A DNA stretch of 62,655 nt, filler included. It is 4 parts of 4 records of this genome, joined end to end, with 100 filler letters (N's around TTAATTAATTAA, not from the genome) between each part and the next. Parts side by side here need not be neighbours in the genome. Positions count along the whole stretch, not along the records: positions 12,381 to 35,782 come from SRR20825006_1316; 3 more parts are not named here. One strand, written 5' to 3'. A model generated the notes under the pieces. The model worked only from the letters and a program-made list of their open reading frames with translations. It had not been told where the DNA came from and ran no database searches. The translations under genes were made by a program, and so were the position numbers. Positions 1 to 62,655 of this stretch are shown here, piece by piece; positions within the stretch are counted from its first letter, which is position 1, and the number at the start of each line of letters is the position of its first letter.

Positions 1-1
1 C

Positions 2-1318
2 TACATCAAGTTCATCCCCTATCCGGTGACGGTCGGTTTCACCGCAGGTATCGCGGTCATTATCTTTGCCAGCCAGATCAAGGAGCTGCTCGGCCTGGCA
101 CTGTCTGCGCCGGAACCGGGTCCGTTATTGGAAAAGCTGCCCGCACTCTGGTCCGATCTGCCAACCGCTGATCCGGTGACCATCGGCATGGCGGCGGCCA
201 CCATCGCCGCCATCGCCGGGCTGAAACATTTCCGGCCACACTGGCCCGGTATGCTGATCGCGGTCGCAGGTGCCGCACTGGCAACCACCCTGCTCGATCT
301 GCCGGTCGCGACCATAAGCTCCAGGTTCGGCGGCGTGCCCAGCAGCCTGCCCTTGCCGTCCCTGCCCTCTCTGGATCCGGCAAAGATCATCGCCGTTCTG
401 CCGAATGCGGTTGCCTTCGCCCTCCTCGGCTCCATCGAATCCCTGCTCTCCGCCGTCGTTGCCGACGGCATGACGGGACGGCGGCACCGCTCGAACTGCG
501 AGCTGGTGGCCCAGGGCATCGCCAATGTCGTATCGGGCCTGTTTTCCGGAATTTGCGTCACCGGTACCATCGCCCGGACGGCAACCAATGTCCGGGCGGG
601 CGCGCATGGCCCCATTGCCGGCATGTTGCATGCGCTGTTTCTGCTCGTCTTCATTCTGGTCGCCGCACCGCTCGCCGGATTCATACCGCTTGCCAGCCTC
701 GCAGGGGTACTCGCGCTGGTGGCCTGGAACATGGTCGAGAAGCACGCCTTCATTACCCTGATCCGGGCCTCGCGCGGCGATGCGGCCGTCCTGCTGGCAA
801 CCTTCCTGCTGACCATTTTCCGGGACCTGACGGAAGCCATCATCGTCGGCTTTGCGCTGGGTTCTGTCCTGTTCATTCACCGGATGTCAAAAACCACGGC
901 TGTCGAATCCCAGCGCCCCTACGTTGCGGAGGACGAAGCCGACTATTCGGACGGTCTTCGCACTCCATATGAAGAAGACGTCGAAAACGATCCGGAGATC
1001 GTGATCTACCGCATCTCCGGAGTGTTCTTTTTTGGCGCCGCCGCATCCATCGGCTCTGTTCTTGACCAGATCGCGGATACGCATCGGGCGCTGATTATCG
1101 ATTTCAGCGCCGTGCCCTTTGTCGACTCAACCGCAGCAAACACCATAGAGGTGCTCGCACAGAAAGCCGCACGGCGCGGCGTTTCCGTTTATCTGAGCGG
1201 CGCCATGCCGGACTCCCGCCGGGATCTCGTCACGCATGGTCTCCGTCCTCCACTGGTCCGTTATTCGGAGAACATCGAAAGCGCTGTGCTCGCAGCCAGG
1301 GCGGAAGAGCGCCGGTAA
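2..1318 (+). CDS. sulP: SulP/SLC26 family anion permease with C-terminal STAS domain (5'-truncated by window start)
   Basis: Frame is open from the window start (YIKFIPYPVTVGF); multiple TM helices; IESLLSAVVADGM and GTIARTATN motifs; STAS domain (GVFFFGAA, DFSAVPFVDST). Confidence 0.92.
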   Translation, partial: YIKFIPYPVTVGFTAGIAVIIFASQIKELLGLALSAPEPGPLLEKLPALWSDLPTADPVTIGMAAATIAAIAGLKHFRPHWPGMLIAVAGAALATTLLDLPVATISSRFGGVPSSLPLPSLPSLDPAKIIAVLPNAVAFALLGSIESLLSAVVADGMTGRRHRSNCELVAQGIANVVSGLFSGICVTGTIARTATNVRAGAHGPIAGMLHALFLLVFILVAAPLAGFIPLASLAGVLALVAWNMVEKHAFITLIRASRGDAAVLLATFLLTIFRDLTEAIIVGFALGSVLFIHRMSKTTAVESQRPYVAEDEADYSDGLRTPYEEDVENDPEIVIYRISGVFFFGAAASIGSVLDQIADTHRALIIDFSAVPFVDSTAANTIEVLAQKAARRGVSVYLSGAMPDSRRDLVTHGLRPPLVRYSENIESAVLAARAEERR

Positions 1319-1343
1319 GTGACGCTCCCCGTACCGGAAGCCG

Positions 1344-2150
1344 CTATAGCGATGCGGCAAACGTCATGATTTCGGCAGAAAACCTGTCCGGCCGCTCCGC
1401 CGGAATCAGATGGCCGGCATTGTCGAACACCACGTGGGATTTCTTCGCGATCCGTGACTCGAGCTCCGCAATATCCGCGTCGATGCGGAAAACCCGGTCA
1501 TGCTCTCCCGTCATCAGCAGAACGGGAATATCGAGCTTCTCGTAAGGGAAATCCCAGTCAGTACTGAGGGAGCCTTTCATCAGCTCGTACAGGCCGTCCC
1601 CATCCTTCATCGGCTGGTAATCCCCCTCTAAAAGGGTCGGCCGCATCTTCGCCAGCTGCTCCGGATTGACCAGCATCGGCAGATTGGCCTCCATGATGAG
1701 CTGTCCGCCGCCGGTCGCCGCCATCCGCACCATGGCGCTGTTGATCCATTCCAGCCTGAGGCTCGGCTTGCGCAGGGTGTTGATCAGCACCAGCCCTTCC
1801 GCCGCGGCGCCCTTGAGATAGGCCTGCGCGGCAAACAGGCCGCCGATGGAAAGGCCCGCAAGAATTGGCCGTGGCGGCGCCACATGATCGACGATCCGTT
1901 TCAGGTCATCGACGATGGTAACCGGACCGAGATCGGCATCCGGGCTAAAGGCACTATCCGCCTGTCCCCTGAAATTATAGGCCAGCGTTCCGTATCCCGC
2001 AGCGCGCAGAGCCGGGCCGATCGCATCCACCTGCCACATTCCGGTATTGCCGGTCAGCGCATTGACGAAAACGAACGTCTGCCCCGTCGCGCCCGGAGGC
2101 TGATACTCATAGTAGAGACTGTTCCCTGCGCTGATTTCCAGATTGGCCAT
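1344..2150 (-). CDS. Alpha/beta fold hydrolase
   Basis: GLSIGG nucleophile elbow, GEHD acid and AGH catalytic His; GAGGA RBS-like sequence upstream. Confidence 0.88.
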   Translation of the reverse strand: MANLEISAGNSLYYEYQPPGATGQTFVFVNALTGNTGMWQVDAIGPALRAAGYGTLAYNFRGQADSAFSPDADLGPVTIVDDLKRIVDHVAPPRPILAGLSIGGLFAAQAYLKGAAAEGLVLINTLRKPSLRLEWINSAMVRMAATGGGQLIMEANLPMLVNPEQLAKMRPTLLEGDYQPMKDGDGLYELMKGSLSTDWDFPYEKLDIPVLLMTGEHDRVFRIDADIAELESRIAKKSHVVFDNAGHLIPAERPDRFSAEIMTFAASL

Positions 2151-2307
2151 TTTTTCCTCCCATCCTCAATTTTTTAACGACTATAGGCTGAGAGTCCTGC
2201 CGCTGCCAGACAAGGCGTGGAGAAAGCCTCTTGCTGCACCGCACAAAATCGGAAAACATGTAAGCAATACTGACCTACTGCGTTCCCTTAATTGGCATCG
2301 GCCATTC

Positions 2308-3243
2308 ATGGAAATACTGATCGACATCGTGTTGCCGATTTTCGGCACGCTGTTCATTGCCTATATCGCGGCCCGGACAAAGCTCTTCTCCACGAAAGCG
2401 ACCGAAGGCCTTGCGACATTTGTTTTCACTTTCGCCGTCCCGTCCCTGCTGTTCGATAGCGTCAGCCGCCACCCCTTACCGGATCCGATCGAGTGGGAGC
2501 TGCTGATCTCTTTCTTCGGGACTGCCTATCTGATCTGGCTTGCAGGCATGCTGATCTCGCGCTGGCTGTTCAAACGGGATTTTGCGCATGCGTCCCTTGC
2601 CGGCATGACGGCGGGTTTCGGCAATACCATGCTCGGCCTGCCGCTGGTCCTCACCACCTTCGGAGAGGCAGGGTCGATCCCTATTTTCCTTATCATCGCC
2701 TTCCACTCCTGGCAGTTCTTCGCTCTCGCCACGGTCCTGCTGGAAGGCAGCCGGAGGCAGAATAGCACCCTCAAAGCCCTGCCATGGACTATCGCCAAGA
2801 GCCTTGCGACCAATCCCATTCTCGTCGGCCTCCTGCTCGGCCTGGCCTGTAACATCCTTGCCATTCCGGTGCCGGATCCAGTCGCGGACATTACCGGTTT
2901 CCTGGGGCGCGCGGCTTTGCCCTGCGCCGTTTTCGTGATGGGCGCATCACTGGCCAAATTCCGCATTACCGGCGCTATCGGGGAAGCCATTGCAGGCAGC
3001 CTGTTGAAGCTGATTGCCTTTCCGGCCCTGACCTATGTCGCGGCCACTTACATCTTCACCATGGAGCCGCTCTGGCGTGACGTTGCCGTGGTCATCGCGG
3101 CGCTCCCCGTCGGGATCAACGTCTATCTCTTTGCCGACCGATATGAGGCCGGCGCACCAGCGGCGGCAACATCCATGCTGCTGTCGACCTTTCTCTCATT
3201 CGGCACCATTGCGACCGTGCTGACCCTTCTGGAAGTCCGATAG
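2308..3243 (+). CDS. AEC (auxin efflux carrier/malate permease) family transporter, copy 1
   Basis: About 10 TM; start placed at MEILIDIVLP by homology to the paralog at 4699; FGNT and ALPVGIN motifs. Confidence 0.88.
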   Translation: MEILIDIVLPIFGTLFIAYIAARTKLFSTKATEGLATFVFTFAVPSLLFDSVSRHPLPDPIEWELLISFFGTAYLIWLAGMLISRWLFKRDFAHASLAGMTAGFGNTMLGLPLVLTTFGEAGSIPIFLIIAFHSWQFFALATVLLEGSRRQNSTLKALPWTIAKSLATNPILVGLLLGLACNILAIPVPDPVADITGFLGRAALPCAVFVMGASLAKFRITGAIGEAIAGSLLKLIAFPALTYVAATYIFTMEPLWRDVAVVIAALPVGINVYLFADRYEAGAPAAATSMLLSTFLSFGTIATVLTLLEVR

Positions 3244-3261
3244 GCTGCCAGCCCGCAACCA

Positions 3262-4623
3262 TCAGCGCCGCCAGGGCCCCAGCCTGAGGGCAAGAGCGTT
3301 GAAGACGCCATAGGTTGCCATCGCCCCGGCCACAAGCAGGAAGACCGTGTTTTCGTCCGTCTCGGCTTGGTCCAGCAGCAACACGCCGCCGCCAAGCAAG
3401 ACTGCCAGCCGAAGGCCGGCGCCGGTAACCGGCAAAATCAGCGTGTTCATTGCCTGGCTGGAGAAATAAAGGCACAGGCCTAACCCGAAGAAGGTGTAGG
3501 CCGGCCCAACGAAACGCAGATAACGCGCGGTCGTGGCCGCGATTTCCGCATCCTCCGTGAACAACCCGCTCCAGAGCCACGGCGCAAGTGCCAGAACGGT
3601 GCCGATCAGCCCGACGGACAGGGCGGCAAACCAACTCCCCGTCCAGCTCACCCGCAAGGCCCGCGCACGCAAACCCGCACCAACACTGGCACCCGCCATG
3701 GCGATACTCGCGCTGCCGAAGGCAAAGATGATCGGAATGATGACAAGCTCCAGCCTAACCCCGATGCCGTAACCAGCAAGGGATTGCGGTCCGATCCGCG
3801 CCATATACCCGGTCACCACCATCGCCATCGCGATGGTCAGCACCGACTGAATGCTCGCAAATGCCCCCCGGCGGCCGACAGTGGAAACCTGCTGCCAGCG
3901 AATTGGTCCCGCAAGCTGGACCCAGTCCGGTCTGTTGATGCGAAACAGATAGGCCGCGAGATACAGGCTGCCAGCGCCGTAACCGATCAGGATAGACAGT
4001 GCCGCCCCCTCGATCCCCATGGAAGGGAACGGCCCGATGCCAACGACCAGCAGCGATGCGGCGAGGAGATGCATCGAAACGGAGACGCCGAGCCCTAAAG
4101 CCGGCCGCAGCATGTCTCCGGATCCCCGCAGAAGGCTGGCCAGCATGTTGAAAAGCCAGACAACTATAATTCCCGGGAACAGCACTGCCGCATAGTCGAT
4201 TGCAGTTTGCAGAACAGTCCCGCTGCCCCCGAGCATGCGGAACAGCCCCGGCCCGAAGAGCCAGATGAACGCGGCACTGAACGCCCCGCCAAAGACAGCG
4301 AGTATCAGTGCGGTCCGAACCAGAGCCCCCGCAGCATCATGATCCTTCGCACCAAGCGCCCGCGCCGTTGCGGCGACCACGGCGCCCCCCATCGCCCCGG
4401 CGGAAAACATCACAGAAAGCGCAAAGAGCGGAAAGACCAAAGCGACACCGGCGAGTGCCAGCGGGCCGAGCCCACCGACGAACCAGCCGTCCGCAACGTA
4501 AAGGATGGATTGCATCAGCCCCCCCAGCAGTCCGGGAGCCGCCAGGCGCGCGATCCGGCTGGCGATCGGCCCCTCCAGAAAGGGATGGGGTGCTGCGCCT
4601 GTCATGGCTGTCTTGGCTGTCAT
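3262..4623 (-). CDS. MATE family efflux transporter
   Basis: LEGPIASRIARLAAP N-terminus, D-x-x-FVG, LRGSGD and GIEGAA motifs, about 12 TM; start trimmed to MTAKTAM because the longer ORF overlaps the AEC gene. Confidence 0.87.
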   Translation of the reverse strand: MTAKTAMTGAAPHPFLEGPIASRIARLAAPGLLGGLMQSILYVADGWFVGGLGPLALAGVALVFPLFALSVMFSAGAMGGAVVAATARALGAKDHDAAGALVRTALILAVFGGAFSAAFIWLFGPGLFRMLGGSGTVLQTAIDYAAVLFPGIIVVWLFNMLASLLRGSGDMLRPALGLGVSVSMHLLAASLLVVGIGPFPSMGIEGAALSILIGYGAGSLYLAAYLFRINRPDWVQLAGPIRWQQVSTVGRRGAFASIQSVLTIAMAMVVTGYMARIGPQSLAGYGIGVRLELVIIPIIFAFGSASIAMAGASVGAGLRARALRVSWTGSWFAALSVGLIGTVLALAPWLWSGLFTEDAEIAATTARYLRFVGPAYTFFGLGLCLYFSSQAMNTLILPVTGAGLRLAVLLGGGVLLLDQAETDENTVFLLVAGAMATYGVFNALALRLGPWRR

Positions 4624-4698
4624 GTAAAAGCTTTTTCCGCTATCGAGGGTATGGTCATCGACCACCTCACCTGCGTGTTTTCCCGAACCGGACTTTCC

Positions 4699-5637
4699 AT
4701 GGAAATCCTGATCGACATCATCCTGCCGGTTTTCGGTACTGTCTTCATCGCGTACTTCGCTACCCGTTTCAGGTTGTTTCCGGCGGATGCCGTCGACGGT
4801 CTTTCCAAGTTCGTCTTCAACTTCGCCATTCCGCCAATGCTGTTTCACACCATGTCGCGCCAGACACTTCCGGATCCGATTGAATGGGAGTTTCTGATCT
4901 CCTTTTTCGGCGGCGGATATATCGTCTGGATACTCGGTATGCTGGTGTCATTGTGGTATTTCCGCCGCGACTTCGCTCATGCTTCGTTGGCAGGGATGAC
5001 TGGCGCCTTCGGCAATACGGTTCTGCTTGGCATTCCGCTGATTCTGACCACCTTCGGAGAAGCCGGAACCCTGCCGGTCTTTTTGATTATCGCGTTCCAT
5101 TCCTGGCAATGGTTCGGTGTCGTCACGATTCTGGTGGAGGGCGGACGCGGCCAGAAAGGCGCTTTGCTCAGTATTCCGTGGGCCATCATCAAGAGCCTCG
5201 TCACCAACCCAATTCTGATCGGGCTTTTTGCGGGGCTCGCCTGGAACGGTTTCGACCTGCCGCTGCCTCAGCCCGTCGTCGACATCACGGAGTTTCTTGG
5301 CCGTGCGGCCTTGCCCTGTGCGGTTTTCGCCATGGGCGCATCCCTCGCCCAGTACCGGATATCCGGAGCAATCTGGGAGGCTCTTGCCGGCAGCGCCCTG
5401 AAGCTCATCGCCTTCCCGGCCATTACCTATGTGATCGCGACCCATATCTTCGATATCGCCCCGCTGTGGCGCGATATCGCCGTGATCATGGCCGCCTTGC
5501 CCGTTGGGGTGAATGTCTATCTGTTCGCCGATCGTTACAAAGCGGGCGCCCCGGCCGCCGCGACATCAATGCTGATCTCCACATTTCTGTCTTTTGGCAC
5601 TATCGGAGTCCTCTTGCATTTCCTCGGCGTCCGGTAG
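4699..5637 (+). CDS. AEC family transporter, copy 2
   Basis: Clearly paralogous to 2308-3243 along its full length (MEILIDII..., LPDPIEWE, FLGRAALPCAVF). Confidence 0.88.
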   Translation: MEILIDIILPVFGTVFIAYFATRFRLFPADAVDGLSKFVFNFAIPPMLFHTMSRQTLPDPIEWEFLISFFGGGYIVWILGMLVSLWYFRRDFAHASLAGMTGAFGNTVLLGIPLILTTFGEAGTLPVFLIIAFHSWQWFGVVTILVEGGRGQKGALLSIPWAIIKSLVTNPILIGLFAGLAWNGFDLPLPQPVVDITEFLGRAALPCAVFAMGASLAQYRISGAIWEALAGSALKLIAFPAITYVIATHIFDIAPLWRDIAVIMAALPVGVNVYLFADRYKAGAPAAATSMLISTFLSFGTIGVLLHFLGVR

Positions 5638-5721
5638 CCCCATATCATAAATGCCTGGCGCATTGCCGAACTGTGCTGGCGGCTGTACTGGCGAACGTAA
5701 AAACCTGATGGGGCGGAACAG

Positions 5722-7116
5722 GTGCGGAAACTTACCAGACGGAATGTGCTCACGGCCTTGGGCGCCACAGGCATTGCCGGGACGCTCCCTGCACAATCGG
5801 GACTTGCGGCACCCGCACCGAAGATACGCCTCGAGGCACGGCCTGGAACAGCGCGTCTGGCGCCGAAGGAATACAAGCCGACTCCAGTCTGGGGATATGA
5901 TGGCGGTGTCCCCGGGCCAATAATCCGTGTCCGGCAGGGCGAACGCATCGACCGTGTCTTCCTGAACAATCTGCCGCAGGAGTCCACGATCCACTGGCAT
6001 GGCATCAGGATCGACAATGCCATGGACGGGGTCCCCGGACTGACCCAGGCCGCCGTCCCGTCTGGCAGGACTTTCGATTACGGTTTCACGCCGCCGGATG
6101 CAGGCACCTACTGGTATCATCCGCACAACCGGACTTGGGAACAACTTGCACGCGGTTTGTATGGCACCCTGATCGTCGAAGAAACCAACGCGCCTGACGT
6201 GGACCGGGACGAGGTCCTGATAATCGATGACTGGCGGCTGACCGAAACGGCGCAGATAGCCGAGGATTTCGGTGCCATGCACGACTGGTCCCATGGCGGA
6301 CGCATCGGTAACTGGATCACGGTCAATGGCGACGGCTACTGGACATCCGACGCGCGGCAGAATGACCGGCTGCGTCTGCGCCTCGTTAATGCATCGAATG
6401 CACGGATCTACAACCTCAGTCTGAAAGGGCTTTCCGGCTGGGTTGTTGCACTGGACGGACAGCCACTTTCAATGCCTGTGCCGGCAGAAAAACTTGTACT
6501 TGCCCCGGCACAACGTGCCGATCTCATTGTAGATGTTACGGCAAACACAGGTACGGAAGCCTCCCTCCTCTCTCATGAGCGGGGCGGTAGCTATGCCGTT
6601 GCCGTATTCCGTGTCAGTCAGGCCGTGGCAGAGCGTCGGGCTGATCGCCCCGCGCCATTGCCGGCCAATCCTCTCACCGAAATAGGCCCCCTCGCGGAGA
6701 CACGCCCTGTCGACCTCATCATGGAGGGTGGCGCCATGGGCCGGATGCGCGGCGCGATGATGAACGGGAAGGATACCGACATCCGCACCCTGATCAGCCA
6801 GGGCAAGGCCTGGGCCTTCAATGGGCAGGCGGATATGACGGACACGCCACTGCTTTCAGCTCGAACCGGGCAGACCGTGCGCATTCGTATGAGCAACCAG
6901 TCCCGCTGGCCTCATGCCATGCATCTGCACGGTCATCATTTTCGGCAAATGCTCCCGGAAGAGCAGATGGGGCCACTACGGGACACGCTTCTGATGCAGC
7001 CTGGCGAGATTTCGGAGATCGCCTTCGTTGCCGACAATCCCGGCGACTGGTTACTGCATTGCCATATGGTGGAGCATGCGGCGGCAGGCATGATGACCTG
7101 GCTGAAAGTCACCTGA
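5722..7116 (+). CDS. Tat-exported three-domain multicopper oxidase
   Basis: TRRNVL twin-arginine signal; HWHG, WYHPH, HAMHLHGHHF and HCHMVEHAAAGM copper motifs; Met-rich loop. Confidence 0.93.
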   Translation: MRKLTRRNVLTALGATGIAGTLPAQSGLAAPAPKIRLEARPGTARLAPKEYKPTPVWGYDGGVPGPIIRVRQGERIDRVFLNNLPQESTIHWHGIRIDNAMDGVPGLTQAAVPSGRTFDYGFTPPDAGTYWYHPHNRTWEQLARGLYGTLIVEETNAPDVDRDEVLIIDDWRLTETAQIAEDFGAMHDWSHGGRIGNWITVNGDGYWTSDARQNDRLRLRLVNASNARIYNLSLKGLSGWVVALDGQPLSMPVPAEKLVLAPAQRADLIVDVTANTGTEASLLSHERGGSYAVAVFRVSQAVAERRADRPAPLPANPLTEIGPLAETRPVDLIMEGGAMGRMRGAMMNGKDTDIRTLISQGKAWAFNGQADMTDTPLLSARTGQTVRIRMSNQSRWPHAMHLHGHHFRQMLPEEQMGPLRDTLLMQPGEISEIAFVADNPGDWLLHCHMVEHAAAGMMTWLKVT

Positions 7117-7228
7117 TCAAATCATCGCTCATATTGGCTTTGCTTTATGCTCACGTCTGTTCCTCTGCGCCTTACGGCGCTAGTGTTCGGGCTGATGCAA
7201 GGCGGAATAGCCAATCGGGAGGAATAGC

Positions 7229-8026
7229 ATGTCTGTCGCGGAAGAATTAGAGGCCAGGCTTGTTCTGCGCGAGGACCGTGACGGGATCGCACGCCTCACT
7301 CTGAACAGGCCTAAAGCCTACAATGCGCTCTCGCTTGGCCTGATGGCGGCTCTCCAGTCCGAGCTGGAGAAAATCGCGACAGACCAGGCGGTGAAAGCCG
7401 TGGTGATCGAAGGCGCCGGCAAGGGATTTTGTGCCGGGCACGATCTGCGTGAGATGCGTTCACGCACGGACGAAGCCTTCCATCAGATGGTGTTCGCCGC
7501 CTGCTCGAAGCTGATGTTGACCGTCACCGACCTGCCGCAGCCGGTGATCGCCAAGGTACACGGTATCGCGACAGCCGCCGGGTGCCAGCTGGTTGCCACA
7601 GCCGATCTCGCCATTGCCGCGGACAGCACCCGCTTCGGCACACCGGGCGTCAATATCGGCCTGTTCTGCTCGACCCCGATGGTCGCCGTCTCCCGCGCCA
7701 TCCCGCGCAAGCAGGTGATGGAGATGCTGCTGACCGGCGAGATGATCGATGCCGGGACCGCCGTTACGCATGGCCTGATCAATCGCACGGTTCCGGAGAT
7801 CGCGCTGGAAGATGCCGTGCAGGAGATGGCCGGCAAGATTGCCTCGAAATCTCCGCTTGTGCTGAAAACCGGAAAGAAAGCCTTTTACCGGCAGCTCGAA
7901 ATGCCGCTCGCCGAGGCCTACGCCTATACCAGCCAGGTGATGGTCGAAAACATGCAGGCCCGCGATGCAGCGGAAGGGATCGACGCCTTCATCGAAAAGC
8001 GCGCGCCCGAATGGAAGGGAGAATAA
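7229..8026 (+). CDS. Enoyl-CoA hydratase/crotonase family protein
   Basis: FCAGHDL, ATAAGCQL and PGVNIGLFC motifs; GGAGG RBS. Confidence 0.92.
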   Translation: MSVAEELEARLVLREDRDGIARLTLNRPKAYNALSLGLMAALQSELEKIATDQAVKAVVIEGAGKGFCAGHDLREMRSRTDEAFHQMVFAACSKLMLTVTDLPQPVIAKVHGIATAAGCQLVATADLAIAADSTRFGTPGVNIGLFCSTPMVAVSRAIPRKQVMEMLLTGEMIDAGTAVTHGLINRTVPEIALEDAVQEMAGKIASKSPLVLKTGKKAFYRQLEMPLAEAYAYTSQVMVENMQARDAAEGIDAFIEKRAPEWKGE

Positions 8027-8028
8027 TT

Positions 8029-9855
8029 ATGGCCGAGAATGAGGCATCGCACCGGATCAACCACGAGAATTATCCGGACAGCTACATCAAGGAGATTCTC
8101 TCCTCCGTCCACACTATTGCCGTTGTCGGAGCCAGCAATAAATGGACCCGGCCGAGCTATTTCATGGCGAAATACCTGCAGGGAAAAGGCTATCGGATTG
8201 TTCCGGTCAACCCCGGTCTCGCTGGCCAGGAAATCCTGGGTGAGCTGGTCTACGCCTCCCTGAAGGAAGTCCCGTTCAAGATTGATATGGTTGATATTTT
8301 CCGTAATTCTGAGGCCGCCGGCCCGATCGCGGAAGAAGCCGTCGAAATCGGCGCCGATGTGGTCTGGATGCAGCTCGGCGTGCGTCATGAGGAAGGTGCG
8401 GAGAAAGCGGAAAAAGCCGGTTTGAAAGTGGTGATGAACCGCTGCCCGAAGATCGAATTCTCCCGGCTTTATGGCGAGCTTTCCTGGCATGGCTTCAACA
8501 GCAAGGTGATTTCGTCAAAACGCCGCGCGGTTGGCAGAGCCGGGAACACGAAACAGGATACCGGAGAGGACAAACAGCCGAAGGGCGGTGCCGGGTTCGA
8601 GACCCGCGCCATTCATGCCGGTGCCGCACCGGACCCGACCACGGGCGCTCGCTCCACCCCTATCTACCAGACCACGGCCTATGTCTTCGAGGATGCGGAT
8701 CACGCCGCCTCTCTGTTCAACTTGCAGACCTTCGGCAATATCTACGGGCGTCTGTCAAACCCGACGACGGCAGTGCTGGAAGAACGGATTGCCAGCCTGG
8801 AAGGCGGCCGGGGCACGACCTGTACCGCATCAGGCCATTCGGCCCAGATGCTCGCCTTGTTCCCGTTGATGCAACCGGGAGACCTAATCGCCGCCTCCAC
8901 CCGACTTTATGGCGGCTCGATCACCCAGTTCGGCAAGACCTTCAAGAAATTCGGCTGGGACTGCGCGTTCGTCGACATGGACGATATGGACGCGGTACGG
9001 GCTGCTGCCGCCAACCCGGCCTGCAAGGCGCTCTTCGCGGAATCCCTCGCCAACCCGGGCGGTGTCATCAGCGACATCGCGGCGCTTGCCGCAATCGCAC
9101 ATGATGCGGGCGTGCCGCTGATCATCGACAATACGATGGCAACACCCTATCTCTGCCGTCCGTTCGAGCATGGCGCCGATCTTATCGTACATTCGACCAC
9201 CAAATTTCTCTCCGGCCACGGCAATGCCATGGGAGGAGCGGTTGTCGATTCCGGAAAATTCGACTGGGGGCAGAACGACAAATTCCCCTCTCTCGTCGAG
9301 CCGGAGCCCGCCTATCATGGCATCCCCTTCTGGGAGAGCTTCGGCGACCTGGCCTTCACCACCTACGGCCATGCCGTGGGGCTGCGCGATCTCGGGCCGA
9401 CCATGGCGCCGATGAATGCCTATCTCACCATCACCGGTATCGAGACCCTGCCGCTACGGATGGAGCGACACGTTGCCAACGCGGCCAAGGTCGCGGCCTA
9501 TCTGGAGCAGCATCCTGCCGTGTCCTGGGTTTCCTACGCGGGCCTCAAGAGCAGCCCCTACCATGCCCTCGCAAAAAAATACCTGCCCGGCGGTGCCGGC
9601 TCCGTCTTCACGTTCGGCGTGAAAGGCGGCTACGAGACCGGTACGCGCATCGTCGAGCGAGTCGAGCTGCTCAGCCATCTTGCCAATATCGGCGACACCC
9701 GCTCCCTGATCCTGCACCCGGCCTCAACGACACACAGGCAGTTGACGGAAGAACAGCGCATGGCTGCCGGTGCCGGAGACGACGTCATGCGCATTTCCAT
9801 CGGCCTGGAAACCGCCGACGACATTATCGCCGATCTGGATCAAGCGCTCCAATAG
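8029..9855 (+). CDS. metY: Fusion of a YccU-like CoA-binding domain with O-acetylhomoserine aminocarboxypropyltransferase (sulfhydrylase)
   Basis: N-domain IAVVGAS...DMVDIFR...VWMQLG...[10 protein letters not shown]-domain [32 protein letters not shown] (PLP Lys), LANIGD; start at ATG 8029, just after the hydratase stop. Confidence 0.9.
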
Positions 9856-9926
9856 AGTTAACAATACCATTGTATTCAGGCGTGGTGATCGAACCACGTT
9901 CAATTGTTATTCGGGAGTCGCTTGCT

Positions 9927-10448
9927 ATGAGCGATGATCAATCGAGCCTGCATTCTGTTTCTCTTCAGGAACCCCGAACACTGGAACCTGTTACGCAGGC
10001 GGCTGATTTGCACCATCCCGAACTGCGCGCGCTTTACGAGTTCTGGCACATGAAAGCCCAAGGTCATCTCGCACCCGCGAGAAAAAATATTGACGTTCTG
10101 GAGCTCAAAAGGTGGCTTCCAAATATACAACTTGTTGATGTCATTGGAAATTGCATCGACATTCGGTACCGCGTTATCGGCACCTGGATCGTTGAGCGAT
10201 TCGGTGCGGACGACACGGGAAAAACAATCATGGAAATCGGTGAGACCGATCACTCCAGAGAAGTCCGAAAAGAGTTTTTGACGCCGGCAAAAACCATGAA
10301 ACCCCATAGAATTATCAGGCCTTTTTACGACATCAACGGAGCCAAGGAATTCTCTTCCGCCGAAAGGCTCATGTTGCCTCTGAGTGCGAATGGCCATACT
10401 TGTGACAAGGTAATTTCGGGACTGTATTATCTCGACGCAAAGACCTGA
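9927..10448 (+). CDS. Stand-alone PAS domain protein (PAS_5/DUF1457-like)
   Basis: L-Y-x-x-W, P-x-R, WLP, RYRVIGT, D-x-TG and ERLMLPLS motifs; GGGAG RBS before ATG 9927. Confidence 0.75.
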   Translation: MSDDQSSLHSVSLQEPRTLEPVTQAADLHHPELRALYEFWHMKAQGHLAPARKNIDVLELKRWLPNIQLVDVIGNCIDIRYRVIGTWIVERFGADDTGKTIMEIGETDHSREVRKEFLTPAKTMKPHRIIRPFYDINGAKEFSSAERLMLPLSANGHTCDKVISGLYYLDAKT

Positions 10449-10700
10449 TAGGCACGCTTCCTCCGTATTCCGCGCATTAATATTTTCACCCCCTCTCGCC
10501 AGGACCATCCCGATTACGCATGGCAGCCATGAAATCGGATATTTCGCACATGCGAAGGTTGACCAGTCACGGAATCTGACCAATATGCGCCGCCATCGCT
10601 GGGGGAGATCTCCAAGAGAACTTCCACGTAAACAGCGAGCGGGCAGCAACGCACAAGAAAATGCGACGGCTCTCGTATCGGCAGCGTTGATGAACACGCT

Positions 10701-11261
10701 TTGCTGGCCCCAATTAAGCGTGCTTCGTCAGAGGATGAACGAGTGTTTCACGATCAATGCAACAGTGTTGCAGACCTGTCGTCATCAGAAAGGGTCTGCT
10801 CTCGGGTAAACTGTGCGGATGACCTGATCACCCCCGAACTTCGATCTCTCTACCAGCTCTGGCAGGAAAGACGCGGCAACCGGATCGCTCCGGCGCGAGC
10901 CGACTTTGACGTACCCGAGCTCGTCCCCTGGCTCCCGCACATCATGCTTTCCGACTATCTCGATGACGGCGCCGACGCCCGGTTCCGCGTGATCGGCACC
11001 TGGATCGTGGACCAGTATGGCAAGGACAATTCCGGGAAGACCGCGTCCGCAGTGGATTTTCACGGCCGCAGCCAGCAGATTTTATCCGAGTATAAGCACG
11101 TCGCCGAAACGATGATGCCTCACCAGATCTGTGGCCCCTTTTTCAAACACACGGGGACACAGGATTTCCGCGAGGCCGAGCGGTTGCTCCTTCCGCTCAG
11201 TAAGGACGGCAGGACCTGTGACAAACTCCTGACTGCCGTCTATTTTCTCAGCAGCTATTAA
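10701..11261 (+). CDS. Stand-alone PAS domain protein (PAS_5-like), paralog of the upstream gene; start uncertain
   Basis: ELRSLYQLW, APARADF, WLPHIML, RFRVIGTWIV and AERLLLPLS...TCDK are shared with the upstream paralog. Confidence 0.72.
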   Translation: MLAPIKRASSEDERVFHDQCNSVADLSSSERVCSRVNCADDLITPELRSLYQLWQERRGNRIAPARADFDVPELVPWLPHIMLSDYLDDGADARFRVIGTWIVDQYGKDNSGKTASAVDFHGRSQQILSEYKHVAETMMPHQICGPFFKHTGTQDFREAERLLLPLSKDGRTCDKLLTAVYFLSSY

Positions 11262-11821
11262 AGCACGCAGCCATCGAATGGCCGCCAAGCAGGCCTTCTC
11301 TCGTCTGCATGAAACCAGTTACCGCCGCCATTGCCCGGCTGGTCGAAAATACGTGAAACCGGGCACCGGCTCAGATACGCAAGCAACAAAGCCCCGACCG
11401 CCCCGTGCGAAACAATCAACGGCACACCATCTGGCCCGGCTTTCCGGATATCCTCAAAGCATCTGACGATCCTCTGCTGCTCAGCGGCAGCAGTCGCCCA
11501 TCCCCGGACAGACTGCTCCGGTTCAGCGAAGAACTGGTCCACAGCGCGGTCAAACTCATCAAACGGCAGGTAACCGGTCGCAGACCGGTCGTTCTCCCCG
11601 AGATCTTCCCGGACAATGGGAACCAGCCCGACCGCACCGGCGACGATTGCCGCAGTCTCGATGGCTTTGCGTTCATCGCTTGACCAGATAAACGTGATCT
11701 TCCCGAGCCATGGCTGAGTAAGACCCGCCCGGATACGCGCCCGCCCGCGCTCGGACAGCCCCCATTCCGTGATCGGAACAGCAGGATCAATCACCACGTC
11801 TGAGTGGGTCAGGAAGTACAG
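11258..11821 (-). CDS. Histidine phosphatase superfamily protein, probably starting at a CTG codon
   Basis: LYFLTH (catalytic His) lies upstream of the GTG at 11797; SSDERKAIETA, LGENDRS and IVSHG motifs. Confidence 0.75.
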   Translation of the reverse strand: MYFLTHSDVVIDPAVPITEWGLSERGRARIRAGLTQPWLGKITFIWSSDERKAIETAAIVAGAVGLVPIVREDLGENDRSATGYLPFDEFDRAVDQFFAEPEQSVRGWATAAAEQQRIVRCFEDIRKAGPDGVPLIVSHGAVGALLLAYLSRCPVSRIFDQPGNGGGNWFHADERRPAWRPFDGCVL

Positions 11822-11826
11822 TGGTC

Positions 11827-12279
11827 TTACTCCGCCGCCGCCTCGTGGCTGACGCGCAGACTGTTCAACCGGTTCAGAGCCTCATCCATCTCGTCAACCA
11901 TCCGGTCGATGATATCGCCCAGAGGCTCTATCCGGTCCGCGAAGACCGCTGATTGCCCCATGGAGAGCAACCCCTTCTCCGGATCGCCCTCCTCATAGGC
12001 TTCCCGCTGAAGGGTGCCGCGTACATGCTCGCGATAGCTCTCGTAATCATTGGCACCGGAGGCTTCGAGTTCCGCGACCGTACGGGCTGTCTGATTATCC
12101 ATCACACGGTAGGTGTTGCGCATGGAGGCCAGAACCAGACGGGAGCCGGTTTCATCCGCCTCGATCACCCGCTTCTTGACGGCATCATGGCTCCAGATCT
12201 CGGACGCGACCAGCAGCCGGGTGCCAAGGATCACGCCTTCCGCCCCGAAAGACAGCGCACCGGCAACCTGCCTGCCATG
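11827..12279 (-). CDS. Nitronate monooxygenase/FabK-like flavoprotein, C-terminal part (contig-truncated)
   Basis: HGRQVAGALSFGAEGVILGTR and MGQS motifs. Confidence 0.8.
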   Translation of the reverse strand, partial: HGRQVAGALSFGAEGVILGTRLLVASEIWSHDAVKKRVIEADETGSRLVLASMRNTYRVMDNQTARTVAELEASGANDYESYREHVRGTLQREAYEEGDPEKGLLSMGQSAVFADRIEPLGDIIDRMVDEMDEALNRLNSLRVSHEAAAE

Positions 12280-12280
12280 G

Positions 12281-12380
12281 NNNNNNNNNNNNNNNNNNNN
12301 NNNNNNNNNNNNNNNNNNNNNNNNTTAATTAATTAANNNNNNNNNNNNNNNNNNNNNNNNNNNNNNNNNNNNNNNNNNNN
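12281..12380. other. Artificial contig spacer
   Basis: N44-TTAATTAATTAA-N44 (stops in all six frames); composition changes abruptly across it. Confidence 0.99.
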
Positions 12381-12587
12381 ATCTTCAGGATGACGGCGAG
12401 CGCTGTTTGGTTATTAAAACTGTCATTGAATTACCTAACAGCTACAATCTTCCCAGCTATTTAAAAGCAATTACGTTCTTTCTTCGGCAATAAATCAGCA
12501 AGTTTGTTATAGCTCTAAAATTCCGTTAATTCAAAGTATCTGAAAATCTGCACAGCTTAAACATAAGAGCCAATAGGTGCTTTGATT

Positions 12588-12983
12588 ATGAAAACCCTCC
12601 GTAACATACTTGTAGTTGTCGCTATATTATTTGGCTTGATGACCATTTTTGCAGGCTCACGTGTACTTTTAGGAACAGACCCCGGTTACATAGTATTTCT
12701 GCCGTTACTAATCTATAATACAGTAATGGGTTTGGTGTATGTGTCGGCAGGCATCATCGCTTGGCGAAGTATTAAAAACGGAATGTATATGGCAGCAACA
12801 ATACTTGGTCTCAACCTGATTGTGCTGATAACAATCTTCATTTTGTATACAAAGGGAAGCTCAATTGCAGTTGATAGCCTCCAGGCAATGTCGTTTCGAA
12901 CCGTTATGTGGCTTGTCTTGTTCGGCGGGTTTTGGTTGGTTTCTCGTAGTAGTAAACTGAACAATTTTAATACTGACGCATAA
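12588..12983 (+). CDS. Small 4-TM membrane protein of unknown function
   Basis: Four hydrophobic segments; ATG at 12588. Confidence 0.7.
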   Translation: MKTLRNILVVVAILFGLMTIFAGSRVLLGTDPGYIVFLPLLIYNTVMGLVYVSAGIIAWRSIKNGMYMAATILGLNLIVLITIFILYTKGSSIAVDSLQAMSFRTVMWLVLFGGFWLVSRSSKLNNFNTDA

Positions 12984-13013
12984 ATAGTCACAGCGGAGTT
13001 AAGCGGCACTTGT

Positions 13014-13433
13014 ATGAACAAATTTATATTACTTAGAACCTATAATAGTTTAACAGAAGCGGAACTCGATTTCATTAAGTTGAGGGACGAAGAGTTAGAT
13101 GTTTATATGGCCGACAACAATATGGCCAGCATGATGCCTCATTATGCTTTAGCGGTAGGTGGTATAAAAATTTTCATTGCTGAAGATCATTTTCAAAAAG
13201 GCTATGAAGTAATATCTTATGAACTGAATCAAGAGTCTGATATAAATGAACTACTCGAAGACCAAAATCCTGAACCAAGTTTGGTATGTCCGAATTGTGG
13301 AAGTTCGAATTATTTTCAGGAACGGTCATTTTTCTTAGGAATCCTAATTCTATTTTTTTTCTTTCTTCCTGTTTCGATTGGGAAAAATATAAATCACTGT
13401 GCAAACTGTGATCATAGATGGAAAATAAACTAA
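13014..13433 (+). CDS. DUF2007-like protein with a C-terminal CxxC-hydrophobic-CxxC zinc ribbon
   Basis: N-terminal EAELDFIKL...GGIKIFI pattern; CPNC...TM...CANC. Confidence 0.7.
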   Translation: MNKFILLRTYNSLTEAELDFIKLRDEELDVYMADNNMASMMPHYALAVGGIKIFIAEDHFQKGYEVISYELNQESDINELLEDQNPEPSLVCPNCGSSNYFQERSFFLGILILFFFFLPVSIGKNINHCANCDHRWKIN

Positions 13434-13439
13434 GTATTT

Positions 13440-14537
13440 ATGATAAAGTTATCGTTCACATTCGGGTTTCTCTTGGTTTGCTTGTTAGGAGCTTCTTGTA
13501 CCAAAATTGTAGAACCAAAAGTTCCCGAAATCATACAATCGGAGCCAAAACTCACTTTGAGTACGGATTCTAGAAATCTTGCTTTTACTAATCTTTTAGA
13601 GGATTCAGTAATAATAGCTTTTGGGAGGAGCCCAGACAATCTGTTTATATCAGAAGATAATGGCATGAATTGGGAAAAGAACGCTACAATACCATCAAAT
13701 TATCATATAGAAAATGTAGCTCGTACATCTCACGATAAAGATTTAATATTGTTGTCTTATGATGAGGGCAACAATAACTACAGCTCATTACAAAATACGG
13801 GACTTTTGCTTTCTAAGGATAATGGAAAAAGCTGGGAAAAACTTACCCATCCCCATAACCCTGATGAACTTTCCGATAGGTTTCGTTGGTTTGCTAACGT
13901 TGCTTTTGATGTTGAAGACACTAATATCTTATATGCGTTAAGTTCAACTTCGGTATTTTATAAAAGTACCGATCAAGGTAAAACCTGGAGCTATGTAGAT
14001 TTGAACTTAGAAAGCGCTTCTCTAGTAAGTATGTTTTTAGATCCATCAAACTCAAATATTATACATATTACAGCCGCAGGTACCGTTGGAAAAGGCGGTG
14101 GTTTTGTTACTTATGACAAGGGTTTAACGTGGATAGCGTGGGGCAAAATTGACCCGCCAGAAAGAATTCTTGGTATAAATAAAGATGGGGTGCTTTATGG
14201 GAGAAGGTTTTTCCAATCACTTGCCAATGAGCAAGTCATTTATTCGGACGACCTTAATGATTCATGGGAAGTTTTGTACGTGGATGAATCTCCATATTGG
14301 TTAACCAGCCTTGATACTTTCGAACCAAGTGTTATAGTATTGTTAATGACATCTACTAATACTTATGAGCATACAATTAGGTATTCTATAAATTATGGGG
14401 TGAGCTGGACCGATTTCAAGCTTCCATTTAGATATCCTCAATCGCTTGAAGTTTTAACTTTTGATTCAGAAAAGCTTGAGATTTTAGTGTCATCTAAAAA
14501 TGCAATTTGGAGAGTTCCAATCTACTATGGGCCATGA
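13440..14537 (+). CDS. Lipoprotein with BNR/Asp-box repeats (beta-propeller), copy 1
   Basis: LLGASC lipobox; SEDNGMNW, SKDNGKSW, STDQGKTW, TYDKGLTW and SINYGVSW repeats. Confidence 0.82.
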   Translation: MIKLSFTFGFLLVCLLGASCTKIVEPKVPEIIQSEPKLTLSTDSRNLAFTNLLEDSVIIAFGRSPDNLFISEDNGMNWEKNATIPSNYHIENVARTSHDKDLILLSYDEGNNNYSSLQNTGLLLSKDNGKSWEKLTHPHNPDELSDRFRWFANVAFDVEDTNILYALSSTSVFYKSTDQGKTWSYVDLNLESASLVSMFLDPSNSNIIHITAAGTVGKGGGFVTYDKGLTWIAWGKIDPPERILGINKDGVLYGRRFFQSLANEQVIYSDDLNDSWEVLYVDESPYWLTSLDTFEPSVIVLLMTSTNTYEHTIRYSINYGVSWTDFKLPFRYPQSLEVLTFDSEKLEILVSSKNAIWRVPIYYGP

Positions 14538-14685
14538 GTGTTCTATTTTTTTTGACGACATAAATGGAAATCAAATATCTAAAATTGGAAGTAATCCATA
14601 GATTCGATATTGCCCATAATATTAAATAGTAAAGCTAGTATCGTTTTTTATCTATACATTTAAGAGGCACTAAAATTTGTTATTT

Positions 14686-15822
14686 ATGATAAAGTTCTCG
14701 TTCACAGTTGGGTTTCTCTTGTTTTGTTTGTTAGGAACTTCTTGCACAGAAACAGCAAGTGATTCAATAGGAAAGACTGATTTAGATACTAACGATATAA
14801 CAAAGCCAACACCGACTTTAGCCTCTCAATCCGGAAATCTTGCTTTTACTAATCTTTCAGAAGATTCTCGAATAATTGCTTTTGGGAATAGCCCTGACAA
14901 CTTGTTTCTATCTGAGGATAATGGAAATAGTTGGGATAAGAATTCTACAATACCATCAAATTACCATATAAGAACCCTAGCTCGTTCAGCCAAAGATAAA
15001 GAGTTCATCTTGTTGTCTTATATCGAAGACGGTCACAGTTACACTAGTCACGCATTTACAGGTCTTCTACTTTCACGAGATAATGGAAAAAGCTGGGAGG
15101 AACTAACCCATCCTTTTAATCCAGATGATTTTTCAGGTAATTTCTCTACTTTTTCTGGTCTAGCTTTTGATTCTGACAACCTGAATATTATATATGCTGT
15201 AATAGAAATAGGTTTTAGGTCTGTTTTTTTCAAAAGTATTGATCAAGGTAAAACTTGGAATTTTGTTGACCTGCACTTGACGGGTATTACAGGAGCTGAG
15301 TTGTTTTTAGATCCATCAAATTCAAATAAGTTATACGTTGGAGGTAGGGGTACATCGATGAGTGGCGGTGGTTTTGTTAGTAATGACAAAGGTGATACTT
15401 GGTCACCTTGGGTTTCTGATAGTTCAATTAAACCAACACAGAGAATTTTCGATATAGATGATAGTGGAGTTCTTTATGGACACAAATATGAAGGATCTAC
15501 AACGTCTTCTAAAGAGTTACTTGTTTATACCTCTGACCCAGCTAATTCATGGGAAATTTTGTATGAAGATGATTCTTCATTCAGGTTAGCGGCTTTAGAC
15601 ACTTTTCATCCTGGAGTTGTAGCCATATTAATGACAAAGAGCTTTACCTCAGAAAATATTATCAGGTATTCCATAAACTATGGAGTGAGCTGGACTGATT
15701 TCAAGCTTCCATTTAAATATCCTCAATCGCTTGAAATTCTAACTTTTGATGCAGAACGGCTTGAAATTTTAGTGTCTACTAGTAGTACTATTTGGAAAGT
15801 ACCAATCTACTACGGGCCGTGA
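14686..15822 (+). CDS. Lipoprotein with BNR/Asp-box repeats, copy 2
   Basis: LLGTSC lipobox; the same five Asp-boxes; near-identical C-terminus (VPIYYGP) to copy 1. Confidence 0.82.
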   Translation: MIKFSFTVGFLLFCLLGTSCTETASDSIGKTDLDTNDITKPTPTLASQSGNLAFTNLSEDSRIIAFGNSPDNLFLSEDNGNSWDKNSTIPSNYHIRTLARSAKDKEFILLSYIEDGHSYTSHAFTGLLLSRDNGKSWEELTHPFNPDDFSGNFSTFSGLAFDSDNLNIIYAVIEIGFRSVFFKSIDQGKTWNFVDLHLTGITGAELFLDPSNSNKLYVGGRGTSMSGGGFVSNDKGDTWSPWVSDSSIKPTQRIFDIDDSGVLYGHKYEGSTTSSKELLVYTSDPANSWEILYEDDSSFRLAALDTFHPGVVAILMTKSFTSENIIRYSINYGVSWTDFKLPFKYPQSLEILTFDAERLEILVSTSSTIWKVPIYYGP

Positions 15823-15903
15823 CTTTGATTCTTTTCTAACCCAGAAAGAGTTTGAAAGAGCTTAATCAACAAAAAACTCAAGTATATTGTTGAATTATAG
15901 GGT

Positions 15904-15940
15904 AAAAAAAAGCCCGAAACTATTTCGAATCGGGCTTTCT
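15904..15940. terminator. Intrinsic terminator between convergent genes
   Basis: A-run, AAAGCCCGA/TCGGGCTTT stem, T-rich tail. Confidence 0.75.
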
Positions 15941-15960
15941 CAATATATAATTTAGAATGG

Positions 15961-16809
15961 TTAACTCTGTACAGTTTTCAATTCTATTGTTTCTTCTAAC
16001 TCTAGGTCATCACCATCTTCTATCTTAATATCAGTGATAGTTGAGTCTGAAAATGTATCGATAGTTGAGCGAATCCAGAGTTTATAGGTGTTGTCTTCTA
16101 AACCAATAATTCGAAAATCTCCGTTTTCATCAGCCTGTGTTCCTGAAGTGTCATCGCCGGCAATGGCATAAACAAACGCCCGTGCGTCAACAGGAAGTAC
16201 TGTCCCTGATATACTACCAGAAACGGTTAGATTTGCTGTTTTAAGAACGGGTTTCAGCCCGAAGCTTCCGTTACCACGAACTACAATGGAACGTGAAGCA
16301 TCAAAATCGATAACTAAATCGTATACCTGATTAGATTTAATATCAGCTTGAACAAGTAGTTTAAAGCCCGATTTTTGACCACTAGGAGTATCTAACTGAA
16401 CTGTTTCCCCACTATTCAATACGATGTTGTTGTCGTCACCAAGAACAAGTCGAATTTGATTATAACGACCTTCCTCTAAATCAACTTCGCCAAGGTCAAG
16501 AGTGGCACCATTTTGATAATCAAGAAGGTTAATTCTTAGTGTATCGTTGAATACAACTTTCCATCCATTATCCTTGAGCTCTTTGTTATTCATTTCTCCA
16601 GTTTCTGCATCTCCATCGTCGTCGTTTGCCTTTACTAACACCTGATGTATTTCAATATTTACTTCCTGATAACTCGCAGGGGCGTCGGTTAGTGATATTC
16701 GCATTGTCCCATAATCATCACCATTGCTACAAGCTGTTAAGCCGAAGCCAATTAATAGTGCAACTAGTCCCAATACTTTTGTTGTGAAGGTATTTACTGA
16801 TTGTATCAT
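15961..16809 (-). CDS. DUF4382 domain lipoprotein with a C-terminal carboxypeptidase-regulatory-like Ig domain
   Basis: LTAC lipobox; LTDAP, INLLDY, YNQIRL, TPSGQKSG and IDFDASRS motifs. Confidence 0.85.
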   Translation of the reverse strand: MIQSVNTFTTKVLGLVALLIGFGLTACSNGDDYGTMRISLTDAPASYQEVNIEIHQVLVKANDDDGDAETGEMNNKELKDNGWKVVFNDTLRINLLDYQNGATLDLGEVDLEEGRYNQIRLVLGDDNNIVLNSGETVQLDTPSGQKSGFKLLVQADIKSNQVYDLVIDFDASRSIVVRGNGSFGLKPVLKTANLTVSGSISGTVLPVDARAFVYAIAGDDTSGTQADENGDFRIIGLEDNTYKLWIRSTIDTFSDSTITDIKIEDGDDLELEETIELKTVQS

Positions 16810-16838
16810 GTCCTGTTTATTTATGTACATTTATAAGA

Positions 16839-16867
16839 TTGAACCTGCAATGGGGACATAAGTTTCA
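16839..16867 (-). promoter_or_regulatory. Putative ECF sigma-type promoter for the DUF4382 gene
   Basis: TGAAAC-N16-GGTTCAA on the minus strand, resembling the TGAAAC-N16-CGT ECF consensus. Confidence 0.4.
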
Positions 16868-17085
16868 GGGATTAATAATTAAAGATAAAAGAAGTGCGTG
16901 TTATTCGACTTAAAGAGCACCAATCACGGACGAGGATTAACTCTTCCAGAGTTATAACTTCTCGAGAATAGAATTTGATTAGTATCTAGCTCTGGAAAAG
17001 TTTGAAAAGGAGCTAGTTGATGAAAGGAATCGAAGTAATTTGGTCGCGTTTGGCTTAATTCTAAAAACTCAGTTAGAGTACCCCC

Positions 17086-17589
17086 CTACTCTTCCCTTGG
17101 TGGTTTACCAAGCAGGTAACGGAAATCGAATTTGGCGGGGTTCATCGTTTTTAAATTGTTGATGAGCATAATTGATCGATCAATCTTTAACTGACTACTT
17201 TTTACTTGTGCCACGTAATAAATAATGTAGCGCTGTTGTCCTGGGGTAAGTTTTAAAAACAACGCCAAGCCCTCAGCATCTTGTTCTAAAAGCGCCTCGA
17301 GTTCTTCGGGCATCTCCATTCCGTATTTTGAATTATCTATCGTTAGAACGACATCAACTTCTTCCCCCATTTCAACGCCAAACTCAGTCATTCTCTTTTT
17401 GCTAAGCGTGATGTAGGCTCGTCCTTCGCCCAAAGCCACAAGTCCGCAATGAAAAGCTTTATGGTTGTTGATGGAACACAAAAGCCGAGTTCCAATTCCA
17501 CCTAAATCATCAACCACCTCTTTAGGCACTGAAATATGATGCAGTTTCAGCTTTGTGAGATGGTCGATATAGGATTTAAAAGTGTGCAA
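17086..17589 (-). CDS. DUF1905/YdeI-OmpD-associated family protein
   Basis: MPEEL...F..LTPGQQR.II..V C-terminal motif. Confidence 0.8.
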   Translation of the reverse strand: MHTFKSYIDHLTKLKLHHISVPKEVVDDLGGIGTRLLCSINNHKAFHCGLVALGEGRAYITLSKKRMTEFGVEMGEEVDVVLTIDNSKYGMEMPEELEALLEQDAEGLALFLKLTPGQQRYIIYYVAQVKSSQLKIDRSIMLINNLKTMNPAKFDFRYLLGKPPREE

Positions 17590-17592
17590 TTA

Positions 17593-18786
17593 TTACTGCT
17601 TTACGCCATTAATGATAACATTAGTAACGTGGCTGGTATATTCAAAAGGGTCGCCATCATACAGAACAACATCCGCATCTTTTCCTTTTTCTAGTGAACC
17701 AACTCGTTTATCGATGTCTAGCATTTTAGCGGCATCAATGGTGAGTTTTTGAACGGCAACATCATGATCAAGGCCGTTACCAACAGCAACACCAGCTTCA
17801 AAAAGCACAACACGTGTTTTAGGAACGTAAGCTTCGTATCCACTTTGGAAAGCAAAAGGAATACCTGCCGCATAAAGTTTGGCTGGAGTTTCCATACTAG
17901 CGTTTTTGCTATCGCCATTAGTCCGAACCATACTTGGGTGAACAATAACGGACAAACCAGAAGCTTTAATTTCATCTAGAATGAGATACGCTTCAGCTAC
18001 GCCATCCAGAATCATTGGGAACCCAAACTCTTTTTGGAGTCGGATAGCAGACATGATATCGTTGGCTTTGTGAACAGTGACCAATGCGGTTAGCTTTCCG
18101 TCAAGTAAGTCGGCTAAAGCTTCCATATCTAAGCTGGTACTTTGGTTGTCATCTTTTGCGGCTCTTTTCTTTGCATAAGCTTGTGCTTTTAACAATTCTT
18201 GGCGTAGCATTGCAATGCCTTTAGCACGAGTTCCAGGCTTTTTAATAGCGCCATTAATCATAGAACCTAATGTAAAGGCGAGCATTTTTTGGGGAACTAA
18301 AACTGACTCATCTACGGTATTTCCAGTAGTTTTAACAATCATTGTTTGCCCGCTGATGAGCGCTCCAGGTCCGTGTCCAGTATGAACAGTGGTAACACCT
18401 AAATTTCTTAAATGAGCAACCAATTCTTCTCGAGCGTTATAGGCATCAATAGCGCGAAGTTCTGGTTGGATGGCGCTGCTCGTTTCCAATTGGTCTTGGT
18501 CGGCTGGTACATTGTACATTCCTGCTAGGCCAACAACAGAATGTGCATCGATAAGGCCTGGAGTTACCACGGCAGCCTCGAGTACTTCGTAATTTGTGGG
18601 AATCTTAACAGACGATTGTTTTCCAACTCGTTCAATCTTCCCGTTTTTAATCAGAACCACGCCATCTTTTATCGGGTCGCCGGCGCTGGTGTAAACCACT
18701 CCGCCTTTTACTGCAATTTGTGCATTAGTGATGTTCAGTAAGCAGACCGCAAAAAGGAATGTGAAAAGTAATTTTAAATTCTTCAT
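17593..18786 (-). CDS. Exported amidohydrolase-family protein with a degenerate metal site
   Basis: Signal peptide; PGLIDAHS and GSLEKGKDADVV motifs; most metal ligands absent. Confidence 0.85.
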   Translation of the reverse strand: MKNLKLLFTFLFAVCLLNITNAQIAVKGGVVYTSAGDPIKDGVVLIKNGKIERVGKQSSVKIPTNYEVLEAAVVTPGLIDAHSVVGLAGMYNVPADQDQLETSSAIQPELRAIDAYNAREELVAHLRNLGVTTVHTGHGPGALISGQTMIVKTTGNTVDESVLVPQKMLAFTLGSMINGAIKKPGTRAKGIAMLRQELLKAQAYAKKRAAKDDNQSTSLDMEALADLLDGKLTALVTVHKANDIMSAIRLQKEFGFPMILDGVAEAYLILDEIKASGLSVIVHPSMVRTNGDSKNASMETPAKLYAAGIPFAFQSGYEAYVPKTRVVLFEAGVAVGNGLDHDVAVQKLTIDAAKMLDIDKRVGSLEKGKDADVVLYDGDPFEYTSHVTNVIINGVKQ

Positions 18787-18788
18787 GG

Positions 18789-20093
18789 TTATTCTCCTTC
18801 TACGTGATGTGTATGCGTTTCGCCACGGAAGACATCATATCCACCCGTAGAGTAATCTTTATCTTTAGGATTAGCTCGGTCCCAAACTAAGAGGCCTTCA
18901 ATCCAAGTTTGCTCCACATGAGAGTACACACTGAAAGGATCGCCAGAAAGGATAATAAAATCGGCATCCTTACCTTTTTCTAGCGTTCCAACACGGTTAT
19001 CAATATCCATCATTTTAGCGTTGGAGATGGTAACGGCTTCCAACGCTTTTTCTCGGCTCATGCCTTCGCGAACAGCCATAGCAGCAGATCTTAAAAACAA
19101 ACGAGAGTCGGTAATGCCATCATCAGTATGAAAACCAACTAAAACACCCGCTTTTTCAAGCGCTGCGCCATTTCCGTTAGAAAGGTCTATGGCTTCCATT
19201 TTTCCACCAAAAGAATCGAGTGTTATGATGGAAGCGGGAATTCCAGCGGCAGCAATTTCATCGGCTACTTTAGAAGCTTCGCTAACGTGATGAAGAACTA
19301 ATTTATATCCAAATTCTTGGGAAAGACGAATAGCGGTTAAAATATCGTCGTGGCGGTGAGTGTGGTTGTGAACCGTTCTCTTTCCTTCTAAAATTTGAAC
19401 CAATGCATCCATTTGTAAATCGCGAGCGGGCATTTTACTTTCATCGCCATCAGCTTCAGCAATTTTGACCTGGTAGTTTTGTGCCTTTACGAATAGCTCA
19501 CGCACTAAAGCCGCAGATTTAGCTCTTGTTCCAGGAAATGGAGGATTGCCTTGTGGGTTGGTTCCATTTGCCATTTTCATTCCGCCATAAATATCATTCT
19601 CTGCGTCCACGACCAAAAGCATGTCTTCAATAACATTTGCTGATCTTAATTTCAGATAAACTGTTTGACCGCTCATCAGATGACCTGAGCCTGGCATAAT
19701 ATTTACAGAAGTAATACCGCCAGCAAGAGCTTTTTTAAAGGTATCACTTCGTGGGTCGATGGCATCCAAAATACGTACATCGGGGTGAAGTGCTGAAGAA
19801 CGATCGCCCCCGTCACCTTCGCCAAGGTGCGAGTGAGTATCAACCAAGCCTGGCATTAACACTTTTCCAGTAACATCATAAATGGTTGCGTTACTTGGTA
19901 TGGAAGTGTTTGCGCCTCCAACAGCCACGATTTTTCCATCCTTAACAATTAGAACTCCATTTTCGATGGGTACGCCATTAATCGGGATAATATGAGCGCC
20001 TTTAAAAGCTTGTGGCTTAGATTGAGCTTGAAGTGCACTACTTAGCAGGCAGGCAAGGCCAGCGGCTAGCAAGAAATTCTGTTTAAACTTCAT
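18789..20093 (-). CDS. Exported amidohydrolase-family protein with an intact metal site
   Basis: Signal peptide; PGLVDTHSH, MKMANG, HNH, LHH, HTD and GTLEKGKDAD motifs. Confidence 0.88.
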   Translation of the reverse strand: MKFKQNFLLAAGLACLLSSALQAQSKPQAFKGAHIIPINGVPIENGVLIVKDGKIVAVGGANTSIPSNATIYDVTGKVLMPGLVDTHSHLGEGDGGDRSSALHPDVRILDAIDPRSDTFKKALAGGITSVNIMPGSGHLMSGQTVYLKLRSANVIEDMLLVVDAENDIYGGMKMANGTNPQGNPPFPGTRAKSAALVRELFVKAQNYQVKIAEADGDESKMPARDLQMDALVQILEGKRTVHNHTHRHDDILTAIRLSQEFGYKLVLHHVSEASKVADEIAAAGIPASIITLDSFGGKMEAIDLSNGNGAALEKAGVLVGFHTDDGITDSRLFLRSAAMAVREGMSREKALEAVTISNAKMMDIDNRVGTLEKGKDADFIILSGDPFSVYSHVEQTWIEGLLVWDRANPKDKDYSTGGYDVFRGETHTHHVEGE

Positions 20094-20227
20094 AGATTAA
20101 TTAAACTGGTTAAAAAGTGCTCCAAGTTATAAAAATCTATGGGGAAGGCAAGACGACAAACGTGAAAGAATGCTAGGGGCTCTTTCGGGCAGTATATTCT
20201 TTTAGACTGAGACGATTTTGTTACTAA

Positions 20228-20956
20228 TTATGTTTTATTGGAAGCATCAATCGTGACAGTATTTGGGGAGTCTATATGATTAGTTGGACTCTCGCTAAGC
20301 TTTAGCGAAGCCAAATAAAAGAAGTACATGCTGAACGCTAATATGGTGTGGGCAATATCGAGATGGTTAAACCATACACCAAAAGAGACTTTGTAGGTAA
20401 AAATGAAAGCGGATAACGAAGTAAAGCAGATAGTAAATACCATCAACTTGCTTCCCTCATTACCTGTTTTTGTAAAAAGCACTATATGAAGGGGCATAAC
20501 CAGAGCCAAAAACCCAAAAATGGAGTGAATTTGTACAAAATTAAAGTCAACGGTGCGAATGGTTAAGCCTGCGAAAATGAGCAATGCTATGAAATTCACA
20601 AGCTTAAAGATGAGGATGAACTTTTTATTAAAGAACGGCTTGGCATATAATAAAGAAGCATGGCTTATCAAAAAGATGGAAATCATCCCAAAAAGCCAGC
20701 CCAAAAGCTTCCATGGTGTCCCAAAGATGTGCTGAAAAGCGTGGCCAAAAGTGCCGCCAAAGAAAGTAGCGAGGGCCATGAAAATGAAATAGTACCGAAA
20801 ATACTGAGTCACTTTTTTGTCAGTAGAAACCTTTTTTAAATGAATATATGCAAAGATACAAACTGCGGTGATTAAGAAATTGGTAAGCATCACCATCGGT
20901 TCCATAATGGTAAAACCGAATAAATTGATAGAAGGTTGCCCTGAAAGAGATTGCAT
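20228..20956 (-). CDS. 7-TM membrane protein with conserved His residues (DUF6962/CREST-like)
   Basis: EP...TN, GGTFGH and WFNHLDIAH motifs. Confidence 0.6.
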   Translation of the reverse strand: MQSLSGQPSINLFGFTIMEPMVMLTNFLITAVCIFAYIHLKKVSTDKKVTQYFRYYFIFMALATFFGGTFGHAFQHIFGTPWKLLGWLFGMISIFLISHASLLYAKPFFNKKFILIFKLVNFIALLIFAGLTIRTVDFNFVQIHSIFGFLALVMPLHIVLFTKTGNEGSKLMVFTICFTSLSAFIFTYKVSFGVWFNHLDIAHTILAFSMYFFYLASLKLSESPTNHIDSPNTVTIDASNKT

Positions 20957-21081
20957 TGGTAGTGAGGTTTGCCTAGAAGGCGCTGTAACAACTATATGGA
21001 TAAATAATCTTTCACTAAGGAGTTAGCATTTCAAGTAGCGTTACGAAAGAAATCAGGCTTGAAGTACTATGTGTGTAAAAT

Positions 21082-21108
21082 AAGCTCCTACACAAAGTAT
21101 AGGAGCTT
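21082..21108 (-). terminator. Intrinsic terminator after metK
   Basis: AAGCTCCTA/TAGGAGCTT stem followed by a T-rich run on the minus strand. Confidence 0.65.
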
Positions 21109-21122
21109 TAAATCGAAGTGAA

Positions 21123-22247
21123 TTAGTGGAGTTTATCCACAAAATCTAATTTCTCCCAAGGGAATTCGTCACGACCAAAATGGCCATAAGCAGCTGTTTG
21201 CTTATAAATAGGACGTTTAAGGTCAAAACGGTCAATGATTCCTTTTGGAGTACAATCAAAAGTTTTTTCAACTAAAGTAGCGAGTTCTAAATCGCTAACT
21301 TTTCCAGTTCCATAACTGTTCACATTAATAGAAACAGGTTCTGCAACGCCAATAGCATATGCAAGTTGAACAAGAACTTCGTCGGCAAAGCCAGCGGCTA
21401 CTAAGTTTTTCGCAATATGACGAGTAGCATATGCAGCACTACGATCTACTTTTGAAGGATCTTTACCAGAAAAAGCGCCACCGCCATGAGCACCAAAACC
21501 ACCGTAAGTATCAACAATAATTTTACGCCCAGTTAAACCCGTATCGCCGTGAGGTCCACCAATTACAAATTTACCTGTAGGATTGATATGGTAAAGAGTG
21601 TCGGCATCAATAAGCTCAGCAGGAATAATGTTGCTAATGAGATGTTTTTTAATGTCTGCATGAATTTGAGTTTGCTCAACTCCCTCATCATGTTGAGTAG
21701 AAAGAACAATAGTATGAATGCGCTTTGGAGACCCGTCATCATTGTATTCAATAGTTACCTGGCTTTTACTATCAGGCCCGAGGTAAGGCATCAACTCGGT
21801 AGTTTTTCTTATTCGCGCTAATTCTTTCAGTAAGTTATGAGAGAATTGAAGCGGCATAGGCATGTATTCTGGTGTTTGAGTGGTAGCAAAACCAAACATC
21901 ATTCCTTGATCGCCAGCGCCTTCTCGATCTACACCTTGTGCAATATCAGGACTCTGTTTATGAATTGTTGAAAGAACACCACAACTATCAGCATCAAAGC
22001 GGTAAGAAGCTTTAGTGTAACCAATTTCTTGAATTACATCGCGAACTATATCTTGAACATCAACATAAGCATCGGTTGTAACCTCTCCAGAAACTACGGC
22101 TAAACCAGTTGTAACTAGGGTTTCTACCGCTACGCGGGAATTTGGATCTTGGCCAATTAAAGAATCGAGAATTGCATCTGAAATTTGATCGGCTACTTTA
22201 TCCGGATGGCCTTCAGATACAGATTCAGAAGTAAAAAGTTTTTTCAT
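21123..22247 (-). CDS. metK: S-adenosylmethionine synthetase
   Basis: [19 protein letters not shown] and GGGAFSGKD signatures. Confidence 0.98.
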
Positions 22248-22329
22248 TATTTATAAAAGTCTTAAGGTAAGGTTCCTTGGGTTAGGTTTGATGAATACCG
22301 AATTTAAAAAGAAAAGAGGAGAAATATGG

Positions 22330-23346
22330 CTAAGAATTGAATAAGTCTTGCCCAGAATTTTTGGGCTCTATGCCTAGGTAATTATAAGCTTTTGGTGTTA
22401 CAATACGACCTTTCGGGGTGCGTTGTAAAAAACCTTCTTTAATAAGATATGGCTCATACACTTCCTCAATAGTGCCTTTATCTTCACCTACTGCAACGCC
22501 AAGAGTACTTAGACCAACAGGTCCACCAGCGTAGTTTTCAATTATAGCTCGAAGCATGCGCACATCCATTTCATCTAATCCGTTAGAATCTACATCAAGA
22601 GCATTCAAAGCTTTATCGGCAATTTTTTTATCAATTGATGAAAGGCCTTCAACCTGTGCGAAATCTCGAGTTCTACGGAGTAACTTATTAACGATACGAG
22701 GAGTTCCCCTGCTTCTACTGGCAATTTCGTACGCCCCTTCGTCGGTTATTCCAAAGTTCATAATGTTGGCCGAGCGCAAAGCGATGAGTTGCAAAAGCTC
22801 GACATCGTAATAATCTAAGCGCATGTCTATACCAAACCTTGCGCGCAATGGCGCGGTTAGCATTCCCTTTCGTGTGGTTGCGCCAACAAGTGTAAATCGG
22901 TTTAAATCAATTTGAATACTTCGTGCATTTGGTCCTGAATCAATCACTATATCGAGTTTAAAATCCTCCATAGCAGAATATAAATACTCTTCTATAACAG
23001 GATTTAGACGATGGATTTCATCAATAAAAAGCACATCTCCTTCCTCAAGGTTAGTGAGCATACCAGCTAAATCACCAGGTTTCTCTAGAACGGGTCCCGT
23101 AGTTGGACGTATGTTAACGCCCATTTCCTCAGCTATAATGTAAGAAAGAGTGGTTTTTCCTAAACCCGGAGGGCCAGAAAGAATAACGTGGTCTAGTGCG
23201 TCTCCCCGTTGTTTTGCAGCTTTAATAAAAATACTCAGGTTCGAAATGGCTTTTTGTTGGCCAATAAACTCTTCCATTCTCGAAGGGCGAACGGTTTGCT
23301 CGAAAACGTCTTCTTTTTGAGTAGGATTTAGAAGTGGATTTTGCAC
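22330..23346 (-). CDS. ruvB: Holliday junction branch-migration helicase RuvB
   Basis: [23 protein letters not shown] and RTPKGR motifs. Confidence 0.98.
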
Positions 23347-23434
23347 TATTTTTGAGCTGTATTTGTTTTCACTAACTTTATATAATTATACTTAGTTTTC
23401 AAGCGAAATGCGTATGCAACTTTACCCTTTTTAG

Positions 23435-25681
23435 ATGAAATATGTATCCTTCTCACCAGATGATCTAGAATACGATCCTGTGGTGGAGCAAAAAAAGCAA
23501 AAAGGCAAGAAAGCCTCCAACGAAAAAAAGAATGAAATTCTGAAGGAAAAAGGAATGCATAAAGATTTGAGTTCAAGTAGCCTAAAAATTTTCGGGGCAG
23601 ATTATTTTTTTAATTACGAGCTAAGCTGGCTAAAATTTAATGAAAGAGTGTTGGCTGAGGCCATGAACGACAAGAACAAACTGCTAGAGCGTGTTAAATT
23701 TATTGGTATAGTTTGCTCTAATCTCGACGAGTTTTTCCAGAAGCGAGTAGGTGGACTTAAAAGACAGCAATTGGCGGGCGTAAAAACATTATCTGTTGAT
23801 GGCATGATGCCTTCAGACCAGCTGAAAACGATTCGTTTTGAAGTCATGAAAATGATTGAAGCTTATAGAGGATGCTTTTTTGATCAACTATTGCCAAAGC
23901 TTGCAGAGAAAGGAATTCATATAAAAAAGTATAATGAGCTAGCAGAAACCCAGCAAAAAATTAGTGATCGATTCTTTTTAAAGCAGATTTACCCCATAAT
24001 AACGCCACTAGCTGTAGATGAGTCTCATCCCTTTCCGTTTATATCAAATCAAAGTTTATCGTTTGCGGTTGAGTTAAGAGACCCTAAAACGAAAGAAAAA
24101 TTCTTTTCTAGAATCAAAATACCTTCTAATCGCCCACGATTTATCCAAGTTCATAGAAGAGGGAATAAAGTAATTGTTATTCCCATAGAGGATTTAATCT
24201 TAAATAAGATATCGCAGTTTTTTACGGGAATGGAAGTTATTTCTGCGCATATGTTTAGAGTTACCAGAAATGCCTCGCTTGATCGGAATGAGGAAGAAGC
24301 AGACGACCTGCTAGAAACCATTGAAGACGAACTTCGAGAAAGAAAATTTGCAAAAATAGTCCGTTTAGAACTTGATGCAAAGATGCCTAAACACATCAAG
24401 AAGTATCTGATTAAAAACCTGAAGATTAATTGGAATGATGTGTATGAAATGAACGGAACTATTGGCTTGGTAGATGCGCTCCAAATCTCACAACTAACAG
24501 GCTTTGTTCGATTAAAAAGTAGAAATTGGCAGCCGGTACTTCACCCAGCACTTCATCATGCGTTAGATGAAGAAATGCCAAATATGTTTGAGGTGATTAG
24601 AAAAGGCGACTTTATGGTTCATCACCCGTACCACAGTTTTGAGCTATCAACTCAACGATTTATTGAAGAAGCTGCTCGTGATCCTAAAGTGTTGGCGATT
24701 AAGCAAACCTTATATCGAACCTCAAAAGATTCGCCTATAATGCACTCTCTAATGGAGGCGGCAGAAGAAGGCAAACAGGTCGCGGTTTTGGTAGAAATAA
24801 CCGCACGTTTTGATGAGCAGCGAAATATAAACTGGGCGCAGAAGCTTGAGAACTGTGGAGTTCATGTAGCTTATGGTATGCCAGGATTAAAAATTCACAC
24901 AAAAGTTACAATGGTTGTTCGTGAAGAGGAAGATGGCCTTCGAACTTACTGCCATATTGGAACTGGAAACTATCATCCTGATACCGCGCAGTTGTATGAA
25001 GATTTAGGCCTGTTTACATGTGATGAAGTAATAAGCTCTGATGTGACTGATATTTTCAATCTGCTAACAGGTTATGCACCCGAGCAGACATTTGATAAGC
25101 TTTTAGTAGCTCCAAAGCACTTGAGGAAACAAACGACAAGACTTATTGACCAAGAAATTGAAGAAGCTAAATTAGGTAAACCCGCTAGAATCATAGCGAA
25201 AATGAATAGTTTAGAAGACCCACTTATTATACAAAAACTATACGAAGCATCTTCGGCAGGTGTTAAAGTTGACTTGATAGTTCGCGGAGTTTGTAGGTTA
25301 ATTCCGGGTAGAGAAGGTTTGAGCGAGAATATTTCGGTTCATTCTGTAATTGGCCGTTTCTTAGAACATTCACGCATTTTCTACTTCAATAGCGGTGGAC
25401 AGCATCAGTATTGTATTGGGTCTGCCGACTGGATGCATAGAAACTTAGATGCACGTGTGGAAGCGGTAACGCCAATTACAGAGCCAAAGCTTAAAAAGTA
25501 TCTTCAGTTTGTACTAAATCTTTATTTGAGAGATAATACACAGCGATGGTTGCTAAACAGCGAGGGCGAGTACAATAGGGTTGTACGGAATAAGAAAGAA
25601 CCTAAGATATCCACACATAAAGCATTGATGAATCACATGAGGGCTTCGGCAAATCCGATACCCATGGAAGATGAATATTAA
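23435..25681 (+). CDS. ppk1: Polyphosphate kinase 1
   Basis: ELSWLKFNERVL, NLDEFF, HPFPFIS, HHPYHSF, KQTLYRTS, GRFLEHSR and SADWM motifs. Confidence 0.97.
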   Translation: MKYVSFSPDDLEYDPVVEQKKQKGKKASNEKKNEILKEKGMHKDLSSSSLKIFGADYFFNYELSWLKFNERVLAEAMNDKNKLLERVKFIGIVCSNLDEFFQKRVGGLKRQQLAGVKTLSVDGMMPSDQLKTIRFEVMKMIEAYRGCFFDQLLPKLAEKGIHIKKYNELAETQQKISDRFFLKQIYPIITPLAVDESHPFPFISNQSLSFAVELRDPKTKEKFFSRIKIPSNRPRFIQVHRRGNKVIVIPIEDLILNKISQFFTGMEVISAHMFRVTRNASLDRNEEEADDLLETIEDELRERKFAKIVRLELDAKMPKHIKKYLIKNLKINWNDVYEMNGTIGLVDALQISQLTGFVRLKSRNWQPVLHPALHHALDEEMPNMFEVIRKGDFMVHHPYHSFELSTQRFIEEAARDPKVLAIKQTLYRTSKDSPIMHSLMEAAEEGKQVAVLVEITARFDEQRNINWAQKLENCGVHVAYGMPGLKIHTKVTMVVREEEDGLRTYCHIGTGNYHPDTAQLYEDLGLFTCDEVISSDVTDIFNLLTGYAPEQTFDKLLVAPKHLRKQTTRLIDQEIEEAKLGKPARIIAKMNSLEDPLIIQKLYEASSAGVKVDLIVRGVCRLIPGREGLSENISVHSVIGRFLEHSRIFYFNSGGQHQYCIGSADWMHRNLDARVEAVTPITEPKLKKYLQFVLNLYLRDNTQRWLLNSEGEYNRVVRNKKEPKISTHKALMNHMRASANPIPMEDEY

Positions 25682-25693
25682 ACAGACAGAGTT

Positions 25694-26494
25694 TTAATTC
25701 TCTGTCTGTTCTTCAAAATTTTCGTAATCAATTTTTCCGAGGTCATAATTTAATTTTTGATACAAGCGAAATGACTGAGTCCGGAAAACACCATTTTGGA
25801 TATATGCTTCTCCGGCAGCTTTAAGAGCTTTTTCTAACTCATTGGTGTTTATATAGGCATTTGCAAGAAACCATTGTGCTTTCTCGGTAAGCATTCGATT
25901 GTCTTCTATACGAGAAAGAGCTTCATTAAAAGAAACCACAGCATTCGGATAATCTCCACTATTGTATAAGATTATTCCACGATTTAAATAAGCCTTAGAT
26001 GCATAAGGCACCTGCTGATATTGCTCTATAATGGAATCAAAGATTTTTAACGCCTTCTGATTGTTACCCGTGTAAGCCGCTTGAAACCCGAGATTGAGTA
26101 AAGAATCTGCAGATGAAATGCCTAAAGCTGAAGAGCGCAATGCATCCGAAGTTTCAATCTGATCAGGACTGATGCCTTTTAGAACGAATTGGCTAAGCTC
26201 AGTGGGGGTTGGCGTTCTAAACAATTGAAGTAAAGCCACTAAAGCAATTACAGCAGCAGCGGCTGTATGCCAAGCCCAGTTAGGCAAGGTGTGAAGAGTA
26301 GCCTTTTTTTTAGATGAAGAAATTTCTTGCCCTGTTAATAACGCTTTAACTCCTACTTCAAGTTCTAAATCATCAAGTAGTGCAGGATTCTTAGCAACTT
26401 CATTCCAAAGCTCTTGAATATCTGTTTCCCCTAATTGCCCTTTTACATAGGCATCAATTTTTTCCCGCAAATTCAACGTTTTGTCGTTTTCCAT
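25694..26494 (-). CDS. Putative anti-sigma factor: cytoplasmic helical domain, one TM, extracytoplasmic TPRs
   Basis: Directly downstream of the ECF sigma; IDAYVKGQL...F/W..E...NPAL pattern; TM WAWHTAAAAVIALVALLQLF; TPR helices (AYLNRG, AQWFLANAY). Confidence 0.7.
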   Translation of the reverse strand: MENDKTLNLREKIDAYVKGQLGETDIQELWNEVAKNPALLDDLELEVGVKALLTGQEISSSKKKATLHTLPNWAWHTAAAAVIALVALLQLFRTPTPTELSQFVLKGISPDQIETSDALRSSALGISSADSLLNLGFQAAYTGNNQKALKIFDSIIEQYQQVPYASKAYLNRGIILYNSGDYPNAVVSFNEALSRIEDNRMLTEKAQWFLANAYINTNELEKALKAAGEAYIQNGVFRTQSFRLYQKLNYDLGKIDYENFEEQTEN

Positions 26495-26513
26495 GTATTT
26501 ATATAATTTTCAT

Positions 26514-26540
26514 ATCAGAATGTATTAAATACATTCTGAT
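26514..26540. repeat. Perfect 13-bp inverted repeat between sigma and anti-sigma genes
   Basis: ATCAGAATGTATT-A-AATACATTCTGAT. Confidence 0.85.
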
Positions 26541-26544
26541 TATG

Positions 26545-26573
26545 TAAGACCCTTTCAACATTAACTCCTTACA
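26545..26573 (-). promoter_or_regulatory. Putative ECF promoter for the anti-sigma gene
   Basis: TGTAAG-N16-GGTCTTA immediately after the sigma stop codon. Confidence 0.4.
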
Positions 26574-27119
26574 CTAAAGGTTAATATTTTTTTGGACGCA
26601 CTCTTTTAGAATCTGTAGAATACGATGTTTTTTTGTCCAGGCATTGCTCACTGATATATTAAAGTAATCGGCTACAACGATAGCCTCATCTCCAGGGTGC
26701 TCAAACCAATACGAAATATATTCAAGATAATTAGTTTTTAGCGCATTAAGGCAATGATTAAGAATATCTTGCCGCTCTTGGTTTAATAAATTATTTAGTT
26801 GATCGGGCTCTTTAGCATGGAAGTCTGGAATATTTTCGTAATTGCTTTCTTTATTCTTAGAAAGAAGCTTAAAATAATCGTTCTTGGCGGTAGTAAATAG
26901 ATAGTAAATTATAGAATCGGGATTATTGAGCTTCTCCGCTTTAATTTTCTTAATAACGAGTAGTAATGTATTCTGAACACAATCTTCTGCGTCTTCCTGC
27001 GAAGCATTCATTCGAACTCGCAAAAACTTTATAAGTACACGAGTTATAACAATAGACTGCTCGTTGAGCTCTTTCGTATCATTTTCATGTATCGCTTTTA
27101 CAAATTGTGAATAATCCAT
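26574..27119 (-). CDS. ECF-type RNA polymerase sigma-70 factor
   Basis: 181 aa; region 2 (DAEDCVQNT, YLFTTAKN) and region 4 HTH (VADYFNISVSNAWTKKHR..LKEC). Confidence 0.85.
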   Translation of the reverse strand: MDYSQFVKAIHENDTKELNEQSIVITRVLIKFLRVRMNASQEDAEDCVQNTLLLVIKKIKAEKLNNPDSIIYYLFTTAKNDYFKLLSKNKESNYENIPDFHAKEPDQLNNLLNQERQDILNHCLNALKTNYLEYISYWFEHPGDEAIVVADYFNISVSNAWTKKHRILQILKECVQKNINL

Positions 27120-27205
27120 AAGGTGATGTTTATGATTGATTAAGATAATGATGATTAGAGAAAATAAAAGTAAGAATTTAATCTTCTAAGCACTTAATTT
27201 TAGCT

Positions 27206-27946
27206 ATGTACCGTGTTCAACTGAAAAATTTTGAAGGCCCATTAGATTTACTGCTTTTCTTTATTAAGAGAGACGAGTTAGAGATCTATGACATACCTAT
27301 TTCTTACATTACAGGGCAGTACCTAGAGTATATGCATTTAATGGAAGAGCTGGACCTAGAAATAGCGAGTGAATTCATTTTAATGGCAAGTATGCTAATG
27401 GCCATAAAAGCTAAAATGATGCTCCCTCGTGAAAATGATGATTTTTTAGAACTTGATGAGTCGGACCCTCGTTACGAACTTGTGCAAAGCCTTTTAGAGT
27501 ATAAGAGGTACAAAGAGATGTCGGTGAAAATGGCCGATATTGACGAAGAGGCAAGAAAAAGATACTTACGAGGCTATCCCGAAGCAGACAATGTGGAGCA
27601 ACAAGCTACAGGTGAAGCTCTAAAAGATGTCACGTTGTTTGATTTAATATCTGCATTTAGAAAAGTATTAACAGATATAGAACGGAGCAAAGTTGTTCAT
27701 CGAGTTTCGAAAGTAGAAACAACGATTGAAGAACAAGTTGTGTTCGTACTAGATGAACTCGCAAAAAATGGGAGACAGTCCTTTAAAGAAATATGCCAAA
27801 GCATTACAAACAGAGTTGTAATAGTGGTAACTTTTCTGGCGATTTTAGAGATGATTAAAGAGCAACAAATAAATTTATTTATCGAAGAAGCACCAACCGA
27901 TTTTTTCATAGCATTAAAACCGGTTAGTGAAATAGTAGGCATTTAA
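27206..27946 (+). CDS. scpA: Segregation/condensation protein A (kleisin)
   Basis: FEGPLDLLL, IKAKMMLP and VTFLAILE motifs. Confidence 0.95.
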   Translation: MYRVQLKNFEGPLDLLLFFIKRDELEIYDIPISYITGQYLEYMHLMEELDLEIASEFILMASMLMAIKAKMMLPRENDDFLELDESDPRYELVQSLLEYKRYKEMSVKMADIDEEARKRYLRGYPEADNVEQQATGEALKDVTLFDLISAFRKVLTDIERSKVVHRVSKVETTIEEQVVFVLDELAKNGRQSFKEICQSITNRVVIVVTFLAILEMIKEQQINLFIEEAPTDFFIALKPVSEIVGI

Positions 27947-27966
27947 CCAAAATATAGAATTCAATA

Positions 27967-29598
27967 ATGAAACAAATACTTATCGTGGGGCTTTTTGTAA
28001 GCCTTATAGCATGTAGTGGCTCCCAGAAAGCTGCCCAGATTCCCGAAGCTAATATTCTAGACTTTGTGGAAACAATTACAACCGAGGGATTAAAAGCAGA
28101 TTTATCCGTTCTCGCTCACGACTCTTTAGAAGGTCGTGACACAGGAAGCAAAGGCTTAGAAAAAGCTGCTAAATATTTAACTGGTAGATATAAAGCATTA
28201 GGTTTAACACCAGTAGGCGACAATAACACCTATGAACAGCACTTTGATGTTACCACACCTATTACAAATAGCTACGAATACCTACTAAAAGATGCGAACG
28301 GTGCAATTATTGACCATTCTAAACTTACCAAAACCGAAACAGGTAATTTCTCGACTATATTTGGTGGCTCAGATAATGTTTCCGGTGATATCGTATTTGT
28401 AGGCTTGGGTATCTCAGATAAAGAAACTGGTGTAAACCAGATTCCAGAAGATATAGCTGGTAAGTGGCTTATGATGTTTTCTGTTCAAGGCGTTACTAAT
28501 ACTAGAGCATTACAGCAACAAATGGCTAAAGACGGCGCCGCTGGTGTAATACTAATTTATACAGATGGTGTAGAAGAGTTCGAGAAAGCTGTTACATCTA
28601 AGCAATCTTCTTTGGGAAGCAGAGGCAGAATGTCGCTTGCTTATATGCAATCTGATGAAAAAAAGGCTCCTCAGCAAGCTTGGGAGAGAATACATCCAGA
28701 GCTAGCAGTAAAGCTACTTGGTTTAGAAACCTCTACACAACTAGCCGAGCTTTCAGCAAGTATCCAAGAAGCACCAACTACTTTTGAGGCAAAAGCACTT
28801 AACTTCAGCCTAGAGCATAAAGTTGATGCTGAAATTGCAACCGTAACTACAAGTAACATGGTTGCATTTTTAGAAGGTAGCGATCCAAAACTGAAAGACG
28901 AAGTTGTAGTGTTAAGCTCGCATTATGATCACGTAGGTATTGGCCGCCCAGATTCTACTGGAGACACTATTTATAACGGTGCTGATGATGACGGAAGTGG
29001 AACAACAGGTGTTTTAAACACTGCACAAGCAATGATTGCCGCTAAAAATGCAGGAGCAGGCCCAAGAAGAAGTGTTCTTTTTTTACATGTAGCAGGTGAA
29101 GAAAAAGGTCTTCTTGGCTCAAGGTATTACTCAGACCACCCAATTTATTCTGTTGAAAACACCGTTGCTAATATTAATGTTGATATGATTGGCCGTGTTG
29201 ATAAAGAGCATGAAGACAACAAAGATTTTATTTATGTGATTGGTGGGGAAATTATCTCATCTGGACTTGATAGCCTCTTACAAGCAGCAAATACAGCTAG
29301 CGTAAATATTGATTTAAGTAAAAGATATAATGACTTAAACGATCCGAATCAGTTTTATAGAAGAAGTGATCACTGGAATTTTGGACGTCTTGGAATACCA
29401 TTTATTTTCTTCTTTAATGGTGTGCATGCAGATTACCACCGACCTTCTGATCAAATAGAAAATATCGAATGGGGTCCATTAACAAAGCGGACCAAATTAC
29501 TTTATGTAACTACTGCAATGATTGCAAACTCTGATGAACGACCTGTAGTTGATAATCAAGAGTTTATCGAAAAAACAAAAAGCCAATCACGTAATTAA
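27967..29598 (+). CDS. M28 family aminopeptidase lipoprotein with PA insert
   Basis: LIAC lipobox; SHYDH, GADDDGSG, GEEKGLLGS, NVDMIG, RSDH and DYH motifs. Confidence 0.93.
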   Translation: MKQILIVGLFVSLIACSGSQKAAQIPEANILDFVETITTEGLKADLSVLAHDSLEGRDTGSKGLEKAAKYLTGRYKALGLTPVGDNNTYEQHFDVTTPITNSYEYLLKDANGAIIDHSKLTKTETGNFSTIFGGSDNVSGDIVFVGLGISDKETGVNQIPEDIAGKWLMMFSVQGVTNTRALQQQMAKDGAAGVILIYTDGVEEFEKAVTSKQSSLGSRGRMSLAYMQSDEKKAPQQAWERIHPELAVKLLGLETSTQLAELSASIQEAPTTFEAKALNFSLEHKVDAEIATVTTSNMVAFLEGSDPKLKDEVVVLSSHYDHVGIGRPDSTGDTIYNGADDDGSGTTGVLNTAQAMIAAKNAGAGPRRSVLFLHVAGEEKGLLGSRYYSDHPIYSVENTVANINVDMIGRVDKEHEDNKDFIYVIGGEIISSGLDSLLQAANTASVNIDLSKRYNDLNDPNQFYRRSDHWNFGRLGIPFIFFFNGVHADYHRPSDQIENIEWGPLTKRTKLLYVTTAMIANSDERPVVDNQEFIEKTKSQSRN

Positions 29599-29599
29599 G

Positions 29600-32521
29600 C
29601 TATTTACCAATTAGGATAAATGGTGCCCAATAAACGGGATGATTGTAATAGGGATGTTGAAGCATTGAAAGCTTTGCATCCCTTATTGCTTTAGCCTTGT
29701 AATCGAACAAAGGCGCTTGGTAAGAATCAAAATAGTAAAGAGTTTTATCCCACCAAGTAAAGTCGCTGCTTTCATAGAGGTTAATATTCTCGTAAAATTT
29801 ACCCATTAATTGAGCTGTGCTTCTATCGTAAATACTCCAAAGGCTTACTAAAACAGAAGAAGCTCCAGCCTTTAAGAAAGACCGCTGTAAGCCCAACAGT
29901 CCCTCTCCCGCAATCACTTTGCCAAAGCCAGTATTACAAGCGCTTAACACAACCAGATCTGCATTCAGAGTTAGCGAGCTGATTTCCATGCTATTTAGAA
30001 AACCATCTTCCCCAAATGAATTTTCAGCAGCATTACTACTAGCTAGAAGAAGTCCACTTTGAAGCGGGTTTTCTTCGTTTACCAATGCATGCGATGCGAA
30101 ATGGATGTACTTGAAACTAGATAAGTCGAGTCGCTTGAAATCTTCTTCATAAATAATGCCTTCATTAAGCAAAACTTTGGAGTCAAAATGGATGGAGATA
30201 GAGTCAACTTCTAGTAAAGAAGCAGGAAGCGAGGAAAGAGAGTTTCTTTTATTAGCTGTTGAGAAGTTGGTTGAAGGCTGAAGCCCCGAAGCAGCAAGGG
30301 CTAATAATTCTTGCGAAGTTTTCCGATGTGGGTTTTGTATGTAATTATATACCGTAGCAGAAGGAAGGTATTTAAAATTGAAATCTTCAATTAGATACTT
30401 ATTATCTCGGATTAGAGCATCAAACGGAAGTAATGCAATGCCTTGGTCTGGTACGATTAAAATTTGACTTATATGAGCGTTCTGTTCTATAAATGGTGCA
30501 AGTAGTTTTTTATAGATAGGCTGGGATAAATTCTTGAGTATTTGTCTGTCGGCTATATGCTCAATAGCGGTTTTAAATTCCTCAATTTGTTTGTTTACAA
30601 TTTCTGAGGCAGAATTGGAGTCAAATTCAATTAAACGATAGGAATAGCCTTGTTTAGTAATCCAAAAAGCCATTAATGTGTTACCAGAGAAAGCATATTC
30701 TATAATAGCAGTTCTATCGTCGCAGAGTTCAGTAAGATCATTCAGAGAAATAACATTCGGAATTTCAAGTTCTTTGAGCTCTTTATGAGCTAGACGCACC
30801 TTATTTATGGTACTTTGGTAGTCGAACTCGACCATATTAATCTGTTGCTTTAAACTAGACATTAAGGAGCTGTCTTGGAGAGATTCAAGTTCTCGATATA
30901 GCTGATCTATAGCGCGTTCTTTCTGTTTAATCTCGAGTAAAGTAGGTTCATCAACAATAGCAGCAATCTGGGAGTTTGAAAGGGAAAGATTATCCAAAAG
31001 AACTCTAGACTTTCCCTTCTCAATTAAAGTGAAGGCTTTTTCAGGGTCTGATTTCCTGGAAAGATACCAATAACCAACTTCGTTATAGAACCGCGCAAAA
31101 TCTCTAAATAAGGAAGTTTGTAGATTATCTCCGTAGATGTTGTTTCTAATGCGCTCAATCTCATCAAATGCTTTATCAGCATAATAAAAAGCACTGTCCG
31201 AACCCGTTAAATAGAAAGCTCTCGAAAGGTCAGCAAGATATTCATTGAGCTTATACCCCTTAAAAAGGGACGCCTTACTATATGATTTCTTTGAAAAAGT
31301 AAGCGCCAAGTCATATCGCTTAAGCGTAGAGTATACTTTTGCTAACGCTGATAGCGATTGAGCTTGGAGCTGTTTCGATTCCGTTTCTGCAGAAAGTTCT
31401 ACTGCCTTTTTTGAATAAGAGAGCGCAGCATCATAATTTTGAGCTTCTAATTCTAAGTCAGCCCTTTTTAGGTAAACATCAATAATACGAAGTGGCTCCT
31501 TATACCCTTCAAACAATACTAATGCCTCATTAAAGAAAGTGCGTGCGACCTCAAACTCATCTTTTCTTTGATAAATTTCAGCAATTCTCACTAATGCAAC
31601 GGGGTTATGAAAGGCATATTCTTTTCGTAACTGCTGGCTATAATTGTAGTAGCTCAATGCTTTTTCATACTCTCCTAAAGCAAAATAAACCGATCCAATT
31701 TTATCATTCCCTGAAATTATTTTAATGATATTTCCAGTGTCTTTAATTAAGTCTAAATACATGGAGTAATACGTTAGAGCTTTATCGTAATCTCCTTTTC
31801 GCCTATAAAATTCGCCAAGCGATGTATAGTCTTCAGATATTAAATCTTTGTTGTCGATTTTAATTTTAAGGGCTAACGATTTAAAGAGAATTTTTTCGGC
31901 TTTATCCACAAACCCAAGGTAATTGTAAGCCACATATTGATTATTAAGAGACATCGCTAGCTGGAAATTATCCCCAATTTTTGTAAATGCTTCTACCGCA
32001 GTTGTTGCATATTCCACGGAAGAGCTATATAAACCCATTGCGAATGTAAGTGTAGACATAGAGTTACTAACTTGAGCAATTCTATATTCATCACCAGATG
32101 CTTTTGCAAGCTCGAATGCTTTTTGGTATTGAATCAGGGCTTCGTGATTATTTCTAACACGCTTTGTCACCCAGCCCATATTACTTTTAACATAAGCCTG
32201 CAATTCTAAAGAAATTTCGTTGGTAAGGGCTGAGTCTGCTTTATTTACCCATTCAAAGCCTTGAAGTAGTTCGCCTTGATCCATTAGAGAGGCACCATAA
32301 CCAACCGCAGCAATAATCCAATCTCTATTGTTTTTATCGGAGGAAAATTTGCCCATAGCTTCTAAGTAAATCTTAGCTGAGGCTTTATAGTCTGCAGTAC
32401 GATACACTTTATTACCAAGCGACAAAAGGGAGTCGTATTCAGCGCTAGCATATTGCGCGCTCGCACTTGGGCAATAGAAAAGGGCCAAGAATAAAATGAA
32501 AAAGGAAGCCCGATTTACCAT
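29600..32521 (-). CDS. Exported TPR-CHAT (caspase/HetF-like) protease
   Basis: Signal peptide MVNRASFFILFLALFYCPSASA; about 10 TPRs; EKGKSRVLLD; CHAT motifs IVPD, LPFDAL, HFASHA (His), LSACNTG (Cys), SLWSI and HPVYWAPF. Confidence 0.93.
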   Translation of the reverse strand: MVNRASFFILFLALFYCPSASAQYASAEYDSLLSLGNKVYRTADYKASAKIYLEAMGKFSSDKNNRDWIIAAVGYGASLMDQGELLQGFEWVNKADSALTNEISLELQAYVKSNMGWVTKRVRNNHEALIQYQKAFELAKASGDEYRIAQVSNSMSTLTFAMGLYSSSVEYATTAVEAFTKIGDNFQLAMSLNNQYVAYNYLGFVDKAEKILFKSLALKIKIDNKDLISEDYTSLGEFYRRKGDYDKALTYYSMYLDLIKDTGNIIKIISGNDKIGSVYFALGEYEKALSYYNYSQQLRKEYAFHNPVALVRIAEIYQRKDEFEVARTFFNEALVLFEGYKEPLRIIDVYLKRADLELEAQNYDAALSYSKKAVELSAETESKQLQAQSLSALAKVYSTLKRYDLALTFSKKSYSKASLFKGYKLNEYLADLSRAFYLTGSDSAFYYADKAFDEIERIRNNIYGDNLQTSLFRDFARFYNEVGYWYLSRKSDPEKAFTLIEKGKSRVLLDNLSLSNSQIAAIVDEPTLLEIKQKERAIDQLYRELESLQDSSLMSSLKQQINMVEFDYQSTINKVRLAHKELKELEIPNVISLNDLTELCDDRTAIIEYAFSGNTLMAFWITKQGYSYRLIEFDSNSASEIVNKQIEEFKTAIEHIADRQILKNLSQPIYKKLLAPFIEQNAHISQILIVPDQGIALLPFDALIRDNKYLIEDFNFKYLPSATVYNYIQNPHRKTSQELLALAASGLQPSTNFSTANKRNSLSSLPASLLEVDSISIHFDSKVLLNEGIIYEEDFKRLDLSSFKYIHFASHALVNEENPLQSGLLLASSNAAENSFGEDGFLNSMEISSLTLNADLVVLSACNTGFGKVIAGEGLLGLQRSFLKAGASSVLVSLWSIYDRSTAQLMGKFYENINLYESSDFTWWDKTLYYFDSYQAPLFDYKAKAIRDAKLSMLQHPYYNHPVYWAPFILIGK

Positions 32522-32547
32522 AAGAATTTTTTTCTTACTTAGTTTTA
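32519..32547 (+). promoter_or_regulatory. Putative ECF-type promoter for the micropeptide
   Basis: CATAAG-N16-AGTTTTA, same spacing as and 9 identical positions with the motif at 26545-26573. Confidence 0.3.
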
Positions 32548-32615
32548 GAAAACGATAGTATCGTTCAAATATATTCCGTTGTTTGCTAACTAACAAAATA
32601 TAGGTAGGAGTACAA

Positions 32616-32741
32616 ATGGCTTATAGATTAAGCAAAATAAAAACAAAAAAATACAACATGCCTGATGGAACTGGCGGTAACGGCGGCGGTGACGACGGCA
32701 GCGAAAAACCTGGTGCGGGAGAAGGCGGTGTTGGCGGTTGA
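32616..32741 (+). CDS. Unannotated 41-aa micropeptide MAYRLSKIKTKKYNMPDGTGGNGGGDDGSEKPGAGEGGVGG
   Basis: AGGAG (32606-32610) 5 nt before the ATG; GC-rich Gly codons in AT-rich DNA; TGA 13 nt before a bidirectional terminator. Confidence 0.7.
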   Translation: MAYRLSKIKTKKYNMPDGTGGNGGGDDGSEKPGAGEGGVGG

Positions 32742-32754
32742 AGCTAAAGTTCAT

Positions 32755-32792
32755 AAAGCCTCTTTTTGCCGTTAATGGTAAAAAGAGGCTTT
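32755..32792. terminator. Bidirectional intrinsic terminator between the micropeptide and ftsY
   Basis: AAAGCCTCTTTTTGCC-GTTAAT-GGTAAAAAGAGGCTTT. Confidence 0.8.
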
Positions 32793-33744
32793 ACTCTCCA
32801 AAAAGCGCATTTACAAAACTTTCACGATCGAAAATCTGTAAGTCTTCTATTTTCTCACCAAGTCCTATATATTTTACAGGAACATTGAGCTCATGAGAAA
32901 TTCCAATAACAATCCCACCTTTCGCTGTTCCGTCTAACTTAGTAAGTGCTAATCCAGTAATATCTACTGCTTCAGTAAAAGCTTTGGCTTGCTGCAATGC
33001 ATTCTGCCCCGTAGAGCCATCAAGAACTAGAATTACCTCGTGAGGAGCATCAGGTATAACTTTACTCATTACACGTTTTATTTTAGATAGCTCATCCATC
33101 AGAACTTTCTTGTTGTGTAAACGGCCAGCGGTATCTATTAATACTACTTCCGATCCACGGGCTACAGCTGAAGAAACAGTGTCGAACGCTACAGAAGCTG
33201 GGTCTGCATTTTGCCCTTGCTGTACAATTGGCACATCAGCCCGCTCACTCCATATAATAAGTTGGTCTACTGCGGCTGCTCTAAAGGTATCAGCAGCACC
33301 TAGTAATACTTTTTTCCCTGCCATTTTATACTGATGGGCAAGTTTACCGATAGTCGTTGTTTTGCCAACACCATTCACCCCCACGATAAGAACGACGTGT
33401 GGAGTGGACTCAAACTGGGCGTTAAATTCTGCGGGTTTATTGGCTTCATTTTCTTTTAAAAGGCCAATAATTTCCTCTCTAAGAATTCTTTGAAGCTCGC
33501 CCTGTGATACAAACTTATCTTTAGCTACACGTGCTTCTATACGGCGAATAATCTCAAGAGTGGTGGCTACACCTACATCAGAAGTAATTAGAATTTCTTC
33601 TAATTGATCTAGTGTTTCATCATCAACACGATCTTTACCAACAAAGGCTTTACTAAGCTTGTTTAAAATTCCTTGGCGACTTTTTTCAACTCCCTTTTCG
33701 AGAGTTTCTTTCTTCTTTAAGCCAATTTTCTTAAAAAATCCCAT
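32791..33744 (-). CDS. ftsY: Signal recognition particle receptor FtsY
   Basis: GVNGVGKTTT, DTFRAAA, DTAGR and TKLDGTAKGG motifs. Confidence 0.98.
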   Translation of the reverse strand: MGFFKKIGLKKKETLEKGVEKSRQGILNKLSKAFVGKDRVDDETLDQLEEILITSDVGVATTLEIIRRIEARVAKDKFVSQGELQRILREEIIGLLKENEANKPAEFNAQFESTPHVVLIVGVNGVGKTTTIGKLAHQYKMAGKKVLLGAADTFRAAAVDQLIIWSERADVPIVQQGQNADPASVAFDTVSSAVARGSEVVLIDTAGRLHNKKVLMDELSKIKRVMSKVIPDAPHEVILVLDGSTGQNALQQAKAFTEAVDITGLALTKLDGTAKGGIVIGISHELNVPVKYIGLGEKIEDLQIFDRESFVNALFGE

Positions 33745-33754
33745 ACTTGAACTG

Positions 33755-34372
33755 TTAGTTGAATTTTGCTCCGGTCATAATCTTACGGTAGCGGTTAAAA
33801 TAATCAATAAAAGAAATTGCCATGATAATAGTAGATAGAATAAGCAAAACGTTGTGAATTTGGATGGCGTCTCTATAGAAAAAAACTGAAATCCAGTATA
33901 ATGCCAGAATATTAACGGCAATTTTCCCCGACATTGTAGACATCGCTACTTTGCCATATTTAACTTTTATAAACGATGAGCCACACATTATTAACGTATC
34001 GCGAATTACATTTACAACTAGGAACCATAACGGAATCCAGCCGATCCAAACGGTATAAACAAAAAGTATAACTGCACAAAGTTTATCTGAAACTGGATCT
34101 ATAACTTTCCCAACTTCTGAGATAGTATTAGTCTTGCGCGCCACTAGCCCGTCAAGGTAATCCGAAATTCCAATGTAGCAAATAAGCGCAATAATCATCC
34201 AGTTATAACGCATCTCATTTTGATAATGGAGATATACAACTGGGAAAGCAATTATGAAGCGTGAAAACGAGATAAGGTTAGAAAAAGTAATGACTTTTCC
34301 CGACACTCTTACAGCCTTCCCATCTATGTTTTCAAATGAAACCAAACGAACCAAATTATTTGCGATATTCAC
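33755..34372 (-). CDS. CDP-alcohol phosphatidyltransferase (PgsA-like)
   Basis: SDYLDGLVAR...GKVIDPVSDK motif. Confidence 0.9.
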   Translation of the reverse strand: MNIANNLVRLVSFENIDGKAVRVSGKVITFSNLISFSRFIIAFPVVYLHYQNEMRYNWMIIALICYIGISDYLDGLVARKTNTISEVGKVIDPVSDKLCAVILFVYTVWIGWIPLWFLVVNVIRDTLIMCGSSFIKVKYGKVAMSTMSGKIAVNILALYWISVFFYRDAIQIHNVLLILSTIIMAISFIDYFNRYRKIMTGAKFN

Positions 34373-34407
34373 CGTAAAGTTACACCCATTGAAAACATAA
34401 AACCAAT

Positions 34408-34974
34408 ATGATTAAAACGAACTTACTGGTAGAAAAAACCAAAGACTCAGCAGAGGTGTTTAATGGAAAGCTGCTACATGTTTTTTCTGACATTGCAGAA
34501 CTACCAAATGGTGAAAGCTCTACAAGAGAATGGATTAAACATCCTGGCGCGTGTGCCATTGTCCCTATTTTTACTAATGGAGATGTACTAATGATAAATC
34601 AGTTCAGATATCCAATGAAACAGCTTTTCTTGGAAATTCCCGCTGGGAAAATTGACGTAGGTGAATCTCAAGATGAAACCGCAACCAGAGAGCTTTTAGA
34701 AGAAACTGGGTTAATTGCGAAAAATATGCACTATGTGGGCCATTTTTACCCAGCAATTGGATATGCAGATGAAGTGATACACATTTACGTAGCGTTAGAT
34801 TTAGAACAAACAGAGATGCAAACAGATGTCGATGAGTTTGTTTTAAGTGAGCGATTACCGTTCAAAAAAACACTTGAAATGATTGATTCAGGAGAAATTA
34901 ACGACGGTAAGACGATTGTGTGCTTACACCGAGTTAACGGATGGCTAAGGCAGCATTCCCTCAGCTTTGGCTAA
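34408..34974 (+). CDS. NUDIX hydrolase (ADP-ribose pyrophosphatase-like)
   Basis: QFRYP, EIPAG and Nudix box GKIDVGESQDETATRELLEETG. Confidence 0.92.
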   Translation: MIKTNLLVEKTKDSAEVFNGKLLHVFSDIAELPNGESSTREWIKHPGACAIVPIFTNGDVLMINQFRYPMKQLFLEIPAGKIDVGESQDETATRELLEETGLIAKNMHYVGHFYPAIGYADEVIHIYVALDLEQTEMQTDVDEFVLSERLPFKKTLEMIDSGEINDGKTIVCLHRVNGWLRQHSLSFG

Positions 34975-35232
34975 CTCAAATAAGCTAGTATGTAAATCAT
35001 TTTTATCGATATCACCTCGGCGAGCTAGTTCTTCAATTTCAATATTGTTGAGCATGAAAATACAACCAGCTTGATCTAGAGCAGTATCGAAGTGGCGAGG
35101 ATCCACTAAACGAAGTTTTTCCAAATCTATGCCATTTGGGCTTATTAATTTATTTACCAGTACTATAAAGATATCGTCTGGCTGATCTCCGAATGAGAGC
35201 TCTTCGAGCCCTGTTTGTTTAATTGTTAGCAT
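34945..35232 (-). CDS. Hypothetical protein, overlapping and probably translationally coupled to the HTH gene
   Basis: 95 aa; start overlaps the end of the upstream HTH gene. Confidence 0.6.
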   Translation of the reverse strand: MLTIKQTGLEELSFGDQPDDIFIVLVNKLISPNGIDLEKLRLVDPRHFDTALDQAGCIFMLNNIEIEELARRGDIDKNDLHTSLFELAKAEGMLP

Positions 35233-35632
35233 ACTTTTCTATAAAATCTCGTGCTTTAATAATCTCGCTAATTTCGGAAGTTTCTTTGTTAATTACCTGA
35301 ACTTGAAATAAACTAATAATGGCTTGCTCGCTTAATATCTGAAGAACTTCTTCAATAGTGTCACATTCTTCGGTTTCACTCACTAAATCATTAATCCCTT
35401 GAACTACATATTTAAGAGAGTGTTTTTTTGGCTTAGATGTGCTTGTGATTTCTTGTGGTTCTTCAAAGTATTCGCGCATGGCGTCTTCAGTAACAAACCA
35501 GCTAACGCCCAATTTTCTTCCTCTAATTCGGCCTTCTCTTAAGTATGCACGGAGCGTCATTTTTGAAATTCCAAGCATCTCGTGCAGGTCATCAATAGAG
35601 TAGAGCGTTAATTGTCCAATATTTTTAGGCAT
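35219..35632 (-). CDS. Excisionase-like (HTH_17) DNA-binding protein with a C-terminal extension
   Basis: LYSIDDLHEMLGISKMTLRAYLREGRIRGRKLGVSWFV. Confidence 0.82.
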   Translation of the reverse strand: MPKNIGQLTLYSIDDLHEMLGISKMTLRAYLREGRIRGRKLGVSWFVTEDAMREYFEEPQEITSTSKPKKHSLKYVVQGINDLVSETEECDTIEEVLQILSEQAIISLFQVQVINKETSEISEIIKARDFIEKYANN

Positions 35633-35657
35633 AAAAAAAGATATTAATATATATTAG

Positions 35658-35688
35658 TAGTTTATTATTTACATAAAATAATAAACTA
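35658..35688. promoter_or_regulatory. Perfect 13-bp inverted repeat upstream of the HTH gene (candidate operator)
   Basis: TAGTTTATTATTT-ACATA-AAATAATAAACTA. Confidence 0.5.
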
Positions 35689-35782
35689 AATAGTGTTTAT
35701 CTAACATTAGTTATACAATATGAATTAGATTTGGCTAGCCTCTACTTAGTGTCGTATATTGGTGACAGTTGATTGAAAAACA

Positions 35783-35882
35783 NNNNNNNNNNNNNNNNNN
35801 NNNNNNNNNNNNNNNNNNNNNNNNNNTTAATTAATTAANNNNNNNNNNNNNNNNNNNNNNNNNNNNNNNNNNNNNNNNNNNN
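35783..35882. other. Artificial contig spacer
   Basis: N44-TTAATTAATTAA-N44. Confidence 0.99.
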
Positions 35883-35929
35883 TGCATACCCTGCGGGATA
35901 CGCACCATACACAAACCGTTAGTGGTAAT
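35883..35929 (+). repeat. 3' part of an attC-like cassette-boundary repeat (contig breaks inside it)
   Basis: Imperfect hairpin TGCATACC-CTGCG-GGATACGCA, then CCATACACAAACC-GTTAGTG-GTAAT, 18 nt before an ORF. Confidence 0.45.
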
Positions 35930-35946
35930 GATACCCAGAATAAAAA

Positions 35947-36471
35947 ATGCTCAGTAACTTAACATATAAAGTTGTTGCCTACGGTTACGTAGATTGGCTA
36001 AATTCTGATGAAGTAATAGATTGGGCATTTGACATGTTGGATTTGAATTTCACGGTCCCATCTCTTTACATAATCGCTAGTATTGAAAAAAGTTCTCCAT
36101 TTTACGAAGTAATTCCTTACTTGGAAGACGCAATAAACGAATTAGGACTAAAAAGAAAAACCGAAGAGGAAGCACTTGTAAGTTATAGTAGGTTTTATGT
36201 GAATCAAATAGCTAATCAACAACATGTTAGACAAAACATAAAGTTATTAAGTGAATTGTGTATACACGAAGATTATGCTGACCAGATTTACGATTTTTAC
36301 AATCTTCATTTCGCTTGGATGGATTATGAATATGATCCGAACTATCCATTCAGTCATTATTGGGAAGGGGCAACGGCCAAAAATATTGAGCGCAAATGTA
36401 TTGAGCATTCCGAAAGATGGTTAGCGAAGTATGAGGAGCAGTATAAACAAACTGAAATTAAACTTACTTAA
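35947..36471 (+). CDS. Hypothetical protein (cassette-like)
   Basis: 174-aa ORF, AT-rich codon usage, no recognisable motif. Confidence 0.7.
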   Translation: MLSNLTYKVVAYGYVDWLNSDEVIDWAFDMLDLNFTVPSLYIIASIEKSSPFYEVIPYLEDAINELGLKRKTEEEALVSYSRFYVNQIANQQHVRQNIKLLSELCIHEDYADQIYDFYNLHFAWMDYEYDPNYPFSHYWEGATAKNIERKCIEHSERWLAKYEEQYKQTEIKLT

Positions 36472-36543
36472 TTGAAAAAATGAGTGATGTAACAAATATT
36501 ATATTGTCATTTTCCGTCGCAGAAATTGAAAGCAGCAGAATTA

Positions 36544-37116
36544 ATGAAATACACACTAACCATAATTATCATTTTAATCTCTGTATCATTCAGTATAGCG
36601 CAGCGAGATGAAGCATGGGTTGACTCGGTAAAATTGGAAGCAAAAAATTTCTTCAAAAAAGTTTCTAAAATTGAACTTATAGAATTGAAGTCATATTGCA
36701 GTATCAAAAAATATCCTTCACGATTTTTCAGAATCCCAAGAAAATATGAAAGCTGTTATGAATCATCCATTATTAGAGAAAACTCAGAATTGGATTCAAC
36801 GCACATTGGTAAAAGAACAGAATTACAGAAAACTCAATTTGACAACTTATTCAACATACTCTATAATTCTGAATCATCTAATTCTAGAGCTGCTTGCTAT
36901 AATCCAAGACACGGAATAATTTTTTACGACACAAAAGGATCAATAATTGGTTTTCTTGAGATTTGTTTTGAATGCAATAGGATATACTCATTTCCAAACA
37001 CTCCAAATCTTGGTCCACCAATTCGTGAAAGATTTAATGAGCTTAAAAGGTTTTTTCCGTCCAGTAGAGAGGATAAAAAATGTTCAATGAAAACACATAC
37101 TTATTCATTTTTCTGA
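36544..37116 (+). CDS. Exported hypothetical protein with CYNPRHGIIFY...EICFEC motif
   Basis: Signal peptide MKYTLTIIIILISVSFSIA; Cys-containing C-terminal motif. Confidence 0.7.
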   Translation: MKYTLTIIIILISVSFSIAQRDEAWVDSVKLEAKNFFKKVSKIELIELKSYCSIKKYPSRFFRIPRKYESCYESSIIRENSELDSTHIGKRTELQKTQFDNLFNILYNSESSNSRAACYNPRHGIIFYDTKGSIIGFLEICFECNRIYSFPNTPNLGPPIRERFNELKRFFPSSREDKKCSMKTHTYSFF

Positions 37117-37190
37117 TAAATTTTAAATAAACCGAACTCATTTGCGTTACCAATCAATGATTTTAAGTTATAACCAAAACTTCTACTGAA

Positions 37191-39746
37191 ATGAGACAAC
37201 TCCTGGCATTAATTTTATTCACTTTTCTTACTGTTCCTTTTGGGCATGCTCAATGCTCGTATTGTACTTCTTTGGAAGACGCGATGATTGAGCCAACGAT
37301 GGTAAAATCTCTTGATTTAAGAGCGAGAAGTTTAACCGAGTTCCCAACAGAATTGAACAATTTTCCGAATCTAAAATATTTGAATTTATCGAGCAATGTC
37401 ATCGATGATATTCCATATACATCAACGCTATTAATTTCACTTAAGGAACTTGATTTATCAAACAATCCAGGATTTAATACAATTGATCTAGAGGGGATTG
37501 GGCAATCTTTTCCATTATTAAAAAAGCTCTCATTTGCATCGAGTAGTGCCAGATATCTCTCTGGAAGTATAATGGAATTGAAACAGTTGGAAGAATTGGA
37601 CATCTCGAATAACGCCATTCAGTATCTTCCTTCGGAATTAGGGGAAATTCGAACGTTAAAACGCATAGATGCTTCCAATAATAGACTCGAAGATGCTTTT
37701 TGGATAAAGGGTCTTTGGAAGATCGAGGAAATCTATCTCGGTGGAAACAAAATGCTAAAGTCAAATGATGTTGGAAAAGCACTTTTGTTTAAAGACAGCT
37801 TGAGAACGGTGGAAATTACTCCAGGGAATTCAAGATTGGAATTATCAGGGATATACTCAGATCTGAATATGACTGAGTTGAGAGTGATTGGTGGAAACAT
37901 CACCGTTTTTGAAAATGGGATTTGCAAGAATAAAACACTTTCCAAAATTGTATTTGATGGTTCCGAAATTTCAAACCCTGAGCGACTTTTTGAATGGCTC
38001 AATCGTTTTCCAAATCTAGAGACAATAGAGTTCCGAAATATGGAATTGGAGGGAGAGTTGAATCTAATTACAAAGGTTAAAGAAATTCGATTTGTAGATT
38101 GTAAGATAGCACAAAAGGAATCGCTCCAGAAGATTAACCCGCGCATTGATGTGGTGGGAGTTAATTCTGATATTTCTATGAACGGCTACGTTGGAAATGC
38201 GAAAATTGCTTCAACAGGAGAAACAATCGCGCCTACAATCATGGAACCAATGATGTCCGAAGCGATGCTAACGAATTCATTGCCACCTTTTGTAGAAGCA
38301 GATCAAACAATCATTTCGATTCCAGCGTCAGCGCCAAAAAAAATCGCATTGGACTTCAGTAGTTACGATATCCCAAGCAATGCTTTTCTCACTCCAGATG
38401 GAACTGTATATTCAGGTGAAGTGACCTTGAAAATTAAAGAATATGATAATGCAATTGAGAATGCGTTAGCAGGTGTTCCAATGGTGTACAGAAATGGTGG
38501 AGCAAACAATATTTTCGCTTCATCTGGGATGATTGACTTTAGAGCATACGACGAGCAAGGAAACGAACTCAAGCCAAATCCTGAAAATATAATTCAAGTG
38601 GAGTTGAGAGATTTGCAACCGACGGAAAACTCAGATCTCTATGTTTACGATGAAACGGCCCAAAATTGGGTAGAAATTGGTGCTCCAGAAACGGTTAGTT
38701 GGGAAGAAAGAAAAAGAATGTATCTCGATTCACTAAATAATTTACCCGATTCTGATTTTATCAAACAAAGAATTGTTCCAATTGGAGTTCACATGAAGTA
38801 CAAAGCAAATTCAAAAGATGCTTATCGCCTGTGGTTTGAAACGACGACTAGACGTCCTAGGGTAGAAAATAGTTCAAGTAGAATCCAAACTGTGTATGAG
38901 TCCAATTTTGATCAGCAGCACCTGGCTAAATCTGATTGGATAATTGATACGATTATTTCACCTGAAATAAAGGAAGCGCTTCAATCAATGAAAAGAATTC
39001 AAAAAAAGAATGCGCGTTATTGGAAGAAGAAAAAGAAGATAGATACGTACGTTTTTGCACCGCGACTCATTACCCAATTACACATCACTCCAAATTTTGA
39101 AGATGATAATTACGATATGACATTCTTTTTCAAAGATTCTCTGGTTTCTCTTCCTGTTTTACCTGACCTCCATGGTTCTACTTCGCGCATTCAGACGAAG
39201 GAAAAGTCAAAGTGGGATGGTTATGAACGTGCATTAAAAAAAGAAGGAAAGGAGAAAGATGCCCTGAACAGTTGGAAAGTGAAGAATGACAAGAAATTGG
39301 CAGCGAAGGCAAGAGAGCAAATGGCAGAGCTCCTCGCGAGTCAAAATATTAGGGGAAGGGAGCTGTTGGAACAGTTGCGCTTTGGATTAACAGGTTTTGG
39401 ATTGGTAAACTGCGATTATTTTTCACGAAACAGACCGTCAGGCTATTTGCAATATGATTCAACAGCGCGAGACGTAGAGGGAAATTGGGTAAGAGTGCCG
39501 AACGAGGTAAGAAACATTATGCTCGACGATAATTCATTCGTATCCACTTCTTCGAAGACTGTGCCCGAGTATGATAGACAAAAATCGATTGTTCTGTTTT
39601 CCATTGGCGCACTTGAAATTGCAGTTGTGAAAGGTTTTGAGCGTTTAAAAAATGGTCTTGTTCGTCCAATTGTAGAAAGAATTTCAACGGATGGTATTCC
39701 ACCAGATGAAGTAAGGAAAAAAATATTATCTGCGGCAGGTGAATGA
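37191..39746 (+). CDS. Exported leucine-rich repeat protein with a large uncharacterised C-terminal region
   Basis: Signal peptide; LRRs (LKYLNLSSN, LKELDLSNN, LEELDISNN); SSGMIDFRAY and FGLVNCD motifs. Confidence 0.85.
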   Translation: MRQLLALILFTFLTVPFGHAQCSYCTSLEDAMIEPTMVKSLDLRARSLTEFPTELNNFPNLKYLNLSSNVIDDIPYTSTLLISLKELDLSNNPGFNTIDLEGIGQSFPLLKKLSFASSSARYLSGSIMELKQLEELDISNNAIQYLPSELGEIRTLKRIDASNNRLEDAFWIKGLWKIEEIYLGGNKMLKSNDVGKALLFKDSLRTVEITPGNSRLELSGIYSDLNMTELRVIGGNITVFENGICKNKTLSKIVFDGSEISNPERLFEWLNRFPNLETIEFRNMELEGELNLITKVKEIRFVDCKIAQKESLQKINPRIDVVGVNSDISMNGYVGNAKIASTGETIAPTIMEPMMSEAMLTNSLPPFVEADQTIISIPASAPKKIALDFSSYDIPSNAFLTPDGTVYSGEVTLKIKEYDNAIENALAGVPMVYRNGGANNIFASSGMIDFRAYDEQGNELKPNPENIIQVELRDLQPTENSDLYVYDETAQNWVEIGAPETVSWEERKRMYLDSLNNLPDSDFIKQRIVPIGVHMKYKANSKDAYRLWFETTTRRPRVENSSSRIQTVYESNFDQQHLAKSDWIIDTIISPEIKEALQSMKRIQKKNARYWKKKKKIDTYVFAPRLITQLHITPNFEDDNYDMTFFFKDSLVSLPVLPDLHGSTSRIQTKEKSKWDGYERALKKEGKEKDALNSWKVKNDKKLAAKAREQMAELLASQNIRGRELLEQLRFGLTGFGLVNCDYFSRNRPSGYLQYDSTARDVEGNWVRVPNEVRNIMLDDNSFVSTSSKTVPEYDRQKSIVLFSIGALEIAVVKGFERLKNGLVRPIVERISTDGIPPDEVRKKILSAAGE

Positions 39747-40507
39747 GATTTTTAATTGGCATACTCATCTTAATTTGCTCATGGAGCGTTTCAGGACAAA
39801 CACGAAAATTCAATGAAGAATCACATTTAATTTTGTCTGCGAAAGATTCAACGTTTGAATTGGTTGATCGTCCTGCGACAGAAATGGCTTTTAACTTTCT
39901 GACCGAAAGTCCTGAAGAATTGAATGCTATTTTTCTTTCTCATTTGCACTCCTATGCACGCAAACGTCCAGATGAATTGGAAGGAAGTAAGACGTTGACC
40001 ATTCTTTCCGAATTAGCCGTGAAATTTTGGAAGGGCTCTGTTTACAGCGACAAGAAAAAGTGGAGTAAGTTGTCAAAGCATTTCAAAAGAGCATCGAATA
40101 GAACAGTTTCTAAATTCAACATTCTAAAGGAAATCTCATTTAGAATTCCCTTGGTAAACGATAGACATAGCAAGTTTTACTACGATGCAAAAGGATCTGA
40201 GGGTGGATTGAACCTTTATTTTGGAAAGAAGCCTAAGAACCAGAAGGAACGTGACGAAACAAATCAAGTTCCATTGCCGCTTTATACTGAAACAGAATTG
40301 TTAGATCGGTTCATTCGTGAGGTAAAACGACAAGGGATTTATTCAGATTTAAAGAAGGGATTGTATTCTTATGTTGGACTTCATCTCGAAGTAGATCAGA
40401 ATTCATTGTATAAAAATAGAGTTCCTACGGCGCGCGTAGTGGTGATTTGTGGCGCACGAAGACTTAGAAACGTTCGTGTCAAATATCAACCAAAAGAATC
40501 AAACTAA
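39743..40507 (+). CDS. Exported basic hypothetical protein, ATGA-coupled to the LRR gene
   Basis: Signal peptide MRFLIGILILICSWSVSG; 4-nt overlap. Confidence 0.7.
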   Translation: MRFLIGILILICSWSVSGQTRKFNEESHLILSAKDSTFELVDRPATEMAFNFLTESPEELNAIFLSHLHSYARKRPDELEGSKTLTILSELAVKFWKGSVYSDKKKWSKLSKHFKRASNRTVSKFNILKEISFRIPLVNDRHSKFYYDAKGSEGGLNLYFGKKPKNQKERDETNQVPLPLYTETELLDRFIREVKRQGIYSDLKKGLYSYVGLHLEVDQNSLYKNRVPTARVVVICGARRLRNVRVKYQPKESN

Positions 40508-42018
40508 AGCCCTTTGATTGTTTTTTGAGTGCTTCCGTCGGAATACACGTGAATGTAAACTACACCATTTTGCTGATAATTAACTTCTCTTCCAAGAAGA
40601 TCAATCGTTCTGATGAGCGACTTCTCATTTGTCGCTAGATTCTCATCAACACTAAGATCACAAATTCCGCTAAAACTCACTGGGAACGATCCTAAAAATC
40701 CAACTCCGTATGGAACATACACTTGATAGGTTTCGCCTGATACAGGAAGAGTAGTTTGCGTTAGATCGCCATTCGACCATTCGTAATTACTGAATCCATC
40801 GGGAGCTTTTAAGTAAATCACTCCGTTCGAATCTAAACATGAAATTTCCGGTCTCGGAAGCGTGAAATCGAGTTCAAATGGAATTGCACGATAGTTCATT
40901 ACACTGTCCCGAAAAACGATTTCAAAGTTTTTACTATCATTCTGATCAAACCCAATTATGCTTGGACTTGGACGATTGATGTAGCCGTAGTTGACAACAG
41001 CGTTTCCATTGTAAATGCGATAGCTTCCCATGGCTCTTCCGTAGTTCAGAGAGATGTCTTCCAATGAGTTTTCAAGCGTAGCCGTCCAATTAACCGTATC
41101 AAGCTGATAGATGAGCTCTCTCGAACGTTTTGGAGTAGATAAATTCCCATTGTCGTGAATAGAAATGCGTCCGTTACCAAGATCACGCGCATCGTGCTGG
41201 AAATTGAATCCAGAATCTCCAACAAACGTAAAATCACTGTTAATACCGCCCAAGCGCCAAAGAATAGCTCCACTTACTCGGTCGATTTTATAAACACAAT
41301 TGGTATGTCGTCCAGAAACAATAAAGTGACCGTCCTCTGTTTCATCGACTGAATTAATGTGGAAATAATCAAAATTTTGTGGATTGTACATGAAACCGTT
41401 CATCTCAGTAGGGAAAACGTCATCACAACTGTTCCATGAGAAAATTAAATTTCCTGCGACATCAAACTCTTGAAATCCTCCGCATTTTACGTTGGTTGTG
41501 CTACTGCCCTGTGAACCAGAGAATGTATACGCACTTAAATCCATTGTATCATAAGACGCCGTAGTAATCACATGGTGCCCTGCACTTGTCACTTCATACT
41601 CATGATTATCTGGATTCACTCCAATTGGAAGAATAGTGTTTGTCACTTGAAACTGGTCGTTTAACGTGATGAATTCCATTGAATCGGGACTGTACGTCAC
41701 CACTTCCTGAAAAAATCCATGTTCGCTGTTGTACGAGAAGCATCTAAAACCAGAAATATTGACTGCGAATGTATCTTGATACCAAGCGACGTAGCCATTT
41801 TGGTCAAGAATTATTCCGCGTCCTGTATTGTTAGAAATGTTCTGACCATTTGCACTCGTAATGAAAGGATTTATTCCTAGATAGAAATCATGTCCAGAAC
41901 CATATTGCGTGTACTCGTATTGGTATAAATCTGCAGGAACAGGCCTGTTAAAGTTTTGACCAAACGAGAATTGGATGAGGTTCGTAAGAATTAAACCAAC
42001 AACAAGGTATTTGAACAT
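40504..42018 (-). CDS. Arylsulfotransferase (ASST) family beta-propeller with a T9SS-like C-terminal domain
   Basis: DNHE, DYFHINSV, ISGR-like, FQHDAR and HDNG motifs; C-terminal DLLGRE...YSDGSTQK. Confidence 0.82.
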   Translation of the reverse strand: MFKYLVVGLILTNLIQFSFGQNFNRPVPADLYQYEYTQYGSGHDFYLGINPFITSANGQNISNNTGRGIILDQNGYVAWYQDTFAVNISGFRCFSYNSEHGFFQEVVTYSPDSMEFITLNDQFQVTNTILPIGVNPDNHEYEVTSAGHHVITTASYDTMDLSAYTFSGSQGSSTTNVKCGGFQEFDVAGNLIFSWNSCDDVFPTEMNGFMYNPQNFDYFHINSVDETEDGHFIVSGRHTNCVYKIDRVSGAILWRLGGINSDFTFVGDSGFNFQHDARDLGNGRISIHDNGNLSTPKRSRELIYQLDTVNWTATLENSLEDISLNYGRAMGSYRIYNGNAVVNYGYINRPSPSIIGFDQNDSKNFEIVFRDSVMNYRAIPFELDFTLPRPEISCLDSNGVIYLKAPDGFSNYEWSNGDLTQTTLPVSGETYQVYVPYGVGFLGSFPVSFSGICDLSVDENLATNEKSLIRTIDLLGREVNYQQNGVVYIHVYSDGSTQKTIKGL

Positions 42019-42048
42019 TGAATTCCTTAATAGAATAAGTGAGAAGAG

Positions 42049-43269
42049 TTATGCGACTCTTAATTTCGCCAGCTTCGATTTCATAAACTGTGCCTTAGCA
42101 TATTCGGCAGTTACCCGATATTCAGTCTCATTCTTCGAAGGAAGTTCAAACATTGCTTCATTTAAAATTGCTTCACAAATAGATCTTAGTCCACGTGCTC
42201 CTAATTTAAACTCGATCGCTTTTTCTACGATGAAATCCAATACTTCTTTATCGAACTTAAGGTTGATTCCATCTAATTCAAACAGGCGAACATATTGCTT
42301 TACTAGCGCGTTTTTCGGTTCTGTAAGAATAAGCTTTAAGCTTTTAGCGTCAAGCGGTTCAAGATAAGTTAAAACAGGGAAACGACCAATCAACTCGGGA
42401 ATCAATCCAAACGTTTTTACATCTGTTGGATTAATATATTTTAAAAGTGATTCACCATCAATTCTTTCTTCCTCTTTTGATGAGAAACCAATTGTTTGGC
42501 GATTTACGCGATTTGCGATAATTTTTTCAATTCCGTCGAAAGCACCTCCGCAAACGAAAAGAATGTTTCGGGTATCGATTTGGATCATTTTTTGTTCCGG
42601 ATGTTTCCGTCCTCCTTGTGGTGGAACATTCACAACCGAACCTTCAAGTAATTTCAAAAGAGCTTGCTGAACTCCCTCTCCAGAAACATCTCTGGTGATA
42701 GAAGGGTTGTCGCTTTTTCGAGCAATTTTATCAATCTCATCGACAAATACAATTCCTTTTTCTGCAGCAGCAACGTCATAATCCGCTGCTTGGAGAAGTC
42801 TTGAAAGAATACTTTCTACATCTTCTCCTACATATCCAGCTTCCGTAAGAACGGTAGCATCAGCGATACAAAAAGGAACGTTAAGCATTTTAGCGATTGT
42901 TTTAGCTAACAATGTTTTACCCGTTCCAGTTCTTCCAACAAGGATCACATTCGATTTCTCAATGTCAATATCGTCTTTAGCAATCGGTTGATTCAATCGT
43001 TTGTAATGATTGTAAACTGCAACGGAGAGGACTTTTTTCGCATCGGTTTGCCCAATTACGTATTCATCCAATTTTTCTTTAACCTCTGCTGGTTTCAACA
43101 CATTCACAACACGCTCCTCTTTTTGAGAAGGTGTGCTTTCCTCTTTTACAATTGTATTTGCTTGAGTCACGCAACTTTCACAGATGTGACCAGAAACCCC
43201 TGCAATTAACATCCCAACCTCGGAACGTGCTCTCCCACAAAACGAACAACCTGCTTCTTTTTTCGACAT
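42049..43269 (-). CDS. clpX: ATP-dependent Clp protease ATP-binding subunit ClpX
   Basis: CSFC..C..C zinc finger; [24 protein letters not shown] and IGF loop. Confidence 0.98.
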
Positions 43270-43333
43270 ACTTAGTTATACAAGAAATCCTGCTACCAAA
43301 GGTTGCAGGACTTCAATTTAAGACAAACTTACG

Positions 43334-44002
43334 TTATTTTGAGTTTCGAAGCAAAACTTCGTCTATCATTCCGTACGCTTTTGCTTCTTCTGACGTCATC
43401 CAGTAATCTCTATCTGAATCTTGCGACACCTTATCAAAATCTTGTTTTGAGTGATGTGCGATGATGTCATATAATTCTTTTTTCAATTTTTGAATCTCGC
43501 GAGCCGTGATTTCGATATCCGATGCTTGCCCTTGAGCTCCTCCTAAAGGTTGGTGAATCATCACTCGTGAATGCTTCAACGCAGATCGTTTTCCGTCTGC
43601 TCCAGCACACAATAATACTGCACCCATTGAGGCAGCCATTCCTGTGCAAATTGTTGCTACGTCAGGGGAAATGAAATTCATAGTGTCATAAATCCCAAGT
43701 CCTGCATAAACAGAACCTCCTGGAGAATTCAAGTAAATCTGAATGTCCTTTTTTGGATCCACAGATTCCAAGAAAAGTAACTGAGCGTTAATCATATTCG
43801 CGACTTGATCATTGATTCCAGTACCTAAAAAGATAATTCGGTCCATCATTAATCGCGAAAAAACGTCCATTTGTGTCATGTTCATCTGACGTTCCTCAAT
43901 GATATAAGGAGTTAAAGACGATTCTATATAATGTTCCATGTGCATGCTACTGATGCCCATGTGCTTGGTAGCGAACTTGCCAAATTCTTTGTTATCAAAC
44001 AT
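43334..44002 (-). CDS. clpP: Clp protease proteolytic subunit
   Basis: MDVFSRL, NSPGG, AASMG and MIHQP motifs. Confidence 0.98.
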   Translation of the reverse strand: MFDNKEFGKFATKHMGISSMHMEHYIESSLTPYIIEERQMNMTQMDVFSRLMMDRIIFLGTGINDQVANMINAQLLFLESVDPKKDIQIYLNSPGGSVYAGLGIYDTMNFISPDVATICTGMAASMGAVLLCAGADGKRSALKHSRVMIHQPLGGAQGQASDIEITAREIQKLKKELYDIIAHHSKQDFDKVSQDSDRDYWMTSEEAKAYGMIDEVLLRNSK

Positions 44003-44099
44003 AATTTTTGTTTTCTTTCAATTGAACGTTAAAGATAACGTCTAAGTTGGGAATAGCAATGTTAAAATTTACCAAAGTCTAACTTAACGGAGATTAGAT

Positions 44100-44107
44100 T
44101 AACTTTG
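44100..44107 (+). promoter_or_regulatory. Bacteroidota primary-sigma -7 element for the glycosyltransferase gene
   Basis: TAACTTTG matches TAnnTTTG, ending 7 nt before the ATG. Confidence 0.55.
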
Positions 44108-44114
44108 GCGGCGT

Positions 44115-45017
44115 ATGAAACCAGAAGACATTAATGACAGTCGAATTCTTCTTTCTCCTTTAAATTGGGGAATGGGACATGTGTCCAGATGTATTTCGTT
44201 GATTGATCAATTGATTGCTCAAGGAAATTCGATTGTATTGGCTGTAAATGAAGAGCAGCGAGAAATTTTCAGCCAGTATTTTGATAACATTACGTACGTT
44301 CATCACGATGGTTACCCGTTTGAATTTGGTGGGAAAGGATACTTTGGTTGGGATATAACAAAGCGATTTTCGAAATTGAATCAACGGATGCGGACTGAGC
44401 GAGCGGAAGTTGAAGAGTATGTTTCGGAGCATGAAATCGATATCGTTCTATCGGATCATCGCTATGGTTTCTTTTCGCTCCAAGTCGCTTCGATTTTCAT
44501 TACGCATCAATATAATTTACCAACTCGCTGGTATGAGTGGAGTGTTTCTGCCTTGCACAGACGACTTATGGGATTATTCTCTAATGTTTGGATCATGGAT
44601 TACGAGGATTCTAGGCTGGCTGGTAAATTGAGTTCAGGTGGAAGAAGAGATAAGCGGGTGAAATATATTGGACCTTATTCCCGTTTCTCGAGATATACGC
44701 CAGTTGAAAAAACAATTGATGAAGTCTTAATCTTGAGTGGTCCGGATGTTTATGCAAAACAATTATTGGAACACTTTTCGAATAATGATACCATAACGAT
44801 TATTGGAAAACCAGAGATTGTGAAAAACACGCAATCATCTGTTGTTTCGGGTGATTGGTTGCAACAAGATCAGGCAATTTTAGCCGCGAAAAACATAATC
44901 TCTTACGCGGGTTATTCTACGATTATGGATTTGAATGTTCTTAAGGCAGAGAGTTTGTTGTTTCCAACTTTAGGTCAACGTGAGCAAGTCTATCTGTCGA
45001 AATTACACAAGAACTAA
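44115..45017 (+). CDS. GT-B glycosyltransferase (GT28/MJ1255-like)
   Basis: PLNWGMGHVSRC, SDHRYG, AGYSTIMD and PTLGQREQ motifs. Confidence 0.85.
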   Translation: MKPEDINDSRILLSPLNWGMGHVSRCISLIDQLIAQGNSIVLAVNEEQREIFSQYFDNITYVHHDGYPFEFGGKGYFGWDITKRFSKLNQRMRTERAEVEEYVSEHEIDIVLSDHRYGFFSLQVASIFITHQYNLPTRWYEWSVSALHRRLMGLFSNVWIMDYEDSRLAGKLSSGGRRDKRVKYIGPYSRFSRYTPVEKTIDEVLILSGPDVYAKQLLEHFSNNDTITIIGKPEIVKNTQSSVVSGDWLQQDQAILAAKNIISYAGYSTIMDLNVLKAESLLFPTLGQREQVYLSKLHKN

Positions 45018-45022
45018 TTTAA

Positions 45023-47062
45023 TTAGTAAACAATTATCCTTTGTCGCGTTCCTGTGGATTGATCAACGATAAAGAAGATTCCGGTTTCCGTAAATGGAAG
45101 TGATTCTACCTTATCTCCAACGGCGATTACTTTTCCATCTGTCGAATAAACTTTCACTGAACATTTTTCATGAAATACAATTTGTTGATTGAGTATATCA
45201 TAAAAGGCAATATCACTATTGAAGTTTAATGAAATAATGCCGTGATTCCGAGCGCTCCCATCCAAATCTATCGCAGTCAATTGATAGTAATTAATCCCGT
45301 AGGTTGGAGTTTTATGCACAAAGCGGTAAGGGTGATGCTCTTGCGAGTTCCCCATTCCTTTTACGCGATCGATTTCTTTAAAGTCAACTCCAGAAGAAGA
45401 GTGTTTAACGCTGAAATAATCTGAATTGATCTCAGAAATGGTAGACCAACTTAGGTTTACTTGTCTATCTTCAATGGTTCCAGAAAAGGAAATCAACTCA
45501 ATTGGCAATACTACGGGGTTCAGCATGCAATCATCATCTCCATAGCTAGTTGGTGATCCTCCTGCAGATGAGTATGTAACAAAATCGCCATCGGTACCTG
45601 AGTTTTGAGTACGATCGTAATTGTAATCGATTGAGAAAAAGTCCGTAGATGTTGTTGTAATGGACGAGTTAAAATATCTAAATCCAGCTGCTGTGCTATT
45701 ACTAAAGTTTCCGTTTACGTTCCAATCTGGGTCAGTAGTATATATAATATAAATCGGACCAGAACCGCAAAGACCATCCCAAGTAAGTGCATCAATGCAA
45801 AGTCCGTCGTGTGCAACCATAAAACTAGCTCCAGCGGGAATTGTAGCTCCTGTTCCTTCTACAAAAGTGCCTGGACACCCAGCTGCAGCATTAATGTTAG
45901 CGGTGGTCGATGGGTTCGTTGTAAGGTTGTCAGTTAAACTTGGATTTGTTCCTGGAGGAGCAGTGGAACCATAACTTATTGAAAGATTCGCCGGCGTTGC
46001 AGTAAAAGAGTAATCGCCAGTATTTCCAAAGATTAACTCATTGTATCCTTCAATACACGTTGGGTTACAAGAATTGATTATTACACTGGTAATATGTGGT
46101 GGCTCACAAGAAGAAGTGAGGGTGACTGTGATGTTTGTGCTATTTCCTGAAGTGCCAACTGGATTACTTGAGGTGATTCTGATAGAATATGTTCCCGACG
46201 GAATTGCTGGGGGAAGGGTAAATGAGATGTTTCCTCCGGGATTTACACCTGACGCTCCAGCACCGGATAAGGTTCCAATAATTGTAGGAGTTGCGAAACT
46301 TCCAGTATTATCGGATAATTGTGCAGTAAATACGTTCCCTGCGTTAAATGTTCCAGTAGATGAAAATGCAATGGTTCCCGAAGAACCTGTAGTGCAGGAT
46401 ACAGAAAAAGGTCCTCCAGAGGCCGCTCCAGCCGTTATCGTTACTGCGGAAGCCGAACAACCCGCGCAAAGGTTAGTGTGAGAACCTAGGTTACTCCCTG
46501 ACATTCCTACGGCTGTCCAGTTGGCAGTTGTAAATGTAGGAAATGAAGTTCCAGTTGGATCTGATGTAACACCTGTGCAATAACTTGGATTTCGAATAAC
46601 TCCTTCGTCGGCAGTTCCGTTTCCAACTCCAGTCCATTCTGATCCTGGATCTGCACCAATATTACCAAATAAGTCTAGTAGAGTCGTGCCGTTGTACAAT
46701 CCGACGGCGTCATCTCCATTGAAAGAAAGAGAGCCAGAAGTCATGTTAGAAAGTCCAGTAAGCGTGCCATTTGCTGAGCTATTGCAAACAACGTAAACTC
46801 CGCATGCCGCAATTGTACCAGAAAGATTTATTGTTGAACCCGCAGAAGAACTTCCGTTGAAATACAACTTGATATTGTACCCCGTCAAATTTATTGGGGC
46901 ACTGGTGGTGTTGAAAATTTCAATGCATTTATCATTACCTGATCCTTCGAGGTATTCTGATATAATGAGTTGGGCATTTGCTTCCTGCGTGAAGATGCAG
47001 AATATAACTCCTATGAAGAGTGAAGCTGTTTTTTGGGAGTAATAGGATACTAACTTACGCAT
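45023..47062 (-). CDS. Secreted lamin-tail-domain protein with a T9SS-type C-terminus
   Basis: LIISEYLEGSGNDKCIEIFN and FNGDDAV (LTD); LPIELISF...LSWSTISEINSDYF C-terminal module; start trimmed to MRKL. Confidence 0.82.
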   Translation of the reverse strand: MRKLVSYYSQKTASLFIGVIFCIFTQEANAQLIISEYLEGSGNDKCIEIFNTTSAPINLTGYNIKLYFNGSSSAGSTINLSGTIAACGVYVVCNSSANGTLTGLSNMTSGSLSFNGDDAVGLYNGTTLLDLFGNIGADPGSEWTGVGNGTADEGVIRNPSYCTGVTSDPTGTSFPTFTTANWTAVGMSGSNLGSHTNLCAGCSASAVTITAGAASGGPFSVSCTTGSSGTIAFSSTGTFNAGNVFTAQLSDNTGSFATPTIIGTLSGAGASGVNPGGNISFTLPPAIPSGTYSIRITSSNPVGTSGNSTNITVTLTSSCEPPHITSVIINSCNPTCIEGYNELIFGNTGDYSFTATPANLSISYGSTAPPGTNPSLTDNLTTNPSTTANINAAAGCPGTFVEGTGATIPAGASFMVAHDGLCIDALTWDGLCGSGPIYIIYTTDPDWNVNGNFSNSTAAGFRYFNSSITTTSTDFFSIDYNYDRTQNSGTDGDFVTYSSAGGSPTSYGDDDCMLNPVVLPIELISFSGTIEDRQVNLSWSTISEINSDYFSVKHSSSGVDFKEIDRVKGMGNSQEHHPYRFVHKTPTYGINYYQLTAIDLDGSARNHGIISLNFNSDIAFYDILNQQIVFHEKCSVKVYSTDGKVIAVGDKVESLPFTETGIFFIVDQSTGTRQRIIVY

Positions 47063-47334
47063 AGATGCATGTTGTTCGTTGACTAGTAGTGTTAACTGAA
47101 CGAAGATACACCAGAAAGAGAGAAACAAAAAATGCGGGGTAGGGTAGTTATCAACGATCCATTGAGCTTCAGTTCTGTATTAAGTCCAAACGAAAAGGAC
47201 TTGGATTGGTGAACGTATCAGTTAAACGATTTAGGAGAATAGCAGGGATTTGTGGATAATTAATTTTAGTTCGATGGTTGTGAACAGTTTAATAGAATTA
47301 AATCAGAGATTTAATTATTTGATAATATTGGGGC

Positions 47335-47368
47335 AAAAAAAAACTGACCCCAAAAGGGATCAGTTTTC
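47335..47368 (-). terminator. Intrinsic terminator after the TPR lipoprotein gene
   Basis: AAAACTGACCCC-AAAA-GGGATCAGTTTT with a long A-run (U-tract on the minus strand). Confidence 0.75.
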
Positions 47369-47388
47369 TATTTGATCAAGAATTTTAT

Positions 47389-49092
47389 CTATTTCACGAT
47401 CGCAGTGAAAGCAGCATTTTCAGCATACTTTAAGAACTCACGATCTTTCATAGCTTTCGCTTTCAAAGCACCATCTTTAGCGATTGCGCTTTTCAAGTTA
47501 CTTACTACGTCATTCAATTTATCTTGACGAGCAGCAGCAACTGCTTTCAAGTAATATCCTTGTGCAGATTCTTTATCAACTGATGCGTCGATAGTGCTTA
47601 CTGCAGTACTTGCGTTTCCGTTCAACAATTGAGCTAATGCTTTGTTGAAAGATGCCTCAGAACCTAAGTTAGAAACAGCTGATCCGTAATCACCAGATTG
47701 GATGTTCAAGATTCCTTTGTTGTAGCTAACTTCAGATCCAGCTCCAGAAGCTTGGTTCAATAGACCCATTGCTTTAGAACGGTTTCCTTCAACTCCTGCT
47801 ACTGCAGCCAAGTTGTTTTTAGAAATTGCGTTGTCTTTGATTCCGTTTGCTTTTTCGAATTTCGCTTTAGCTTCAGAAACTTTGTTTTGCATGTAAAGAA
47901 CAGCTCCAACGTTGTTTGCTGGACGGAAATCTTCAGGGAAACGTGTTTCAGCAATTTTGTAAACACGAAGTTTTTCATTCAAATCTGTGTACAATGTAGC
48001 AGTGAACAACAATTCTTCTAAGTTCAATGTATCAGAATTAGAAACAGAGTTTGCTTTTAATTCCTCATCAGAGAATCCAGTTAAATCATAAACAGCTGTA
48101 ATTTCAGAACGACGAAGACCTGGGAAGATATTTTTGTCTAGGTAAGTAAATGTTTTACCCATATCTCTCATTGCTTGCTCACGCTCAACTGGGTTAGAGT
48201 ACATGTCAAGAACACGTAAAACCAAGTTTTTGTCATCAGCATTCATTTTTACGTCAGCCTCAAGAGCTTTCTTGAATCCTGGGTAATCTTCTCCACTTCC
48301 TGTAGTTGAATACATTTCAGTTTGACCAGCTTCGTTTTTAGCTTTCTTGCTCAAATCCATTACAGTTGTTTTTCCTGTACCAGCACGATCAGTAGAAAGA
48401 GTGTTGTTTTTATCCTCTTCACCCTCTGGAGAAGCGAAACCAACAATTTTCATTGATTTGATCTTGATTTTTGGATTTGATTGAGCAGCAGCCAACCAGT
48501 TTTGGAAAGCAACGATGTCAGCATCTTTCAATTCAGAAGCAACAACATTTGATTTTCCTTTAGCATAGTTCAATTGAGCTGTAGCGTTTTTCTCCGTTAC
48601 ACGCTTGAATTGATCATTAGCCATAATTACTTTGAAGTCTTTATTAACCCAAAGTGGAGTGATAATCGTTCCATCTGCAATTTTGATTGCTGGATCGATT
48701 TGATCTTTTACTTTTCCAGCTTTAGAAACAGTTCCTGTGATTTTCAACTCAGTAACTTCCATTTCTGGAGTATATGCAACAACATCAGTGTACGTGTATT
48801 TACCGCCTGCTTTGTAAGCGATTACGTTACCGTTACCAGTAGCTTTTTCTCCTTGGAAAGTAACAGGTTTCAACGCTGTACTTCCTAACATAGGAGTAAG
48901 TTCAGCAGAAGCTTTCTTTTTAATTCCTTTCTCTGGGAATGTTACGTCTACGCGAACCTTTACAGAATCGCCGTGCATTTCTAATGGGTCTGGAGTAACT
49001 TTGTACTCGAGGTCTTTAAGCAATGTACAGCTTGATACTACAGTACCAGCCGCGAGAACAAATGCTAAACCTTTGATGCTTTGTGTTTTCAT
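47389..49092 (-). CDS. Conserved Bacteroidota lipoprotein with an OmpA-like domain and TPRs
   Basis: VSSC lipobox; TPDPLEMHG, GFASPEG...N..LS..RA and C-terminal TPRs. Confidence 0.82.
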   Translation of the reverse strand: MKTQSIKGLAFVLAAGTVVSSCTLLKDLEYKVTPDPLEMHGDSVKVRVDVTFPEKGIKKKASAELTPMLGSTALKPVTFQGEKATGNGNVIAYKAGGKYTYTDVVAYTPEMEVTELKITGTVSKAGKVKDQIDPAIKIADGTIITPLWVNKDFKVIMANDQFKRVTEKNATAQLNYAKGKSNVVASELKDADIVAFQNWLAAAQSNPKIKIKSMKIVGFASPEGEEDKNNTLSTDRAGTGKTTVMDLSKKAKNEAGQTEMYSTTGSGEDYPGFKKALEADVKMNADDKNLVLRVLDMYSNPVEREQAMRDMGKTFTYLDKNIFPGLRRSEITAVYDLTGFSDEELKANSVSNSDTLNLEELLFTATLYTDLNEKLRVYKIAETRFPEDFRPANNVGAVLYMQNKVSEAKAKFEKANGIKDNAISKNNLAAVAGVEGNRSKAMGLLNQASGAGSEVSYNKGILNIQSGDYGSAVSNLGSEASFNKALAQLLNGNASTAVSTIDASVDKESAQGYYLKAVAAARQDKLNDVVSNLKSAIAKDGALKAKAMKDREFLKYAENAAFTAIVK

Positions 49093-49196
49093 TTTTCGTT
49101 TAAATAAATTCTAATCAAATTTCATTGCAATATTACACTTTTTTTTTGTGATGTTAAAAGAAGTGAACTTTTTTCAAAAAATCATTTGCCCTTAAA

Positions 49197-49697
49197 TTAA
49201 TCAATTTTAGCAATCTGGGAATCATCAGCACAATTAAAGCTCAGTTGTGAAACGGTTAAGTGTGTGTTTGGATCGATAAAACTAGCTGCAATCTCATTTA
49301 GCGGATGAAGAACGAATTTTCTAAATCTGAGTTGAGGATGAGGAATATTCAATTGTTTTGATTGAATAATGTCACTATTATAGTACAATAAATCAATGTC
49401 AATGATGCGAGATTCGTATTTTTTAGCATGAGATTTAATGGTTCTACCCAGTTGAATTTCAATTTTTTGTGTCGCAAGCATTACTTCTTTCGGATTCAAA
49501 ATGGTTGCTACTTCTACACAAAGATTATAGAAAGTAGTGGTTGCATCAAAACCAAAAGGGGGAGTTTCGTAAATACTGGATTTTTTAACGACTGAACCAA
49601 CGTGTTGAGAAATCAACTCAATGGCATCATTTAAATGTGTAAGACGGTCACCAAGGTTACTTCCAAGGCTCAAATAAACACTATTTAGTTTTTCCAT
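49197..49697 (-). CDS. folK: 2-amino-4-hydroxy-6-hydroxymethyldihydropteridine diphosphokinase
   Basis: YLSLGSNLG, SSIYET, RIIDIDLL and IPHP motifs. Confidence 0.95.
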   Translation of the reverse strand: MEKLNSVYLSLGSNLGDRLTHLNDAIELISQHVGSVVKKSSIYETPPFGFDATTTFYNLCVEVATILNPKEVMLATQKIEIQLGRTIKSHAKKYESRIIDIDLLYYNSDIIQSKQLNIPHPQLRFRKFVLHPLNEIAASFIDPNTHLTVSQLSFNCADDSQIAKID

Positions 49698-50260
49698 TTT
49701 ATAGTCTTCACAAAATGATCTAAATCTACCTTGAGATAATCAAGGGTAGGTTTTAATGAATCGTAATTGGGAGAGCTGTTAAAGAGTACTTCGCAGTATA
49801 AAAAGTTTGACACACTGTCTGTTAAGTAAAACTGAAATGGAGTTGCAACATTTCCTTCGAGTGAGAACATTGTACCGTACATATTGTCTTTCGGACGGAT
49901 AAATGTTTCGTCTTCAATGCTAGTAGCCTTTAATTTGTGACGTTCAACTTCATCGTTTGCTCCATTTATGAAAAACGAAAGTGGTTTATCTCCTATTTTC
50001 CAATAACGCAAATATGCCACGCCATTCAACGGGCCAAGGTCTATCCTTTTGTGACACTCAATTCCATCTTCTTTTGGCGCTTTAGTTACGGTGTACAGTT
50101 CTGGAACTTCAAAAGAGTAATTGCAACTGTCGTCATACTTTGTGTATGTATGCGCGGGTAATTCAAGACGCAAGTATGTCGGAGGCTTTGGGATAAAAGA
50201 TGTTTCTTCACAACTTGCGAGAACAAATAACAATAGACCAATTATGAGGATAGATTTCAT
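49685..50260 (-). CDS. gldD: Gliding motility lipoprotein GldD
   Basis: LASC lipobox; PKP..YLRL, GNVATPFQFYLTDS and PNYDSL motifs; follows gldE. Confidence 0.85.
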   Translation of the reverse strand: MKSILIIGLLLFVLASCEETSFIPKPPTYLRLELPAHTYTKYDDSCNYSFEVPELYTVTKAPKEDGIECHKRIDLGPLNGVAYLRYWKIGDKPLSFFINGANDEVERHKLKATSIEDETFIRPKDNMYGTMFSLEGNVATPFQFYLTDSVSNFLYCEVLFNSSPNYDSLKPTLDYLKVDLDHFVKTIKWKN

Positions 50261-51630
50261 ACGTTCGTTTGTAATTTGATTGCTTTAATCATTTTGATTC
50301 GTTTTTTATCGCTGGATTCAACAATCAGTTTTACGCTTCCTGCTGTTATATGTTCATTATTCATCAAAATTTTCCCTGCAACTTCTGTGATAAATCCACC
50401 TAAGGTTTCTGCTGCACGCGAATCTTTAAGGTCGAGAACCAAGTCCTTTTCTTCTATTCCCATCACCTTGTAGAAGTCAACTAGGGATGTTTTTCCTTCA
50501 AAAAGATAGGTGTTTTCGTCGATTTTCGTGTAAACAACTTCATCATCGTCAAACTCATCAGTGATATCACCCACAATTTCTTCTAAGATGTCTTCTAATG
50601 TCACAATACCACTTGAACCTCCGTACTCGTCAACAACCATCGCCATGTGGATGTGTTTATCTTGAAATTCTTTTAGGAGGTCATCAATTTTCTTGTTCTC
50701 AGGAACAAAGAACGGCGGCCTCACCAAAGTTGCCCAATCGTCTTTGTCATTTTCTCCAATGAAAGGAAGAAGGTCTTTGATAAATAAAATGCCAATGATT
50801 TTATCGAAGTTGTCTTGGTAAATTGGGATTCTCGAGTGACCGCAGCTTAAAATTTTAGAGATCACTTGCGCAAAAGTAGCGCTTGAGTCGATCGCATGAA
50901 CGTCTAACCTAGATCTCATTATTTGTCGGACTTCCGTTGCTCCAAACTTCACGATTCCTTCTAAGATTCTGTGTTTATCGTCAGAATCAGCATCGTCTTT
51001 TGTGAGCGCAAGCGCCTGTTCGAGTTCATCAGAAGAAATATTTACCTTTCCTCGGCCTGTTTTTCGTTGAATTACACGCGATCCTTTTACAAGACCTGCA
51101 CGAATCCATGAAATTGGAGGAGTTCGATTCAAATAGTACAATGAGCGCCCCATCATTTGAGCGAATTTGAGAGCGTTTTTAGTTGCGTAAATCTTAGGGA
51201 TCACCTCGCCAAGAAGCAGAAGTACAAGCGTGATACAGATGACTTCCAAAATGAAATGAGCCGTTGCATTAGCATCAGTTGGTGGGTAAATCGTCGAAAT
51301 CACCGAACTAGAAAGTATGACAATCCCAACGTTCACAAAATTGTTCGCAATGAGTATGGTCGCAAGCAAATCCTTTGGTCTATCTGCAAGATCAATTACA
51401 AACTTTGACTTCTTGTCGGTCAAGTTTTTGAGCTCGTCTTTATCACTCGGAGTGAGGGAGAAAAACGCGGCTTCAGATCCTGAAATTAATGCGGAAGCAA
51501 TAAGAAGCAGGATGAGTACAATAATAGAAATGATCAATCCGAATGAATCGAATTCTGTGATATTCGTCCCTGAAGTGCTTACTGCTAACGATTTCAGGGA
51601 CTCGATACTGGACGGTTCAATTGAGGGCAT
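50257..51630 (-). CDS. gldE: Gliding motility-associated protein GldE (CNNM-CBS-CorC)
   Basis: [27 protein letters not shown] and EDILEEIVG motifs; mutY-ssb-gldE-gldD synteny. Confidence 0.87.
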
Positions 51631-51639
51631 GAGAATCAA

Positions 51640-52086
51640 TTAGAAGGGTAGGTCATCATTGTCATTATTTATAATATCGTCTATTTTCGACGGTTGAACT
51701 GGCGTATCTTTAGGCGAATACGGAGCTTCTGGTTTATTTGCTTCTCTATCTGGACGTGAGAGAATCGTTATTTCGTCTGCAACAACCTCAGTCGTGTAAC
51801 GCGTGATTCCTTCTTTGTCTTGCCAAGAGCGCTTTCTCAATTTTCCTTCTACATAAACCTTTGTTCCTTTACGGACATATTTCTCAACAACTTCTGCCAA
51901 GCCTCTCCAAACTACAATGTCATGCCAGTCTGTATTTTCTCGCTTTTCACCCGTCGATTTATCAGTATATGTTTCTGAAGTCGCGATAGGGAAATTTGCT
52001 ACAACCGCGCCATTTTCTAGATGTCTTACTTCCGGATCTTTACCAAGATTACCAATCAAAATTACTTTGTTAACACTTCCAGCCAT
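51640..52086 (-). CDS. ssb: Single-stranded DNA-binding protein
   Basis: [16 protein letters not shown] start; acidic DDLPF tail. Confidence 0.97.
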
Positions 52087-52133
52087 AAACGAATACTAAA
52101 GGGCAAATATACCTAAATGTACAAAAAAATGAG

Positions 52134-53141
52134 TCACTCAATTCCGTGTTCTTCAAGATATCTATCAATAAGGCGTGGTAAAGGGTAATCTTGAATGCTA
52201 GATTGAGGAATTACTTGCCATTCAGGGGCGATTTTTTCGGGAATATTTTCAAAATGATAAAAGACAGCGTGGATGTGCTGATGACTAAGAATGTGCTTGA
52301 CAGTTTCCGATACTTTATAGGGAGTTTGATCTTCTTTCCATGTTGGAGCGCTCTCAGATTCAATCAACGGAAATTGATATAAATTCTGCCAAACGTCCTT
52401 TTTTGTGCGCTGTTCGATGATTGTTTTTCCGTTTTCTGAGTATATCAAGATGTGGAAGTAACGGTTTCTCGTTTTTGTCTTTTTAGACTTTACAGGTCTT
52501 AATTGAATAACACCTTCAGAGAATGAAAGACAATTGTTTTGGAGTGGACAATGCTCGCAATTGGGCTTCGGAGCGCACATTAATGCCCCGAACTCCATGA
52601 TCGCCTGGTTATGCTCAGCGGGGTCGTTTTCGTCAATTAAAAGATTGGCGAGTTCTTGGAATTCTTTTTGTCCACCAGTTGAATCAATGGGCGTTGAAAT
52701 ATTGAACACTCGACTTAGAACGCGATATACATTTCCATCTACAACCGCCTGAACTTCATTGAAAGCGAATGAAGCAATTGCAGAAGCTGTATAATTTCCA
52801 ACTCCTTTTAGTTTGATGATTTCTTTAAACGTATTTGGGAACTTGCCATTAAGTTCGTTACAGATGTGTTTCGCTGCAGAATGAAGATTTCTTGCTCGAC
52901 TGTAGTAACCCAACCCTTGCCAGTCATTTAGAACATCTTGCTCTTCTGCTGCTGCCAAATCGGACACGGTTGGGTAGTTCTTGACAAATTTGAGGTAATA
53001 ATTCAAACCTTGATCAACCCGCGTTTGTTGCAGAATTATCTCAGATAACCAGATTTTGTATGGATCTTTTGAAACCCTCCATGGGAGGTTTCGTTTATTT
53101 AGTCTATACCAATCGGTTATTGATAGGGAGAAATCGTGCAT
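52134..53141 (-). CDS. mutY: A/G-specific adenine glycosylase
   Basis: LPWR, SEIILQQT, GLGYYSRARN, VDGNV and the four-Cys FeS motif. Confidence 0.96.
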   Translation of the reverse strand: MHDFSLSITDWYRLNKRNLPWRVSKDPYKIWLSEIILQQTRVDQGLNYYLKFVKNYPTVSDLAAAEEQDVLNDWQGLGYYSRARNLHSAAKHICNELNGKFPNTFKEIIKLKGVGNYTASAIASFAFNEVQAVVDGNVYRVLSRVFNISTPIDSTGGQKEFQELANLLIDENDPAEHNQAIMEFGALMCAPKPNCEHCPLQNNCLSFSEGVIQLRPVKSKKTKTRNRYFHILIYSENGKTIIEQRTKKDVWQNLYQFPLIESESAPTWKEDQTPYKVSETVKHILSHQHIHAVFYHFENIPEKIAPEWQVIPQSSIQDYPLPRLIDRYLEEHGIE

Positions 53142-53246
53142 TCGGGGAAAAGTAAAAAAATAATTACCTCAAAGTTAATTAATAACCGAATGAGAACTCT
53201 ATTTTTGCGCCCAGAAAGTGAATAAAACATTAAAAGTAAGAACGTT

Positions 53247-53537
53247 ATGACAAAGGCTGATATTGTAGCTGACATTGCAGAAGAAACAGGATTAGAGAGA
53301 TTAGAGGCGTTGAAGGCTGTTGAGGCATTCATGGATTCCGTAAAATCTTCATTATCAAAGGGGCAGAATGTATATTTGAGAGGATTCGGAAGCTTTATTG
53401 TGAAGGAAAGAGCAGAGAAAACGGGAAGAAATATCTCTAAAAACAAAGCGATTATTATTCCAGCACACAATGTTCCGGCATTCAAGCCTTCAAAGACATT
53501 TGTTGAAGACGTTAAGAACAACGTGAAGGTAAAATAA
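53247..53537 (+). CDS. hup: HU family DNA-binding protein
   Basis: MTKADIV, LRGFGSF, GRNI and PAFKP motifs; TATTTTTG -7 element at 53200-53207. Confidence 0.95.
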   Translation: MTKADIVADIAEETGLERLEALKAVEAFMDSVKSSLSKGQNVYLRGFGSFIVKERAEKTGRNISKNKAIIIPAHNVPAFKPSKTFVEDVKNNVKVK

Positions 53538-53586
53538 GATTTTATCAAGTTGAAATACTTCAATTTCAATTGATTTTATTATTTTT

Positions 53587-53620
53587 GCACTCCTGTTGAT
53601 TTAACGGGAGTGCTTTTTTT
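53587..53620 (+). terminator. Intrinsic terminator after HU
   Basis: GCACTCCTGTT/AACGGGAGTGC stem plus T7. Confidence 0.75.
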
Positions 53621-53672
53621 CACTCTTAAGGTGGGAAATTAGAAAGAAGTCCAACAAAAAAAATATAACATT

Positions 53673-53701
53673 ATGCCAAGCGGTAAAAAAAGAAAAAGAC
53701 A
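53673..53701 (+). CDS. N-terminus of a small basic bS22/mS38 (AURKAIP1/COX24-like) ribosomal protein; contig-truncated
   Basis: ATG CCA AGC GGT AAA AAA AGA AAA AGA encodes MPSGKKRKR, the conserved Bacteroidota N-terminus. Confidence 0.7.
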
Positions 53702-53801
53702 NNNNNNNNNNNNNNNNNNNNNNNNNNNNNNNNNNNNNNNNNNNNTTAATTAATTAANNNNNNNNNNNNNNNNNNNNNNNNNNNNNNNNNNNNNNNNNNN
53801 N
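53702..53801. other. Artificial contig spacer
   Basis: N44-TTAATTAATTAA-N44. Confidence 0.99.
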
Positions 53802-53802
53802 T

Positions 53803-53907
53803 GAAGATCAGGAAGAACATGTCGACTGGCTGGAAACGGAGCAGTGGCAGATCGAAAATGTCGGTATGCAGAATTATATTCAAAGCCGTTCTGGCGACGG
53901 CGACTAA
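53803..53907 (+). CDS. bfr: Bacterioferritin subunit, C-terminal fragment (contig-truncated)
   Basis: EDQEEHVDWLETEQWQIENVGMQNYIQS. Confidence 0.85.
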   Translation, partial: EDQEEHVDWLETEQWQIENVGMQNYIQSRSGDGD

Positions 53908-53928
53908 CACATCAGGAGCTTAAACGCC

Positions 53929-54420
53929 ATGAAGGGTAACAAGAAGGTTATCGACGCGCTGAACAAGCAGCTTACGGCTGAATTGTCCGCCGCCGACCAG
54001 TACAACACCCATGCCGAGATGTATCTCGATTGGGGTTTGCATGCACTTTATGCTCGTATGCATCATGAAAAGGACGAAGAACTCGAACATGCGAAACGCC
54101 TGATCGAACGTATTCTGTTCCTTGAAGGTGTGCCCGATACCGCGTCGCGCAGTCCGATCAAGATCGGCAAAACCGTGCCTGAGATGATGAAAAACGATCT
54201 CGAACACGAATATCATGTGATCGATCTTCTGAAAAAGGCGATTAAACTTGCCGAGAAGGAAGAAGATTATCAGACGCGCAATATGCTGACCACGCTGCTG
54301 GATGACAGCGAAGAGGACCATGCATATTGGCTTGAACAGCAGATCCGTCTGATCGATATGATGGGCTTGCCGAACTATATCCAGTTCCGCGCAGTTGGTG
54401 AGCCGAACCCGCACGGTTAA
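53929..54420 (+). CDS. bfr: Bacterioferritin subunit lacking the haem ligand Met52 (BfrA/FtnA-type)
   Basis: E18, E51 and H54; ERILFLEG; EEDHAYWLE; Leu at position 52; AGGAG RBS. Confidence 0.93.
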   Translation: MKGNKKVIDALNKQLTAELSAADQYNTHAEMYLDWGLHALYARMHHEKDEELEHAKRLIERILFLEGVPDTASRSPIKIGKTVPEMMKNDLEHEYHVIDLLKKAIKLAEKEEDYQTRNMLTTLLDDSEEDHAYWLEQQIRLIDMMGLPNYIQFRAVGEPNPHG

Positions 54421-54439
54421 GGTTGCCAAATGTCATTTG

Positions 54440-54468
54440 AAAACCCCGGTATTGTCCGGGGTTTTTTT
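54440..54468 (+). terminator. Intrinsic terminator after bfr
   Basis: AAAACCCCGG/CCGGGGTTTT stem plus T-run. Confidence 0.85.
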
Positions 54469-54528
54469 ATTTTTATCAGATATTTGCGGGTGAATTGATA
54501 ACGCAAAATCAATCCGCCCGTTTTATGC

Positions 54529-54559
54529 TTGACCTTCCAGTTGCTGGAACCTCTATGGT
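54529..54559 (+). promoter_or_regulatory. CueR-regulated sigma70 promoter of copA
   Basis: TTGACC-19 bp-TATGGT with dyad TTCCAG-TTG-CTGGAA in the spacer (MerR-type architecture, CueR box). Confidence 0.88.
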
Positions 54560-54598
54560 CACCCATATCAAGTTATTGATCATGGAATGGTGACCTAA

Positions 54599-57085
54599 AT
54601 GGACAGGCGATCAGAACCCGACATCCCTGAAATTCGTGGCAATGGTGCCCCCGGTTTGAAAAAACCGACGGACGAAGGGGCGCGTGGCGAAGTGACCCTG
54701 CAAATCGGCGGGATGACTTGTTCATCCTGTGCCGGTCGGATTGAAAAGGCATTGGGCAAGCTGCCCGGTGTATCGTCCGAGGTGAACCTTGCGCTGAATT
54801 CTGCCCATGTCACCTTTGATCGTGATCAGACATCAGTTAGCAAACTGGCCGATACCATCCGTTCTGCGGGCTATTCTGTTGCCGATGAAAGCCGGTCTTT
54901 TGATATTGATGGCATGACCTGCGCCAATTGCGCGCTTCGCGTCGAAAAGGCATTGAGCAAACTGCCCGGCGTTACGGAAGCCAGTGTCAATTTCGCACTG
55001 GAGCGGGCCGATATTCATACCTTACCGGGACAGGTTGGTGACGCCGATGTCATCGCGGCTGTTGAAAAGGCCGGTTATCACGCTGTTTCACGAGGCAAAT
55101 CGGGTCAGGAAAACGGGCAGGATCCCGCAGACCAAAAGAATTCCGACAAGTCGCTTTGGTGGCTGGCGGCTTCGATTGTCCTGACCGCGCCGCTGGTGGC
55201 CCAGATGATCTGGATGTATCTGGGGGTCGATTTTTATTTGAGCCCGTGGGTAGAACTGGCGCTGGCGACCCCGGTGCAGTTCCTGATCGGTTGGCGGTTT
55301 TATCGCGGCGCCTGGATGGCGTTGCGTAACGCCAGTGCCAATATGGACGTGCTGGTCGCACTTGGCACGTCGGCCGCCTATTTCCTGAGCCTTTATAACA
55401 TGATTGTGGCTGGTCATGACGGGCAGACGCATCTTTATTTCGAGGCATCCGCCGCGATCATCACCCTGATCCTTGCCGGTAAAATCATGGAAGAACGCGC
55501 CAAACGCGGTGCGTCGGCGGCTATTCGTGAACTGATGGCGCTACGTCCGCGCCGTGCGCGTAAACTTGACGAAACCAAAGGCGAAATTGAAATCGATATC
55601 GCCCAGCTTGTTATCGGTGACACCGTCAGGGTTTTGCCAGGTGAACGTGTTCCCGTTGATGGCAAGGTTTCAGCAGGTGAAAGTGAGCTTGATGAAAGCC
55701 TGATCACCGGAGAAACACGCCCGATCGCGCGTGTGGCAGGGGATATGGTCGTTGGTGGTGCTGTCAATGGTACCGGGCGGCTTGATGTCGAAGTCACAGC
55801 AATCGGCGAAGATACAACGCTGTCGCGGATCATTCGGCTGGTTGAACATGCCCAGACCGGAAAGGCACCGGTTCAGAAACTGGTCGATAAAGTTTCCGGG
55901 ATTTTTGTGCCCGTAGTCGTCTTGATTGCCTTGGTTACCTTTGGCGGATGGCTTTTATTCGGTGCCACGATGGAAGTATCGATTGTGGCCGCTGTTTCGG
56001 TTCTTGTTATTGCCTGCCCCTGTGCATTGGGGCTTGCGACACCAACCGCACTGGTGGCGGGCACGGGGGCCGCGGCGAAAAGCGGTATCCTGATCCGGAA
56101 CTTCGATGCGCTGGAACAGGCACACAATGTTGATACCGTCATTTTTGATAAAACCGGTACCCTGACCGAAGGCAAGCCAACAGTTCGAGACATCAAACCC
56201 GCAGAGGGCACAGATGAAGCCGAACTGCTGCGTATGGCTGCCGCCGTGCAGGCCGCAAGCGAACATCCGCTGGCGCGTGCAATCGTCAATGCCGCACGCA
56301 AACAGGAAATTAAAATTCCTGACATCACTGATTTTAGCAGCAAAACCGGTGCCGGTGTTCAGGCAAAGGTTGAAGACCACAATGTCGTTATAGGCAATGA
56401 GGCAATGCTTGCCGATCTTGGTATTGGATTGCCAGATGGTGATCTTGGCAGCCAGATTGCCGATTACGAAGGGCGCGGCCAGACCGTCATTCTGGTTGCG
56501 ATTGACGGCAGGTTCGCCGGGTTCATCACGCTGGAAGATCGGATTCGTGCGTCGGCAAAGCAGGCGATAGCCGATCTGAAAGCGCGTGGGATCAACAGCA
56601 TCATGTTGTCTGGAGACGGTGAAGATGTTGCTTCCTATGTTGCAGAGCAGCTTGGCCTTGAAGAAGGCCGCGGTCGTATCCGGCCGCAGGACAAGGCGCG
56701 CGAGGTCGAAAAACTGCGCAAGGCTGGCCGTCATGTTGCCATGGTCGGCGATGGTATCAATGATGCGCCAGCCTTGGCTGCGGCGGATGTCGGTATTGCG
56801 ATGGGGGGCGGTACCGATGTGGCCATGGAGACGGCGGGCATTACCCTGATGCGGTCCGACCCGGCACTTGTCGAGGGGGCAATTGATGTGTCGATCGCAA
56901 CACGGCGCAAGATCGCACAAAACCTGTTCTGGGCGTTTGGTTATAACGTGATCGGCGTGCCGTTGGCGGCGTTCGGTATCCTGAGCCCCGCGATTGCGGG
57001 GGCTGCGATGGCGTTGAGTTCGGTTTCGGTCGTCAGCAACTCGCTGTTGCTGCGAGGTTGGAAAGTCCGCGGAGAAAAACCATGA
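54599..57085 (+). CDS. copA: Cu(I)-exporting P1B-1 ATPase
   Basis: Two HMA domains (GMTCSSC, GMTCANC); TGE, CPC, DKTGT, SEHPLA, GDGINDAP, YN and MALSS motifs. Confidence 0.96.
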   Translation: MDRRSEPDIPEIRGNGAPGLKKPTDEGARGEVTLQIGGMTCSSCAGRIEKALGKLPGVSSEVNLALNSAHVTFDRDQTSVSKLADTIRSAGYSVADESRSFDIDGMTCANCALRVEKALSKLPGVTEASVNFALERADIHTLPGQVGDADVIAAVEKAGYHAVSRGKSGQENGQDPADQKNSDKSLWWLAASIVLTAPLVAQMIWMYLGVDFYLSPWVELALATPVQFLIGWRFYRGAWMALRNASANMDVLVALGTSAAYFLSLYNMIVAGHDGQTHLYFEASAAIITLILAGKIMEERAKRGASAAIRELMALRPRRARKLDETKGEIEIDIAQLVIGDTVRVLPGERVPVDGKVSAGESELDESLITGETRPIARVAGDMVVGGAVNGTGRLDVEVTAIGEDTTLSRIIRLVEHAQTGKAPVQKLVDKVSGIFVPVVVLIALVTFGGWLLFGATMEVSIVAAVSVLVIACPCALGLATPTALVAGTGAAAKSGILIRNFDALEQAHNVDTVIFDKTGTLTEGKPTVRDIKPAEGTDEAELLRMAAAVQAASEHPLARAIVNAARKQEIKIPDITDFSSKTGAGVQAKVEDHNVVIGNEAMLADLGIGLPDGDLGSQIADYEGRGQTVILVAIDGRFAGFITLEDRIRASAKQAIADLKARGINSIMLSGDGEDVASYVAEQLGLEEGRGRIRPQDKAREVEKLRKAGRHVAMVGDGINDAPALAAADVGIAMGGGTDVAMETAGITLMRSDPALVEGAIDVSIATRRKIAQNLFWAFGYNVIGVPLAAFGILSPAIAGAAMALSSVSVVSNSLLLRGWKVRGEKP

Positions 57086-57465
57086 ATATTTCCGATGCAT
57101 CCCGCGATAGCGGTCTTCCGGCGAAAACCATCCGTTATTACGAGGATATCGGACTGGTAAAGCCCGGTCGGCTTGAAAACGGCTACCGGGACTACAGCGA
57201 CGATGACTTGCACAAATTGCGCTTTTTGCAGCGTTCCCGGGGGCTTGGCTTTTCGGTAGAGGATTGCCGGGTGTTACTGTCGCTCTACGAGGACCGCAAC
57301 CGTGCTTCGGCAGATGTGAAGCAGATTGCCAAAACACATCTGATCGAAATCGAACGCAAGATCGCAGAACTGCAAAGTCTGCAAAAGACCTTGTCGCATC
57401 TGGTTGACGAATGCCAAGGCGATCATCGTCCTCATTGTCCTATCATCAACGATCTCGCGGGATAG
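57082..57465 (+). CDS. cueR: Cu(I)-responsive MerR-family regulator
   Basis: TIRYYE, ASADVK and C-terminal CQGDHRPHCPII; ATGA overlap with the copA stop. Confidence 0.95.
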   Translation: MNISDASRDSGLPAKTIRYYEDIGLVKPGRLENGYRDYSDDDLHKLRFLQRSRGLGFSVEDCRVLLSLYEDRNRASADVKQIAKTHLIEIERKIAELQSLQKTLSHLVDECQGDHRPHCPIINDLAG

Positions 57466-57496
57466 CCTGCTTAAATCTGAAGAAGGAAGACATTCG

Positions 57497-57979
57497 TTGA
57501 AGAAGAAAACGATTTTTGCCCTCGGCGGAGCTGTGGCCGTGTCCGCAATCGTGGTGATTGCTGTTGTCTTTTCAGGTGCCTACCCTAAAAAAGATGCGGC
57601 GCAGGTTCGCTTGCAACCCGATAATTTGCAACTGGTTGCAATGGGCAAGAAAATCTATGACGCCAATTGTGCGTCCTGCCACGGTCGTGATTTTAAAGGG
57701 GAAGCAAACTGGCGCGAACGACGCGACGATGGTTTGCTGCCTGCACCTCCCCATGATGAAACCGGCCATACCTGGCATCACCCGGATGATTTGCTGTTTG
57801 CATTGACCAAATATGGTCCGGCGAAAATGATCGGTGATGGTTATCAGTCTGCGATGCCCGGCTTTGAAAAAGTTCTGACGGATGAGGAAATCATAGCATC
57901 CCTGTCCTATATCAAAAGCCGCTGGCCCAAAGAAATCCAGATGCGTCACGATCAGATGAACAAGTCGGCCGCCCAATAA
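57497..57979 (+). CDS. Membrane-anchored or exported monohaem cytochrome c
   Basis: TTG start after GAAGGA; N-terminal hydrophobic helix; CASCH; PPHDETGHTWHH; distal MP. Confidence 0.88.
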   Translation: MKKKTIFALGGAVAVSAIVVIAVVFSGAYPKKDAAQVRLQPDNLQLVAMGKKIYDANCASCHGRDFKGEANWRERRDDGLLPAPPHDETGHTWHHPDDLLFALTKYGPAKMIGDGYQSAMPGFEKVLTDEEIIASLSYIKSRWPKEIQMRHDQMNKSAAQ

Positions 57980-57985
57980 AGCACA

Positions 57986-58011
57986 AGGCCTGGCAATATT
58001 CTGCCGGGCCT
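57986..58011. terminator. Hairpin between convergent cytochrome c and kinase genes
   Basis: AGGCCTGGCA/TGCCGGGCCT stem. Confidence 0.6.
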
Positions 58012-58033
58012 TCATGTTTTTACGACATAAAAC

Positions 58034-59146
58034 CTAAACGCGGGGCAGGGTGATTCGTACTGTTGTGCCCTTGCCAAGGTCGCTTTCGATGCTTAGTCGT
58101 CCACCGTGCAATTCAACCAAAAGCTTGGCCAGCGGCAAACCAAGTCCCGTTCCGGCACTTTCCTTGACCCCTGATGGGTGCAATTGGGAGAACCGGGCAA
58201 GCGCACGTGGAATGTCGTTCGGACTCATGCCGACACCATTATCCTGAATGGCAAAACAGATTTCGTCGTCCAAGACCGTCAATGTTACGGAAATCTCTCC
58301 CTTGTCGGGGGTGAACTTGGCGGCGTTGCTGAGTATGTTTATCAGGATTTGCTTAAGTTTCAGGCGATCACATGGCATCATCAATGGTTTTTGCGGCAAA
58401 TTCAGGATCAGTTTGTGATGCCGTTTCTTGATGTCGTCGCTGACTAGTTTTGTTGCTTCCTGCGTTACAGAAACAATATCGTCTTCTGCCAGTTGCAAAG
58501 CCATCGAGCCATTCGAAAGCTTCGAGACATCAAGAACATTGTTCACGAGTTCAAGCAGATGCGTTCCGGCCTCGTAGACGTCGCGTGCGCAGTCACGATA
58601 GCTGTCGGAAATATCGCCCAGCACGCCTTCGGCGATCAATTCGGAATTGCCGATAATCGCATTAAGCGGGGTGCGCAGTTCATGCCCCATATTGGCAATG
58701 AAGTCGGATTTTGAAGCATTGGCGTCCGAGCGTTCGCGATTCTGTTCCATCAAGGTGCGCTCGGCCTGTTGCTGCCTGTCATTTTCAAGCAGCGTCATCA
58801 GGACAGCTGTGCGTGTTTCGTTTTCGCGGAAATATTCCAGCGGGGCGATGGATAGATCGCACATGTGGCTTTCATCGCTGGCATTGACCAGCACGATATC
58901 GCCGCGCCATGTCCGACCGGATGCAAAGACATCATCAATGTCATTGAGAAGTCCGGCAGACAGAAAGCCCGCCTTGCGCCCGATCATGCGGTCGCGGGCA
59001 ACACCGATCAGGTTCGCCATGGCGTCATTGCACTGCAAAACCTTGCCGCTACGCTCGCAGATGACGGCGGCATAGGGCAGTGCGTTCAGAACGACTTGAT
59101 CTGCCAATGGCGCGGTTTCCGCGTCAATCGGGGAGTCTGTGGTCAT
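58034..59146 (-). CDS. Cytoplasmic PAS sensor histidine kinase (PleC/DivJ-like H box)
   Basis: PAS domain; FIANMGHELRTPLNAIIG, NAAKFT, DNGVG and GTGLGL motifs; no TM. Confidence 0.9.
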   Translation of the reverse strand: MTTDSPIDAETAPLADQVVLNALPYAAVICERSGKVLQCNDAMANLIGVARDRMIGRKAGFLSAGLLNDIDDVFASGRTWRGDIVLVNASDESHMCDLSIAPLEYFRENETRTAVLMTLLENDRQQQAERTLMEQNRERSDANASKSDFIANMGHELRTPLNAIIGNSELIAEGVLGDISDSYRDCARDVYEAGTHLLELVNNVLDVSKLSNGSMALQLAEDDIVSVTQEATKLVSDDIKKRHHKLILNLPQKPLMMPCDRLKLKQILINILSNAAKFTPDKGEISVTLTVLDDEICFAIQDNGVGMSPNDIPRALARFSQLHPSGVKESAGTGLGLPLAKLLVELHGGRLSIESDLGKGTTVRITLPRV

Positions 59147-59185
59147 GTCGGCCCCTGGTCCCATCGTTATCCAGCAATCAATCGT

Positions 59186-60436
59186 TTAAAAACGGTCGAT
59201 ACCCAGTCCAAGAAGCGAGATATCGGGTTTGCGTCCGTCAATGAGATCGGCAACAGCCTTTCCAGAACCACAACTCATCGTCCACCCCAAAGTCCCGTGC
59301 CCCGTATTAAGATACAGATTATCATATTTGGTATCACTAATAACAGGGGCAGAATCAGGTGTTACAGGACGAAGTCCCGACCAGAACTCGATTGTTGAAC
59401 GATCACCGGAATTTGGAAACAATTCGAATGCCTTGTCGGCAATTATTTTTTGGCGTCGTTCCGACATTCTAAGATTATAGCCGTCCAGTTCCGCCGTTCC
59501 CGCGACGCGGAGCCGGTTTCCAAGCCGCGAATAGACCATCTTCACGCTGTCATCAATCAGGGCCACCCGGGGGGCGCCGTTATGGCCAGTGGTATCGATG
59601 CTGATCGAATATCCCTTGCACGGGTAAACCGGCAAATGGATGCCAAGCGGCTTTAACAGAAGCGGGCTGTAACTGCCCAGACACATCAGGTAACGATCAC
59701 CGGAAATATCGCCCTGATCGGTGCTGACGGCGGCAATGCGGCCCTGATCCTGTTTAAGTCCGGTGATGGTGGTGTCGAGCCTGAAGATGGCACCGCGTGC
59801 ACGGCAGCGGTCTGCCAGAAGTTCGGTAAATTTTCGCGCATCCCCGCTTTCATCATCGGGGGTAAAGCTGCCACCGATGATTTTGGCATTGCTGTCGCGC
59901 AAGGCTGGTTCGATTTCAAGGCATTCGGTGGCACTGACCATGCGACGGTTCAGGCCAAATTCCTGCATCTGGCGGGTTGCCTTTTCGACCGTTGCCAGTT
60001 CGTCTTCGTTTCGACAGACGTGAAGAATACCCTGTTCGAGATGGTCATATTCAAGGCCAAGGCTGCTGCGCAGGTCTTTTAGGCAGGCGCGGCTGTATGT
60101 CGCAACGCGCAGTGCCTTTTCAAGGTTCACGCGTGCCCGTTTATCGGTGCAGTTACGCAGGAAACGGAGGCCCCATGAAAACAGTTGCGGATCCCAGCGC
60201 ATCCGGAACAACAGCGGCGCTTCTTCGCGGCCAAGCCATTTCAGTATCTGTGCGGGGGTATGTTCATTTGCCCACGGTGTGGCATGGCAGGCGGAAATCT
60301 GGCCACCATTGGCAAAGCTGGTTTCCTGACCTGCGGCGTGCTGTCGGTCAATGACCGTAACCTGATGGCCGTTTTCCAAAAGATACCAGGCCGCCGTCGT
60401 CCCAATGACGCCAGCGCCCATCACGACAACATGCAT
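59186..60436 (-). CDS. dadA: D-amino acid dehydrogenase
   Basis: GAGVIG, ETSFANGGQ, GYSI, WSGLRP and NTGHGTLGWTMSCGSG motifs. Confidence 0.95.
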   Translation of the reverse strand: MHVVVMGAGVIGTTAAWYLLENGHQVTVIDRQHAAGQETSFANGGQISACHATPWANEHTPAQILKWLGREEAPLLFRMRWDPQLFSWGLRFLRNCTDKRARVNLEKALRVATYSRACLKDLRSSLGLEYDHLEQGILHVCRNEDELATVEKATRQMQEFGLNRRMVSATECLEIEPALRDSNAKIIGGSFTPDDESGDARKFTELLADRCRARGAIFRLDTTITGLKQDQGRIAAVSTDQGDISGDRYLMCLGSYSPLLLKPLGIHLPVYPCKGYSISIDTTGHNGAPRVALIDDSVKMVYSRLGNRLRVAGTAELDGYNLRMSERRQKIIADKAFELFPNSGDRSTIEFWSGLRPVTPDSAPVISDTKYDNLYLNTGHGTLGWTMSCGSGKAVADLIDGRKPDISLLGLGIDRF

Positions 60437-60595
60437 ACCGGAAAAGCCTCGTTACGGATCGTTAAGTACGCGTTAGTCTCTGACTCGCGATTGCGTTTGC
60501 AATATACTGATCGGGAAAACAAATAGCTACCGGTGTCTGTTCGTTTTCCGGATGATCCGGCAAGCACGCCAATGTACCGAATGTGACAGGTGAAA

Positions 60596-62053
60596 ATGTT
60601 CGAAGTCCTCACTACTGAACAGATGTACGAAGCCGACCGCAGAACCATTGAAGCTGGCACATCTGGCGACGTTTTGATGGAAAATGCCGGTGCGTCTGTT
60701 GTTGCCGAAATCGTGTCGCGGTGGACGACGCGTGCCGCAACGGTGTTATGCGGGCCGGGGAACAATGGCGGCGATGGCTTTGTTATTGCCCGCCTTTTAC
60801 GCAATGCCGGGTGGTCGGTACGGTTGGGGCTGCTTGGCGATGTTGAAAAGCTGACCGGGGATGCCGCCCTGAATGCGGGACGCTGGGAAGGGGCGGTCGA
60901 GCGGCTTTCGCCTGCATTGCTGGTCGGGGCCGATCTGGTGGTTGATTGTCTGTTTGGCGCGGGGCTTGCGCGGCCAATTGAGGGTGATCTTGCCAGTCTG
61001 GTGCAGGCTGTAAACGATTCCGGCGTGCCGGTTGTTGCGGTTGATGTGCCAAGCGGGGTTGATGGCAATTCCGGCGAAGTTCGCGGTATTTCCGTCAAGG
61101 CGAACGTCACCGTGACATTCTGCCGTCCGAAACCGGGGCACTATCTTTTGCCCGGTCGCATTCTGTGCGGTCAGGTGATTGTGCGTGACATCGGTATCGC
61201 CGATCAGACGATCCGCGATATCCGTCCGATGCTTGTATGTAATGAGCCCGGTGTGTGGCGGGCGGGCATCAACTGGCCAGGTGTGGATGGGCATAAATAT
61301 CATCGGGGGCATTTGCTGGTGATTGGCGGGGCGACCATGACAGGGGCAGGCCGGCTGGTGGCAAGGGCTGCGCGCCGTGCCGGGGCAGGGTTGCTTACAG
61401 TTGTGGCAGAACCCGCAAGCCTTTCGGTTTATGCCGCGGATAGCCCCGGCATCATGACGGCACCGATTGCGACCCTTGATGACCTGTTAAAGGATTGTCG
61501 TCACAACGCGTTGGTGATCGGGCCGGGATTCGGCGTTGGGGATGAAACATGCAGCCGGATCATTACGTTGCTGCATTATTGTCGGTGCACGGTTCTGGAT
61601 GCCGATGCGCTGACCAGTTTCGCCGAACAGCCCAGCACGCTGTTTTTTGCCATTCAGGGGCCAACGGTGTTAACGCCGCATGAAGGCGAATTTGCCCGTC
61701 TGTTTCCTGATATCGAAGGCGACAAGCTAAGCCGGGCGCGGGCCGCAGCCAAGCGAAGCGGTGCGACCGTCCTGATCAAGGGGGCGGATACGGTTGTTGC
61801 CGCCCCAGATGGCCGGGCGGCAATCAACACGATCGATGCGCCGTGGCTGGCAACAGCCGGATCTGGGGATGTACTGGCCGGAATTATCGGCGGGTTAATG
61901 GCACAGGGGATGGAAATGTTTGATGCTGCCTGCATGGGGGCGTGGCTTCATGCGCGTGCCGGGGGGGATATTGGTCCCGGTCTGATTGCCGAGGATATTC
62001 CGCATCATCTGCCGGTTCTGCTGGGGCAGCTTTGGCGTGGCGTGCCCAAGTGA
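60596..62053 (+). CDS. nnr: Bifunctional NAD(P)HX epimerase/dehydratase
   Basis: LMENAG, GPGNNGGDG, DVPSG, HKY.RG, LDADA, TPHEGEF and ATAGSGD motifs. Confidence 0.95.
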   Translation: MFEVLTTEQMYEADRRTIEAGTSGDVLMENAGASVVAEIVSRWTTRAATVLCGPGNNGGDGFVIARLLRNAGWSVRLGLLGDVEKLTGDAALNAGRWEGAVERLSPALLVGADLVVDCLFGAGLARPIEGDLASLVQAVNDSGVPVVAVDVPSGVDGNSGEVRGISVKANVTVTFCRPKPGHYLLPGRILCGQVIVRDIGIADQTIRDIRPMLVCNEPGVWRAGINWPGVDGHKYHRGHLLVIGGATMTGAGRLVARAARRAGAGLLTVVAEPASLSVYAADSPGIMTAPIATLDDLLKDCRHNALVIGPGFGVGDETCSRIITLLHYCRCTVLDADALTSFAEQPSTLFFAIQGPTVLTPHEGEFARLFPDIEGDKLSRARAAAKRSGATVLIKGADTVVAAPDGRAAINTIDAPWLATAGSGDVLAGIIGGLMAQGMEMFDAACMGAWLHARAGGDIGPGLIAEDIPHHLPVLLGQLWRGVPK

Positions 62054-62238
62054 TGTCTGGATGAGGCGCTAGTTCTATCGCAAATCGGCTGCGTTCGGCC
62101 CCCTGAAGCCGATGTTTGATGGGCGAAGATGCTTTTTCGGGCAGTTTTTTGAACCTTCCAACAATCTTGTAGAACGCAGAAAACCGGCCCGTTTCAAATT
62201 AATTTTCCACCTGAATGCATCTGTCTAAAAGGCGATGC

Positions 62239-62267
62239 TTGCATGACATGATCGAAGTTTGTATTAA
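62239..62267 (+). promoter_or_regulatory. Sigma70 promoter of the tRNA-Leu/tig unit
   Basis: TTGCAT-17 bp-TATTAA followed by a GC-rich discriminator. Confidence 0.65.
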
Positions 62268-62312
62268 GGCGCACCCACACCGGTACTTCCGGTGTGTTTG
62301 GTATGCTTGTGT

Positions 62313-62397
62313 GCGGGCGTGGCGGAACTGGTAGACGCGCTGGATTTAGGTTCCAGTGGAGCAATCCGTGGGGGTTCGAGTCCCTTCGCCCGTACCA
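62313..62397 (+). tRNA. tRNA-Leu(TAG)
   Basis: GCGGGCG acceptor stem; CTGGA-TT-TAG-GT-TCCAG anticodon arm; long variable arm; GTTCGAG T loop; encoded CCA. Confidence 0.96.
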
Positions 62398-62511
62398 TAA
62401 GCTGACCATAAATTAAGACCAGGATGCATATTCGTTTAGTCATATTGACTTTCTGAGGTCCGGACTGCGTCGCGTAACGGACATTATTCGAACCAAGCAA
62501 AAGAGTTATCT

Positions 62512-62655
62512 ATGCAGGTTACTGAAACCAAAAACGAAGGCCTGGCGCGCGAGTTCAAAGTCGTTGTGCCCGCCGCTCAGATCGAAGAAAAAGTCGTCGC
62601 CAAACTCGACGAGATCAAAGACCAGGTTCGCCTGCCGGGCTTCCGTCCGGGCAAG
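62512..62655 (+). CDS. tig: Trigger factor, N-terminal part (window-truncated)
   Basis: MQVTET...LPGFRPGK ribosome-binding signature; tRNA-Leu-tig synteny. Confidence 0.95.

Follow-up and report, generated by a model that had tools for sequence, protein, structure and literature searches.

A Balneola-restricted small protein gene between ftsY and a TPR-CHAT protease gene

From comparison of related genomes, we conclude that the open reading frame at positions 32616-32741 (plus strand) of the window, that is, the whole stretch of 62,655 nucleotides that was analysed, is a genuine, genus-restricted orphan gene confined to Balneola. The conclusion follows from its presence in 23/23 genomes of the genus, its open frame, a dN/dS ratio (omega) of about 0.2 and its flanking signals, which are a ribosome-binding site, a conserved block upstream and a stem-loop downstream of the stop codon. 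With little better than even confidence, we read the whole as a Balneola-only gene with a cytoplasmic, disordered product whose tie to the neighboring TPR-CHAT gene is most likely transcriptional. The locus is a clear case of a bacterial micropeptide gene of restricted taxonomic range that comparative sequence alone can show to be real. The small gene appears as a new insertion in an older, patchily conserved ftsY-CHAT pair, and as such it offers a dated instance of how a small gene arises and a defined locus in which such proteins can be tested.

Distribution and coding evidence within the genus

The frame exists exactly as described in an earlier note on this DNA: it starts with ATG at 32616, ends with TGA at 32739-32741, and its 41-aa product matches the peptide quoted there. 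The same note had expected conserved small Gly-rich frames with a ribosome-binding site beside CHAT orthologues, together with dN/dS below 1. Such frames were found at 23/23 loci inside the genus, in the same place and orientation (20/20 fetched loci and 3/3 remaining ones); the genus was identified as Balneola from named records. Together with the omega values given below, this positive outcome within the genus indicates that the small gene is real. The pattern M...P-D-G is invariant in 20 orthologues, and their alignment gives M1, P16, D17 and G18 as invariant residues. The other three genus members carry PDD, HDG or SDDG; they were missed by the profile and were assigned as orthologues by position and architecture only. 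Across all 23 orthologues, Asp is the sole residue besides Met1 that is conserved.

Searching with the peptide profile gave one match per genome in 20/23 genus genomes. The 18 outgroup genomes yielded no credible match, their best E being 0.02. Among 5.8 billion proteins there were 23 matches, all of 29-44 aa, all of this type and one labelled Balneola vulgaris; family members are annotated as 'hypothetical protein' in public sets. A search for related loci with a 6-sequence alignment returned 5 loci, all of them Balneola or Balneolaceae. A search of 7998 candidates for relatives that are longer or fused gave none at E <= 0.01, although this counts as weak evidence. The ESM Atlas contains the exact peptide sequence, and its best scores (0.80 and 0.77) fell in unnamed clusters at chance level. 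The Pfam scan of the peptide matched 0 families.

In order to assess coding potential, we compared the six frames and the positions of substitutions. The frame of the small gene is open in 20/20 aligned loci, and the other five frames are open in 3, 0, 1, 7 and 6. Substitutions at codon positions 1/2/3 number 18/26/65 over five independent, non-overlapping close pairs, which is an excess at the third position (p = 3e-8). In close pairs omega is about 0.2, with values of 0.09-0.31, and pooled values are 0.24 for the head of the peptide and 0.19 for its tail. Indels are in-frame only; the tail has 22 indel codons and the head none. Between distant species omega ranges from 0.4 to 1.5, but at such distances dS is saturated and the tail cannot be aligned reliably; the selection result is for this reason limited to close pairs, which have few sites each. 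We take the third-position excess, omega, in-frame indels and open frame to mean that selection acts on the encoded amino acids, and the pooled values to mean that purifying selection acts on both halves of the peptide. A chance open frame in a GC-rich patch, not a gene, would agree with the short length, the low complexity and the absence of a family match, but all of the conservation and selection results (23/23, frame 20/20, omega of about 0.2) contradict it and make it extremely improbable. An antisense frame of 54 aa (32590-32754, minus strand) was also considered as a candidate and was rejected because minus frames across this span are open in at most 7/20 loci.

Signals around the small gene and the ftsY-CHAT spacer

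As the earlier note had it, a Shine-Dalgarno-like AGGAG is found 5 nt ahead of the ATG (32606-32610, plus strand). Motifs of GGAG/AGGA type occur 4-14 nt before the ATG in 13/20 loci, with the consensus gGAGtacaAt. Further upstream, a conserved non-coding block at 32568-32598, AATATATT-CC-GTTGTTT...AACAAAA, is a candidate shared divergent promoter and 5' leader. Its palindromic -10-like element AATATATT (32568-32575) reads TATATT on both strands, and each position of AATATATT and GTTGTTT is conserved in at least 16/20 loci. Sigma-70-like sites, a promoter reading drawn from consensus matches alone, run from 32546 to 32575 on the plus strand and from 32596 to 32568 on the minus strand. The exact upstream motif occurs once in the window, and with 0 mismatches it matches this locus only in 3/4 genomes searched; the fourth (G007) holds no exact copy, and matches with 1 mismatch are at control level in the genomes searched. 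A role as a general promoter or regulon motif was rejected because exact copies lie at this locus only. A perfect palindrome, AACGATA-G-TATCGTT (32551-32565), stands between the -10-like element and the start codon of CHAT; it is possibly an operator or a 5'-leader hairpin. In other species this position has a partial palindrome of different sequence, built on a conserved TAG(C/T)AT core (GTTGTAGCATACAAC is one such case).

The hairpin that had been placed just past the stop was recovered as a stem-loop with 17-bp arms and a 6-nt loop at 32754-32793, between the small gene and the convergent ftsY, whose stop codon it overlaps at 32791-32793. A stretch of 90 nt, folded in the near-identical locus L001, gives -26.2 kcal/mol, and the hairpin is likely a bidirectional terminator. 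A stem-loop past the stop is also present in the other loci; counted by eye, it is directly followed on the plus strand by at least 4 T in 11/20 loci and in all 3 loci of the remaining genomes. A simple terminator scan gave 0 sites, as its rules do not cover the shape of this loop or stem; the hairpin was found by folding instead. Rfam on 32300-33000 gave 11 matches at E up to 10, none of them near the gathering score (the best at 24.6 bits vs a cut-off of 90). Judging by these signals, we read the small gene as monocistronic: it has a ribosome-binding site of its own, a conserved block upstream that is specific to the locus, and a stem-loop past its stop.

The gene for the SRP receptor GTPase FtsY (32791-33744, minus strand; Pfam SRP54 1.7e-77 and SRP54_N) lies upstream of the CHAT gene and is co-directional with it. 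It was found in 41/41 genomes. The small gene and the CHAT gene stand head-to-head in 23/23 genus genomes, with 94 nt between the start codons in the window; this strict placement is what a direct functional link would also predict. All five outgroup genomes that have an orthologous ftsY-CHAT pair lack the small frame (5/5), and their spacers of 62-178 nt lack the small-gene unit. We conclude from this gene order that ftsY and TPR-CHAT are an older co-directional pair and that the small gene lies antisense in their spacer. The outgroup pairs imply that the protease family works without the peptide, and since the peptide is equally always beside ftsY, adjacency does not single out CHAT. The tie of the peptide to the CHAT gene would most likely be transcriptional: because a palindromic -10-like element and a further palindrome lie within the 94 nt that separate the two starts, the small gene and the CHAT gene may be co-regulated or may compete for RNA polymerase.

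We also considered that the transcript matters and the peptide is incidental, i.e. that a short antisense or insulator unit stops ftsY read-through and sets CHAT expression by promoter competition. In its favor, the unit occupies just the space that separates ftsY from CHAT, the hairpin at its end looks bidirectional, conservation of the upstream non-coding block equals or exceeds that of the frame, and the short outgroup spacers are without the unit. The third-position excess, the omega of about 0.2 in head and tail, the in-frame indels and the frame open in 20/20 loci argue against such a role, and no Rfam family reached threshold. We regard it as very improbable.

Composition and possible role of the peptide

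The peptide consists of a head (residues 1-15), the invariant P16-D17-G18, and a Gly/acidic tail (residues 19-41). The GC content of the frame is 0.22 over the head but 0.65 over the tail, vs 0.445 for the window; the earlier note had remarked on GC-rich Gly codons. That note had also called the peptide bipartite, with a Lys/Arg-rich head and a tail that begins at a second Met. Both features are present here, but neither is general: the second Met before PDG is kept in only 9/23 orthologues, and the strongly Lys/Arg-rich head with a charge of +5 is special to the species group of this window (head charge 0 to +5 across the genus, mean +2.1). An internal start at Met15 was rejected because of the same count of 9/23. 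Orthologous peptides in the genus set are 33-47 aa long and have neither Cys nor a hydrophobic segment. Their heads have 11-16 polar or basic residues, and the tails have a net charge of -1 to -7, carry 'KP' in 21/23 and are of GSGSGS type in some. The AF2 model (20 sequences) has a pLDDT of 52.7 and a single short helix at residues 4-9, which leaves no usable fold. The peptide is thus predicted to be a disordered polypeptide of ~4 kDa whose head is weakly basic and whose tail is acidic and rich in Gly.

Our best guess for its function is a cytoplasmic short-motif or hydrophilin-like protein with a control region shared with CHAT. The peptide would stay in the cytoplasm and act as an intrinsically disordered protein; the ~15-residue head together with the invariant Asp of the P-D-G turn may form a short linear binding motif, and the Gly/Pro/Ser/acidic tail may be a composition-constrained hydrophilic appendage whose length would change via in-frame codon slippage. 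By composition it may be grouped with the hydrophilins. An excerpt of PMC7448490 defines these by a hydrophilicity index above 1 and Gly above 6%. Gly content is 14-33%, above that value, in 20/20 peptides. GRAVY, used as a stand-in for the index, is -0.87 to -1.73 with a mean of -1.20; it is below -1 in 16/20 peptides, and the remaining 4/20, at -0.87 to -0.96, are just short of -1. Hydrophilins such as E. coli RMF and YciG or LEA-like proteins are stress proteins that accumulate under water deficit or osmotic stress. Like them, the peptide is small and Gly-rich with a negative mean GRAVY; it lacks a predicted fold and, judged from its sequence, is cytoplasmic. However, no named hydrophilin is related to it in sequence, most are much longer, and it differs by a conserved N-terminal motif with an invariant Asp; hydrophilins are a compositional class and not a family.

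An exported or modified peptide was weighed against this reading, namely a signal or RiPP-like precursor in which the head is the leader and the Gly/Ser-rich tail is the core. The usual precursor layout of a conserved leader and a variable core is seen here, as the head with PDG is conserved and tail length varies; the GSGSGS tails of some orthologues, and an M28 peptidase and a protease nearby, would also fit. The neighborhood does not support it. We scanned 14 neighboring products (23435-39746), which include polyphosphate kinase, a TPR protein, ScpA, the M28 peptidase, FtsY, a CDP-alcohol transferase, a NUDIX protein, HTH_17, an LRR protein and three products without a family. The neighbors are housekeeping genes kept across the order, and no modifying enzyme, cyclodehydratase, radical-SAM protein, C39-ABC exporter or other transporter was found among the 14. 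In addition, no peptide has Cys, the tail is under purifying selection (omega 0.19) and there is no Pfam match, so that a precursor of this kind has a very low probability.

The TPR-CHAT protein and a possible link to the peptide

The CHAT gene (29600-32521, minus strand) agrees with the earlier description: it is divergent from the small gene at the distance of 94 nt, encodes 973 aa from its ATG and keeps the motifs HFASHA and LSACNTG. Counted from a TTG further upstream, the product would have 998 aa. Pfam gives CHAT at 3.4e-58 and TPR_12 at 1e-30. The CHAT domain covers residues 665-913 with H807, H811 and C862, all three invariant in 20 orthologues, and ~11-12 TPR-like helical pairs precede it. 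A Sec signal is predicted at residues 1-22 (nt 32456-32521). In 20/20 aligned orthologues, an N-terminal n-h-c signal, read by eye from the sequences, ends in S/A and is followed by invariant Q23-Y24 at the predicted mature end. The protease is therefore predicted to be exported, in line with the caveat in the earlier note that the protease appears to carry a signal and the peptide none. Direct contact between peptide and protease is less likely because the protease is exported.

The earlier note had proposed that the peptide is a dedicated ligand, inhibitor or substrate of a peptide-gated protease. We found no support for this beyond adjacency, and the outgroup pairs do without the frame. As a rival to our reading, the peptide would be a securin-like disordered pseudosubstrate or inhibitor of the TPR-CHAT protein, or a substrate cut at the invariant Asp (P1 Asp and P1' Gly/Asp, as for caspases), acting before export or reaching the periplasm via an unknown route. 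The head-to-head placement in 23/23 genomes, the Asp that with Met1 alone is kept in all 23 peptides, the predicted disorder, the presence of separase among the fold neighbors of the CHAT model, the invariant His/Cys dyad and the conserved candidate control region common to both genes are consistent with such a partner. The conserved Sec-type signal on CHAT and its absence from the peptide argue against it, as do the 5/5 outgroup pairs without the frame. There are no peptide copies beside paralogous CHAT genes, as the profile matches once per genome, and in one genome (G023) the CHAT gene is split with the peptide frame intact, although the split may stem from misassembly. CHAT proteases are not known to be specific for Asp, and Csx29 cuts Csx30 after a Leu. 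We consider a dedicated partner unlikely. The more specific form, in which Balneola added a disordered pseudosubstrate or cleavable pro-peptide with a caspase-style Asp-Gly scissile site to an older ftsY-linked protease, both under one palindromic divergent promoter, is distinctly unlikely; if true, this would be the first CHAT protease of bacteria to have a genetically dedicated micropeptide as its regulator. More generally, a peptide that acts on the protease would amount to a new regulatory principle for bacterial caspase-like enzymes, which is a minority reading at present. An uncontrolled complex prediction of mature CHAT (26-973) with the peptide scored 0.01 and weighs neither for nor against contact.

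Known systems are similar to the locus only in part. The AF2 model of the CHAT protein (pLDDT 79.1) has DdvA, Csx29 and separase as Foldseek neighbors. Separase, a TPR-like helical domain with a caspase-like protease, is held by the disordered pseudosubstrate securin. The CHAT model matches separase chains at E of about 1e-11 to 1e-13, and the adjoining peptide is likewise predicted to be disordered. However, the match has no more than 11-12% identity and its TM-score is low, the Balneola protein has a signal peptide, securin is far longer than a peptide of 33-47 aa, and CHAT and peptide are here predicted in different compartments. Csx29 of the type III-E Craspase likewise combines TPR and CHAT with a His-Cys dyad (Foldseek E of about 1e-12 to 1e-13, identity 12-14%). 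The earlier comparison with Csx29 fails on context: no CRISPR or cas genes lie within about 10 kb, and among the 14 neighboring products there is no Cas7-11/gRAMP, CRISPR array or Csx30/Csx31. Csx29 is cytoplasmic, whereas the Balneola protein has a predicted signal peptide (20/20) and stands in a housekeeping neighborhood downstream of ftsY.

RRNPP systems, also invoked earlier, likewise have a TPR protein encoded next to a small peptide gene. In those systems the receptor is a cytoplasmic protein that carries an HTH or phosphatase domain, and the pro-peptide is re-imported after secretion. Here the comparison breaks down, since the peptide has no export signal and no hydrophobic stretch. The TPR protein would be the exported partner and carries a protease domain, with Pfam finding only TPR families and CHAT. 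The top Foldseek match of the CHAT model is DdvA (8rot_A, E 1.2e-13), a Myxococcus anti-sigma factor. DdvA is anchored in the membrane, has a zinc anti-sigma domain at its N terminus and is partnered by an ECF sigma factor, whereas the Balneola protein has a cleavable-looking signal and no sigma factor gene in the scanned neighborhood. The TPR-CHAT domain of DdvA is periplasmic or extracytoplasmic according to an excerpt of PMC11506125, which gives a precedent for an exported TPR-CHAT protein. Among the literature matches listed for CHAT, TPR and Balneola, none joins Balneola with CHAT. The locus also draws attention to an uncharacterised, predicted-exported TPR-CHAT protease of separase/Craspase fold that is linked to ftsY in several Balneolales families. 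In a profile search against PDB sequences, the best stretch lay within the TPR part (query 115-422) in each of the best 60 of 131 matches.

The small gene between ftsY and the protease gene

Comparison across the genus Balneola shows that the 41-codon ORF at 32616-32741 (+) is a real gene, under selection, restricted to the genus and equipped with what appear to be its own signals. It would encode an unnamed lineage-specific bacterial micropeptide, new among a known kind of gene. The SRP receptor GTPase gene ftsY (32791-33744, -; SRP54 domains by Pfam) and the TPR-CHAT caspase-like protease gene, hereafter the CHAT gene (29600-32521, -; 973 aa from an ATG, 998 aa if begun at a TTG further upstream; CHAT and TPR by Pfam), both lie on the minus strand, giving the order ftsY, spacer, CHAT gene. 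The small ORF lies antisense in this 269-nt spacer, convergent with ftsY and divergent from the CHAT gene, and the two divergent start codons are 94 nt apart. AGGAG occupies 32606-32610, 5 bases ahead of the ATG, and a stem-loop with 17-bp arms, found by folding at 32754-32793, lies 3' of the stop and overlaps the stop codon of ftsY; this hairpin was not among the output of a simple terminator scan. An earlier note had placed the ORF at these coordinates, head-to-head with the CHAT gene; translation gave exactly its 41-aa peptide, and the AGGAG, the divergent gene and the stem-loop likewise bore it out. GC content is 22% in the head of the ORF (before P-D-G), 65% in the Gly-acidic tail after it and 44.5% in the window. 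A 54-aa antisense ORF (32590-32754, -) spans the whole small gene; since no minus frame over this span stays open in more than 7 of 20 orthologous loci, it is not a gene and arises from the high GC of the tail.

CHAT orthologues occur in 23/23 genomes of the genus. In each of the 20 loci that were fetched, the space from the CHAT start to the ftsY stop holds a small ORF, oriented as in the window; its build is a Met, 11-15 residues, P-D-G and a tail of Gly, Pro, Ser and acidic residues, 33-47 aa in total. M1, P16, D17 and G18 are invariant in the peptide alignment. The peptide profile missed the three other genus genomes, where ORFs of the same build were found at the same position, with PDD, HDG or SDDG replacing PDG. 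The small ORF is therefore present in 23/23 genomes, and the Asp is retained in every one.

The coding frame is open across the ORF span in 20/20 loci, and the other five frames in 3, 0, 1, 7 and 6 of 20. Differences in five non-overlapping close pairs were counted by codon position as 18, 26 and 65 (chi-square p = 3e-8), and as 64, 72 and 119 once three more distant pairs were joined to them. The dN/dS ratio (omega, NG86) is 0.09-0.31 in close pairs, and pooling the five pairs gives 0.24 in the head and 0.19 in the tail; the distant-pair values (0.4-1.5) are uninformative, since dS is saturated there and the tail alignment is unreliable. All 22 indel codons lie in the tail and in frame. These whole-codon changes of tail length suggest repeat slippage as the route of tail evolution.

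Candidate expression signals

By our own scoring, 13/20 loci have a GGAG/AGGA-type motif ahead of the small-gene ATG. Further upstream, 30-48 nt from the gene, is a non-coding block, AATATATT-yy-GTTGTTT...ACAAC-CAAAA, in which every position of AATATATT and GTTGTTT is retained in at least 16/20 loci. Its exact 17-mer occurs once in the window; allowing no mismatches, it was found at this locus only in three of the four genomes searched, and the fourth (G007) had no exact copy; matches with one mismatch were at control level. Since the exact 17-mer is confined to this locus, the block is locus-specific rather than a promoter consensus of general use.

Being a palindrome, AATATATT reads TATATT on either strand. 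The consensus scan gave sigma-70-like matches on both strands, one ending at 32575 (+) and one, TTGTTA-17-TATATT, ending at 32568 (-), so that the small gene and the CHAT gene could share a single symmetrical -10 element. Bidirectional promoters with shared symmetrical -10 elements are known. A perfect 15-nt palindrome (32551-32565) adjoins AATATATT, which in turn is followed by GTTGTTT...AACAA, the two together spanning 32568-32598; conservation of this non-coding stretch equals or exceeds that of the ORF. The palindromes between 32551 and 32598 may act as a pair of operators or form hairpins in the leader. The site of the 15-nt palindrome carries a different partial palindrome in other species; a second species group has GTTGTAGCATACAAC in its place and a further similar inverted repeat, GTTGTTTCCATACAAC, after AATATATT. 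At the other end of the gene, folding predicts a stem-loop after the stop in the other loci too, and at least four T follow it on the plus strand in 11/20 loci and in 3/3 of the remaining genus loci (by eye).

The peptide and the CHAT protease

No Pfam family was found for the peptide, and its predicted structure has no confident fold (pLDDT 52.7). GRAVY ranges from -0.87 to -1.73 and Gly content from 14 to 33%; net charge is 0 to +5 in the head and -1 to -7 in the tail, where 'KP' occurs in 21/23 peptides. No orthologue contains Cys or a hydrophobic stretch. By the hydrophilin criteria as they are set out in PMC7448490, the composition qualifies in 20/20 for Gly and would qualify in 16/20 for hydrophilicity, with GRAVY below -1 standing in for the hydrophilicity index; hydrophilins are a compositional class rather than a homology family, and the likeness is one of composition only. 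The tails of four loci (L007, L011, L014 and L017) carry (Gly-Ser)3-6 runs that vary in length among species. We infer a cytoplasmic disordered protein, in which the conserved head together with the invariant Asp would serve as a short binding motif and the tail would be a hydrophilic appendage under constraint. The tie with the CHAT gene would most likely run through the shared control region.

The CHAT protein matches Pfam CHAT at 3.4e-58 over residues 665-913 of the 973-aa product, and several TPR families also match. The motifs HFASHA and LSACNTG, which the earlier note had read in this product, are both there, and H807, H811 and C862 are invariant among 20 aligned orthologues. All 20 also begin, as read by eye, with a signal made up of basic, hydrophobic and small-residue parts in that order, and an invariant Q23-Y24 comes after it. 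The Gln-Tyr thus stands at the predicted mature N-terminus (SQ|YAN...), with the Q23 codon at 32453-32455. Gln at +1 after signal cleavage, becoming pyroglutamate, is a known habit of exported proteins of Bacteroidota. In the AF2 model (pLDDT 79.1), some twelve pairs of repeat helices lead into an alpha/beta domain. Foldseek matched the model best to DdvA, in its periplasmic TPR-CHAT domain, and next to Csx29 and separase (E about 1e-13, 11-14% identity). DdvA, whose TPR-CHAT is periplasmic according to PMC11506125, provides a precedent for an exported TPR-CHAT, as predicted for the Balneola protein.

The earlier note had gone on to propose a peptide-gated caspase-like module, in which the peptide is a ligand, inhibitor or substrate of the protease. 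A real gene with conserved linkage to the CHAT gene (23/23 genomes) does support part of this reading; the gating mechanism, for which adjacency is the whole of the support, is not borne out and looks unlikely. Against it, the predicted compartments differ, as the CHAT protein has a predicted signal whereas the peptide has no hydrophobic stretch, orthologous ftsY-CHAT pairs exist without the peptide, and no peptide copies lie beside CHAT paralogues. Moreover, in genome G023 (locus L053, 3863-6789) the CHAT orthologue is split into frames of 420 and 550 aa shortly past an A7 run (about 5073-5079 of L053), while the peptide ORF is intact, yet the most divergent member of the family (SDDG); the split may reflect either a genuine frameshift or a fault in the assembly. 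In the most interesting form of the gated-protease idea that still stands, the peptide would act as a pseudosubstrate in the manner of securin, or would itself be cleaved at the invariant Asp-Gly as a substrate.

Distribution of the peptide and age of the gene pair

In 20/23 genus genomes the peptide profile had a single match (E 6e-15 to 1e-6), each time within this spacer, and its best match in 18 outgroup genomes (E 0.02) lies within another reading frame. Among 5.8 billion proteins there were 23 matches at E <= 0.01, all of 29-44 aa and all of this type, the sole name given to any of them being 'hypothetical protein', in one case from Balneola vulgaris; a search for longer relatives found none. 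When one genome was scanned for each species, five loci came up, every one with Balneola or Balneolaceae in its title. Within the reach of these searches, the family is confined to Balneola.

The neighbouring products are of a housekeeping kind (polyphosphate kinase, ScpA, M28 peptidase, FtsY, CDP-alcohol transferase, NUDIX), with no cas, sigma/anti-sigma, RiPP or transporter genes among them. The M28 peptidase gene (27967-29598, +; lipoprotein-like or signal N-terminus) is convergent with the CHAT gene, ending 2 nt before its stop, and is retained beside it in three other genus loci inspected (L051-L053).

Sixteen outgroup genomes were assessable, and two more have ftsY at a contig end. In all five genomes fetched for their best CHAT matches (a chosen sample rather than a random one, from four families), the gene immediately after ftsY is a co-directional CHAT gene, and the spacers of these pairs (62-178 nt) hold no comparable ORF. 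The other 11 have no CHAT gene after ftsY and no small Gly-rich ORF within 700 nt of it, the sole ORF listed there being a 26-aa frame that runs in the direction of ftsY and is unrelated. The co-directional pair is thus present in 23/23 Balneola and 5/16 assessable outgroup genomes (four families of the order), and appears patchily retained across the order. This comparison shows the pair to be older than the peptide gene, which would have been added in the Balneola lineage as an antisense insertion. The linkage between an SRP receptor gene and a predicted exported caspase-fold protease looks like an old one that was repeatedly lost. In G024, a 1.7-Mb genome among the 11 that lack the pair, the M28 peptidase gene lies directly after ftsY.
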